Position numbers and translations under genes: made by a program. A stretch of 64,000 nucleotides of DNA from Nemertoderma westbladi (lineage: Eukaryota; Animalia; Xenacoelomorpha): the NCBI GenBank assembly GCA_032718475.1, contig JAUCBJ010002904.1, forward strand, positions 1 to 64,000. Direction: 5' to 3'. Shown here piece after piece: positions 1 to 64,000 of this stretch. Position 1 is the first letter of the stretch. Each line of letters opens with the position of its first letter. A model generated the notes under the pieces. The model did no database searches, was not told the DNA's origin, and saw only the letters and a list, made by a program, of their open reading frames with translations.

Positions 1-783
1 GCTTAAATTATCGAAAGTATAAACTGTTACCTAATTAATCAATCGAATCGAAAGACAGCATTAACTCACTTAATTTAATTGCATTAATCATATTGTTTGT
101 ACTGTTATTTTACCGTCAGTTATTAATTGTACCTATTTGTTGATGGAAATATTGCTCTTTGGATAATACGGATAAATCACCCAAATTCCCAATTTTCTTG
201 ATACACTACAGGTTAGAGAGACCGGCTATACATAACAATTGCGATTTATATTAATGTGGTGTGTATTGAATCCAATGTTATTTAGCAGACCCTACGTGAG
301 TCAATTGCTGCTCTCTTTATGTGTGATCAAATATACTGACGGTCGGCAGAATAGTGTGTATGATTGTGATTGGTAACAAAGTATTTCCTAAAGAATACGC
401 TTTATGCTTCAATCATAAGCAGTATCGTTGCGTTTTAGTATAAGTCTTAGTTCTGTTTAAATAGATAAAGCGCCACGTCTTAAAGGAACTGTTAATATTT
501 CCCGAAAGCCAATAATATCTGTCAGAGATTAATTATTAACGATCTATCGAATAATACAGTAGGTATACACTGCAACCTTACACTGCAATAATAAAATTTA
601 AGCATCCGAATTCAGTCTCCCGGGTGTAGATCCATCGGGTGAATGATCGCGCATGGGCTGATTTCGGCTAGTGTTTTGCGTATTAGCATAAAATATTGTC
701 GTGTGCTAAAGTGGTTTTAATTAACTAAAAGACATATAAATTTTGGTAGGTTAAACTGCTAAAGGTCTTCAAAAGCGCGAACA
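1..783 (+). mobile_element. LTR C: distal part of a third BEL-family LTR, in opposite orientation, inserted into the 3' LTR of element A; runs off the window start
   Basis: Diverged reverse-complement match to the LTRs at 9066 and 58554. Ends ...AAAAGCGCGAACA at 783, and sequence matching 10141-10290 resumes at 784. Confidence 0.85.
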
Positions 784-989
784 ATGTCCTCTAAAGTACA
801 CATACAGAAGAAATAGCTTTTATGTCCCCTAAAAACACCGGTACAGCAATGACACGGCCTTTTATGCCTGCTAAACCAACTACAGAGTACTTAACGGGGA
901 AAATAACCGGGCAATTCCGCAAAAGCTTTTACACCGCTCCCAGAAAATGGGATTTTAGTCTATAAAATATAAAAATCACAGTTTCTAAA

Positions 990-2260
990 ATATAAAGATA
1001 CTCTAAACAGTTAGTTTTTCTTGCGCGGACGGCGTTTACGCAGTTTCTTGAGACTAGCAAGAGTCCTTTTCTCTTTGGAGCGAGCCACTTTACTAGGAGG
1101 GCTATAACTCCTGGGTGAAGGGTGCAATACAATTGCATCAGAAGGTTTAGGGTTACGGTCAGTGTCTCGTCCATTTCGATCTGCTTCTCCTCGAGCTGAT
1201 TTTCCTCCGCTTGTCGTTGGACACGCTCGTCCAAAACTCTCGCAGAGAATAGGGTTGTCTAAGCTCGATATCTTCTTAGAGATTCAAGATTTCCCAATCG
1301 AACTGAGATAAAGCCAATTCGTTTACCGCTTGGACTTGCAGTTATAACTTACGTTTATCTGAACAAACGCAGGTTTCCTTTCTGATCTTTGTAGAATAGC
1401 GTTTAACTCGTTTCGTACAACGTTCTCCTTCAACTTGATGAAGGGTTGTATCGCGTTAAACTGGGACGACCATACGGTTGAATGGTGATATTAGGTGTCC
1501 GCGTCCCAATACGGCTAGGTAAGATGGGCGGCTAGCTAGAGCTCGCTGCCGGAGTGTTACCGATTAATTGTTAGGGTAGCACTAGATCTTTGAACAGTGA
1601 ATACAGCTCGTGAGGATCTGGGATACCATCAGAATCGAAAGTCTGAGGTCTAATCAAGGAACGAGGTGGTCTGACCGAGTATTCCAGAACTATGATCGTA
1701 GGTTTACTCAAGGATCGTCTGAGTCGAGCGAGCGTAGGTGATATGTCGAACAAGTTTCGGTTTCCGTGGATGTTTATGTCTTTCCGTTTATTAGTTGGGT
1801 CTAGGGCATTTATCGTAATAATACCAAAGACGCACGTCTGGTAGGGGAAACGCGGATGATATTTATTTGTTGTTACAATGCTTCTATCAAGAATTCCAAA
1901 TCTACGTTAGAGTTACCGCGTCCATTTGTCTCTCTAATGTCTTTTCTTTCGAGTCGATTTCGAATAGAATTTTCGCATTCGAATTTCAGTTTATCGTTCC
2001 GACTCCGCTGGGTAGGATATATGTTCGACATAGTCCGTATTGTGTGAATCGATAGAATGGCCAATGGTTAAGAAGTCCATATACGTACTATTACGATGCG
2101 TGTAGCGAGCGGTGAATTTTCCATAGTCCAATTCACGCGTAAGTTGCTTCTAGGAAATCGTCGGTTCGATATCGCTATCAACAAACACTTGTAAAGGTAG
2201 AGTATATCGCTCCCCGATACCAAGACCATCTTCTATCAACTCCGTTATATCTGCTATATG
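990..2260 (-). pseudogene. Deleted remnant of the BEL extra gene (copy A)
   Basis: Peptides DERVQRQAEENQLEEKQIEMDE, FDISPTLARLRRSLSKP and TQRSRNDKLKFECENSIRNRLER match the ORFs at 32610-34637. The exonuclease and knuckle region is deleted. Confidence 0.85.
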
Positions 2261-3900
2261 AGTTTATTAATATTATAATGAGCTTATAATTAGGCTAGCG
2301 AGCGTCGCTGCCTACCCCAATCAGCCCCCGGACAGTGTAAGAGCCTCAGCGCAAATGTATCGTCGCCGCTGTGTTTTCCGCCAACGTGTAGCTACACAAC
2401 GACAACGACACTAGCACGAGTCACTCCACTGTCCGTCCCAAAGGCTTAGATACACTTCAGGTTCTTACTGGAGAGTTAGGGTTACTTTCACAATTGCGAC
2501 TCGCTACTGTAAACACACCTTAGTAGTAACATTCGCCTATAAACTCACAAATTCCACACACACAACTGTCACAAATTACACATACTCGGGCCATTTGTCC
2601 ATTAGTCAGTGCCTTCCAGAATGCCACGTTATTATTATGTATCCTTGGATACTAGCAGTGCGCTATTTATTTCTTACTATGCAATGGGGCAAGCTTTCTA
2701 TTGTTCTTTTTAACTTGCTTCTAATTCTAGCGTGGGTGTTACTATGGTGACATTATGGAAAGCTAGCGGTAGAATTAGGGTAATTCCAATGCATACTATT
2801 TAATAGGATGCTATTTAATAGTAATTCTTTAATGGTCCAATATCTCGTTTATATATGATTTTATAAATTTTATCGGCTATTGACTCATACATGGGAAATT
2901 CTCACACTCTAACACACTTAATAGGATGAATCTCCGCTCCCGTGATCTATTAATTAATGGGATTTTGGGAATGTTATAAATTGCACAGAATGACAATTTA
3001 TTAAATTTATTAAAATATGAATTCAAATTTATTCCCTGAAATTTTATTATTTGATAGTGCAATTGACACAATTTGATTCCAGAGCAGGTCTAGGGACATA
3101 GGATCCTTAATTCTATGAAAATTGTCTTTTAAGAGTATCGGTAAGTGCTACGATATCTTAATCGACTAGAATTGTTAAAGGATCTGAATTTTACAGATTT
3201 TGATTTATAGATTTATAAATATTAAATAATTAATATTTGAGATGGGCACCAATTTATTCCAGAACTTGTCTGGGGACGTTAACCACTGATTCTAGAATTT
3301 GTCTTTCAAGTAAATCGGTGGGTGCCGCAATATCTTAATCGACTAGAATTACAGATGGTCAAAAGGTTTAACAGATTTATTTTGCGTTTTACGCTACTGT
3401 TAAAGGGACATCACGCTACTATATGTATTATTTAATAAACGGTATGAGAGCAATATCGCACGAAGCAATGTCAGTGAGAAGAGGCAAGTCGTTTCCAAGG
3501 TCTACCCAGAGCTTGGTTTAGCCGAGACACGAGGATCTGAACTTTGCATTCCTAATACTCTGCCTACCAATAATACTTGAATATAGTAGTGGCTTTATTG
3601 TACTTTAATAAGTACAGACATTTCATCTTACTGTAGTCACGTATTTATAATATGATACGGACAGTAAGGAAAGAGAAAAATAATTATTTCTCGCCGTCGC
3701 ACTAAATATATATTATAAGTAATTACGTACGTAATAAACACTAATATATTGCACTAATCTACTAAATAATCACTAAAATAACATTCTACTAAATAAAATT
3801 AAAGAAAACGATTATAATAAAATTACATAATAATACATACACAAATATAAAATAAAAACAAATATAAAATGATATAGTCACACGCCCACTCCATATGTTA

Positions 3901-4725
3901 TTATGTTATGGAGTCCCTAGATATTTGTCGGATTAGGGAAGTGGTCGTAGGAAGAGTATCTTGCCTTCCATAGTTTCCGGACAGTTTTCGGTCTATTTCC
4001 AGTAAACATAAACGACCAGCTGGGCGATTGAGTTGTTGTGTTACTTTCTCCGCTCCCTTGGCCTGTCTAATCTCCGCCGTGGTAAGATGAGGAGGCCATT
4101 CTTCTTCTTCTTTACTTAAGAAGTCGGATCCACCTAACCAGCCTGGAGTATCTATCAGTTCTTGAGGAGTTGCTCCTCTGGAAGCAATGTCGGCTGGATT
4201 AATCGTCCCAAGGCTATGTCTCCATTGATCTACATTGGAGTTAATATCGTCATTATCTGAGGAGTATGGTGTTCCCTCAGTTGGATTGTCCACATCACTG
4301 CTCTCCACTTCCCATTCCTTTACTTGGTATACCTGTTGTTGAGGTAATCTCTCTTTGAGAGTTCTACGGGAAGGGCCAGTGAAGTACCAACCTACTCTAG
4401 TTCTTACCGCATAGGTTTGTAGTGGCTGCGGTTGAGCAGGCCATTTCTCCAATGTCTCGAGCGCCTCATGCGCGTTTTGGCCGATGAGTATTTGCACTCC
4501 AGGATAATCTGTCTGGAATCGAGGTATCTTAAGCTGTTGGATGCTCTCGTCCTCGTCCCAGTTATAAGGTTCTACTTGGGTAGTAGCGAAGTTCTTTATA
4601 GCCACCATTTTTACTGACCTTATACTTTGTGCTCCTAATTTATCCTGGGGGGTGGACAACTCACCTACATAGTAATCTGCCGTTATGGTAGATTTCCAAA
4701 CCTGCATAATTCCGGACATATTCAA
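3901..4725 (-). pseudogene. pol: pol remnant of copy A: protease C-terminal region fused to RNase H tail and integrase tail
   Basis: Matches three separated parts of the B polyprotein (SGIMQVWKST..., INPADIASRG, QQLNRP). RT and integrase cores are absent. Confidence 0.85.
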
Positions 4726-4769
4726 CTTAGTTCGGAACTAAGGAACTTTCGGGGGGCTACTAATTTTGC

Positions 4770-6816
4770 TTACAAATACTTAGCTATGTTATCCTTGTTA
4801 CCATACCTGATGTTTAATGTATCCCAAACTTGTCTTAATCCATCTGGATGTCCAATAAACTTTAACGCCATTAACTTGGGAGGTCCTTCCAAGCACTTGA
4901 TGAGGAATCTAAGTTTCTCTCCGTTAGATAGTACAGAGCTGTATGCTATCTTTGTAATATTCATTGAAAGGTAACCATTTCATCTCATCTCCATTGAATT
5001 TGACGATTTCTCCCACTTTGACCGCTTGGACGGCTTCTGTTCTAGCCATCTGACGCGTAAAGCTTTCTTGGGCCATCGTGTTATTTAATATCGAATTATC
5101 GGTATATAAATTTCCCGGATTATTATCAGGTCTATAGGGAATATCATCAACAACAGGTTTATAATCACCCTTAATAGGGTTTGCTATAGGAGTTTCTACT
5201 TCACTAGCAGTATAGATGCGTGTAGGCTCCACACCTTGCGCATGTAATACTTCAGACCTAACAGGTTGACACAATGTTACAGGGGGTATTGGTATACCCT
5301 TTTGTATATTGACTAATTTGTCGCTTTCTAGCGCGATACTTTGCTGCACTTCTTGCAATTCTAACATACTTTCCCTTACTGTTCCCTTGAGTTGGTGGAC
5401 AGTCTCCTGCATCTGTCCGAGCAGGAGATTCATCCCCCGCCGTCCCTCCTCTACCCACTCGACCGCCGAAGCGGGAGTCGCCAACATTGTAGCGGGCCGA
5501 CGCGGGACGACGGGAGACAAATCTTTGATTTCTCTCTCAGTGTCCAGGACAGGGATATTCGCATGGACTGTTCTACCGGGTACAGGCAGTGTAGTACTGT
5601 GTAGAGGGAATTTAGAGTTAAGCTCTGGAAGTACAGGGGTCTCTAGCACAGGAGTGGCTTTGGGAACGACAGGCCTAATTATTTCAGGCTCATCAACTAT
5701 AGTAGGGAGTCTTTTGACCTTAATAATTTGGTCTGTGGGTTCTGTACTACATAAGTCTGTGCTAGCTAGTTGTCTTCAAACCGCTGGGGGCAAATCAGGC
5801 AATTTGTGATGGTGAGATGTTTTTCTACGCCTGCTTAGACGAGATCTATTTCCTCCGCCTTCAGGATCGGTGGTATCGCCTTCCTCCGATGATGTGTATC
5901 CTTGGCGTTTGGGAGTAGATCGACTCATCATCTGCATTTGACTAGCAGTTAACTGTTTATTTATGCAGTCTTGCGTCTCTTGCAGATTTTCCAACTCCAG
6001 TTGGGTAGTCTCCTCAGACGCTCTCCGTTCTGCTTCTGCCACTGCCTTTGCCGCCATTGCCATCTTTCTTTCCACTTCTGCTTCTGCCATTGCCGCTGCT
6101 ACTGCTGCTGCCTTTCGGTCCTCTATCTGTTTTTTCTTTATTTGTTCTTCTTGGACTCTAGCGAGGCGGAGTCGTTCATCAAATTTAGCTTGGTTCGCAG
6201 CTAACATTTCCGCATCGATTGCGTCCAACACAAGCTTGGTTCCTTCACTATTAGGGCGAAGTCCAGACAGTCGTCTCCTCAACTCTTCGTCTCCTAGGAA
6301 TCGCTGATAGTCTGACAGATAGATGTCAATGGCGTCTCTAGTTCGCGGCTTCTCTGCTGCTGTTAATTCGCTTTCCACTTCGCTTTCCACTTCGCTTTCC
6401 ACTTGAGAAGAAGTAGCGTCGGTTGATTCTTCATAGGTTGGCCGCTCATCATAAACCGTATCCGCCATCTTCGCTCCGCGTTCGGGCGTCCGCTCAACAG
6501 TATCCGAACTACTGAAGCTATCGGGCCGCTGAGAACTAGGTTCTTGGCTAGGAGGTTGCTGCTGTTTTATAGCTTCTTCTTGATCCCGCTTGACTTGGGC
6601 CCGAGTGCCTATGGCAGACCAACGGCGCTTCACTAACTTCGCAAATTGCGAAATCGCTTCTACCAACCTAGGTTCTGACACAACCACTGCAGGGGTTGCC
6701 CTTCTTACAGTATGAGGGGTTTCAGACCTCGGTCTGGGATTCTCTACACTTTGATCTGAGAAACAGGCTGTTGTTTCTAGGAGACTATCTGACAGAGTTT
6801 GCCTTGTGTCAGCCAT
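4770..6816 (-). pseudogene. gag: gag of copy A (stop at 5776, frameshift near 4950, Zn knuckles deleted)
   Basis: ORFs 5776-6816, 4924-5649 and 4770-4964 align with 53359-57114 (KFNGDEMKWLPF, LSNGEKLRFL). Confidence 0.88.
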
Positions 6817-8187
6817 GTTTGATTGTACAGTTGAATGCCTACTGCTATATTACAGTTAAAGCAAGTCTAGTAATTCAGTGTCACTGTTAGCCTAACAATT
6901 AATTACCGATACTGCTACTCAGTGTAGCGTGATATGTATATAATATATTAGAATACCGGTATGCTTATAGTATATATATAAGTATTATTACAGACTAGAT
7001 TTGTCACAGAGTACCGGTATATAATTTTAGCACAAATATATATAAATATATAATAGGCCTATCGTGAATACCGGTATACAGCTGACACTTATAGTATATA
7101 TAAGTATAATTATTACAGACTAGAATTAATTACAGAATACCGGTATGATTTCAGCCTAAATTTATAGAATAAATATAATAAGCCTATTGTAAATACCGGT
7201 ATGTCAATTATTTTAAAAAATAATTGAATTTCTGAATGTTAGGGGTTACTTGGTTACTTTACTTACTTTATTACCGTTATTTAAGCAGCAGTCCAACTGA
7301 TATTAAGACCTAAGTGTTGTATAACAGGCCTACTATTTTATTAATAGATTTAGTGGATTTATATGTACCCGTATGAGGGGTTTTGTTACAATATTGAAAT
7401 AGATGTTATTATTTCTGGGAATTAATCACTACACAAAAGCTGTGCGCTCTCAGTGAAGTGCTACTTATTGGACACTAAAACAAATAATTCTACTTCCTAA
7501 GTTACTTATCTACGAATTACTTACGATACGGGTGAGATTAAATCTCTAATTAAACACAACAAAATATTACGTACGAAATTTTAGGGTAATTTTACAGGGA
7601 ACTACAAACCAGTCTAACAGAGTGTTAGATTTTCTGGTTATTACAACGGACAGGATACTACGGTATTTGAAAATAATAAGTTGTAGTAAATACACTGTGT
7701 TGTCCAGATAGGAAAATACCACCGTCTGACGACCTATAGCCGTATCGCTATAGGTACTACGTTATGTATCACGGAGTGTCCCTACCTAGAAGTTAATTAC
7801 CGCGGTCTACCAGAACCAACGTGCCTATTAACCACTTTACAACACAAATATACTGCCTACACACTAATTACCTTCGGAAAGCACTGTACACTAAACCCTA
7901 AATTAGGTACAAGTACTGGTACAACAAATAATCAGTAGTTAAAAATACTTGAACAGCTAAAAGAACCACGGCATCTGCTGGAGTGACCGGTGCACAAAAT
8001 CACCAGTCTTTACCTACGCCAAGCAGCCCGTGTAGTACTGGGGTTAATTTAACTATAACGGTATATATAACAAGCACAATTACTGTAGGAATAAACTTAG
8101 GGATATGAATGTTGCGAATAATCGCATAAACTCTGAATAATAAATATTACGCTACCCGTACAGAATACTCAAACAAAATACAAACCA

Positions 8188-8710
8188 AACGCTGGCAGAC
8201 TACCATCAAGCCTAAATAAACTACAGTATGTGCAGATTCCAAAATGGTTAGTTAGTATACGTTCTAACACGGTAGTACGACTTATTCTTTAGGAGGGGGT
8301 TGAAATTACAACTCAAGATGCCCCAACTTACTAACTGGCACTTTATCGGACAGACTCTACACACGCAGCAATCTCTTCAGACCTAATAACAGCTAGACAA
8401 CAATCCAGCCTACAAAATATCTGAGTAATAACTATTACGGTACCTGAACAGACCACACAAACAAACACAGGCTAAAACGCTGGCAGACTACTATCAAGCC
8501 TAAATAAACTACAGTATATGCAGATTCCGAAATGGTTAGTTAGTATGCGTTCTAACACGGTAGTACGACTTATTCTTTAGGAGGGGGTTGACCTTACAGC
8601 TCTGGCTGCCCCTACTTCCTAACCGGCACTTTATCGGACAGACTCTACATGCACTGCAATCCGTTCAGACCTAACAACAGTCAGAACAACAGTCCAGCCT
8701 ACAAATTATC
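8188..8710. repeat. Tandem duplication (~290-bp period) in the 5' leader of copy A
   Basis: AAACGCTGGCAGACTA...CCAGCCTACAAA occurs at ~8188-8416 and again at ~8476-8705. Confidence 0.85.
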
Positions 8711-9054
8711 TGTACAATCTGAGCAGGGTTACACGCCTTCTGCTCAATATTATCCTACTAGTAAATAAAACTGACAGAAATAGACCTAAGTAAAATCCCA
8801 ATAAAAACCAGGCGTCCCCGATTTAATATCGAGACCTACCGGTATATAATTATCAAAATCGAATAATACTGCTGTACCTGTACTGCTGTAAGTACCGGTC
8901 CAGATGATCAGGCAGTCAGGCCTACTGGTTACCGGTCGACCGGTACTTTAGTCTTGATCGCTTACGCCGCAATCAAGATCCTACAAACTGTTATTGTTCT
9001 TACCAGAACAATATTAAACTGTATTTATTGCCTACACTGCAATCAAGAATTTTA

Positions 9055-9065
9055 CAAACGGTTAT
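9055..9065 (-). promoter_or_regulatory. Non-tRNA primer-binding site of copy A (ATAACCGTTTG)
   Basis: Abuts the LTR end with no TGG. Exact 11-nt inverted repeat of 9811-9821 inside the LTR. Confidence 0.75.
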
Positions 9066-10290
9066 TGTTCGCGCTTTTAAGACCTTTGGCAGTTTAACCC
9101 GCCAAATCTATATGTCTTCTAGGTTATAAATCTACTCCAGCCTATGACAAGTATTGAACACCTATAATAATTCTAACATTAGCCAAAGCCAGTCTGTGCG
9201 CGACCATTCACCCGCTGGATATACCCGGGAGACTGGATTTGGATGCTTTAATTTGATTGCGGTGCAGGCCTACCGTACTATTCGATTGATCGTTAATATA
9301 TAATCTCTGACGAATATTATTCACTTTCGGGAAATATTAGCAGTTCCTTTAGTTCCTTTAGTGGCGCTCTATCTATTTAAACAGAGCTATGACTTACACT
9401 ATACACAACAGTATGTCTTATAGATCACCAAAGTGCATTCTTTAGGAAATGCTTTGTTACTCGGTCAAGCACACACAGACTATTGCACACAACTGCACAC
9501 TGAATTGCCGACATTCACTGATTTTAATCATATATAAAGAGAATAACAACCGACATTTGGAGGGCCTATTAAGTAGCATTGAACTCACTACAAACCACGA
9601 TAATATATGTCGCAAATTGTTATATGTAACCGGTCTCTCTAACCTTAGTGTATCAAGAAGATTGGGTTTTCGGATCGTTATCAATATTCTTCCCAATAAT
9701 AATATGTAAACGAATGATACAATTAACAACACAGTAAATAGCAGTAAATAATGCGGCAAAAAGCAGTTTACGTCAGGGTGCTTAATCAGATGCCGAGGTG
9801 CAAAACCGTGATAACCGTTTGATGATCTTATAATTAAAGACGCTCTAATGTCAGAAAACATTCCCCGGCCGGTGTTCTAGGCGTGGGGGAAACGTCAGTA
9901 CTGAACCCTGTAATTCTGCTGTACAGCTTTTACACAAAGAGGGAATCTCTGATTGGTCGAATGGCAAAGAGCTCCACGTGGACACAGCTGATAGATGTCG
10001 TCATTTTGAGCTGAGCAGAACAAAGAACCAAGGCAAGGCTCCGGGCAAGCTACACGTGTAAAGCTCAGCCGTTAGCTGTCGTCATAGTAACGACAATGTT
10101 TCAAGAGGATCTAGGGCGTTGCGTCATAGAATTGCTAATTATGTCCTCTAAAGTACACATACAGAAGAAATAGCTTTTATGTCCCCTAAAAACACCGGTA
10201 CAGCAATGACACGGCCTTTTATGCCTGCTAAACCAACTACAGAGTACTTTACGGGGAAAATAACCGGGCAATTCCGCAAAAGCTTTTACA
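9066..10290 (-). repeat. 5' LTR of BEL copy A (1225 bp)
   Basis: TG...CA termini. Homologous to 29388-30562 and 58554-59755. Confidence 0.92.
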
Positions 10291-10507
10291 GCTGCCTAAC
10301 TCACCCTCGCACTCTGATTGGATAATCCAATCTAGCCTCCCTCTATAATAGCCCCCCCCCCCCCCGTTCACCACATTCCCATTCATTCTCTAATTTTTAT
10401 TTCGAAAAGTTGTGTTTATTTTCATAAAAGTTTTATTTATTTAAAATTTTATAAAATCATTTAGCTAAAATTCAATATTATTAATTGATATTGCTATATA
10501 ATGCATA

Positions 10508-12068
10508 CTACTACTACTACTAGGTCGAGCGAACTCGGACAGTGGAAATGAGATCCTTCCAGGCTTCCCGATTCTCCATAGTTTTCGCAATTTCTAAGTT
10601 GATCTATATATGTAATGGCAGGTCGTCCACGACTTGCCATTTCCATGAGTTGGTTGCCAGAGAAGTAGATCTGGTATGACCTCGTCTTTACTTCGCCAGC
10701 AGTGCCTACTGAATCTTAATCTGCGTTCACGGAGGGTGGTTGATACAGGTGGTATTGTACCATAAAGCTCGGCGTTTGTCATGTGTTGTCTCCAGCTGAT
10801 GTTTCGGGCTGCCCTTAGTACTGTAGTAGTGTTGTGAAGCAACCATCAATTCGTTGTTCAAGTGATTTAGTCAGTGTCCAGGTCTCACCCCCGTATAAAA
10901 ATACACTTTCCACTGTGGCTCGAAAGAACTTAGTCTTCAGGTGCCTGGAGAGATCTGATTTCCAGATTGTATCCATTTTTGATAGAGCTACCCAAGCATT
11001 ATTATCAATGGTTGTCAAGTTTCCATCAACATTAAAGGTCATGAATTCGGTCTTGGTAGCATTTATATGCAATCCAACCTCCTTAGCAGCCCTCTCCACT
11101 TTATTTAGTAGAAGCTGTGCATCTGCATCATTTTCCCTCTATGGATGGAGTCGAATGCCTTCTTGAAGTCCACAAAAGTCATGACTGCGGGGAGATTCTT
11201 TGACTTAATTCCTTCAATCAGTCTCCGTAGTGCAAGTATCTGAGCTATTGTTGATCTACTTGGTCGAAATCCGTTTTGGCTCTTACGCAGTAGTTTCTCT
11301 ATGTGAGGCCCAATCCTATATAGAATCATTTTATTGTGTATTTTGGCAGCTACCACAAGCAGACAGATCCCACGATAGTTTGTCGGTATGCCGAGGTCTC
11401 CTTTCTTGGAGTTGACCTTTAGTCCAAATTGGTGGTGGCTTTTCCCCTTTTAACATCCGGTTGCAAACATTCAATAATGGTCTATTTAGCACTCCGGTTT
11501 TCCATACCTCCGCTGGGATTCCATCTAATCCACTCGCTTTATTATTGGACATGCCTTTAATGCTTCTTTGGAGTTCGGCAGGTGTGAAGTCCCCTGTTTC
11601 TATAGGTAGTGTCTTGTCATATATTTTCCTTGTAGGGCTGACCTCGATGTTTGGTGGCTGCCCAAGCAAGTTGCTGAAGTGATTTTTCCACTTCCCAACA
11701 CGTTCTTCAGGACTATCGGCTTTGAGGCGCCCCTTTGCACAACTTTTCCGACCAGATACCTCATTTACAGTTTGTCAGGTAAGTCTTGATTGTTGCTCTG
11801 TATGTGAGCAGTTGTAATTGCTTCAGTTTTATCCTGTATGTACTTTTCCTGGCTGATGTTGTAGGCCAATTTAAGATTATCCTTAGCTTTCTCAACCTTG
11901 TTAATGTTTTCGGTTGTTGGTTGTTCGGTTTTAACTTTGTAGGCTATCTTAAGATCTTCTCTCTTACAAGTAACCTCAGAGTTTTGCCATGGCACATACT
12001 GTTTTCGTTTAGGTTTCTGGGGGATATGCCTCTTAGCTGATTCCTTGTGGGCTGTTATTATATTCTGG
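10508..12068 (-). mobile_element. 5'-truncated, degraded RTE-like LINE
   Basis: 13-bp TSD TATATAATGCATA (10495-10507 and 12069-12081) and a (TAG)n tail. RT fragments KASGLDGIPAEVWK, QNGFRPSRST, FVDFKKAFDSIHR, GLHINATKTEFM, LYGGETWTLT. Confidence 0.9.
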
Positions 12069-12086
12069 TATATAATGCATAGACAT

Positions 12087-12269
12087 GAGGCACAGAGGCA
12101 CAGACTATGTCTCACTGAGGCACAGACTACGCCTCACTGAGGCACAGACTATGCCTCACTGAGGTATAGACTATGCCTCACTGAGGCATAGACTATGCCT
12201 CACTGAGGCACTGAGGCATAGACTATGCCTCACTGAGGCACAGACTATGCCTCACTGAGGCACAGACTA
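12087..12269 (+). repeat. 22-bp tandem array AGGCACAGACTATGCCTCACTG (left TIR end)
   Basis: About 8 units, each a TGAGGCA-N7-TGCCTCA palindrome. Confidence 0.95.
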
Positions 12270-12771
12270 AATAGCCGAGCTATATTGCATTATATGAACA
12301 ATAAATTACAATATACGAGCACAAAAGAGTTTACAAGCACAGGTTCAAATCCAACTAAAGCTCTATATATTTTGCATTGAAGTGGAATACTTTAGATGCT
12401 GGGGGGAATCTGGTTTGCGAGGGCTATTTGAATGTTGAGTATAACTATCCTTGAGAGTTAGTGTGACGTTATCTCACCATGGATGGGTGGGCACTTTACC
12501 ACTGTACTCGCATCTGCTCTCTCATTGGCTGTCTAACTTTCCTCCCTCGAGTCCTGATTGGCTGTCTAACTCACCCTCGCACTCTGATTGGATAATCCAT
12601 TCTAGCCTCCCTCTATAATAGCCCCCGTTCAACGCATTCCCAGTCATTCTCTAAGTTTTATATTAAAAAGTTTTATATATTTTCATAAAAGTTTTATTTA
12701 CTTAAAATTTTGTAAAATCATTTAGCTAAAATTCAATAATATCAATTGACATTGTTATATAATGCATAGAC

Positions 12772-13810
12772 ATGAAAGTTGTTTGGTTTGTAATAAAGAA
12801 ATGAGAAAAGACAATCTGTCTCATCATATGGAAACACATAGAAAGGAAAAACTAATGGATCCGTTACCAAAAAAAATTTAAAAATCCGAAGATATTTTTA
12901 GTGAAGATGAAAAGAAAAAGAGAGATGAGCGTGATATACTAAAGATAAAACAGACAATGGAAAATAAATTTCATAAAGTTATGAATATTTTGAAAGGGAT
13001 ACAAATTTAAAACAGTTACCCCTAGAAAATGAAGAAAATTTGAGTGAGAAAGATGAAGAAGAAAAGGACAATGAGATGGATAATGAAAATAGTGAAGGTC
13101 AGGATGAAGTTGAAGAGAGTGAAGTTGAGAACGAAGAAAGTGAAGACCAGGAAGAGCATGAAGAAAGTGAAGGTCAATAAGAGGGTGAAGAAAGCGAAGG
13201 TCAGGAAGAGAATGAAGAAAGTGAAGAACAGGAAGAGGATGAAGAAAGTGAAGAACAGGAAGAGGATGAAGATAGTGGAGAACAGGAAGAGGATGAAGAA
13301 AGTGAAGAACAGGAAGACGATGAAGAAATTGAAGGTGGGGAAGAGGATGAAGAAAGTGAAGGTGGGGAAGAGGATGAAGAAAGTGAAGGTCAGAAAGAGG
13401 GTGAAAAAGTGAAGATCAGGAAAGTGAAGAAGAGGATGAAAATGATGATAATGAGGAAATATTGAGACAATTAATTACTTGGAAATAAGAATTAATTGCG
13501 GAAAATTATTAAACATTTGAAGGAAAATGAAGAAAATAAAGAGGCGACATTGACCCAAGTTCTAGGAAGTAAAATTAAATTACAGAAATTTATTAAACAT
13601 TTAGAAGAGAATGATGAAAATAAAGAAGAGATATTGAGACAAATATTAGTAAACAAAAATCAAATGAGGAAATTTATTAAACAAATGGAAGAAAATGAGG
13701 AAGATAGAGAAGAGATATTAAGACAGGTACTGGGAAATAAAAGTAAATTATTGAAAATTTATGAAGAATTGAATGAAATTAAGAAACAGTTGGTTAATGA
13801 GGAAGATTAA
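12772..13810 (+). pseudogene. Disrupted gene: N-terminal C2H2 zinc finger, Glu-rich tract, coiled-coil repeats
   Basis: CLVCNKEMRKDNLSHHMETH read by hand from ~12778. GAA-rich EESEEQEED repeats at 13020-13460. ORF 13496-13810 has ~28-aa repeats. Confidence 0.55.
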
Positions 13811-13927
13811 AGTAAAGTAAATCAACCAGCTTTTACTAATTTTCGAAGACCTATGATAAAAAACTCTCGTTCAGTATATGCCCGCGCAGGACGACGCTAT
13901 TGACATTTGTTTGTTTGAGTTCCTTTT

Positions 13928-14100
13928 ATATTAGTATTAGGACTATTTATCCATAACAATTATATTAGTATTAGGAGTATTTATCCATAACAATTATATT
14001 AGTATTAGGACTATTTATCCATAATAATTATATTAGTATTATAAATGTATTTAACCCACAATATTTATTACTATTAGGTCTATTTATCAATAATAATTGT
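13928..14100 (+). repeat. 36-bp AT-rich tandem repeat
   Basis: TATTAGTATTAGGACTATTTATCCATAACAATTA-like unit, 3 good copies plus degenerate ones. Confidence 0.85.
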
Positions 14101-14627
14101 ATGTTTTTTATAATATACTTTGGAAAATTAGTCGACTAGGTCATAATTTTTAAAACTTTAAATAAGGGTTGAGTTATTTTATAAACTTAAGAATAGTGAA
14201 CCAATAGAGGCAACCTGAAGTCTTGGCCTTTACTCATAAGACAGCGCATTAACTCCCAAGGTTGCATACTATCACTATAGCTGGGAGAGTCAAAGCTAGT
14301 GTACAGCCAAGAGCTAGGAAAAAGAATAATGCTCTTCTAGGGTTCGAACGCACGACCTTCTAATTCAACGGCGCAGCCAAGGGGGGGGGGGGGGGGGGGC
14401 TAAGGGGGCTCGAGCCCCCCCCCCCCCCCCTTAACGTTAACAGTTTGTAACTCTGTAAGGCAATCGGTAATATTATTCTTAAACTGTAAACATTAATATT
14501 GTAGTTTTTTTTCGAGTAGGCCTATATAATTTAATTTGTTAAATATCTTTGATAGTATTGATAGTATTAAATATCTTTGATAGTATTGTATTGTATAAGA
14601 ACCCTTAAGGATTATTTTGGTTTTATA

Positions 14628-16198
14628 GCGCGAGCGCCAACGGTGGAGAAGGTAACGCGAACTGACTTTGAGTACGGTGATGGTGATGTAGTGGAAGAGC
14701 CGGAAAAAAACACGGGGAGTTTAGGACACCTTCAGGAAGGTGTGGTGGGAAGCCAATGTGTGGTGGGTGGCCAAGGTGTGCTGGGTGCATGCGCAGCAAA
14801 TGATATTGCAACTTTTATTAAGTTGCCTCGCACTGATGATACCATTAGTAATATAATAACTAATATTTGGGTCCCATCTAAAGACTACACATTTCCGAAT
14901 CAGCGTGAGGGAAAGATTAATTGATCATTCCAACATAAATGGCTGGAAGAGTTCAAGTGGCTCGCATATAGTGGTTTATATGCTGGTGCTTATTGTAAAT
15001 GGTGCGTTGCCTTTGCACCAGCTGAAGTTACAAGAACTTCACAAAAGCTAGGAAAGCTCGTTACAGTCCCTCTTAGCAAATATAAGGACGCCAAGGAAGT
15101 GTTGTATAACCACAACAAGAAACAATATCGTTTAGATTCTGCGCGAACAGCAACAACTTGATGTGCGTAATCTCCTCTCAGGGGAGCGCCAACGGCAGGT
15201 ACTTGCAAACAGAACGAGATTGGAGCATATTGTTCGTGTGGTGGAATCAAGCCGGCAAGAGCTACCCTTAAGAGGTCATCGCGATCATGGCCCCTTCTCT
15301 ATTGAACAACCCCAACATAACGATGGAGTGTTTAGATCAGCTATGCGATTGCGATTAGAAGTTGCTGATGCTGAATCTCTTATGAGCAATGCACCATGGA
15401 ATGCTTCATATTTATCAGGTAGGCCTATATAAATATAATATTTTTATTTTTCAAACTGTAAAAAGTCGCCTATAGCTAAGATTGCTTCTGTACTGCAGAC
15501 TGCACGGGTAAAATTGTGAAACTAAAATAATGTAAACTTATGACTGTAGGAAAATAATAAATAAATACAATAATAATTATAACGGGGCGTATTCGAGTTA
15601 TTGTTGAGTCATCAGGCCCGGGTTCGACCACCCGTGACTGCAATTTTATTTATTTTTTTATTTCAGAAGAAATTCAGAATGAACTTCTAAATTTAATGGG
15701 CGACCAAATTAGAGCTAGAGGATGTGAAGAAAGCTAAGTTCTTTAGTTTCTTGGCTGATGAAACCACCGATAACAGCAAGCAATCAAAGCTTAGTTTATC
15801 TGTGAGATATGTTCTCTCAAATTGTATCCGAGAAGATTTCATAGGATTTATTGATGTAACTAGTACGACGGGTATGTCATTGTCATAAACAATGAGTGAG
15901 TGCAGTAGAGTAGTCCTGTAGTCAGCAAGTTAGTCAGAACGTGTGGTGGGTTATTGCACTATAATTATATTATATTGATATTATACTTATTCATATTGAA
16001 CTAACTGAACGTTATACCTATCTTATAGTAGCCACGTGTTAAATCTAGCAATTACAAAGGCTTCTAAAGTTCCCGCGATAAGGAATGCAATGGGAACATT
16101 GCAGGAGGTTTGTGTATTTCTTTGTTCCAGATCGTCACAACGAGTGTCTTTGCTTAAAGACAACGTTGCAATGTTTTTACCTTCAGCAAGCCATAATC
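14628..16198 (+). pseudogene. hAT transposase, 5' part (degraded, probable intron ~15419-15666)
   Basis: FQHKWLEEFKWLAYS...YCKWC (TTF-type Zn finger), QELPLRGHRD (DUF4371-like), FSFLADETTD...LSVRYV (first catalytic Asp). Confidence 0.85.
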
Positions 16199-16485
16199 TG
16201 TGATGATAGACTCAAGGTGAGGGGTTTGGTTATACTTGTTATTATAAGGTGGTGGTTAACACAGGATCCAAGTCCGACTCATTAGACTGGCATGACTTTA
16301 ACCTAGCTATTAAGAGAGTACTGCTGATATGCTCACCGGTACCTTTGACTGCAATACGGTACAGCTATAGATATTTATATATCATTCAGTATCTAGTCAT
16401 GCAATTAATTACACTGAATTAGCATTCATCTGTCTGTTATTCGTTTATCTCATTATTGCGGTATCGCATTTCGAGTAACTTAACA

Positions 16486-16503
16486 TGGCGCTGCGAGTAG
16501 GGT
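16486..16503 (+). promoter_or_regulatory. tRNA primer-binding site of the Gypsy element (probably tRNA-Ser)
   Basis: TGGCGCTGCGAGTAGGGT directly after the LTR. The tRNA identity is recalled from tRNA-Ser 3' ends, not searched. Confidence 0.75.
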
Positions 16504-16755
16504 TGATACCAAACGGAAGTGATTACCCGATCAAACTTGAACACCAAGGGGACAAAGAACAGACTAACAGAAGAATACTGGAATGAATAAATATATATAT
16601 ATGTGAGTCTATCATATGCAGGGTAACTACCTATATTGCTAATTTGTAAACCGACACCAGGTTTTTATTACCGGTACCCCATTTCTGTAATCGCATAGGC
16701 CTACCAACTGCTGAACTGCATACCGGTACTACAAAAAAAACTTTTTTTTATAAAT

Positions 16756-17286
16756 ATGGACAATATGAAAATGGAATTGGAAGCTGCCAAAGCATCCCGA
16801 AGAACATTTAAAGGCCATCTAACTAGGTCTAGGGCAACATTAGAAACTTCTATTAGGGATTATGAAACCCACCCCAAGGAAGCCGAGACTCTGGGGCCAC
16901 TATGCAGGCTGCTCTTAGGAAATTTGAAGAAAGGGTAGAAACCTTTATCAAAGCAGACAACACGGTAGCTCAAACCCGTGGGGCTACACAACAAGATCTT
17001 GCTATGGCAGATGTAGAGGAAGCTGACCTCGAAATTGTTCGATACACAGGAAAAGTTGCAGACCTCATAGACGCTGAGACCCACACACTGTGTCTTTCCC
17101 AGTCGCCTTCACCATTATCACCAATTAGAGGAGCTAGGCATACCAATGATAACCGTAACCGTTGAATTGCACTTTCACGGGAACAAGCTAAAATAACCGT
17201 GTCATCCATTAATAATACACACCAGACAGGTACTGAGGTATGTCTGTATGTAGGCTATACAATTGGTAAAACAGCAGTAAATAAAC
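16756..17286 (+). pseudogene. gag: Gypsy gag, N-terminal part (frameshifted)
   Basis: ORFs 16756-16938 and 16902-17165 lie downstream of the PBS and are interrupted by the CRE insertion. Confidence 0.65.
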
Positions 17287-20200
17287 ACGGTCAGTTTATT
17301 AAATAAACACTGACAGTCTGCACGGTGGCACGATCAATCTGCATTCCTTGTCGCGTTCTCGACTATAGACTACTCCTACTCAGTCGGGGCTCGGTACCAC
17401 GTCCACCCCAGGGACTGTCCCACCGTAGCGGTGGGCGGCGGCGCGGCGTTGCGTTTGAGGCAATCTGTGACCAACTTGTTTTCTCAGGTCGGTGGGAGGG
17501 CGGTCCGACAGCCGCGGAGCGAGGTTTGTTCTTTCTCATCCAACTCGATCATCGCATCTCAATCATCCTCTTAATCACCATCCCAATCAGCCATCTACCC
17601 ACCGGCTAATCAGCCCACAGTGAGCTGCCATTGTCTGATTGGTAACTGTCAATTCACTTAATTACTTTAATTCATTATTAAATTCATTATTAATTTCATA
17701 TTTATATCCGCTTGTATTAGCTGTTATCTCAAATCCACTCACATTTAAAATCTACCACCATTCCTGCTACAGCCAACTAATTCTGGCTCAATTTCATTTT
17801 CACCATAATTATCATTATAACTGATCAGCTTGTCGTTTTATTTCTGTTATGTATGTGCCATATGTGTGTGTGTCCTGTCTATGTTGTGCTGTATTGTTTT
17901 GTTTGACTGCCCTTATTCTCAGCCTGTCAATCAATTCCTATTTGTCGTTAGTATTTCATATCACAGCTGCCTGCAAACTGATCATCCTATCCCATCAGCT
18001 TCAGTTTAATTTAACCATAAATTGTCTGTTGGACTTTCTCTAATCACATAACAACAATTGATTTAATTAATTAATCACATAATCGTGTTTTCTTCACTTA
18101 ACTGTTGATCAATCAATTATTGTACATTGTGTGTGATACATTACTTACTTATCTGTAGATACGATTTTACCCAGTCTAGGTTTCACCAATATTATATCTC
18201 GCCCCCCCCATTCCAACCATGAACACCAATAATGGTAGTGTCATTGATCTATCAGAAAGCATTCTTCGAAACGACCAACCTCCTACCTCGGAAAAGTCCT
18301 ACTTATTAGCCGGTGTCCCCCTAGCAGAACACCATTTGAATACACTTAGTAACCGGGAAGGTTGGCTATCTGACTGCCTGATAGACGCCATTATCAGTCA
18401 TTTCTGTAACCAGTTTCACGGTAGGGCAAAGATCTTTAGTTCCCATTTTTTGAATATATTTTCGGACCGGGGATCTCACATAACTCAACGCCAAACAAAT
18501 ACCGGTATATTGGACTATGATTTCCTGTTTTTCCCAGTAAATATTAGAGGGTTTCACTGGGCTCTGGCCGTTGTACGACCGAAAGCTGGATTGATCCACT
18601 ACTTTGATTCTCTTAAGTGGGCTAACCCAGGTATACTTAATGCTATTCAACAATGGACTTCATTTGAGGCTTCTAGAAGCAACATCTCCCCTATAAAATT
18701 CATTGTAAAGCAGCTACCACACAGGCTTCAATACAATAGCTATGAGTGCGGAATTTATGTATGTAGGTTCGCCAAGATGTTCCTTGATAACGGATCCCTT
18801 GATGGTATCAATGATAAATCCATTCATGACTTTCGAATTTGGTTATCTTTAATGGTCAGGTCATCAGTCACCATAGTCCAGCCAGCATTATCCCCCAAAT
18901 CTCCCTATATCGGTGCTAACGTCCCAGTTCCTACCACCAACGCCACCCCAAAGCCCAGTTCCAAGTGCCAAGTTCCTACCCCAGCAACCCCCACCCTTCC
19001 TTTCACCATAGAATCCAACCCATCCCCCATCCCTGTTCCTCACCAAGTTCATACAGCGCCAAAACAAGCTTCCAATCCTGTTCCCAACGAGATCCCTAGT
19101 CTGTCTCCAAACAAAGTCCACCCCCAAGTTCCCCTCCAATTTCCAAACCCTACTAAAGCACCATCACCAAGCTTTACAAAGACTGTCAATCCGCAGGAAT
19201 CGATGTTTAGTACTTTTGGGGGTACAGACCCCTCCTTGCCAGTAAACACTGAACCCCAAATTCTCTCCCAAACTGTGTTTCCGGCAACCACATCTCATCC
19301 CCCACCATTCGATTCACCATTAACTTCACTTGAACCAATACAGTGTGAACCAGCCAACACAACAAACCATTCCCAAATGGTTTCACCAACAGACGTTTGC
19401 CCCGCTCAGCTCCCAGGAAACCCTCAACAGACCCACTCGGTTTCTTCTGGCCCCATTTTTGATCCCGACGGTACATACGAGCAACTTTCGCCAATTACAG
19501 TATCCCAGCCTCCTCCTGCATCTAACCTTTCACCAACCAATGCCAAAGCACCAGCGCCAACACTACCCAACAATTTATACACGGTCACACAGCCCTTAGA
19601 ATCACAATCATCACTATCCAACAACCAGCTCCCCAGTAGCTCATCGCAGTCCTCCAGTACTCCCAACTGCCCTGTCTGCAACACTCCATTCAGACGGAAA
19701 TGGCTAATCCAATGCAGTTCATGCCTGAAACAGTTCCATGGATCTTGTGTGTCCCTTACCAAAAAGGCCCTTAACAAGGACCCTTCCCAAATTCCTCTTT
19801 GGCAATGCAGGCATTGCAAGCAGATACCCAATCTCATCAATAAGGAAGGTGAGGCACACCTCCCACCCCTACCTGTTCTCAAAGACATTACTTCTGATTC
19901 CTTTCTTTGTGTGTTTGATGTCCTATCCCGGATCAGGACCCTCAATCGTATTCCACGTGGTGCCAGACTCAGAGCAGCAGCAACGTATACGCACCTTTGT
20001 GATGCACTCGCACTTGACAACAGCCCAGAAAATTGGCTCAGACTTCTTGCATTCCCTTTTGCACTTCGAGTTCCTTCACAAGGCCATCGCCTGAGGAGAG
20101 GTCCTAAGGCAAGAGGACAACCTATAAAATCACTTACTACTAAAGTTAAGGAACAAATTGCGGAGTTCGAGGACCTAGCTAAATCTACAGAGCCTTTCAC

Positions 20201-22926
20201 CCTTCCACACCAGAGCCAGCCAACAGGGCATTCGGAACGTAAATCGAAGCTGACCGATCCCGACAACCAACTAGGAAAATTAATATCAGCAAAGATCGAA
20301 GAAGGTAATGTTAAGGTGGCAGCTCGCTTAGCCACTTCCACAACCACGATTGCACCTCCGACTGATGAAACCCTAAGAGCCCTACAGTCTCTCCACCCAA
20401 CCCGCCCAGCTGAGGACCTTGAGGGAGTACCCTCGATTGAGGAAGCAGAAGTACCCCTACTTGAACTCTCATATCCACAAATCTTGAAGTCAATTAGGTT
20501 CTTCCCAAATGGATCAGCAGCAGGACCTGATAACTTCAGGCCTCAGTTCTTCAAGGATATGGTATCTTTACCAGCAGGTGATGGTGCCTTGAGTTGTCTC
20601 AAAGCCACTACTGCAGTGGCCAACCTAATGATTAAAGGCGTAGTGCACGAGGTAGTTCTCCCATTCCTTTACGGCGCTCGGCTCTGTGCCTTCACAAAGC
20701 CATTAGGGGGTATCCGGCCGATTGCAGTAGGTTGCACCTTACGCCGTCTCACAGCCAAGACAGGATGTCATTCAGCCGCCCAAGAATCCGGACTTAAACT
20801 AGGTCCCCACCAGCTTGGATTCGGGACACCACGAGGCGCCGAGGCAGCGGTCCATGCTTCAAGGCGATTCTTGAGCGAGTCCACCGACGAGGTGATCATG
20901 GTGAAGATAGACTTCTCTAATGCCTTTAACAGCGTTCACAGAGGGCCTGTCCTGAGGTCGGTACTTAATAACCTCCCACCCCTCTACAACCTCGCATACC
21001 AGTCGTATTCCAAACCAACTCACCTATTCTATAGAGGCTCTATAATCCCGTCAGATAATGGGGTGCAGCAGGGTGATCCCCTTGCATCCCTTTTCTTTAG
21101 CAGCGATACAATTGAGCTGGTTGACAGTCTTGAATCTCCACTGAATGTGTGGTTTCTCGACGACGGATCATTGGGAGGGACAGTCGAGGAGGTCGGAGCT
21201 GACTTGAGGAGATCATCGAGGAGGCTGCCAAGTTGGGCCTAGTGATCAAGGCATCAAAGTGTGAAATGATATTCGGTAAGCACTTCCCCGACAGTCTCAA
21301 GGATGCAACTTCTAGCTTATTCGAATCCATCACCCCAGGCATTAAGGTTTAGGAGCTTTCGGAATCGTCACTACTCGGTGCACCACTCGGTGATTCGTCC
21401 CTAGAGACTGCGCTACAGACCAAGATATCTGAACTCGGTAGACTAGAAGAGCGTCTTCAGCTTCTGAGTGCACACGATGCCCTCTATCTGCTTAGGCACT
21501 GCTTTGCAATCCCTAAGTTTATGTACCTCCTACGTTGTGCACCAGCCTTCAGATCGCACCAGCTGGATGATCTCGACCGAGCCATCCAGCAAGCACTTGA
21601 AGTAGCAATCAACACAAAACTCAACAAGGATGCTTGGATCCAATCAGCCCTTCCCATTTCTATGGGGGGCCTGGGAGTCCGGAGTACGAGGGACGTCGCT
21701 ATACCTGCCTTCTTGGCTTCTGTCTACGGATGCAGTCCCCTACTCCATTCTCTCTTGCCCGCCAGTTTGATTAGCATTGAAGATCCACTCCTATGCATTG
21801 CGATCAACAACCTTCCCAAAGACTTCATGCCACCTACCAACCGTGCCATTCAGAGGAACTGGGACACCCCACTTTGCATAGAACGCCGTGATGACCTCAT
21901 CAATCGAACATCAACTCCAAAGGATAGGGCACGACTGCTAGCGACGAGAGCGGATCATTCTGGCGACTGGCTGCAGGCACTCCCTGTATCAGCGCTAGGA
22001 CTTAGGCTCAACGACGATGAGCTACGCATAGGAGTCGCCCTCCGCCTCGGTAGCCCCATATGTGAAGAGCATTCCTGTAGAGGTTGTGGGGTGTTGGTGG
22101 ACAGGAGTGGAACCCACGGCCTCAGCTGTCTCCATAATTATGGAAAATACACCCGTCATGCTGAGGCCAATGACATAATACACCGAGCCCTCTCATCAGC
22201 AGGTGTTTCCTCCACACTAGAGCCCCGCGGCCTAGCCATAGATGGCAAGAAACCAGACGGAGTGACATTGGGCCCCTGGTCTTCAGGCCGCCCACTAGTG
22301 TGGGACTACACCTGTCGTGATACGTTGGCCCAAACGTATCTACCAGCCACATCCCAGGAAGCAGGAACAGCAGCAACCATCGCCGAATCAACCAAAGGCT
22401 CTAAGTATGCAGCCCTGCAACACAACTATATATTCCGTACCATTGCGACAGAAACCCTGGGACCGGTAGGAGTCGAAGGCACTGAAACACTTCGCGAAAT
22501 AGGGCGCAGGATCAGCAATCGGACAGGGGAACCCCGTTCCACTGCATACCTGTTTCAACGCCTTTCAATAGCCACCATCCGAGGGAATGCAGTAGCAGTT
22601 CTTGGCACCCTCCCCAGTCAGGCTAGCTTGGACGAGGTCTTCCTTATCTGAAACCTCCTTCACTCCGTCTATCCTTCTCTACCACCACCTAGTCTCTTAA
22701 TCTCTATTTTTGTCCCCACCGAGCCAATCAGTCAGTCTCCGGTCGCCATTCTCATTGTAATTCTTCTGACATCATTAAGTTATTTATATACTAATCAAAC
22801 GAAAATTTGTTATTTAATTACATGTATTATATATAAGATTTTCTTTATGTAGCTACTGTATCTATATTTAACTGTTTGAATTTCAATGGTATTAATCCAA
22901 TGTTACGTTTAATATAAAATACGATA
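17287..22926 (+). mobile_element. CRE-clade (RLE-type) non-LTR retrotransposon, apparently full length
   Basis: 12-bp TSD CAGTAAATAAAC at 17275-17286 and 22927-22938. Single long ORF with RT and C-terminal restriction-like endonuclease. Confidence 0.9.
18219..22651 (+). pseudogene. CRE polyprotein: Ulp1/C48 protease, Pro-rich linker, PHD finger, RT, Zn knuckle, RLE endonuclease (frameshift near 21210 and a stop)
   Basis: Protease: HWAL, YFDS, QYNSYECG. PHD: CPVC..CSSC..FHGSC..WQCRHC. RT: GGIRPIAVG, KIDFSNAFNS, GVQQGDPL, FLDD. Endonuclease: CRGC..HGLSC, KKPDG..VWD..AESTK. Confidence 0.92.
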
Positions 22927-22938
22927 CAGTAAATAAAC

Positions 22939-23914
22939 GTAGGCTTAAGCACCCCCAAATGATAACCCTCTAAAGGCAACTGTAAAATCTCCACCTTTAC
23001 TTGAATCCAGTGTAGATATCCGCGAATTTACACATTGGAGAAAGGCTTGGAGAAATTTTTCATTACTTGCTGGCTTATCTCTGAAATCAAGGGAACATCA
23101 AGTTGCCATGTTGTGGTCTAACTGTACACCAGAATTTTTAAATATGGTGGACCACTTAGGAAAAATACCACAAGATACAGACATGGCCCTAGATGATGTC
23201 CTAGAATCAATTGCAAAACATCTGCGTAGCACCAGAAATATAAATGAAGATATTCAATTATATTTACAAGTAAAACAACAACCACATGAAAAAATTGGCA
23301 AATATTATTCGAGATTATTAGAATTAGCTGAATATGCTGAAGCAGCCACATTAACATTTGATCAGCTAGCAACTGCTCTATTCATTTTAGGAGCAAATGA
23401 TGAAGAGGCCAAACGCCTTGTGCTAAAAAACATACCACCATTAGATTTAGAAGAAACTGTGAAAATTTTTATAGCTGAAGAGTTAGCCCGTGAAACTGCT
23501 CCCAAATTAGAAACGCAGTTAACAAAATCACAATTATCAGCTATTACCGATGTTGTATACGACAATAATGATAGCGATATTATAGCAGCTACAAGACCAA
23601 CTGCTTATCGACGTAGTAAATATAGTACCCCTAACCCTAATGGTAATACTATCATATAATAGAAGAAATGGTAATAACACTGTTATTAGTCACCTCTGTT
23701 ATTAACAGAGGTGAATTCTCATATAACCAGCAGCAGCCCCAACAAAACCGCTCCTGGTCAAGTAATAATCGGCCTCCAGTAACAAATATAAGGAAGTCCT
23801 GTGGCGCTTGTGGTGATGCCATACCACATTCACAAATGAGACCATGCCCTGCCAAACATATCACTTGTTTTCGATGCGGATTTACAGGACATTTTCAAGC
23901 ACTTTGTCGTGCAA
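22939..23914 (+). pseudogene. gag: Gypsy gag, C-terminal part
   Basis: ORF 23108-23659 (QQPHEKIGKYYSRL), then the knuckles CGACGDAIPH..C and CFRCGFTGHFQALC. Confidence 0.85.
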
Positions 23915-25589
23915 CAGTGATTTTTTATGTCCTTTTATTTGACTTTTTAGTCCTTTTTTTTACGAATTATGCATAATGACTTTTGTTGTCCTTTTAATGA
24001 CTTTTATTGTCCTTTTAATGACTTTTTATGTATGTATTTCTTCAAACTGTCAGACTGCTGATTTCTGGACTGTCAGACAGTTGATTTCACTATGCCTGTG
24101 CCAAAACATTCCATGATTCCATGATTTATAGACTATGAGATAGATTTCCATATGCGCCATTTCTATATTTAATAGTTTGTGGTTGTTGTCGATAATCGAT
24201 TACCACATGACGTAGCAAAACACTCATTTTATAGCCAAAAACAATTACCAATTGATGGAAAGGAGCAGGTTAAGGCCGAGTTTTCTAACCAAAACAATAA
24301 ACAGTCACTTTACCAAATCAGGGAAAGGAGCAGGTTACAGAGACGGGATTTTCTAACCAAAACAATAAACGATCACTTAACTAATTGAGGGAAAGGAGCA
24401 GGTTACAGAGGCGGGATTTTCTGACCAAAACAATAAACGATCACTTAACTTATTGAGGGAAAGGAGCAGGTTACAGAGCGGGATTTTCTAACCAAAACAA
24501 TAAACGATCATTTAACTAATTGAGGGAAAGGGACAGGTTACAGAGGCGGAATTTTCTAACCAAAACAATAAACGATCACTTAACTAATTGAGGGAAAGGA
24601 GCAGGTTACTGAGGCGGGATTTTCTAACCAAAACAATAAACGATCATTTAACTAATTGAGGGAAAGGGGCAGGTTACAGAGGCGGGCCTTTCTAACCAAA
24701 ACAATAAACGGTCACTTTACCAATTCAGGGAAAGGAGCAGGTTACAGAGGCGGGATTTTCTAACCAAAACAATAAACGATCATTCAACTAATTGAGGGAA
24801 AAGGGCAGGTTACATAGGCGGGATTTTCTAACCAAAACAATAAACGATCATTTAACTAATTGAGGGAAAGGAGCAGGTTATAGAGACGGGATTTTCTAAC
24901 CAAAACAATAAACGATAACATTACCAATTGAGAGAAAGGAGCAGGTTACAGAGGCGGGATTTTCTAACCAAAACAATAAACGATAACATTACCAATTGAG
25001 GGAAAGGAGCAGGTTACAGAGGCGGGATTTTCTAACCAAAACAATAAACGATCACATAACTAATTGAGGGAAAGGAGCAGGATAAGGCCGGATTTTCTAA
25101 CCAAAACAATAAACAGTCACTTTACCAAATCAGGGAAAGGAGCAGGTTATCCGTAACACTACTCAGACAGTAGTCATGATCCATTATTTGTTATAAAACT
25201 AATACAGTAATAGGCCTAAATTATGTGAAAGGTATATCCACATTTTCCACAATCCTGCAATCCAGTTTGGCCTATCAGTTATTTAAAATTTATTAGCACA
25301 ACCGGTAGGCCTACCATTACCGTATTTTAATGGTAGGCTACACAGTAGGCCTATTTGCAGTACCGATGCCGGTACCGGTACTAAAATACAGAAATACCTG
25401 CTTTATACCTACATCTGTACATACAATACAGCAAAATAGTGCTATATATACTAATACCGGTACTGATAGCCTGAGAGAACAGCAGTAGAGAAACCGGTAG
25501 CATGGAACCTAACAATAGACTTTTGGAGGACATAAAAAATAAAAAAAAAAGGACAAAAAAAGGATTTAAACGGACAATAAAAATTATTG
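23915..25589. mobile_element. Non-autonomous TIR element carrying a satellite array
   Basis: Imperfect TIRs CAGTGATTTTTTATGTCC... and ...GGACAATAAAAATTATTG. Interrupts gag-pol. No TSD seen. Confidence 0.65.
24257..25150 (+). repeat. 68-bp satellite, ~13 copies
   Basis: Unit GGGAAAGGAGCAGGTTACAGAGGCGGGATTTTCTAACCAAAACAATAAACGATCACTTAACTAATTGA. Confidence 0.97.
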
Positions 25590-25617
25590 CGGAATAAAAT
25601 ATACAGGAAAGTGCTCT

Positions 25618-28600
25618 GTGATTGGTGCATTACCTAAAAGAACTTTACTTCTTGATGTAGAAATAAACAGGCAACTTATAGGAACAGTGAAAGCACGCCG
25701 GGATACCGGTTCAGATGCTACGGTAGGAGGTATAAATTTCTTACATTCACTTGATTTAATGAACACAACCACACTCGACCCCCCCACAGTAGACAAGTTT
25801 GAATAAATAAATGGAGGAAATTTAGAACAACTAGGAACTTTAAACATTAGATTTAGAATCGGAAATAATCATATAGATACCAAAATTGTCATATGTGCAG
25901 CTGTTGAGATGGTATACTTATCATTAGAAGATAGCATAGGACTTGGAATAATTCATTCTAATTTCCCATATCCGATACCAAATATACCCAATCGTATACA
26001 AGAACATGCTATGGAAACCACAAGAGAAGTCGGTAAAATCAAACAAATAAACGCAAATAATAACAGTAAAGCTGTTTACACAAGATCCATCAGCGAAAAT
26101 AAATCAATACAAGAAATAAATGAAATTAACAAAAGTGATTTGTGGAATAAAACCAACAGGGAAACATGGATAAATTCACTTCCTACAGAACCTACTGTAG
26201 AAGAGAGGCAATCTGTAGTAAATGTCTTAATGGAAAAATATAACATTGCTTTTGATGATAACAATTTCCTTCGACCTATGATGGGAGAAGATGTCGGTGA
26301 TCCACTACATATTACATTAAAGAAAGATGCTAAACCATTTTCAATACATACAGCAAGATCTATTCCAATACCACTAAAAGAAAAGGCAAAGAATGAAATC
26401 TATAACATGGTTAACAAAGGCATAATAGCACCTGTGGGCCCTGTACCAACATCATGGTGTCACCCAATGGTGATCATTCCTAAACCAGATGGTGATGTTC
26501 AAGTTTGCGCAGATCTAACTCGGCTTAATATACAAATAGAACGAACAGTCCATCCAACTATTACACCAGCAGAAGCAGTAGCATCAATAGAATCATCAAG
26601 TAAATATTTTGTAAAATTAGACGCCCGCAGGGGATATTGGCAGTTTCCCATAAATGAGGAAAGTCAGAGTTTAACGGTCTTTATAACACCTTGGGGTAAA
26701 TTTTATTATTTGCGTGCCCCAATGGGTCTTATGGATACAGGGGACCACTACGGATTTAGAGGTGATATCGCATTCAATGAAATTGCAGGTATTCAGAAGA
26801 TAGTAGATGATACATTAGTTGGTCGCCCAACATATCATGAAGCACTTAAAGTTGCTTGTATTTTATTAGAAAGATGTATAAAATTTGGTATTACCCTAAA
26901 CCAAAATAAATGTCGATTTGGGGAAACAGAAGTCATGTTTGCAGGATATAAAATACATAATGGTAACTATACCATAGATGAGAAGAAAGTGACAGCCATA
27001 ACAAACTTCCCGGCACCTAAAACACGCACTGAATTGCGATCCTTTCTTGGATTAGCTAATCAGTTAGGATCATTTACACACGAATTGGCATCAGCAACAG
27101 AACCCCTGCGTCCTTTACTACAAAAAAGGAGCATATTCACATGGCTTCCAGAACATGAATTAGCCTTTCAGAGAACAAAAGAAGTCTTAACATCCCCAGT
27201 CGTGAAAGCTCTATATGATCATAAACATGAAACAATCGTAACATGTGATGCATCTCGACGAAATGGTTTGGGATTTGCACTATTGCAGTTAGACAAGGAA
27301 AATAACTGGCGATTAGTGGAATGTGGATCCCGATATTTACAGGACGCCAAATCACGTTATGCAGTTTGTGAGATGGAAGCACTAGCAATATATTGGGCAA
27401 TAACGAAATGCTGAATATATCTCGCCGGTTTGCCCTACTTCAAAGTCATTACAGACCACAAACCTCTAGTTCAAATATTTAATGAAAAAAGATTAGATGA
27501 AATTGAAAATCCAAGACTACAAGCGTTACTGTTCTAAATTAAATGGTTATTCGTTTGACATAAAATGGAAAAAAGGGAAAGACAATATCATAGCAGATGC
27601 ACTATCTCGTTCACCTGTTGACAAACCAACCCAAGAAGACCTCGGAGAGATGAAAGACAGCACGAAAATGGCAGCTGTAATGTTGACTGCATTGAATGTC
27701 ACTGCTGAACCATCTGACCTTATCCTGGATGATTTAAGACATGCGGCTAAAGAAGATGATGACTATTTCTCATTAATAAATGCGATTGAATTTGGTTTTG
27801 AAAACAGTAACAGTAATAGAAACAATTAATATATACAATAACAATTAATTTTAGTGATATTTGGCAGGCGTAATGTAATACCAAAATCCAAGATTAAAAC
27901 TATTTTGAATAAACTCCATTTGTCACATCAAGGAATTGAACGTACTCGACGACGAGCCAGAGATAATGTTTACTGGCCAGGATTTAATAATGACATTAAA
28001 ATGAAGATTGAATCGTGCCAAATATGTCAGGAAAGTAGACCATCGAATAGGAAAGAACCAGAAATTCAAGATTTTATTCCGTCTAGACCATATCAATCAG
28101 TATCAGCTGATTTATTCCACTCCAATGGAAAGTCGTACCTAGTTTATTCTGACAGATACAGCGGATTTCCATTAATAGATGATTGGAATAGATTACCATC
28201 CTCTGCCCAAGTGATTAAAGCTTTGAGGTCGTTTTTTGCTTTAATGGGAGCCCCCATTCACATACGCACTGATGGTGCAGGTCAATTTGATAGTGAAGAA
28301 ATGCGCCACTTCTTTGACCTTTGGGGGGTAGTATGGCAACCATCTACACCTACCTATGCCCAAAGCAATGGACATGCCGAGTCCTCAGTTAAAACAATCA
28401 AGAGCCTCGTTTCAAAATGCCCAAATGGGGATATCCAGAGCCAGGAGTTTCTCGCAGGATTATTAGAACTTCGAAATACCCCACGAACCGATTCTATGTC
28501 CCCAGCGGAACGAGTTTTTGGATATCCAACCAGATCATTAATTCCTGCTCACCAATCGACATTAAGCAAACAATGGCAAAAGGAAGTTGACATTGCAGAT

Positions 28601-28960
28601 ATTAATCGATGTCTGATTAAATGTAAAGAGACATTATATTATGACCATGGGGCGCAAACTTTGCCAAGGCTGAATGTGAATGACCGGGTGTATATACAAA
28701 ATGAACGTAGTAAATGGTGGAACCGTTCCGGAACAATAATCGAAATATCTCCCTTTCGGGGATATCGTGTTCGACTACGATCTGGTTTTGTGATGTGGAG
28801 AAACCGTCGATTCCTTCGACTACGTAAAGAACATACAAGTACACATGAAATAACTGAAACTCCCATCGGCAACAACCATACAGTTCATGAACCACAAGGT
28901 GAGAAACGAACAAGCGATCAAGTAAGAAATCAAATCAAACGCTACCCAGAAACATTTTAG
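25618..28960 (+). pseudogene. pol: Gypsy pol (protease, RT, RNase H, integrase) with stops and frameshifts
   Basis: DTGS; KLDARRGYWQ, IVDD; CDAS..GLG, EALAIYWA, NIIADALSR; HLSHQG..CQIC, SADLF, RTDGAGQF, SNGHAE. Confidence 0.95.
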
Positions 28961-29288
28961 TCATATGCAATTAACCTTGATATGACTCGTAGGAGGGGAG
29001 TTGTGATGATAGACTCAAGGTGAGGGGTTTGGTTATACTTGTTATTCTAAGGTGGTGGTTAACACAGGATCCAAGTCCAACTCATTAGACTGGCATGACT
29101 TTAACCTAGCTATTAAGAGAGTACTGCTGATATGCTCACCGGTACCTTTGACTGCAATACGGTACAGCTATAGATATTTATATATCATTCAGTATTTAGT
29201 CATGCAATTAATTACACTGAATTAGCATTCATCTGTCTGTTATTTGTTTATCTCATTATTATGGTATCGCATTTCGAGTAACTTAACA

Positions 29289-29387
29289 TAATCGTCTGAA
29301 ACAACTGTGCGAGACACGATGGGTTGAATGGCATGACTCTATTATTATATTCCTTGAACTGTAAAAAGCCGTGGTAGAGACTCTTGA
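29289..29387 (+). pseudogene. hAT transposase, middle fragment between the two LTR elements
   Basis: Reads NRLKQLCETRWVEWHDSIIIFLEL (hAT TRW motif). Confidence 0.85.
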
Positions 29388-30562
29388 TGTTCGCGCTTTT
29401 AGACCTTTAGCAGTTTAACCCGCTAATTTTAGGTGTCTTCTAGTTTGTAAATCGACTTTAGCCTATAACAAGTATTTGTTGCATATAAGATATAAAGTTA
29501 CACTAGCCGAAGCCAGCCTATGCGCGACCATTCACCCACAGTTAAGGGAGACTGGATTCGGAGGCTCTGACCTTATTGCGGTGTAGACTTACTGTACTAT
29601 TCGATTGATCGTTAATATATAATCTCTGACAAATATTATTTACTTTCAGGAAATATTAACAGTTCCTTTAGGACGTGGCGTTCTAATTATGTAAACAGAG
29701 TTATGACTTACACTAAACACAACGGGATGGCTAATGATTTTCGTATAAAGCGCATTCTTTAGGAAATGCTTTGTTATCTGTCACACTCATGCACACTACC
29801 GCACACTGCTGCACACTGATCTGCCAACCTTCACTAAATTTGATCATATATAAAGAGAATAGCAACCGACACATGTAGGGATTATGAAATAGTATTCAAT
29901 TCTCTCCAAAACCACTATAATGTAAGTCGCAATTGCTACAGGTAACCGGTCTCTCTAACCTTCAGTATATCAAGAAGATTGGGGTTTTATGATTATTTAT
30001 CGATATTCTCCAAATATAACAACATATCCATCAACTTCTAACAATTAATAACCGACAGTAAATAGCAGTAAAATAATGCGGTGAAAGGTATGTATAGTAA
30101 GATATGGGCTGATATGCTATGCTGTGCTGAGCCATGTTGCGATAACAGTTATACGTTTCTATGATCAAAGCCGTCGAATGTTTGGCTAAAGTCTGAAACT
30201 AAGAATAATTCCAAAGCCGATATTCTGGGCTCAGGAAAAAGGTAAACAAAGACCGTCATGCATTGCGCGATTTCCTGTAGGCTTCTGTACAAATAAAATG
30301 AAAATCGCTCTGATTGGTCGAGTGAGCTGAACAAAGAGAGTTAAAAGCTCCACATCGACATCAAAATCAGCTGATAGATTTCGTCATCTAAGCCACACTG
30401 TATTAAGAGTATTTTGTCCGCTAAAGTACACATACAGAAAAATGGCTTTTTATGTCCACTAAAACACCTACAAAGTAAGAAAACGGCTTTTTATGTCCGC
30501 TAAAACACCTACAAAGTACTTTGCGGGAAAAATGACTAGTTATATCCGCAAAAGCCTTTACA
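29388..30562 (-). repeat. 3' LTR of BEL copy B
   Basis: Direct repeat of 58554-59755. Confidence 0.96.
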
Positions 30563-30639
30563 CCGCTCCCAAAAATGGGATTTAATTCTATAAAATATAA
30601 AAAATCACAGTTTCTAAAATATAAAAATACTCTAAACAG

Positions 30640-33600
30640 TTAGTCTTTCTTGCGCGGACGGCGTTTACAGAGTTTTTTGAGGCTAGCAAGAGTCCTTTTC
30701 TCTTTGGGGCGAGCCACTTTACTAGGAGGGCTATAACTCCTGGGTGAAGGGTGCAATACAATTGAATCGGAAGGTTTAGGATTACGGTCGGTGTATCCGC
30801 CGGTCGAGGTACCTGGTTGATCGATATCAACCTCAGTGGAGCGAGGTCGGACGGCCTTTAGAGCGCGTTTCAGGACAGCAGCTCTTACTGGTCCCTGATG
30901 AATCGTCTGAACGAGAGCAGTGGGTGGACCATGGATAGTGAGAAACTTCCTCGGTTTAATGGTTCTTTCCAACTCGCGTTCTCGGGCTCGATATTCGTAG
31001 GGCCGTCGAGATACTTCTTGTAACTCAGGGTGCGAGTTGATAAATAAATCGCCATACTCAGGGTCTTGACGGATGAAATTTATCAAATGGTATGAAGTAA
31101 TATCGTTAGGATTGACGTTCCTGAGATATTTTCGAACAAATTTGGTGGAAATACACTCACCAACATGCTTCATTAGTTCGTAACTCGGTGTGCGTGTTTT
31201 TTGTTCAACAGACGCGAATAAATAAGGATGGAACGCGTAAACTCCCTCGTAAGAGCGTCCAGGGTAATAGCGATGGCGGGACTCACAACGTAAATCCGCG
31301 TTCGCTTCCCAAGCTCGGATGTATCGCAGGGTAATCATCTCATCTACGCTTTCTAAATCGCGATTAAAGGGGCAATTATAACTGGCATGTCCTTTAAGTT
31401 GAAAGTGGTGGCATTGAGTCATAAATTGGGGGCAGACTGAAAAAATGTACGAGTTATTAAGTCTGCAATACGCACAATAGATCTCCATCGCCGGTTGTTC
31501 ATGGAAATAGGAGCAGGGTACGTCTGAGTCCATGGGGGTGAAATGATCTCTCGATGCGCATAATCGGCAACGTTTTCGAGAAACATAGTTGGCATGCCGA
31601 TAGTCGTATGCGGTGAGATACTGTGGACCTTGATACCATCCCAAGATGTAGTCGTTGTCGCTGCTCCGGGGCGCTGTAGGCTGAACCTCCTCGGATTCTA
31701 AGCATATTGGTTCGTCTTCCAATTGCATAGCTGAGGTAGGTGTGGCTGTCTCCTCAAGCGAACCCACTGTCTGAACTTCCACGATAGAATAACCCATGGG
31801 GATTCGAGGTCCTTGTATAACGGAGGAATGTAAGTTCTGTATACAAACATCCTGGAAAATGGCGAATCCAGCGCTGTCTAACTTCTCAGCAGCGGTCCTT
31901 GAACTGACTATCAACGTTACGGAACGGAGTCAGAAAGCGCCTGAAACATTCGAAGCAGATGAATTTATTGTGTTCATCTAGCTTGGCGAGTTTGGTTCCA
32001 AGTATTAAGGGATGGGCGCGTATAGTACGACTGCACACATCGGCTAGCCAACCGGCAAGTGCGGCGTTTTCAAAGATCGTGTATATAGCTAAGGAGGGAT
32101 GAAGGGGAACACTCATGAAGCTATACACGACACCAGGTGCAGTCAATGGTCCATCGAAGTATAATCGAGAATAATGATCTCCATATACTTGTTGATAGGA
32201 TTTCCGACCTTGAAATTCCATCCGTATTCTTGAAAGGCAAGATGTCCGATGGAGGTTCGTTGTACTTTAGTGATACTGCTGGGTGTATTGGCATACATAG
32301 TACGGAAGAAACCTTGGCCTTCTGCCCAGGGAGCAATCAGCTGAGTATCTACGAAAGAATATGGGATATTCTCCATGTTCCTAAAGTCGTTTTGGAGATC
32401 TCCATAAACAGCTGAGCCGATTTTAAGGATTCTTTCGTTAAACAACATCTTGAGCACGGGCTGGGGTAACATTGATCCATCGATACCCATGGCCGGTTTG
32501 CGCTCGGTGTCAGTGACGTAACGCTGCGCGAGTTCGAATTGTCCATGTCGGGGTTCTTTTGTATCTCGGTGAGAGTCTCAAAAGAATAATCAATCACATC
32601 GGAACACGCTCAAGTAAATACGTGGGTAGAACCAGCTAGTCCTCGTATATGTATCATACGCGTAGTCCCCAGTTCTCCAACCGGAACGCTACCTTCGTTA
32701 TCGTAAGTGACAACTCCATACATCTCGATAACGTTAAGAGTTTCGTTCCACTCTTTAGTGGCGTTTTCTAGGGTCATTCCCACTGGATGCCACAAGGTGG
32801 CGCATTTGCTAGCGTTAGGTAGATCTCTATACTTCAAATACTGTGTAGTATATGTTTCTACATCTCCATATCGTTGTATTCTTTCCTCCTCGAATAACAC
32901 GTCGAGATTCCAGTGGACTAATCGAGTTTTGATAAATCCATTGAGATTATACGGAGGTATTACATCCTTCTCTATTCTGGAAACATTATAGGGTTTTCGG
33001 AATGAGTTTACTTTCACTAACTGATCCAGATGTTTCTGCAGTTGTTCGAGTTCGACGAGATCGAGAGGATTTATTAGTGGTAGAAACCTTAGACTATGTG
33101 TAGGATCTTCCGGTTTTACCATGTAATATTGAGTTAGATTGACATAATAAGGGTGATCTTTGATCCCATAAAACGAGTTCGGTAAAAGTCTAGCGCGTAT
33201 GTTGACCTCGTGTACCATACGACGGACAAGATCCGCTCTATTGTCCGGAGGTTCTACGAGTATACCATCGACACGAGCGGCCTCGATTGGCGGACGTTGC
33301 AACATAGGAGCGTCAGCGATAAGATCTCGAGATCTTAGGTTGATATCAACTGGTTGAGGTTGTGCCGTGGCGAAGAGTTTGTCTCCGAAATGGGGAACCA
33401 TCGAAGGATGAATGATGGTTTTAGAATAGAGATCAGTCATAAGGATTTGAGCTTCTGGCTGGGCTAAAGCTGCTTCTTCTCTCTCATCCATTTCTATGTG
33501 TTTCTCCTCGAGCTGATTTTCCTCTGCTTGTCGTTGTAAACGCTCGTCTAGGAACTCTTGTAGAGAATAGGTTCGTCCAAGTTCGAGGTCTTCCTCGAGG

Positions 33601-34831
33601 TTCTGGATTTCTCGATTGAACTGGGGTAAAGCTAATTCTTTCACCGCTTGGACTTGTTGCTGCAATTTACGTTTCTCTAAACAATCGTAAGTTCCTTTTC
33701 CGATCTTCTGCCGAATAGCGTCTAACGCGTTTCGTACAACGCTCTCCTCTACTTCGGTGACGGGTTGTATCGGGGTTAAACCGGGATGATTGTATGGGTT
33801 GAACGGCGATATTAGATGCCCGCGTCCCAATCCGGCTAGGTAGGAAGAGCGAATATCTAGCGAGCCCACTACCGGAGTGCCACCGATTAATTGTTCGGGT
33901 AACACAAGATCATTAAATAGTGAGTACAGTTCAGGGGGATCCGTTATACTATTGGGATCAAGCATTTGGGGTCTCACTAAGGAATGAGGAGGTCTGACCG
34001 AGTATTCCGGAACTCTGATCATGGGTTTATTTAAGGATCGTTTGAGTTGAGCAAGCGTAGGTGATACGTCGAACAAGTTTCGCTTGAAACTCCCATAAGT
34101 ATAGCGAGTAAAACTGTGTTTTGCGCAACGTCTCCGCGGATGTTTATGTCTTTCCGTTTGCTGATTGGGTCTAGAGCATTCGTCGCAGTAATACCAAAGA
34201 CGCACGTCCTGCAGGGGAAACGCGGGTGATCATTCTCCAGTTTTACAATATTCCTCCATCTGTTCGAAGCTATCTGGGACGACAGGTAGCGGTCAATCGG
34301 CGGTAAGATACATCATAGTGAAATAGAGCCGTTTGAGTTCTATCATGGGGTCATGATGTATACCTTGAGGATATCGAGTTTCTAGATTCTGTTGACTGGC
34401 AATATTGAGATATGTTTCTCTCAAGAATTCCAGATAATCGTTGAAGTCGCTGCGTTTATCCGGCTCTTCAACGTCTTCTCTTTCGAGTCGGTTTCGAATA
34501 GAATTCTCGTGTTCTATTCTCGGTTTATCGTTCCGACTCCGCTGGGTATGATATTTAAATAAAACCATTTCCCTTTCGGTGTCTATATCGTCCGTATCGT
34601 GTAAATTGATAGGATGACCAATAGTTAAGAAGTCCATATTCGTACCATTACTATGCGTAGCGAGCAGTGAATTTTCTATAGCTAATTTTCTTTTGGCGGT
34701 TCGATATAACGACCATCGTCCTCCGTAGTAGTTGGACTAGCGTCGCCGCGTATTAAGCTATCAACAAACGCTTGTAACGGTAGAGTATATCGTTCCCTGA
34801 TACCAAGATCATCTTCTATTAACTCAGTCAT
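30640..34831 (-). pseudogene. BEL extra gene: unknown N-terminal region, DEDDy 3'-5' exonuclease (WRN/EXD/MUT-7-like), Cys/His knuckle cluster; broken by several frameshifts
   Basis: ExoI VVTYDNEG; ExoII LPQPVLKMLFNERILKIGSAVYGD; FVDTQ; SIGHLAFQEYG; ExoIII-like PLHPSLAIYTIFE; then CRLCASRDH, CAYC and CHHFQLKGHASYNC. The 5' start is uncertain. Confidence 0.75.
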
Positions 34832-36298
34832 AGCAGCTATATGAGTTTATCAATATTATAATGAGTTTATAATTAGGCTAGTGGGCGTCGCTGCCTACCC
34901 CTCACGGCCCCCGGACAGCGCAAGATCCTCAGCGCCGATGTACCGTCGTCGCTGTGTTTTTCGCCAACGTAGTAGCTACACAACGACAATGATAACCAGC
35001 GCGAGTCACTCCACTGTCCGTCCCAAGGGCTATGATTTGCTTCAGGTTCTTACTGCAGAGGTAGGGCTACTTTCACAATTGCGACTCGCTACTGTAAACA
35101 CACTTTAGTAGTAACATTCACCTATAAACGCACAAATTCCACACAATTGTCACAAATTGTACACATTCGGGCCATTTGTCCGTTAGTCAAGTGCCTTCCA
35201 GAATGCCACGTTATTATTATGTATCCTTGGATACTAGCAGTGTGCTATTTATTCCTTATGCTATTCAATGGGGCAAGCTTTCTATTGTTCTTTTAACTCG
35301 CTTCTAATTCTAGCGTGGTTGTTGCTATGGTGACATTATGGAAAGCTAGCAGTATAATTAGGGTAATTCCCATGCATACAGATCTGGGATGCTATTTAAT
35401 AGTAATTCTTTAATTGTCAATATCCCCTTTATACATGATTTTATGAATTTTATCGGCTATTGACTATATATTGGAGATTCTCGCACACTAATACACTTAA
35501 TAGGGTGAATCTCCGCTCCCATGATCTATTAATTAATGGAATTTTGGGAATGTTATAAATTGTATAAAAATGACAATTTATCAAATTCATTAAAAGAGAT
35601 GAATTTAAATTTATTCCCGTAAATTTTATTATTTAATGTTGGAATAAGCACAATTTTATTCCAGAGCACGTCTGTGAACTGTGATCCTTGATTCTAGGAA
35701 ATTTGTCCTTTTAAGAGTATCGGTAAGTGCTACGATATCTTAATCGACTAGAATTTTAAAGGATCTAAAATATGACAGATTTTATAAATATTAATATTTA
35801 ACATTTAAGATGGGCACCGGTTTATTCCAGAACTTGTCTGGGGACGTTAACCATTGATTCTAGAATTTTGTCTTTCAAGTATATCGGTGGGTGCCGCGAT
35901 ATCTTAATCGACTAGAATTGCAGATGGTCAAAGGGTTTAACAGATTTATTTTGCGTTTTGCGCTACTGTTAAAGGGACATCACGCTACTATATGTATTAT
36001 TTAATATACGGTATGAGAGCAATATTGCAAGAAGCAATGTCAGTGAGAAGAGGCAAGTCATTTCCAAGGTCTACCCAGAGCTTGGTTTAGCCAAGACACG
36101 AGGATCTGAATTTTGCATTCCTAATACTCTACTTACCAATAATACTTGAGTATAGTAGGAGCTTTATTGTACTTTAATAAGTACGGACATTTCATCTTAC
36201 TGTAGTCACGTATTTATAATATGATACGGACAGTAAGGAAAGAGAAAAAGAATTATTTCTCGCCGTATATAATATAATATATAATATATATAACATAT

Positions 36299-39200
36299 GA
36301 ATAATATGCACTGCCCAGCATTTGTAAATTTAGTAATTATGAAGACAAATGAAATAAATGCTACTGCTTGTATTGAAGAAAAGTTATGTTTTTATTCTAC
36401 AGATGATATTTCGGCTATATTGCATAGCCTTTATCAAATCTATTTTTTATTATTCTTATTTGAATTTGTTTACATAGAATATCGTAATTCTTAGTTTGTT
36501 GTTAAGGTAACCTAGACTTAATATAATAAAGTTTTTATTGTTGAATGTAGTCATGGAAGGAGTTCAAGCCCTTTAGATTAGTGAGCAGCATACCAATCCA
36601 AAATCGTTCTGATTTTCTTAGTTTCTTTATTGTTTCTACGCAGTTGTCCCTTCTTGGTAATTGGTCAATCAAAATAAATTTCAAGTTTTTGGAGGATTTG
36701 TTGTGTTTTTCGATGAAATGCACTCCGATATTGCAACTTTTCACACCTTTTTTTATATGAGATTTATAATTTCCAAGCCTCTTCTTGAAATTGATTGTTG
36801 AGCCAACACCCTGTAAATTGCATTCTATGCAGATAGCTAAATATACTACATTTTCCGAGTAACAGTTTAATCGTTTGTTTATTTTAAAAGTCTTGCCTGT
36901 AGCTACACATTTGAAATGGTTGGTTTCAATTAAGTAATTTTCACAACAGTCACACTTTTTAGCGCTACAATTGTAACAACCAGGATTATCAATGCATGAT
37001 AATTGTTTGTATGGATTGGATGGTGCTAGAAGTTCTTTTAGGTTTGGGTTTCTTTTATATGCAACAATTATTTCGTTTCGTGGTAGTATTTTCCTTGCCA
37101 TTTCGTTTGACTCTAATATACCATAATGTTTATTGATAAGTCTTTTAAAGTTTGGAGCCATTGGGTTATACGTTGTTACTAAAACTGTTGGATTTTTAAT
37201 ACTTTTGTTTTTTCCTTTATAATTTCTTGCTTCCGATCTTTGCATGTTCCTAACTTCTTCAAAGACTGTATTTACATGATCTGCATTATGTCCACACTTA
37301 ATTAGGTGGTTCTTGTACACGTTACCTTGAGTCACGTAGTCTTTATCTTTTGTGTTAATTCTTTTCAACCTTAAGGCAACTCCTTTAGGAATTCCGTTGA
37401 TTTGGCATTTAGGGTGGGCAGATTTACTATTTAAATATATATGTGAATCTGTAGGTATACTATACACTGATGTTGTTAACTGATTATTTTCAATTGTTAT
37501 GTTTAGATCTAAAAAGTGTAACGATTTAGCACCTATATCCAGTGTAAACTTAAGTTTTGGATCCAATGTATTTAATAGCTTAAAGAATTCGAATAGACGC
37601 CTTTTTGAACCACGCCATATGGAGAATATATCGTCTCTGTATCTAAACCAACATCTTAATTCAGGGTATCTTTTTTTCTTGTTAATTACTTTTATATCAA
37701 TATCTCCTGCCACTATGTCAGCGTAAGAACAAGAATTTTTCGGTCCCATTGCAGTGCCGTCTGTTTGTATCCAAAACTCATTTTGATACTGTGATACGTT
37801 GTTTTTTAGGCAAATTTCCAATGCTTCAATAATGCAGTCAGAAGGTACATCAAACAAGTGTATATTTTCTTTTAATTTATTAGAAACTATATTGATCCCG
37901 TTTTTGTTGTCAATAGAAGGAAACATATTAATAATATCAAAACTAATCAATATATCATTATCTGCAATTTCATGTAAATTTAATTCATCTATTATTTCCA
38001 GCATGTGTGAGGTATCTTTTACCCGATGTGGTAATGTGTTAGCTATCTTTTTGCAGTATGTTTCTACAAATTGAGAAAGATTTTCTGTTGCGCTACCACA
38101 ACCTGATGTTATTACACGCGCAGGTGCTTGTTCTTTGTGTAGTTTTATTCTTGGATAATTTGTGCCCGGTGTAGGTTCAGAGTTTAATAAAATATAATTT
38201 ACCCATTTATTGCTTAGTCCAAGGTCTTTCCATTTTTCAGTCCAGTTTGTAATTTGGTTTAAAATTGTAAAACTCGGGTCTTTTTCAACTTTCTTAAATG
38301 ATCCACAATCCATTTGCTCTTTTAGTTTTTTGTTGTCTGTTTCCTTATCAATGAATACAAAAGAATTTCCTTTGTCTTGTAATCTCATAATATATTCCTT
38401 ATCATTTATGTTTGTTTTTCTAAATTTATTTAACGCTTCTCTTTCTTGAGGATCTATGTTGTCTCTTACTTTCTTTAACTTAGTATCTTTAAAAATATCT
38501 TTCTCAATACTGTCAAGAAATACTTCGATTGCTGGAATATTGCATTTTGGTGGATTTCGTGTTGATGCTATGTGTGGTGGAAATAATGAATTGTCAACTT
38601 TGTCTGCTGATTCTATATTAATTACTTCCATATTGTCTTTATAAAAAAACACTTTCCATAGCACTTTTCTTTTAAAATTTTGCCAATTTCTTTGTATATC
38701 ATCCCAATTGACACTCATTGGCTGTGGTACAAATGAAGGCCCCAAACTACATAATTTAATAAGTCCGGGATCAATTTTTTGTTCTGTTAAATTAAATACT
38801 TTTACGTTACTATTTGTTGTTACATTAACATTTCCAATGCTTTCATTTTCCTGTTCTAGAACATTTAAGGATTTCTCCAAATTTCCTAGACTTTCTTTAT
38901 TATTTTTTGACATAATATCATTTACTAATGATCTCATTTTATTTCTAAACACATTAATATTGTTGTCATTTACATATGAAAGGTTGTAAATACCATCACT
39001 ACTGTCTATACACATTTTACCGAACTTACATACGTACACGCCACATTGATAACTATTAAATTGTACTCTTTTTATTGGTGGTTCTATTATGATTTCGATG
39101 TCCAAAATGTTGTTTTTCAATGCCTCTTTTTTAATCCAATATTTTAAACTGTTTATAATCTTTATATTTTGTCCACCCATAGAATCTAAGTAAAATATTT

Positions 39201-39495
39201 TTCGCGATTTTGGTTTAAATATTACTAAAACCCAATGGTCACCATTCATAAGGACTGGGAAGTACAAACCATCGTAATTGAATATGTTTATTTTTGAAGT
39301 CCATTGTTTTATGGCATTGTATCCCCCACGTTCAGAGTTTAATATTTCAAAAAAATGTGTGTTGAATGTTCTGTTCAAAGTATTCGTGTTGCAATCGCAC
39401 CAATATCTAAGCAAACTTTCCAAAATATTGTCAGATAACCATCCCTCCTCTTTTAAACTGCCAATATCCATTTCGTATAATGAACAATTGGAAAA
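36299..39495 (-). mobile_element. Penelope-like element (GIY-YIG type), copy 1
   Basis: Absent from the equivalent site in BEL copy A (~3700). Inserted in a (TA)-rich tract. Confidence 0.9.
36535..39471 (-). CDS. Penelope-like ORF (978 aa, uninterrupted): Ulp1/C48 protease, RT, Cys-rich linker, GIY-YIG endonuclease
   Basis: HWVL, YLDS, QFNSYQCG; QDKGN, SFDIINMFPSI, GTAMG, RYRDD, FLDLNI; CYNC..CDCC; NVVYLAIC..QGVGST..RLGNYKS; LRKSERFWI..GLN. Confidence 0.93.
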   Translation of the reverse strand: MDIGSLKEEGWLSDNILESLLRYWCDCNTNTLNRTFNTHFFEILNSERGGYNAIKQWTSKINIFNYDGLYFPVLMNGDHWVLVIFKPKSRKIFYLDSMGGQNIKIINSLKYWIKKEALKNNILDIEIIIEPPIKRVQFNSYQCGVYVCKFGKMCIDSSDGIYNLSYVNDNNINVFRNKMRSLVNDIMSKNNKESLGNLEKSLNVLEQENESIGNVNVTTNSNVKVFNLTEQKIDPGLIKLCSLGPSFVPQPMSVNWDDIQRNWQNFKRKVLWKVFFYKDNMEVINIESADKVDNSLFPPHIASTRNPPKCNIPAIEVFLDSIEKDIFKDTKLKKVRDNIDPQEREALNKFRKTNINDKEYIMRLQDKGNSFVFIDKETDNKKLKEQMDCGSFKKVEKDPSFTILNQITNWTEKWKDLGLSNKWVNYILLNSEPTPGTNYPRIKLHKEQAPARVITSGCGSATENLSQFVETYCKKIANTLPHRVKDTSHMLEIIDELNLHEIADNDILISFDIINMFPSIDNKNGINIVSNKLKENIHLFDVPSDCIIEALEICLKNNVSQYQNEFWIQTDGTAMGPKNSCSYADIVAGDIDIKVINKKKRYPELRCWFRYRDDIFSIWRGSKRRLFEFFKLLNTLDPKLKFTLDIGAKSLHFLDLNITIENNQLTTSVYSIPTDSHIYLNSKSAHPKCQINGIPKGVALRLKRINTKDKDYVTQGNVYKNHLIKCGHNADHVNTVFEEVRNMQRSEARNYKGKNKSIKNPTVLVTTYNPMAPNFKRLINKHYGILESNEMARKILPRNEIIVAYKRNPNLKELLAPSNPYKQLSCIDNPGCYNCSAKKCDCCENYLIETNHFKCVATGKTFKINKRLNCYSENVVYLAICIECNLQGVGSTINFKKRLGNYKSHIKKGVKSCNIGVHFIEKHNKSSKNLKFILIDQLPRRDNCVETIKKLRKSERFWIGMLLTNLKGLNSFHDYIQQ

Positions 39496-40271
39496 ATGAA
39501 CAAGGAACAGCTGAGAAACCTCTTCGCGGTATACCGCGCCGCGGACCAGAAACGCCGTGACTCAACCGGTAATGGTACAGATCTCAATCTTACCAACTCA
39601 GGATTGAGTACCGGAACAGGTGCAGGTATAGAAAACAACTTAGCAGTCCGAATATTGCAAGAGATGCAGGAACTGAGGAAAGAAGTACAAATATCGAATC
39701 AGTTACAGGGGAAAGTCGAGGAATTGTCCGAGAAACTGGACTCTTAGGGATTATTCGTAACCAACAGAGTTTTATAGAAACGGTGGACAGTGAGCGACGC
39801 GAGAGAAATCTGATTATTACTGGGATTAAAGAAACATCTACCGACTCGGGAGGAGAAGGAGACAAGGAAAAGATCTTTGATGTAATTCAAGCTATGGGTT
39901 TAGGTGAAAGAATAACACAGGCAACTATCGCTAGAGAATGGACGATTCAGCGTCTCGGAAAAGAGAACTCCGGATCAAGGGATAGACCCAGGCCCATTCT
40001 GGCTGTTGTCCGCAACAGAGAGGATCGCAACGTTATTTTGAGTAACGCTAAGAAGTTGAAGGAGGCAGAGGCTCCATTCAAAACCACGTATCTAAAGAAG
40101 GATGTTCATCCAAGTATTAGGAAGGAGATGGGTCGCCTGCGTGCGCGAGAATATACGGAGAAGAAAAAGCCACAGAACGAGGGGTGCGAAATATACTTGG
40201 ATTATCGTGAGCGAGTGTTGAAGCGGGACGGTGTAATTATCGACAGATTCAACGCGGTCCTGAGCGCCTAG
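39496..40271 (+). pseudogene. LINE ORF1 (coiled coil plus RRM-like region), one frameshift near 39745
   Basis: RRERNLIITGIKE, RLG..RPRPILA, YLKKD. Confidence 0.85.
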
Positions 40272-43200
40272 CGGCGCGTAGGGCATGATAGACGTCTACG
40301 GATATGTTCGTGGAATGCTAGAGGAGTTTGTGACAAACTATTAGAACGTGACCGACTGGAATTTTTTAGTCAATTTGATTTAGTTTGGGTTCTTGAAACT
40401 AAGACAGCTGCAAAGATTTACTTACCGGGATTCGAGGGTGTCCAGAACACTTCCAAGAAGAACTCTAACCGCGGAGGAGTTGCTCTATTTATTAAAGACT
40501 ACCTACTACCACAGATTAAACGATTAGACTGCAAGACAGAAGGCTACATTGCTATAGAATTACTATGTCTCCCAGATTGCTTGTTAAGCGGCTGCTATAT
40601 TCCGCCCTTAGACTCGCCGTACTACGATCCGTTCCAACTCGCCCAGCTTCAGGCGCAACTACAGACAGGCGGCCAATCCGTTGTAGTTCTAGGGGATCTT
40701 AACGCTCGAGTTGGCGACGCTTCACCTCACCTAGATGTGCCTTACAGAAACATAGTCGACCGAGATGTAAACCGCCACGGGAAGGACGTGATCGCTATCT
40801 GTAAATCTACGAATTCTCTTATTTTAAACCATCTCGAATACAAAGGTAAACAGTTGGGAGGAAATCTTTCATACAGGATGGGAAATAAATGGGTTTCAGA
40901 AATCGATATAGGTGTAGCGAAGGGGCCTATTCTAAACTGTATCTCTCGCTGGGAAGTCGACCAGTCCGTAACCGGATCAGACCACGCCGCACTACTGCTC
41001 GACGTAGATTGCGGTTTGCAGGTCCCAGTTAGTGACCTAAAGAACCGCTCAGCACTCCTGGGCGTTTCAGGTAACCAAACAAAATCTGGTCTTGGGAACA
41101 GTACACACCACTCGAACGTCGATTGCGTCAAGTTCCACAATGTAATGGAGGAAGTCGAACCTCCGCTCCTGGTCGGTCTATCGCCGGAGGATGTAGATAC
41201 CACGCTGAAGGATTTAAATAACCTTATCGCCTCCAGTTCTAGAATAGCTCGCAATCCGGGCTGCAACACTAGATTCGATAAACGCAACAAATATACTAGG
41301 TGGGAAACCATTCTCGAAGGTAATGATCCTAAACAGATATGGCGGGCAATAAACTGGAAGGGCCAGCTGTACGACGGTAACGATAATCTCGCTCAGGACC
41401 AACCGCCCCCTAGCCAGTTTAAAGCTCACTTTGAATCTCTACTAAATCCCACAAGCGCCGTTCCGCTAAGCGCTGGAATCGATCCTGAGTTTGAATCGGC
41501 GCCGTATATACCGGAACTAGACGATAAGTTTACTCCACGCGAGCTTGCTGATACTCTAGCTGATATTAAGGTTAATAAAGCGTATTGGGGCAGTAGTTTA
41601 GGGTTAATATGCAAACTTCCAGGATCTTGGTTAATTTTTATGTTATCAATATTCAATGTAATATTTGAGTATGTACGATTCCCCCCAGCATGGTGTTACA
41701 GTAAACTGTTTGTGCTTTATAAGAATAGTGGGTCACGTATGGACTGCGGTAATTACCGTGGTATTAGTATTGTTGACTCATTCGCTAAGATTTATGATAT
41801 GCTTATAAATTCTAGGCTGCTTAGATGGGTCAATATTGACAGCTGTCAAGCGGGTGGTAGAAAGAACCGTGGGTGTACTGAACAAGTTGTTGCATTACGA
41901 TTATTAATTAATTATGCTATTTCTAAGAAGTGTAAATTATTTGTTATGTTTGTCGATTTTCGTAAAGCCTACGATCTGGTCCTCCGTAACAAACTGTTGA
42001 ATGTACTAAGGGAAGCAGGCTGTGGGAAACAATTACTCTACGCCATTAGGGCTATATATAGTTGTACAAAAATTGTGTTGAAAGATGCAGTAATTATATC
42101 TATTCTCGGTGTAAAACAAGGTGCATCAACAAGCGTAACTTTATTTTGTATGTATTTAAATCAGTTTGTTGTAAGGTTACGTGCAGCGTACAGTACAGAT
42201 GGTTTTTTGGGAGTTATACAGATATTGCTACTTATGGATGACTCAGTTATTCTGTCTACTACACGTAGCGCATGTGAAACAAAATTTCGTGTTCTAGCTG
42301 ATTATTGTGCAGATTACGGAATGACTATAAACCCCAAAAAGACAAACTTTATGGTTATTAATGGATCGGTGTCTGACCGGGTCCCCATAGAATATGGAGG
42401 AATTAAAGTTTCTAACTGTGCTACATACATTTATCTAGGCTCACCATTCTGTGAGAATGGTAAAATGTCCTCAGTGCTCAATGTACACGCAAGTCGGTGT
42501 ACCGATGCTGTTAATAAGTTTATTATTTTCTGTACGGTCAACGATTCAATGCCTTCCACTTGAAACTGAAAGTTTTCCAAGCTTGCCTATCAGCAGTACT
42601 GACATATGGGTGTGAGTCTTGGTTAACTAGAGATTTCAAGTCTATAGAGGTACTGTATATGAAAGCGATTAAGTCGTTGCTTGGGGTACGTAAAACTACT
42701 CCGAATGACGTCTGTTTGGTAGAACTCGGTATTAAACCGCTACGAGCCATTGTTGTCGAAGCTCAAAAGAAATTGTTCACAAAATACTCAAAATTAGCCG
42801 ACAGAGCTCTACCAATCACGCAAACTCTTGATTTATGTGCAAATGTGGTAGGAATACACGGATATACTATACTATCTGGTGCGTGCAATGAAGATATTTC
42901 TAACTACAATTTAGATTCTATTAGGCGTAGGATTCGTAGTAAGCCACCCACTGCGACTAAGTTTTGGTCATACTGTCATGATATTAACCCGGAGCTAACA
43001 GTACATACAATTTATCGTGATAATGTTAACTACATACCAGACTACCAGCGTAAAGCATTTACTCGTTTTAGGGTGTTTTCGCATGAGTTACGCCGTGAAA
43101 AGGGTAGATGGAGTAGTACTCCACCTGCCGAGCGTGTGTGTTCATGCGACCACATCTCAGTTCAGAACGAGGAACATGCAGCTATGATATGTTCTCGTAC

Positions 43201-43324
43201 TAGGGAACTACGTGGTCAATTTCGTTACGTTGGATATTCGTCTTTAGTAGATCTGTTTCGTTGCCAGGATACAAAACAACTGTGTTGCTTCATTGAAAAA
43301 GTATTAGACAAATTTAAATGTTAA
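40272..43324 (+). pseudogene. LINE ORF2: APE endonuclease, RT, C-terminal CCHC (frameshift near 42560)
   Basis: ICSWNARG, LETK, VLGDLNAR, SDH; NYRGISI, FVDFRKAYD, GVKQG, LMDD, YIYLG; ERVCSC..EEH..C. Confidence 0.92.
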
Positions 43325-43459
43325 TCAGTAAATTAGTTGGACAAATATTGTGCTCTACCGTGTTATAATGTGAGTTAATTAATTAAGTTTGTTTTCAGTG
43401 TATTGTGTAATAATTATTGCTTTGTTTATCGAAAGTATTTGTCAATAAAATAATAATAA

Positions 43460-45232
43460 TAATAACATCAGGTTGTGGTAGCGCAACAGAAAATCTTTCT
43501 CAATTTGTAGAAACATACTGCAAAAAGATAGCTAACACATTACCACATCGGGTAAAAGATACCTCACACATGCTGGAAATAATAGACGAATTAAATTTAC
43601 ATGAAATTGCAGATAATGATATATTGATTAGTTTTGATATTATTAGTATGTTTCCTTCTATTGACAACAAAAACGGGATCAATATAGTTTCTAATAAATT
43701 AAAAGAAAATATACACTTGTTTGATGTACCTTCTGACTGCATTATTGAAGCATTGGAAATTTGCCTAAAAAACAACGTATCACAGTATCAAAATGAGTTT
43801 TGGATACAAACAGACGGCACTGCAATGGGACCGAAAAATTATTGTTCTTACGCTGACATAGTGGCAGGAGATATTGATATAAAAGTAAGAAAAAAAGATA
43901 CCCTGAATTAAGATGTTGGTTTAGATACAGAGACGATATATTCTCCATATGGCGTGGTTCAAAAAGGCGTCTATTCGAATTCTTTAAGCTATTAAATACA
44001 TTGGATCCAAAACTTAAGTTTACACTGGATATAGGTGCTAAATCGTTACACTTTTTAGATCTAAACATAACAATTGAAAATAATCAGTTAACAACATCAG
44101 TGTATAGTAAACCTACAGATTCACATATATATTTAAATAGTAAATCTGCCCACCCTAAATGCCAAATCAACGGAATTCCTAAAGGAGTTGCCTTAAGGTT
44201 GAAAAGAATTAACACAAAAGATAAAGACTACGTGACTCAAGGTAACGTGTACAAGAACCACCTAATTAAGTGTGGACATAATGCAGATCATGTAAATACA
44301 GTCTTTGAAGAAGTTAGGAACATGCAAAGATCGGAAGCAAGAAATTATAAAGGAAAAAACAAAAGTATTAAAAATCCAACAGTTTTAGTAACAACGTATA
44401 ACCCAATGGCTCCAAACTTTAAAATACTTATCAATAAACATTATGGTATATTAGAGTCAAACGAAATGGCAAGGAAAATACTACCACGAAACGAAATAAT
44501 TGTTTTATATAAAAGAAACCCAAACCTAAAAGAACTTCTAGCACCATCCAATCCATACAAACAATTATCATGCATTGATAATCCTGGTTGTTACAATTGT
44601 AGCGCTAAAAAGTGTGACTGTTGTGAAAATTACTTAATTGAAACCAACCATTTCAAATGTGTAGCTACAGGCAAGACTTTTAAAATAAACAAACGATTAA
44701 ACTGTTACTCGGAAAATGTAGTATATTTAGCTATCTGCATAGAATGCAATTTACAGGGTGTTGGCTCAACAATCAATTTCAAGAAGAGGCTTGGAAATTA
44801 TAAATCTCATATAAAAAAAAGGTGTGAAAAGTTGCAATATCGGCGTGCATTTCATCGAAAAACACAACAAATCCTCCAAAAACTTGAAATTTATTTTGAT
44901 TGACCAATTACCAAGAAGGGACAACTGCGTAGAAACAATAAAGAAACTAAGAAAATCAGAACGATTTTGGATTGGTATGCTGCTCACTAATATAAAGGGC
45001 TTGAACTCCTTCCATGACTACATTCAACAATAAAAACTTTATTATATTAAGTCTAGGTTACCTTAACAACAAACTAAGAATTACGATATTCTATGTAAAC
45101 AAATTCAAATAAGAATAATAAAAAATAGATTTGATAAAGGCTATGCAATATAGCCGAAATATCATCTGTAGAATAAAAACATAACTTTTCTTAAATACAA
45201 GCAGTAGCATTTATTTCATTTGTCTTCATAAT
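43460..45232 (+). mobile_element. Penelope-like element copy 2: 3' half, inverted relative to copy 1, frameshifted
   Basis: Near-identical reverse complement of 36336-38114. Confidence 0.95.
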
Positions 45233-45440
45233 ATATATAATATAACATATAATATAAGTAAGTAAGTAATAAACACTAATATATATTGCACTAATCTACT
45301 AAATAATCGCTAAAATAACGTTCTACTAAATAAAATTAAAGAAAACGATTATAATAAAATTACATAATAATACATACATAAATATAAAATAATAAAAACA
45401 AATATAAAATAATATAGTCACACACCCACTCCAGACGCTG

Positions 45441-46190
45441 TCACATTGGGGAGTCCCTGGATGTTGGTTGGATTAGGGAGGTGGTCGTGGGAAGAGTATC
45501 TTGCCTTCCATAGTTTCCGGAGAGTTCCCTGTCTCTTTCCAGTAAACATAAATGACCAACTGGGCGATTGAGCTGCTGCGTCTCGAAGACAATTCCTGGT
45601 TTTTTAAAGTTAGGTCGCATGACGACGAGTTCTACAGATCGCACCAAACCATCATCTGAGATATGAGTCTCAATGATACGACCTGTCTGCCACCGCTTAC
45701 GTGGAATATCTGACTCCACAATAAGGACCATGTCTCCTGCGCTGACGTTTTCTTGCTGCGCAAACCACTTAGTTCGAAGTTGTAGCGTAGGCAGATAATG
45801 TTTTTCGAAATGGTCGCGAAACGACGGGATAACAACTGCATAAGTTGCCAAGTTTGCCGGCAGTATTCGTCTCCGTCCGTGATTTCCGATCGTGGTAGCA
45901 TGGCTATAGGTTTCTTCAGTAGGAAGTGCGCGGGTGTTAGCGCTTCCAGGGAATCGGGACTCGATGAGACTGGCATAAGTGGTCTCTCGTTGAGATAGGC
46001 GGCGATTTCCTCCATTAACATCCGCAAAAGTTCGTCGGTGAGATACGCGCGGCACGGCACTATAAAGTGAAATGCGGTCTTCACGCTCCTGATTAATCTC
46101 TCCCAACTTCCTCCCCACCAAGGGGCGACGGCGGCGTTGAAGGTCCAGCTAGAAGCTGTGGGGCGAGCCATGAAGTGAGTGAGCCTTAGC
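45441..46190 (-). pseudogene. pol: BEL integrase, C-terminal part
   Basis: WTFN..APWWGGSWERL, LNERPL, LTPAHFL, GDMVLI..W..GRI..DGLVRSV. Confidence 0.92.
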
Positions 46191-49100
46191 GTAGGGGTAC
46201 CATTAATCAACCTGTCGTTCTGTCGCGTTTTTTTTCAGTATTTTATTTTAAACGTTAATAACTCGGCCAATCCTTGATGAAATCTATCCAAACTTGGTAC
46301 ACATGTTGTTTGGCAAAAGTTTGAAAATTTTCCAAGTAGAATTTGCGTGGGGTCTTCGTGCAGCATCAGTGTAACTGTTATTGCAGTTATAATAAATTTA
46401 TTTATCCAAATTTAAATGCGTTAAATTATTATTACTGTAGGATAAATCAGCTGGTTTTTCTGACAAATTTTGCAATACATTGGGGTTGTCTGCATGTACC
46501 ATGTGTACCGGTACTGTCAGGCTGTACTCTGAATCGAGAATCCTGCAATCAGTCAATACTGCAATACTGGTCAGCCGGTACCATACACTGCAGACATGCC
46601 ATATCATGTAATCTAATTAACCCCGGCAACCCTTGCGGTGATTAAAGTTTAGGCCTAATTAGCCCAGTACCGGCACCGGTAATAATAATATAATAGTTTA
46701 GATAGTTACCGCTAATCATTCAGTCATTGCTGCATTGGCACGGTACACCGTACAGCCGTATTGCTGTACTGCCGTTGTCAGTTGTAGTGCGCACCGTACT
46801 GCCGTAGGTACCACCCATGGCCTACTACACACAGGCCATGACAAGGACTTTGCTGTGAAATTAGCGTAGGTTGACTGTGCTGATTATCAGATTATGGTAC
46901 TGTGGTACAAGCTATATACTGTTAGGTATACTGCTGTACTGGGGTGGGGTTAGGAATAATCCATTGGTTTTAGCATTTAATCCCTTTATTTATTATAAAA
47001 CCATTGGAAATATTCGCAAATGCCGCTCCATTCTGCCATTACTGTCTGAAACGCTCCCGACAGTCCACCAGTCCGATGTATCTGGACCCGAGCAGCCGAG
47101 TTGCTTCAAGAGGTGATTAACGGGGGAATACTACGCAATGCTACGGAATTGCTTGTTTGTCAGTACGATTCTATTTGGGTATTTACTACACTCAGACACT
47201 GGGAATACGGCGGTCAGTCAGATCGTAATGCGGGCCACTGCCAAGTTCCTCATGCCTCACTCCGGTCACCCACCTTGGAGTGCGGTGGGAAGAGTCCCAC
47301 TTACTGACTTACGTCGACGACTGGACGAATCGACGAGGATTGCGATCTGGGTTTAGCGGCGGCCCGGATCCTGGTATCGCCTGGGGGAAATGGTTGAACG
47401 TCGGGCATACTTGTATCGCACTGGATTACGTTCTCTGCGACGTGAAAGTGTGAAGCAAATTCGTTGTCGAATTGGGTCGAAAGCTGCGGGAATTCTACTG
47501 TTCTACGGGAGTAAACCGCAGCGGTCCGGTGACTACGGACGGATACTACTGGGATAAGCAGGTATTTCGATCGAGTTTCTCGTATTCTCGATGCTCGACA
47601 GCTCGAGGCGGATAGAGAGTTGGTTGTGTTGGGCGGTGTTGTTCAATTCTATCAAACGTATTAAATAATTGGTAAAATAATAAAAACACACCAGATAAAG
47701 ATACTGAGCTTATGGTAAAGAGATAGGCCGAACTTACAATTTCCAAATAGATTGTTCATATAATAAATATATTTTTGGTATTTGATTTCAAGATAGGGGG
47801 GGGGGGGACTGGACGCAATAAAAATTCATCCCTCTCCAGGGGAAATTGGACGCAAATAACAACAGCTGATTACTCTCAAAAATAAAACTGTAACCTGTTC
47901 TATTGTGTTTACTTTATTGTTTTGGTTAAAATAACGTGCCACTGTAACCTGCTCCTTTCCCAAAATTGAGAAATTAATATTGAGGCGGGATATTAATTTG
48001 CCAAGATGGGATTTGCGTCCAGTCCCACCCCCCTCCTGTCTCTTGATTTTACTAAAAAATAGAATACATTGCATTTTACTGTTATAATTACTGTATTGAA
48101 TAAAATAATTAATTTATTTTTTATTAAACCGTGCTAAGCACGTTGAACTGGAGCTCTAACAATTCCCCACTAGCGGCAGACAGGAACTGTAAAAGTCTCT
48201 GTAGAATTTCTAATTAAGCAATGCTCTTAGGTAACTACTACTAAATTTCAGATGAATCTGATCGTTGGTTCTATAATTACAGCTATTTTTACGTTTCTGT
48301 TAATTCGCCCCCTAGCGGCAGACAGGGGAACTGTAGAAGTCTGTGTGTGTAGAATTTCAAAATTTTTTATAGACTACATGTGTACCAAGTTTGGTTCCAT
48401 TTCATCCTTGATTGACTGACTTATAAGCGTTCAAACATTCCTGCCACAAACATTGCCAGAGGCAGCCACAAACAAATAAAAGCTGCAGGAACTCTAGCGA
48501 TAATTATTTAATTAATTATTAAATAGTGTTTCAATTAAATTACTTACGAAAATCTAGTCATCTTCTTTTAAATATGGACCCTGCATTCGTGGAAAGTATA
48601 ATATTTGATAATTCAGCAGTCAGCCTACGCTAATTTCACAGCAAAGTCCTTGTCATGGCCTGTGTGAAGTAGGCCATGGTACCACCCTACTACCGGTACC
48701 TGCTGACCGGTGGCAACTAGCACTTCAGCACTTGCACAGCAACAGCACTACCGGTGATACACAGGTTGGAATTTATGTAGAGTTTGCTCAACAGTACAGA
48801 TATAAAATAGTTATCTAAATTATATATATTACTATTGACAAGTATTGAAATATATACCGTTATTCGTTTTATCAGTATTTGCAACATCTGACATTGAAGA
48901 GGTGAGAGAAGATGAATACCGGCACTCAACAAAACCAACGCTTATCACAGGTCGGTATGGTTACCTCGAAACCGGCGCGACTGTCCACTCGAATACAACT
49001 TCAAAACACAAACACCAACAATAAACTGAAAGCGAATCGTAAGTTTTCAGAAGAATCTGTCATTGGGACGAAGAAAAGGAAGCCGAAACCACGGGAATGG

Positions 49101-49643
49101 ACCACAGCTAAGATTGAATGCTCCCATTGTCAGAGTTCCTGGACCGAAATTGAAACACCAATTACTGATGGGCTTGATCTCTCAAACCAAAACTTCCTCT
49201 GCGGTGTTTGCGCGGCAGTAAAGATTGAAAGTCTGGAAGCTGGCATCCCTAGGTATTATTATTATAAAGAGCGTCAGCCTGCATTTAATAAATATATTTT
49301 AATACAAAACAGGTCGAACGCAAAGAGGCTTATAATGAAGACGAGTACTGCATTGATTATATTCCTATAAACCACCTGGCTTTGCATATTGAACGTGCGT
49401 TTGGAAATAAGTTCGTGCTACCCTTCCGTGGGTGGTAGATGTTGCGGTTATGTATTGGTGGGAGGAGGGGGGGGGGGGGGGGTGCAGATTTAAAGGGGTG
49501 AACACGTACTGTCCCCCTTTCTTTGATTAATTGGTGGTGTGGGTTAATCTCTCATAACCTGATTTTGTGATACAGTCGCACAATTTTAATTTGTATCTCA
49601 TAACTGGGCCTCGTGCTGCGCGAAGGCCCCACGAACGTGTTAC
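46191..49643. mobile_element. Unclassified 3.45-kb composite insertion in the BEL integrase
   Basis: 7-bp TSD CCTTAGC at 46184-46190 and 49644-49650. Removing it restores VDDQLRLTHFMARPTASSWTFN. Confidence 0.85.
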
Positions 49644-52600
49644 CCTTAGCTGATCGTCCACCTGTCTTTGGTTCCAATCTTTGACGTAAGCCTTGATTTC
49701 ATTGTTGGCACCAATGAAGTTCGTTCCCTTATCAGATCTCATTGTGTTGCTAGTTCCAAAGCGAGCGATCTGTTGGCGTAGACTCAGTATGAAACTGTTG
49801 GTAGATAGATCGTTCACCATATCTAAATGGATCGCTCTACAAGTCATACAGACAAAGATGACACACCATCTCTTGACTATAGTCCTAGCACGATATACTT
49901 CAATAGGGCCAAATAAATCCACACCAGTATTAGTAAAGGGTGGTTCATAGAAGCTTACTCGTTCCCTAGGTAATTCTGCCTCTCGCTGTGTTAAAGGCCT
50001 ACTGAATGCTTTCCTACAGGGTATACAGTTCCTAAGAACTTGGTTCAGAGCTCTACGGGGTTTATGAAAATAATAGCGAGTTCGAATTTCGCTAAGAACT
50101 CGTTCTCTACCAGCATGATAAAGCTTACTGTGAACATCTACAATCATCTTGATTTGTATTTCAAGATTTCTAATGAGTATGGGAAACTTAGTGTCAAAGG
50201 ATAATGGAGCATTAGTTAGTCTTCCTCCAACGCGTATTAACCCATCTATCATTGTGCTAGAGAAACGATCCCTTAAGCGCATCTGTGGATTTCTCAACAA
50301 CAGGAAATACTTATCGGAATCCTCATAGCATTGCAGGAGTCTCAGTATCTGCTTATTTGTTTCTTCATGCTCCTGGTAACTGATCCTCTCCTTCAGAAAT
50401 CTGTCTGATATCTTGTATTTGGGAAGATCTTTAACAACATGGACCTGACGCAGATGTCAGTGGAGCAGTATCACTAGCGGTCTTCGTCCTGGAGTAGTGA
50501 TGATGAAAACATCGCTTTAAATATGTAACGGCCTTACAAAGCCGATTCCAGGAGCTATAGTGATGTATCGCTCTCTGCAGGAGAGGTGAGAGTCCTTGCG
50601 AGACGTCTGGTGTTCCAGATTTCCAATCTCTCTCTCTGATTTCCACAACAGACTTATTTGTGGCTGGGGGTTTTGGATCCAAAGCGTCGTCTCCGGAAGT
50701 GTGTAGTACAGACAGATCTATCACGGGTTTAAATAACTTCGATTTACTCGCCCGGGTTTTAGGTTTGACTTTCTCCGCTCCCTTGGCTTGTCTAATCTCC
50801 GCCGTAGTAAGATGAGGAGGCCATTCATCCTCTTCTTTGCTTAGGAAGTCGGGTCCACCTAACCAGTCTGGAGTATCTATCAGTTCTTGTGGAGTTGCTC
50901 CCCTGGAGGCGATGTCGGCTGGATTAATCGTCCCGGGGCAATGTCTCCATTGATCTATCTTCGTGCGACTAAGTATAATGGCTACTCTGTTGGTAACGAA
51001 GACGCTGAACTGACAGACTTCATTGGTTATATACTCCAACACGAGTAAAGCATCGGTCCAATAGACAGTTTTCTCCAGTGGATAGTCGATCTGTTCTGTT
51101 ACATTCCGGCCGATGGCTGTAGCGTATAGAGCCGCTTTTAACTCCGCTCGAGGAACTTTCAACTTGTTGTTTATCAAGGCCTTAGAGGTAACCAAGGCGA
51201 CCTTAATTCCATCCGGAGTTTCAACTCTCAGGTAGGCTACTATACCTATTCCCATATCGCTGGCGTCTCCAAACACATGGAGTTGATAGGAATACGTGGG
51301 GAGAACGTGACCAAAATATGAACGGGAAATTATAAAGTTCTCGATGGATGGTAGAGAATCTTCCCATTTCATCCACTTCTTTAATAGTTCTCCCTTAAGT
51401 GGATCGTCCCATGAGTGGTTTTCAAGCCACATTTGTTGTACTAAACTCCGAGCAATCAATATAACTGGGCTAATAAATCCCAATGGATCGAAATAAGTGC
51501 TCAGGATACTTAGACAAATCCGTTTAGTCCGAACTGGATTATCTCGCTGTTTTAGCTGGAAAAACAGGATATCTCTCTCCGTGTCCCATTTCAAACCAAG
51601 CGTCTTGGTTTCTGGAAGATCGTCCTTGATAAGGTCTAGATCTTTAACTCCTCGGTCTTCTACCGGGATCGATTCCAGAAACTCACGGGAGTTACTGGTG
51701 AATTTAGTTAATCGAAATCCACCTCTTTTCAAGCACTCTACCGTTCCTTTGGCGACATCAATGGCTTCTTCCACCGATGGGAGGGACTTTAAATTGTCGT
51801 CCATGTATATATCCCGTTTGATGTTGTCGATAACCTCTTTGGAGAAGGCGTCCCGGTTGTCATCAGCAGTGGTGCGCACTACTGAGCAGGCGTTTGAAGG
51901 GCTCGAGATGATCCCAAAAGCCTGGATGGTCATCCAGTACTCCACCGGTTTCTGGTTGAGGTCTCCTTCAGGCCACCACAGAAATCGTAGGCTGTCTCGA
52001 TCTCTATCCAGCGCCTTAACTTGTAAGAACATGCCTTCTATATCGGAGGCGAAAGCGATTGAATATTGTCGTAATCTTAAGAGTATTCCCAACAAGGATT
52101 GGAGTAAGTTGGGTCCCGGCAACAACTCGGAGTTAAGGGATTGGCCCATGTAGAGGGCGGAGCCGTCAAATACTACCCGGACTTCGTTGGGTTTACCGGG
52201 TTTGGGAACGTAATGATGTGTTAGATAGTACGTTCTCTCAGTTATGGGTGTTTCTTCCGGTACTCGCTCCGCATATCCCTTGTCAATGAATTTCTTCAAC
52301 TGGGTCTTGTACATCTCCTTAGCTGAAGCATTTGCCGTAAGGCGTCGATGTAGTTGCGCAATTCTCTTCTCCGCCAAGGGTCGGTTGTTTATAAAATTGG
52401 GTTCTCGCCGTCGGAAAGGCAGACCAATCTCATACCTACCTTGATCTTTAAGAAAACGTGTAGTCGTTTCCTGTATCTGCTTGGCTCTTTCTTCTTCTAC
52501 CGATAGGGCCTTATCGTAGGAATTGGGCTCTACAGCCTCTTGAGTAAAGAATCGTACGGCGTGTTCATCACGAGTCTTCGCGTTGTAACGATCTATCACT

Positions 52601-55600
52601 TCATTCAGTTCGTCGTTGTAATCGACTTGTCCCGCTGGATGAATGAGGTGACATAGGTTCACTTGGTTTTGCCAAGTTTCATTTTCCGTAAGGAGGTCGA
52701 TGGTATTCTCCTCGTCGAATAGTTGGTGGATATCGTCATTATCTGAGGAGTATGGTGTTCCCTCAGGTGTGTCGTCTCCCTCACTGATCTCCTCTTCCCA
52801 TTCACTCACCTGGTAGACTCGTTCTTTGGGTAGCCTTTCCATGAGAGTTCTACGGGAAGGTCCAGTAAAGTACCAACCTACTCTAGTTCTTCCCGCATAG
52901 GTTTGCAGTGGTTGCGGTTGAGCAGGCCGTTTTTCCAATGTCTCAAGCGCCTCATGCGCATTTTGGCCGATGAGTATTTGTACTCCAGGGTAGTCTGTGT
53001 TGAATCTAGGTATCTCATGCTGCTGGGTGAAATCGTCCTCATCCCAGTTATAAGGTTCCACTTGGCTGGTAGCGAAGTTCTTTATCGCCACCATTTTTAC
53101 TGACCTTATACTGTGTTCTCCTAGTTCATCCTGGGGGGTGGACAACGCGCCTACATAGTAGTCTGTAGTTACTGTAGATTTCCAAACCTGCATAATTCCT
53201 GAAAGGTTCAACTTAGTTCGGAACTTGGGTTGTCCAGCAAAGATGTCTTCGGCTAGTTCTTTGTCGATGAATGTTCCTGTGCTGCCGGAGTCAAGGAGGG
53301 CGTTCACTATATAGCTCTTTTCTGACCCGTGGACTCTCAACTGCACTACAGGAAATTCTCAGATTCCTACGTTGGAAGTTGGTGCTTTCCAAGATGGTTG
53401 TCGGTCAGGAATAGTTAGGGGGAGCTCACTATCGGTTTCCTTCTCATACGTAAGTGCTTGATACACTGCGGTGTTTATTAGGTAACAGGATTCGTTTTCG
53501 TCGGAGAATTCATCCGTATAGAATCCTTCCATCTCAGAACTTTGGTCAGTGTCGTTCATATCACTGAATTGGACATGTGGTTCGGACTCACTTACCTGAC
53601 TCAGGCTGTTTCTTTCGAATTCAGTGTGCAACAAGATATGATGTTTTGCGCCGCACTTTGCACACCTTGCGTCGGAGTAACAGGTTCGCCGTTGGTGTCC
53701 TTGTCTGAGGCAATTATAACACAACCGCTTATCCCACATGACTTCACATCTATCTTTTAATGATTTCTTTAGGAATTCATCACACACACTCAAACAGTGG
53801 GGCCCGTCACACAGCGCACATTTCGGTTTGATGTTACTTACCTTACTTTGGGTAACGTTGTGCACACTCGTTCTTTCCTCGGGCTTTCTTCCGTGAATTC
53901 TCTTAGGAGACGTAGGAGGAGTTTTTCTTACCTGTTCTCTCCTGTCATTAGTTCGAGACTTAAATTTACTTACGTCTTTAGACGCTTTGTTGACATAGTA
54001 AGATCTTTCAGTGTCTTTCCCGCTGTCCTCTTCTTGAGAAGCCTGGCTTTCGCCGTCGTCTGTATAACACACTGGTGTTACCTTTCTCCTAGAAACGGGT
54101 TTCTCACTTACCTTATTTTCTGGTGTCTTCTCTCTAGACTGCTTTAGGAGCTGTAATTTTACCTCTCCATCTAAGAATGACATGAGATCAGCCATGGTAG
54201 GGTCTCGTCGTTGTTGTTCCATCATATATAAGACTTTCTTGTCCCAGCGTGTACCTACTCCACCCTTTGTTAAAGTAGAGGCCACGGCTCCAATAACCAT
54301 AGAACTCTGATACTCATGAGACTTACCTAGCCAATCTAATTGTCTACAAATCTCCTGGATCTCATTGGAAAATTCTATAATCCCGGTGCTAAGAAACTTT
54401 CGTGGTGCTACTAATTTCGCATACAAATACCTAGCTATGTTATTCCTATTACCATACCTGATGTTTAGTGTATCCCAAACTTGTCTTAATCCATCTGGAT
54501 GTCCAATAAACTTTAACGCCATTAACTTGGGAGATCCTTCCAAGCACTCGATGAGGAATCTAAGTTTCTCTCCGTTAGATAGCACAGAGTTCTGTATGTT
54601 ATCTTTATAATATTCATTAAAAGGTAACCATTTCATCTCATCTCCGTTGAACTTGACGATCTCTCCCACCTTTACCGCTTGACCGGCTTTGGTTCTAGCC
54701 ATTTGACGCATAAAACTTTCTTGGGCCTTCGTGTTATTTAATATCGAGTTATCGGTATATAAATTTCTCGGATTATGATCAGGTCTATATGGAATATCAT
54801 TGTCAACAGGTTTATAATTACCCTTAAGAGGGTTTATTATAGGAGTTTCTACTTCACTAGCAGTATAGATGCGTGTAGGCTCCACACCTTGCGCATGAAA
54901 TACTTCAGACCTGACAGGTTGACACATTGTTACAGAGGGTGGTGGTATACCCCTTTGTAGATTTACTAACTTATCGCGTTCTAACGCGATACTCTGCTGC
55001 ACTTCCTGCAATTCTAACCTACTCTCTCTTACTGTTCCCCTTAACTGTTGAACAGTCCCCTCCAACTCTCGGACCTGCTGGGAGGAGCGTGTCTGATTCT
55101 CCTCCATCTGCCCGAGGAGAATATCCATCCCCCGCCGTCGCTCATCCACCCACTCTACCACCGAAGCGGGAGCTGCCAACATAGTAGCGGGCAGACGAGG
55201 GACGACGGGCGATAAATCTTTAATGTCTCGCTCGGCGTCCAGGACATGAATTGTCTCAGGGACTGTTCTACTGGGCACAGGTAGTTTAGTACTGTGCAAA
55301 GGGAATTTAGAGGTAGGTTCTGGGAGTACAGTTGTCTCTATCACCGAAGGGGTGGCTTCGAGAACAGGCCTGATTATTTCAGGCTCATCTACTATAGTAG
55401 GGAGTCTTTCTACTCTAATAATTTGGTCTGTGGGTTCTGTACAACCTAAGTCTGTGCTAGCTAGTTGCCTTCTCACGGCTGGGGGCAAATTAGGCAATTT
55501 CTGACGGTGGGGCGTTCTTCTACGCCTGCTGAGACGAGATCTATTTCCTCCGCCTTCAGGATCTGTTGTATCGCCTTCATCAGATGATGTAAATCCCTGT

Positions 55601-57114
55601 CGCTTGGGAGTAGATAGACTTATCATCTGCCACTGACTAGCTGTTCTCTGTTTATCTATGTAGTCTTGCTTCTCTAGAAGATTTTCCAACTCTAGTTGGG
55701 TGGTCTCTTCAGACGCCCTCCGTTCTGCTTCTGCCACTGCTACCTTTCTTTCCGCTTCTGCTGCTTTTCTTTCCACTTCTGCTGCTGCAACTGCCGCTTT
55801 TCTTTCCACTTCGGCCGCTTTTCTTTCCGCTTCGGCCGCTTTTCTTTCCGCTTCTGCCGCTGTCATTGCCGCTTTCCTTTCCACTTCTGCTGCCTTTCTT
55901 TCCGCTTCTGCCTCTGCCGCTGCCGATGCTGCTGTCTTTCTGTCTTCTATACGTTTTTTCTTTACTTGTTCTTCTTGAACCCTAGCGATGCGGCTGCTTT
56001 CATCAAATTTAGCTTGGTTCGCAGCTAACATTTCCGCATCTATTGCGTCCAACACAAACTTGGCTCCTTCACTATTAGGACGAAGTCCAGCAAGCTGTCT
56101 CCTCAATTCTTCGTCACCTAGAAATCATTGATAGTCCGACAGATAGAGGTCAATAGCGTCCTTCTTCTGAGGTTTCTCTGCTGTCGCTTCGCTTTCCACT
56201 TGAGAAAAGGTAGCGTCTGTTGATTCTCCGTGGGTTGAGCGCTCAGCTAGCTGAAATTTCCACTGGGCCATTCCTTGAACTTTGAGACCCACCCGCTGGA
56301 ACCAAGTCTTTACGGCAACTTGCAACGACGTGTCTTGGCTTCTTTTCGAAGCTTCCTCAAAGGCCGATAGGATTAGTCTGATTCTTAGAATTCTTTCTCG
56401 AACTTGATAAAGCAGCTCTCCCTGCTCTTGAGGTCCTTGGGGTTGTTGAAACAGTTGTTCCTCTAATCGCTCCAAAGAGCTGAAGAATCCCTGTACATAT
56501 CCTGCTGCCGACCTCTTCCACACAGCTGGATCTCTAGTGTCCCTTACCACTCCCATCCTGTATAAGTCCTCCCAGGCAGCTTCCGATAAGTTAAACGGGA
56601 GTCCGGGTCTCGGGAAATTCCATTGCGTCTCGACAATAGACTTCAGTTCCTCCTTTGTGTATCCCGCATAACTGTCCTTGGTCGATCGCTTACTTCTCGC
56701 CCAATCCATTTGATGTTCCTCCACCGCAATCAATACTCTAGTGAGTACGGCTTCAGGAAGAATGAGAAGTGGATCCGAATAAACTACTTCGGCCATCTTT
56801 GCTCCGCGCTCGGGTGTCAACTCTACAGTATCTGAACTACTGGAGCTATCGGGCCGCTGAGAAATAAGTTCTCGGCTCGAGTGTTGCTGTTGTTTAACAG
56901 CTGCCTCTTGGTCCCGCTTGACTTGAGCCCGAGTGCCTATGATAGAGCTACGGTGTTTGACTAGCCTAGGGTCTGATACTACTACTGGAGGGATGACCTT
57001 TCTTACAGTAGGCGGGGAGTTGAACTTCGGTCTCAAACGTTCCGCACTCCTATCTGGATCACAGATTGTTGTATCTAGGAGACTGTCTGACAGATTTTGC
57101 TTTGTGTCAGCCAT
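49644..57114 (-). pseudogene. gag-pol: BEL gag-pol polyprotein (single frame with premature TGA stops at 56125 and 53359, frameshift near 50450)
   Basis: Three BEL knuckles (CALCDGPH..C, CYNCLRQGH..C, CAKCGAKHHILLH). LLDSGS; RVVFDGS, DIEGMFLQV, YMDD; FGDASD, PRAELKA; H..H..CIPC, DLFGP, SDKGTNF. Confidence 0.96.
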
Positions 57115-58542
57115 GTTTGTTTGTACAGTTGAATACTTACTGCTAGAACTACAGTTAAAGCAAGTCTAGTAATTCAGTATCAACTACAAGCCTAGTAATT
57201 AATTACCGATACCGTTACTCAGTGTAACGTGTTATATATACAATATATTAGAATACCGGTATACACTTATAGTATATATAAGTATTATTACGGACTAGGT
57301 TTCTTCACAGGATACCGGTATATAATTTCAGCGCAAATATATATAAATATATAATAAGCCTACTGTGAATACCAGTATACAGCTTAGCTTACACTTATAG
57401 TATATATAAGTATAATTATAGACATAAAATTAATTACAGAATACCGGTATATAATTTCAGCTTAAATTTATAGAAATAAATATAATAAGCCTATCGTAAA
57501 TACCGGTATGTTAATTATTTTATAATAACTGAATTTCTGAATTTTAGGGTTACCTTTCTTTACTTTGTTACTGTTATTAAGCAGTAGTCCAACTGATATT
57601 AAGACCTAATTGATGGATGACAGGCCTACTATTTTATAAATCGGTTTGAGTTGATTTATAATATATATATACCCGTTTAATGGGTTTTGTTACAATATTT
57701 GAAATAAATGTTATTATTTCTAGGCAAGGAGTCACTTTACAGAAGCTGAACGCTCTCAGTGTAGTGCTACTTATTGGACACTAAAACAAATAATTCTAAT
57801 TTACTAAGTTACTTATTACTTACTACAAATTACGTACAATTAAGGGGTGAGATTACAATCTCTAAATAAACACAAAAATTACACGTACAAATTTTAGGGT
57901 AATTTTACAGGAAATTTACAAACCAGCCTAACAAGGGGTTAGAATTTCTGGTTATTACAACGGACAAGATACTATGGTATTTGAAAATAATTAAGCAGTA
58001 GTAAATATATTGCATTGTCTAGATAAGAAAATACCACCGTCTGACGACTTATAGTCTCTAGCTTACAGCTCTATAAGTACTACGTTATGTACCCGGAGTG
58101 TTCCTACCTAGAAGTTAATTACCGCAGCCAATGGGGGGGGATTTACCTTACAGCACTGGATGCCCCCACGTTCCTAACTAGTACTTTATCAGACATACAC
58201 TCTACACACACTGCAATCTCTTCAGACCTAACAACAGTCAGACAACAATCCAGCCTACAAATTACTTGTACAATCTGAGCAGGCTTACACGCCTTCTGCT
58301 CAATATTAACTTACAGATAAATAAAACTGACAGAAATAAGTAAAATACCAATAAAAAACCAGGGCTGCAGTCCCTGATTAAATATCAAGACCTACTGGTA
58401 TATAATTATCAAAATCGAATAATACTGATGTACCTGTACTGCTGTAAGTACCGGTTCGGGTGGTTAGGTAGTTAGGCCTACTGGTTACCAGTCGACCGGT
58501 ACTTTTCGACTTTATTGCCTACGTTGCAATAAAGAAACTACA

Positions 58543-58553
58543 ATAACTGTTAT
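58543..58553 (-). promoter_or_regulatory. Non-tRNA primer-binding site of copy B (ATAACAGTTAT)
   Basis: Abuts the 5' LTR. Exact inverted repeat of 59306-59316 (also 30142-30152 in the 3' LTR). Confidence 0.75.
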
Positions 58554-59755
58554 TGTTCACGCTTTTAGACCTTTAGCAGTTTAACCCGCTAATTTTAGCT
58601 GTCTTCTAGTTTGTAAATCGACTTTAGCCTATAACAAGTATTTGTTGCATAAGATATAAAGTTACACTAGCCGAAGCCAGCCTATGCGCGACCATTCACC
58701 CACAGTTAAGGGAGACTGGATTCGGAGGCTCTGACCTTATTGCGGTGTAGACTTACTGTACTATTCGATTGATCGTTAATATATAATCTCTGACAAATAT
58801 TATTTACTTTCGGGAAATATTAACAGTTCCTTTAGGACGTGGCGTTCTAATTATGTAAACAGAGTTATGACTTACACTAAACACAACGGGATGGCTAATG
58901 ATTTTCGTATAAAGCGCATTCTTTAGGAAATGCTTTGTTATCTGTCACACTCATGCACACTACCGCACACTGCTGCACACTGATCTGCCGACCTTCACTA
59001 AATTTGATCATATATAAAGAGAATAGCAACCGACACATGTAGGGATTATGAAATAGCATTCAATTCACTCCAAAACCACTATAATGTAAGTCGCAATTGC
59101 TACAGGTAACCGGTCTCTCTAACCTTCAGTATATCAAGAAGATTGGGGTTTTGTGATTATTTATCGATATTCTCCAAATATAACAACATATCCATCAACT
59201 TCTAACAATTAATAACCGACAGTAAATAGCAGTAAAATAATGCGGTGAAAGGTATGTATAGTAAGATATGGGCTGATATGCTATGCTGTGCTGAGCCGTG
59301 TTGCGATAACAGTTATACGTTTCTATAATCAAAGCCGTCGAATGTTTGGCTAAAGTCTGAAACTAAGAATAATTCCAAAGCCGATGTTCTGGGCTCAGGA
59401 AAAAGGTAAACAAAGACCGTCTGCATTGCGCGATTTCCCGTAGGCTTCTGTACAAATAAAATGAAAATCGCTCTGATTGGTCGAGTGAGCTGAACAAAGA
59501 GAGTTAAAAGCTCCACATCGACATCAAAATCAGCTGATAGATTTCGTCATCTAAGCCACACTGTATTAAGAGTATTTTGGCGTATTGCGGCATAAAATGG
59601 CTTGTTATGTCCGCTAAAGTACACATACAGAAAAATGGCTTTTTATGTCCACTAAAACACCTACACAGTAAGAAAACGGCTTTTTATGACCGCTAAAACA
59701 CCTACAAAGTACTTTGCGGGATAAATGACTAGTTATATCCGCAAAAGCCTTTACA
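58554..59755 (-). repeat. 5' LTR of BEL copy B (1202 bp)
   Basis: Direct repeat of 29388-30562, followed by TSD CTTGA. Confidence 0.96.
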
Positions 59756-60369
59756 CTTGATGACATACAAACAGGACCGTATTCAAGTGAAGCAGCAACG
59801 AAGGCAGGGCTTCTTTATAATGCAGTTTTGAAGCCTGATTTTATAATAGCATTGGCGACGATGGAGCGTACTTCATCCTTAGTTCTCCCACTTTCGAAGG
59901 CCCTACAATCCATCAACCAAGATCTGTTGCAAATGAATTGGTAACTGAAGTGATCCAAGTTCTGAAGGATGACCGAATAGATGCAGCGAATGAGTTTAAT
60001 AATGTTGTGTTTCGTAAGGCAAAGACCCTTTGTGATCAATTTAGTGTTGATATATCGATTCCCAGAAGAGCAGGACGACAGACACATCGTTCAATCTATT
60101 CCACTTCCAGCCCAGAGGAGTTCTTTCGTCTTGCTATATTTAACCCATACTTGGATTATTTAATTCAAGAATTAACTTCACGCTTCAAGGACCAACAGGA
60201 GCGTTGTGGTTTCCTCTGGTGTATCCTACCTCATAAGCTTATAGATAGCTATAATGTAGACAGTATTAAGAAAGTTATGGACGTATATAAAGAAGATATT
60301 GACTCCCTGGTAAAACTAATCCAATCGTTTGCTGCATGCCACAGTAGAAGAATGGATTTCGTCCTATAA
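59756..60369 (+). pseudogene. hAT transposase, 3' part (truncated before the dimerization domain)
   Basis: LPLSKALQS, PRRAGRQTHRS, EEFFRLAIFNPYLDYLIQELTSRF. Confidence 0.85.
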
Positions 60370-60860
60370 TGATGTTGATTTGTTTGAATATTGTATACCT
60401 AATGAATGTTAGTTTGTTAGTGAATAATTTAGTTGAATGTTAGTTGAATTATTCAATAACTTTTTAAATTTTCCCGCTTCCACTTGAGCTCCCCCCCCCC
60501 CCCCCCCCCCCCCTTAACCAAATTCTGGCTGCGCCGTTGTTCTAATTAGAAAACTAAGCAAATGACCAGCTTGAAGGCCGTAGACCCTTAATATCAGGCA
60601 TCGAGCAGCCAATGAGAGAGCAGATGCGAGTACAGTGGTAAAGCCCATCCACGGTGTGATAACGTCACACTAACTCTCAAGGATAGTTATACTCAACATT
60701 CAAATATCCCTCGCAATCCAGACTCCCCCAGCATCTAAAGCATTCCACTTCAATGCAAAATATATAGAGCTTTAGTTGGATTTGAACCTGTGCTTGCAAA
60801 CTCTTTTGTGTTCGTATATTGTAATTTATTGTTCATATAATGCAATATAGCTCGGCTATT

Positions 60861-61170
60861 TAGTCTGTGCCTCAGTGATGCATAGTCTGTGCCTCAGTGA
60901 TGCATAGTCTGTGCCTCAGTGAGGCATAGTCTGTGCCCCAGTGAGGCATAGTCTATGCCTCAGTGAGGCATAGTCTGTGCCTCTGTGAGGCATAGTTTGT
61001 GCCTCAGTGCCTCAGCGAGGCATAGTCTGTGCCTCAGTGAAGCATAGTCTGTGCCTCAGGGAGGCATAGTCTGTGCCTCAGGGAGGCATAGTCTGTGCCT
61101 CAGAGAGGCATAGTCTGTGCCTCAGTGAGGCATAGTCTGTGCCTCAGTGAGGCATAGTCTGTGTCTCAGT
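60861..61170 (-). repeat. 22-bp tandem array (right TIR end), ~14 units
   Basis: Reverse complement of the 12087-12269 array. Confidence 0.95.
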
Positions 61171-61261
61171 CCTAAAACTCGAGACTCTAGGAGTGCCTCA
61201 GGTCTTAAATGGGAGTCTTACAAATTCGAACGTCAACTAACAAATTCGAACGTTACTGTTC

Positions 61262-61332
61262 AAGCTTGGTGTAGTGGTTGCGTTGAATTCACATCTCCCA
61301 TAGGTCATGGGTTCGATCCCCGCATGGACCAG
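61262..61332 (+). other. tRNA-derived (SINE-head-like) segment
   Basis: A-box-like TGGTGTAGTGG and B-box GGTTCGATCC at tRNA spacing. No complete cloverleaf. Confidence 0.45.
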
Positions 61333-62377
61333 GGTAGTTTTCGTTCAGTCAGCAATAGGCCTAGCTATACAAAATGTAGTATTATTGCCTAGTAACCAAT
61401 TCATGGGTACTGTATGGTTTTCACTTTGAGACATTTCGCCCTCTAGCTGCAGACTGGGGAACTTCAGACTACTCTGTGACTTCGCAAAAGATAAAGCCTA
61501 TATTGTAATAGATGCCGACTGGGGGGACAAAATTAAGTAATAATATATCTAATGAAGTCTCAAACATCTTGCCTCATGGCTCGCCCCTCAGAACTCTTAA
61601 GCAATATAGCTTCCTAGTCTTGCGGATTGTAAATAACAAAGTTAGAGAAGATGTTAATTTTCAAATAATACGCCCTCTAGCGGCAGACTATGGAACTGCA
61701 GACGGCTGGATATAGGTAAGAGTAATTAGTAATCAGAGGTGTCACGAGAGGGGGTGGGCCGCTTGGATGCATCTATTATTAAAAACCTGTTGCTTGGTTA
61801 AAGCTAATTGGGGGTCAAAGGTCAATGATAAAGCTGTCTGGATATAGATAAGAGTAATTAGTTATCGGTAAGGGAGCTGTATACCCTAGGGCTAAGTATA
61901 GCGAGATTAAAGTCATTGAGGTTATTTAGAAAGTAATAATAAAACTAATAATAATAAAACTAGTTATTGGTAAATCTAAAATAAAATACAAATAGATAAA
62001 TTAAAATTAAATACAAACAATTAATTAAAATTAAGTACAAATAAATAAAAGAGCCGCGGTGTCACTTATGACACCCTTTGGTCCTCTTTGCGACAGTTAG
62101 ACAACACAAACACCATTGCATATCGGATTGATTAATTAGGGTAATCAATTAAACCCTAATTAGGAGTCGTAAGACACCTACCTATTAGGGTTTAATTGTA
62201 CTAATTAATTGATGACACCTGTCAATTAGGGTCTAATTAGCCTAATTATGAGGTGTCACCCAGACAGTCTGGCGCCAATGAAACCCAATGACACTGGGTG
62301 ATATTGGGTGTCACCCAGACAGTCTGGCGCCAGTCCGTGTGGTCTAACTGTCGCAAAGCCGCCCAAACCTCTACTAC

Positions 62378-64000
62378 TGTGATCATATCGCCAGCCTCCC
62401 TGAATGTGATCATATCGCCAGCCTCCTTGAACGTGATCATATCGCCAGCCTCCCTGAATCAGAGCTTTGCTGAATCAGATCACATCGCCAGCTTCCTTGA
62501 ATGAGATCATATCTCCAGCCTCTCTGAATGTGATCATATCGCCAGCTTTGCTGAATCAGATCATATCGCCAGTCTCCCTGAATGAGATCATATCGCCAGC
62601 TTTGCTGAATCAGATCATATCGCCAGCCTCTCTGAATGTGATCATATCGCCAGCCTCTCTGAATGTGATCATATCGCCCGCCTCCCTGAATGTGATCATA
62701 TCGCCAGCCTCCTTGAACGTGATCATATCGCCAGCCTCCCTGAATCAGAGCTTTGCTGAATCAGATCATATCGCCAGCTTCCTTGAATGAGATCATATCA
62801 CCAGTCTCTCTGAATGTGATCATATATCCAGCCTCTCTGAATGTGATCATATCGCCAGTCTCCCTGAATGAGATCATATCGACAGCTTTGCTGAATCAGA
62901 TCATATCGCCAGCCTCTCTGAATGAGATCATATCTCCAGTCTCCCTGAATGTGATCATATCTCCAGCCTCTCTGAATGTGATCATATCGCCAGTCTCCCT
63001 GAATGTGATCATATCGCCAGCCTTGCTGAATCAGATTATATCGCCAGCCTTCCTGAATGAGATCATATCTCCAGCCTCCCTCAATGTGATCACATGTCCT
63101 GCCTCCCTGAATGTGATCATATCTCCAGCCTCCCTGAATGGATCATATCTCCTGCCTCTCTGAATGTGATCATATCGCCAGTCTCCCTGAATGTGATCAT
63201 ATCTCCAGCCTCTCTGAATGTGATCATATCGCCAGTCTCCCTGAATGTGATCATATCGCCAGCTTTGCTGAATCAGATTATATCGCCAGCCTTCCTGAAT
63301 GAGATCATATCTCCAGCCTCCCTCAATGTGATCACATGTCCTGCCTCCCTGAATGTGATCATATCTCCAGCCTCCCTGAATGGATCATATCTCCAGTCTC
63401 CCTGAATGTGATCATATCACCAGTCTCCCTGAATGTGATCATATCGCCATCCTCCCTGAATCAGATCATATCACCAGTCTCCCTGAATGTGATCATATCG
63501 TCAGTCTCCCTGAATGTGATAATATTGTCAGCCTCTATGAATGTGATTATATCGCCAGTCTCCCTGAATGTGATCATATCTCCAGCCTCCCTGAATGTAA
63601 TCATATCACCAGTCTCCCTGAATGTGATCATATCGCCAGTCTCACTGAATCAGATCATATCGCCAGCCTCCATGAATGTGATCATATCGCCAGCCTCATC
63701 GCCAGCCTCCCTGAATGTGATCATATCACCAGTCTCCCTGAATGTGATCATATCGCCAGCTTTGCTGAATCAGATCATATCGCCAGCCTCCCTGAATCAG
63801 ATCATATCGCCAGCCTCCCTGAATTTGATCATATCGCCAGTCTCCCTGAATGTGATCATATCGCCAGTCTCCCTGAATATGATCATATCGCCACTCTCCC
63901 TGAATGTGATCATATCGTCAGCTTCTATGAATGTTATCATATCGCCAGCTTTGCTGAATCAGAACATATCACCAGTCTCCCTGAATGTGATCATATCTCC
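62378..64000 (+). repeat. 27-bp minisatellite, ~60 copies, runs off the window end
   Basis: Unit TGTGATCATATCGCCAGCCTCCCTGAA with recurring variants. Confidence 0.98.

Follow-up and report, generated by a model that had tools for sequence, protein, structure and literature searches.

Sequence evidence for an extra gene under selection in a BEL family, with a probable DEDDy-like domain and CCHC-like knuckles

MUT-7 and Nibbler have roles in the trimming of small RNAs. Within retroelements, DEDDy-type third open reading frames (ORF3s) have been described for the Juno and Vesta LTR retrotransposons of bdelloids and for Athena/Terminon elements, with no activity shown in the available sections of the reports (PMC5408684, PMC6431247, PMC6338049). 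In Trypanosoma brucei, the zinc knuckles of the RNase D TbRND are needed for both RNA binding and cleavage, and over-expression of this enzyme lowers guide RNA levels, according to the available part of PMC7797062. The third genes of BEL elements in print are env-like (PMC8742986 and the available texts of PMC3118150 and PMC13524379), and the word "exonuclease" is absent from those texts of the latter two. A previous inspection of the DNA studied here (hereafter the sequence-only reading) had cited the bdelloid precedent, which is indeed in print for Gypsy-like elements (PMC5408684, available part), and had known of no BEL example; likewise, no BEL element with an exonuclease gene was found in the openly readable literature.

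The window analysed comprises 64,000 nucleotides from Nemertoderma westbladi (GCA_032718475.1, JAUCBJ010002904.1:1-64000) and consists of eukaryotic DNA with mobile elements nested in one another (Table 1). A complete element, copy B, was assigned to BEL/Pao from the ordered Pfam matches DUF1759, Peptidase_A17, Integrase_H2C2 and DUF5641, the domain order of its gag-pol being DUF1759, two knuckles, protease, reverse transcriptase with YMDD, Peptidase_A17/RNase H, integrase and DUF5641. Among the matches listed, all 120 pol relatives carried PF05380, with best identities of 40-44%, and the nearest named relatives were mostly from marine invertebrates. The LTR pair differs at 14 of 1,172 aligned bases (98.8% alike), and copy B shows the LTR features of Belpaoviridae, namely LTRs of 0.2-1.2 kb, TG...CA ends, a target duplication and a purine tract. 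Its corrected length is about twice that usual for BEL and lies outside the genome range that the ICTV profile gives (4.2-10 kb; PMC8742986), which is a descriptive and not a phylogenetic criterion. The insertion downstream of pol is not of the BEL family and is missing from copy A. Scans of IMG/VR with pol returned no relative, and the best segments of 79 metagenome BEL loci were 32-44% identical to pol. A long direct repeat was present in 32 of these 79 loci, spaced 6.1-8.9 kb end to end in 31 of them, the remaining one being an overlapping repeat and no LTR pair.

Table 1. Positions of the features described, counted from the first nucleotide of the window
Feature	Position	Strand	Remarks
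Copy A	784..10290	-	Relative with internal deletion, 75-88% alike
Complete BEL/Pao element (copy B)	29388..59755	-	30,368 bp in place, ~17,955 bp minus two later insertions
Target duplication of copy B	29383-29387 and 59756-59760		5 bp
5' LTR of copy B	58554..59755	-	1,202 bp, TG...CA
3' LTR of copy B	29388..30562	-	1,175 bp
Short purine tract adjoining the 3' LTR of copy B	30563-30570	-	Upstream of the LTR in element sense
Primer-binding position	58543..58553	-	11 nt complementary to own LTR site 59306-59316
gag-pol of copy B	45441..57165	-	Integrase stop at 45441; disrupted by stops, frame changes and one insertion
Later insertion within integrase	46188-49643		~3,456 bp (~3.46 kb)
Later insertion after pol	36288..45244		8,957 bp, Penelope-like with nested LINE
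Extra gene	30640..34831	-	First ATG 34831, stop 30640; 4,192 nt, 1,397 codons
Uncertain 5' part of extra gene	34230..34831	-	Frame change ~34.7 kb, stops 34293 and 34230, no purifying signal
N-terminal half of extra gene	32760..34229	-	dN/dS 0.29-0.40 against copy A
Cys/His cluster in N-terminal half	34187-34116	-	
Acidic coiled-coil-like stretch	33677-33459	-	Coiled coil assigned by visual inspection
DEDDy-like domain	32030..32760	-	Disrupted by stop 32610 and frame changes at ~32.55 and ~32.19 kb
ExoIII candidates	32125-32111, 32083-32069, 32053-32039	-	
Further C-x2-C motif	31934..31963	-	Directly ahead of the ~31.9 kb frame change
Three CCHC-like zinc knuckles	31372..31569	-	C-terminal to the DEDDy-like domain
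Strongly basic C-terminal tail	30640..30730	-	Conserved in copy A

At the primer-binding position, copy B has no tRNA-type start, and neither copy has the 18-nt tRNA-Arg/Gly match of Belpaoviridae. In both copies, A and B, the 11 bases that follow the 5' LTR are fully complementary to a site inside the LTR, with three compensatory differences between the two, and the respective 11-mers were present in 4 and 0 of 2,000 shuffled LTRs. By the self-primer criterion taken from the available part of PMC6317226, copy B looks self-priming. In a quick test of the same pairing, seven related loci yielded 4-10 paired bases.

The extra gene sits inside the LTRs, downstream of the integrase stop (45441) and upstream of the 3' LTR, which ends at 30562. 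The sequence-only reading had placed a coding region between pol and the polypurine tract; its minus-strand course from 34831 to 30640 holds, and the placement holds only once the 8,957-bp insertion is removed, with a 1,653-bp spacer left after pol. The previously proposed product, rebuilt across frameshifts, had roughly 1300 residues; the span is 1,397 codons, of which 1,200-1,400 form the coding part. The true start is uncertain because the first ~200 codons are without constraint, with dN/dS values of 1.49 and 1.17 in their open frames. This copy has three in-frame stops (34293, 34230 and 32610), and its reading frame changes four times (near 34.7, 32.55, 32.19 and 31.9 kb). In contigs from the sequencing runs, other copies vary in length near three of these frame changes, and the fourth has a loose or inserted piece close by; such length variants fit ordinary decay better than introns as the cause of some of the breaks. 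The 34 differences counted, which are those within 30640-34660 out of 40 listed (with 1,232 further), split 13/8/13 over the codon positions, a pattern that neutral decay of this single copy would produce.

Family status was assessed with copy A and with four public sequencing runs from three studies of one organism. Copy A, 75-88% alike, had been taken as proof that the gene is a family feature, which this copy can bear out in the N-terminal half and the tail only, since the exonuclease and the knuckles are absent (it skips 30798-33481). Family status of the exonuclease part is owed to the runs, all four of which covered all 30 bins of the region, with very many variant copies. Several deletion forms with neither exonuclease nor knuckles were also present in the runs, one of them in three of the four. 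With a transition weight of 3, dN/dS against copy A was 0.40 for the N-terminal half (95% interval 0.27-0.57; 222 codons) and 0.30 for the tail (0.23-0.81; 51 codons), compared with 0.33 for gag and 0.29 for pol, and 0.70, 1.14 and 1.12 for the spacer in three frames. Unweighted values were 0.29, 0.24, 0.26 and 0.23 for N-terminal half, tail, gag and pol, respectively. The extra gene is therefore at 0.3-0.4, alongside gag, and away from the value near 1 that the sequence-only reading had named as speaking against it. As copy A lacks the exonuclease, a codon-position test on the runs was used for that part: in 32030-32230, a stretch chosen by the analyst and the sole part of the exonuclease domain so tested, 11 of the 14 variants listed in two runs fell on third positions of the frame of the ExoIII candidates (p=0.0007). 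The extra gene is almost certainly real: it lies within the LTRs, is common to many copies and, like gag and pol, evolves under purifying selection.

The domain assignment was approached by block ranking, profile scoring and language-model features. In ungapped block scoring with a WRN-like profile, the ExoI motif D-x-E (DNE, 32702-32694) ranked first of 4,145 positions (Z 5.2, next 4.5) and the ExoII motif KIGSAVYGD (32424-32398), with its Asp after the K-x-G strand, first of 4,115 (Z 6.9), and the two blocks are in the correct order, so that both motifs named by the sequence-only reading were recovered. A second profile scoring gave the same register for ExoI and was not significant there. 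In the same ranking, the strand 2-3 block came 995th and the pre-ExoIII block 94th; strand 3 is separated from the ExoII helix by about 45 extra residues. Around ExoII, 44 ungapped columns align with PF01612-type exonucleases, and automatic alignment covers this region only, some 60 residues. Two profiles were built, one from bacterial WRN-like exonucleases (13 of 120, retained at <80% identity) and the other from 20 sequences by adding RNase D and PolA domains; the middle piece scored 12.3 and 17.9 bits, respectively, and none of 1,000 shuffles reached either value. Among the seeds used, the fit was best to the WRN-like subgroup. When the window was divided into 1,272 six-frame tiles, each of the top three contained the domain stretch (9.4-10.1 bits; the next tile scored 2.9). 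Of 30 matches in the ESM Atlas, 28 fell in the PF01612 set with a top score of 0.92, a figure to be read against shuffled proteins, which reach 0.9 in 4-10 of 100 cases; the match had 153 of 256 features in common, fewer than the 170 usual among family members, and only 24% of its cluster carried a PF01612 annotation. The sole NCBIfam matches, both far below the cut-off, were to models of RNase D, two in number, with E values of 0.034 and 0.099. A whole-domain glocal alignment reached Z 5.5-6.4 against 100 shuffles with ExoI and ExoIII misplaced, and its register was discarded.

Other searches with the exonuclease pieces were negative: Pfam gave no match; HMMER returned none among 1.84 billion representatives; a word search of longer proteins and a metagenome scan found none of 45 candidates and none of 58 pattern matches, respectively, to be related; and PDB sequences, plasmids and phages produced chance matches only. 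Five extra-gene pieces had no match in the 79 metagenome BEL loci (best E 0.46). No HRDC domain was matched by Pfam or NCBIfam, with the exonuclease itself also below Pfam detection. Single-sequence AlphaFold2, run with no alignment, showed no DEDD fold in two models of pLDDT 50 and 40, both unusable, and a Foldseek search with the first was uninformative, the model being too poor. The fold checks proposed by the sequence-only reading thus came out divided, with Pfam and single-sequence AlphaFold2/Foldseek against and language-model features and profile scoring in favour. As the Atlas, profile, block-ranking and NCBIfam tests agree, an RNase D/WRN-type DEDDy fold is considered likely, not proven.

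At ExoIII, the WRN pattern is P-L-x6-Y-x3-D, and its P-L-x6-Y spacing occurs twice in tandem in the extra gene, ending in Ser (YSFMS) and in Glu (YTIFE). The latter, formerly put forward as ExoIII, is kept as a possible candidate and is not the best by profile, as YSFMS ranks 8th of 4,160 positions and YTIFE 42nd, neither significantly. The third candidate acid is the Asp of GWLAD, which falls within the sole long helix of a weak AlphaFold2 model. A canonical Y-x3-D is absent from all three, and the domain is labelled "DEDDy-like", not a canonical DEDDy member, for this reason. No variant at 8% or more was found at the acid-site codons of the three candidates in either of two runs; because of this invariance, the non-canonical state belongs to the family and not to this copy alone. 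With Glu, Ser or a shifted Asp in place of Y-x3-D, the chances that the putative exonuclease is catalytically active appear evenly balanced.

The three Cys/His clusters noted in the sequence-only reading are present. They are variants of the CCHC pattern C-x2-C-x4-H-x4-C, of which this copy has no exact instance; the second and the third each miss one ligand, and each include a codon where nearly all run contigs disagree with this copy. Pfam reported zf-CCHC_3 below the cut-off (E 0.045), the ESM Atlas returned CCHC-type clusters for the knuckle region with scores <0.9, and two further C-x2-C motifs occur in the extra gene. Overall, the analysis supports an extra gene that belongs to the BEL family as a whole, is under selection and encodes a putative DEDDy-like domain followed by zinc knuckles.

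The best explanation, which we hold tentatively, is a protein that would act in trans and engage RNA 3' ends, likely against small-RNA or RNA-decay defence. Its zinc knuckles would grip single-stranded RNA and the RNase D/WRN-type DEDDy-like domain would engage the 3' ends, and the gene product may thereby blunt a host small-RNA or RNA-decay defence. On account of the 1.65-kb spacer after pol, a separate or spliced RNA would yield the protein. Action in trans would fit the loss of both exonuclease and knuckles in copy A and in forms from the runs, and the basic tail, a possible nuclear localisation signal, could carry the protein to the nucleus. By analogy with the TbRND knuckles, RNA is the probable substrate of the putative exonuclease. 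Among the RNA-directed roles, an anti-silencing target is a guess that could just as well prove right as wrong, and the fully specified version, in which the Glu-remodelled nuclease and knuckles of a self-priming 18-kb BEL/Pao element would destroy or mis-trim host piRNA/siRNA 3' ends in trans, is unlikely.

The nearest competitor, a catalytically dead DEDD-fold adaptor or decoy that would bind RNA or piRNA factors and cut nothing, as EXD1 does, would account for the missing Y-x3-D and for the Ser of the best-ranked candidate, whose codon is without variants at the 8% level in both runs; EXD1 itself retains the fold, lacks the acids and binds single-stranded RNA, as set out in the available part of PMC4712191. 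However, the ExoI Asp and Glu and the ExoII Asp, which according to the same source BmExd1 has lost, are present here, the Glu of YTIFE stands at the spacing of WRN and has an equally invariant codon, and bdelloid ORF3s tolerate an Asp-to-Glu change (DEED; PMC5408684, available part); this reading is rather improbable, though still the foremost of the rivals. Slightly less probable is a replication helper that would trim the RNA self-primer to its 11-bp duplex or edit the cDNA 3' ends of an 18-kb genome. The self-complementary primer site with its compensatory differences, the doubled element length and the best profile fit to the WRN-like subgroup speak for it. Against it, the Tf1 self-primer is cut by RNase H alone (PMC7175516, available part), so an exonuclease is not obviously needed for priming; in addition, the extra gene is separate from pol, the many substitutions between copies give no sign of unusual fidelity, and the knuckles point to RNA. 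Primer processing and proofreading look weaker than an RNA-directed role.

It is improbable that a real gene bears a partial or chance likeness to exonucleases and encodes an accessory nucleic-acid-binding protein of another fold. The negative Pfam, HMMER, AlphaFold2 and Foldseek results and the ~60 residues that alone align automatically would suit such a protein, but four partly independent scores lead to the same family and ExoI and ExoII stand in order with their acids in place. Most improbable of all is that the gene is an env equivalent, or else a passenger in the form of a neutral host fragment: it lies at the env position and some BEL elements carry env-like genes, yet none of its six pieces has a transmembrane segment (highest 19-residue Kyte-Doolittle window 1.24), which argues against env, and selection on the extra gene matches that on gag and pol.

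The DEDDy third genes published previously, in rotifer Gypsy-like and Penelope-like elements, came without a function or a selection signal. A BEL/Pao case under purifying selection at the level of gag suggests that RNA 3'-end enzymes have repeatedly been captured to useful effect at the env position. It makes testable the question of whether animal retrotransposons field enzymes against piRNA or RNA-decay defence, and, if true, the reading as a piRNA/siRNA suppressor would explain why DEDDy-plus-knuckle genes recur across unrelated retroelements. The size range of BEL elements is further extended to about 18 kb.

Compared with known systems, Roo, Tas and the mosquito BEL/Pao elements with a Chuviridae-like glycoprotein also carry a third gene, placed after pol and ahead of the 3' LTR, but theirs encode fusion glycoproteins in elements of 4.2-10 kb. 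The stand-alone exonucleases of the WRN, EXD2, MUT-7/Nibbler and bacterial PF01612 type share the ExoI and ExoII blocks and their order; the present domain differs in the ~45 extra residues before ExoII, the non-canonical ExoIII and a likeness below Pfam detection. EXD1 resembles it in a DEDD fold, there in a piRNA context, and in a possible loss of catalysis, but has lost most acids and carries an Lsm domain, whereas three acids are present here (EXD1 as described in the available source). TbRND, as available in print, likewise joins an RNase D-type exonuclease to a C-terminal zinc-knuckle array and acts on small RNAs; being a cellular mitochondrial enzyme of proven activity with no sequence match to the extra gene, it is an architecture analogue only. 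The bdelloid ORF3s were compared by published description: in the available part of PMC5408684 they are DEDDy-type third ORFs at the env position with no transmembrane segment and one acid changed, in some cases with a Cys/His motif nearby. Here, in contrast, the carrier is BEL/Pao, the gene runs to 1,200-1,400 codons, among them a long N-terminal half and three knuckles, and the odd acid is at ExoIII, as opposed to the DEED reported there. The variation test in that part of the paper concerned env and GDSL ORFs and was neutral, whereas the extra gene of this BEL/Pao family is under purifying selection.

Within the extra gene of copy B, the main BEL/Pao element, the pattern P-L-x6-Y-x3 occurs twice in tandem with a spacing of 14 codons (32149–32069), as if the lead-in to ExoIII had been duplicated. 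Upstream of gag, the 346-codon stretch matched no known family in Pfam and NCBIfam searches, and its comparison with copy A, the internally deleted relative, gave a dN/dS of ~0.5. It is possibly a long extension of gag or else a further accessory ORF.

Features of the BEL copies and other mobile-element sequences
Feature	Position	Details
LTR-like sequence	92–783	orientation opposite to copy A
Self-complementary pair, copy A	9055–9065 with 9811–9821	11 bases, exact complementarity
Second Ulp1/C48-protease ORF	18180–21242	1,020 codons; Ulp1/C48 protease, PHD finger, RT
Gypsy-type pol, broken	25807–28960	+ strand; RT, RNase H, integrase
Penelope-like element	36288–45244	carries 1,008-codon ORF
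Insertion in integrase	46188–49643	~3.46 kb
346-codon stretch	56125–57165	upstream of gag, in its frame; one TGA between
Self-complementary pair, copy B	58543–58553 with 59306–59316	11 bases, exact complementarity

Of the later insertions in copy B, the Penelope-like element encodes an Ulp1/C48 protease, a region judged by eye to be RT-like and a GIY-YIG domain in its ORF; it also has an inverted partial copy (1.78 kb, 99% alike), with a LINE nested between the two. The integrase insertion, which contains smaller inverted repeats, is apparently flanked on both sides by a 7-bp duplication. The broken Gypsy-type pol adjoins copy B, and the LTR-like sequence directly adjoins the 3′ LTR of copy A, itself truncated.

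No tRNA-type primer site was found at the primer-binding position of the BEL element. Copies A and B differ by three compensatory changes within the paired sites, and this 11-base self-pairing resembles the self-priming signature of Tf1.

Follow-up and report, generated by a model that had tools for sequence, protein, structure and literature searches.

How does a retrotransposon begin minus-strand DNA synthesis when no TGG follows its 5' LTR? The question is raised by a BEL/Pao family in the window, that is, the whole stretch of 64,000 nucleotides of DNA analysed here. The explanation that we favour, with a probability of about 0.8, is that these BEL/Pao elements prime the minus strand with a stretch of their own LTR RNA and not with a host tRNA.

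The window is repeat-rich animal DNA with a GC content of 40.7%, in which three members of a single BEL/Pao family, A, B and C, can be recognized. Copy B (59756-29388, minus strand) is complete end to end, harbors two nested insertions and is bounded by the TSD TCAAG at 29383-29387 and 59757-59761. Its 5' LTR (58554..59756, minus strand; 1203 bp, TG...CA) and its 3' LTR (29388..30563, minus strand), which the PPT abuts, are the same at 1159 of 1173 aligned bases (98.8%). The LTR end of copy B was set independently, at the point where the two LTRs diverge past GAACA, and the TSD and PPT concur. Copy A (10290-784) carries an internal deletion; over the first 150 bp its 5' LTR (9066..10290, minus strand; 1225 bp) is identical at 149/150 positions to a 3' LTR remnant (784..933, minus strand), into which the LTR of element C cuts. 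The latter LTR (1..783, plus strand), overlooked by an earlier note on this DNA, belongs to the third family member, whose PBS lies beyond the window. The gag-pol of copy B (45441..57165, minus strand) encodes a gag with a triple Cys-His array, protease, RT (YMDD), RNase H and integrase, and is interrupted by in-frame stops and by an insertion within the integrase; both A and B are broken in coding. Copy B also has extra 3' ORFs. These ORFs, of 539 and 429 aa, lie between the integrase and the 3' LTR (30640-34229, minus strand), have no Pfam match and are common to copy A at about 1165-3717. The 429-aa ORF contains Cys/His knuckle-like motifs, and a Protein Atlas search with the 539-aa ORF returned no usable match.

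The assignment to BEL/Pao made in the earlier note is borne out by the encoded domains. Pfam matches in the family are DUF1759, Peptidase_A17 and Integrase_H2C2, and the best RT/RNase H matches, 38-46% identical, every one of them carrying PF05380, include named proteins of cnidarians, fish, echinoderms, molluscs, brachiopods and tunicates. Pao-type gag and pol domains follow the PR-RT-RH-IN order, the translation of copy B contains the acidic motifs of RNase H, and three Cys-His boxes are seen in the gag translation. Three such boxes in gag are a trait of the BEL/Pao family. The TG..CA LTRs, the PPT and the TSD are likewise those of BEL/Pao. An RT phylogeny, proposed in the earlier note as a check, placed the relatives, while the window RT forms a long branch (1.85) whose position is unsure. 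The ICTV profile describes Belpaoviridae as elements of 4.2-10 kb, primed by tRNA-Arg or -Gly at an 18-nt PBS (PMC8742986). The window elements share with it the LTR-gag-PR-RT-RH-IN order, the Pao domains, the PPT and the 5-bp TSD. They differ from it in having no tRNA PBS, as neither A nor B shows TGG or the 18-nt match to a tRNA-Arg or -Gly 3' end, and in size, copy B measuring about 18 kb after its two insertions are subtracted. The PBS feature in the profile is descriptive; membership of BEL/Pao is decided by RT phylogeny.

What stands in the place of the tRNA site is a complement of the LTR itself. The PBS of copy B (58543..58553, minus strand; ATAACAGTTAT), at offset 0 from the LTR end, is the exact reverse complement of an 11-mer within the LTR (59306..59316, minus strand; ATAACTGTTAT), our candidate self-primer, whose counterpart in the 3' LTR lies at 30142-30152. 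Likewise, the PBS that abuts the LTR of copy A (9055..9065, minus strand; ATAACCGTTTG) is the exact complement of the candidate self-primer at 9811..9821 (minus strand; CAAACGGTTAT). In both copies the match is 11/11 and the next base is mismatched on either side; the loop from PBS to 11-mer measures 752 nt in B and 745 nt in A, and the two 11-mers occupy the same LTR alignment columns. Between A and B the PBS differs at positions 6, 10 and 11 and the 11-mer at 6, 2 and 1, with pairing retained. The earlier note had described the lack of TGG, the exact 11-nt pairing in both copies, the similar offsets and the three differing positions at which pairing is kept, and each point was confirmed on the two PBS/11-mer pairs that lie inside the window. 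Element C has a homologous 11-mer at 20-30, identical at 8/11 positions to that of A and likewise to that of B.

Could the match be due to chance, or to correction between inverted repeats at the DNA level, with no function in RNA? The sequence is AT-rich and the PBS of copy B is a near-palindrome, 10/11 identical to its 11-mer as a direct repeat; copy B alone is therefore ambiguous. The PBS of copy A agrees with its 11-mer at 6/11 positions as a direct repeat and at 11/11 as a complement, which rules out the direct-repeat reading. Markov-shuffled LTRs reach 11 nt in 1/1000 trials for B and 0/1000 for A, and each PBS, when tested against the LTR of the other copy, finds 6-7 nt only. Together with the three compensating changes, the shuffles leave the idea hardly credible, and since complements occur only across intron-like junctions in 11/15 related families (see below), they do not stem from DNA hairpins. 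We regard chance or inverted-repeat correction as largely refuted.

Copy A holds a second LTR end plus PBS, displaced 71 nt downstream (8984..8999, minus strand) and also overlooked by the earlier note. At position 6 this displaced PBS carries the base of B, which leaves one mismatch to the 11-mer of A; only the LTR-adjacent PBS position of A follows the LTR, and the displaced one does not. The underlying feature is a 71-nt duplication of LTR end and PBS (8984-9065, minus strand), and the LTR-end part of the second copy pairs with the preceding bases as a 9-bp hairpin. A computed fold places a 9-bp hairpin directly after the PBS of B as well (58510..58534, minus strand), and a 10-bp counterpart with one compensating change follows the displaced PBS of A.

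Is this pairing peculiar to one family? An RT/RNase H alignment search gave 90 relative loci at 37-44% identity, all on metagenome contigs, in which copies may be merged; LTR ends were fixed by 5'/3' LTR divergence where both LTRs exist. A first test, for contiguous complements only, was mostly negative. The partial matches in the relatives start directly past pyrimidine-rich AG sites, and removal of a GT..AG segment from the LTR yields exact complements across the junction. Among families with divergence-fixed LTR ends, 14/15 have a self-complement of 10-15 nt located 0-4 nt past the LTR. Eleven of the 15 match only across a GT..YAG junction, over 10-15 nt (L017, L021, L024, L030, L033, L041, L044, L048, L056, L069 and L071), and three are contiguous over 10-11 nt (L003, L074 and L086); the sole miss, L002, pairs at 10/11 positions across a GTGAG..CAG junction. 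L028 (junction, 11 nt) and L079 (contiguous, 12 nt) match too, but as their LTR ends were placed manually or post hoc, they stand outside the count. As controls, PBS/LTR pairs combined across the 17 families reach 10 nt in 6/272 cases, and host flank past the 3' LTR, taken as PBS, in 0/16. The junction donor is GTAAG in 10/11 families and GTTCG in one, and the intron-like segments are 67-164 nt long with 45-58% T.

The tally was drawn from the 90 loci by leaving out 24 that were too short, 25 that an automatic step found to be without an LTR pair, and those with the 3' LTR off the contig. L002 was restored after the automatic step, L064 (with a repeat other than an LTR) and L054 (whose end is not CA/TA) were removed, and one locus was kept per family. 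Another 45 loci, scanned with looser settings, gave 12 junction matches, of which L023 is misplaced and three represent the same element; the additions are L013, L025, L035, L051, L060, L066, L073, L076 and L081, and the misses are mostly loci without an LTR. L045, L004 and L006 are further junction-type relatives, and families with self-complements are scattered over the whole tree of relatives. The LTR of L004 (about 1560-3204) is 1.6 kb long owing to an intron-like segment of 1022 nt, without which an 11-nt complement of the PBS forms, the LTR end having been chosen by the scan. An exact LTR-end pattern search in metagenome contigs found nothing, and no relative was found in viral contigs scanned twice. 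Loci L001-L010 are BEL/Pao animal contigs inside GTDB bacterial MAG representatives, likely through host contamination.

The PBS sequences differ among all 17 related families and the LTR partner follows; TGG occurs within 0-3 nt of the LTR in only one (L048, at +1). Non-TGG starts after the LTR also occur among Repbase entries for aquatic BEL elements. Given that the PBSs all differ, no single host RNA explains them, and the recurrence of the self-complement in different letters in 14/15 families supports self-priming better than the window alone had done when the earlier note proposed it for this BEL lineage. At the level of sequence, what is new here is that self-complementarity is general in distant BEL/Pao relatives, mostly across intron-like junctions.

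The 11-mer of the window family is contiguous, with no intron splitting it in the LTR. It contains a GT, and a spliced reading with this GT as donor and an acceptor 172-187 nt further on was considered; it gives a 10-nt match (shuffle p 0.04-0.09). We rejected it on donor score, -0.6 and 0.6 compared with 6.6-12.5 for 13 training donors. Because the 11-mer is contiguous and its inner GT is no donor, the window family is most simply intron-less, likely the same form as L003, L074 and L086. Its derivation by intron loss is an inference, given the long RT branch and unsure place in the tree. L074 shows both states within one family: an acceptor is present in the 5' LTR (the donor side lies off the contig) and the joined form at the same place in the 3' LTR, these LTRs being 88% alike, on a contig that may merge two subfamilies. 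Its tree neighbors L006 and L076 retain the intron. Loops in the relatives are about 70-210 nt, three to ten times shorter than in the window.

How would such a primer work? By analogy with Tf1, as far as the primer sections of PMC4600332, PMC5341516 and PMC11042837 describe it, the genomic RNA would include the 11-mer and fold it back on the PBS, probably with help from the nucleocapsid. As in Tf1, the element's own RNase H would then cleave where the duplex ends on its 3' side and so free a 3'-OH, and RT would extend the primer across the loop and then jump to the 3' R. During plus-strand synthesis the PBS would be rewritten from the primer, which is retained; such copying would keep PBS and 11-mer matched and would make the PBS equal to the splice junction in the relatives. 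In most of these the primer would exist only once the host splices the LTR intron in the 5' copy, the 3' LTR copy being left unspliced, by which the intron would be inherited. If the 3' LTR were spliced now and then, LTRs would arise that lack the intron and hold the primer in one piece, and the window family probably originated in this way. We consider it reasonably probable that a large aquatic branch of BEL/Pao thus does without tRNA priming, building its primer by splicing the 5' LTR and leaving the 3' LTR unspliced, and that families of the window type escaped this dependence through intron loss.

Does the primer coincide with the extreme 5' end of the transcript, as it does in Tf1? The odds of this are about even. 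The exact Tf1 mode, a special case of self-priming in which the transcript begins with the 11-mer and these 11 nt are freed as primer, has in our estimate somewhat less than an even chance. Both window matches end at 11 nt, the PBS copies at 58543-58553, 9055-9065 and 8984-8994 all start with ATAAC as that of Tf1 does, and the sharp ends at 10-15 nt in the relatives fit a short primer copied to its 5' end. In leader folding, the helix gains weight only if the RNA starts at the 11-mer, with a probability of about 0.24 in B and 0 in A; it is 0 for an RNA that starts 90 nt upstream. On the other hand, neither A nor B has a TATA-like word near -30 of the 11-mer. Such words lie at -11 (A and B) and -113 (A), with CCAAT at -135/-164, and in A the combination of CCAAT and a TATA-like word suggests a start about 85 nt upstream of the 11-mer. 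Among relatives, TATA-like words at -29 to -44 (5/16) or at -118 to -133 (4/16) align at no shared position and mark no start site, and the intron-bearing families would require a first exon of 4-9 nt. The proposal of the earlier note that transcription starts near 59316 or 9821 is thus unsupported, as the motifs do not mark the 11-mer. ATAAC is shared with the Tf1 PBS, although the relatives' PBSs start otherwise; the agreement may reflect convergence or chance.

The loop of 750 nt, and the weak cis helix that it gives in folding, would also suit a primer supplied in trans, from a separate short or cut LTR transcript co-packaged with the genome. In the DNA runs, words from the LTR have much greater depth than those from the internal region, which is compatible with many solo LTRs as a source. 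However, each PBS matches its own LTR and only 6-7 nt of the other, as pairing in cis explains directly, and we judge a trans primer improbable.

The family is present in three DNA runs; no RNA run was among those listed as containing it. Contigs aligned on the B LTR thin steeply at 59268-59304, immediately past the 3' end of the 11-mer as the element is read, and four family contigs with differing letters 3' of the 11-mer rejoin at 59301-59305. Among the 40 rows listed of 303 substitution rows on the B LTR, none falls inside the PBS or the 11-mer. In the alignment on the PBS, substitutions above 2% among the rows listed are at positions 1, 5 and 8, at 3-12% of a depth that is mixed with reads from the 3' LTR flank, and the eight listed indel rows are all at 58537-58540, just past the PBS and none inside it. 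These contig alignments, which favor B-like copies and give no haplotypes, show conserved borders of PBS and 11-mer, not further co-variation.

Might the pairing be structural, serving packaging, dimerization or translation, with a tRNA half or other small RNA of the host as the actual primer? Many relatives' PBSs open with GTTYRA-like words, and the 11-mer of B has what we take to be a 7-nt likeness to the anticodon loop of tRNA-Asn. The 11-mer of A has no Asn-like word, the PBS changes between A and B and across 17 families with the LTR partner tracking it, and no host RNA would track such changes. No tRNA gene was found within the 64-kb window, and an Rfam search of 57200-59800 gave no match. 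Priming by half-tRNAs is known in Copia lineages, according to the part of PMC6317226 that deals with priming, and still a host small RNA seems to us an unlikely primer here.

Priming by an LTR-derived stretch has its closest known parallel in the Tf1/sushi group, where self-priming has been described (PMC6934838, PMC6317226, in their passages on priming). In the excerpts consulted of PMC11042837, PMC4600332, PMC5341516 and PMC6934838, Tf1, Tf2 and Tj1 and the sushi elements Maggy, Skippy, Cft-1 and Tcn1 resemble the window family in having no tRNA PBS and an LTR-complementary PBS that abuts the LTR. The corresponding excerpt of PMC11042837 gives a Tf1 PBS that begins with ATAAC, in agreement with the primer end GUUAU given in the earlier note, and a Tf1 cDNA that keeps the copied PBS. 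Tf1/sushi elements are Ty3/gypsy chromoviruses, whereas the window family is BEL/Pao, with a 750-nt loop and a primer that is predicted; because its domains are those of BEL/Pao it is not a Tf1/sushi member, though Tf1-like in its predicted mode. Most BEL/Pao relatives further differ in that an intron-like segment splits the complement, a split of which we found no mention in those portions of the Tf1/sushi literature that were searched. The earlier note knew of self-priming only from Tf1/sushi, and this was too narrow, as the relevant section of PMC6317226 predicts it for Tcn1 and also for Copia TAR elements (Houba, Osr-1). The latter are alike in having an LTR complement of at least 10 bp located 0-5 bp past the LTR, compared with 11/11 in A and B; they differ in being plant Copia elements with a contiguous complement (same section). 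The earlier note knew of no BEL/Pao precedent, and in the results of our full-text literature searches, neither self-priming in BEL/Pao nor a splice-built primer was found, although a brief remark in passing may have been made before. In the searched text of two BEL/Pao surveys (PMC3118150, PMC554778) the terms PBS, tRNA and self are absent.

If these elements do self-prime, self-priming extends to one more LTR superfamily, the third; this runs counter to the ICTV account, in which Belpaoviridae use a tRNA, and means that Gypsy, Copia and BEL/Pao have each gained or kept a way of priming without one. A splice-dependent primer would couple the replication of these retrotransposons to RNA processing by the host, and splicing would offer either the host or the element a replication switch. 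LTR finders that demand a tRNA PBS would under-call such elements, and the PBS would predict the exact splice junction and cut site in the relatives.

The window contains other repeats as well. One of the insertions in copy B (36336-45232) has inverted arms of 1.8 kb that are 99% identical and ORFs with Ulp1-protease and GIY-YIG (Penelope-like) domains, and between its arms lies a LINE-type APE+RT ORF (40272-42563). A retroelement ORF with Ulp1 protease, PHD finger and RT domains is found at 18180-22651 (plus strand), and a Gypsy-type RT-RNase H-integrase fragment at 25807-28960 (plus strand) adjoins the 3' LTR of copy B. Tandem arrays with units of 68, 22 and 27 bp occupy 24250-25149, 60861-61170, 12091-12269 and 62470-64000, the 22-bp arrays lying inside a repeat that occurs twice in inverted orientation.
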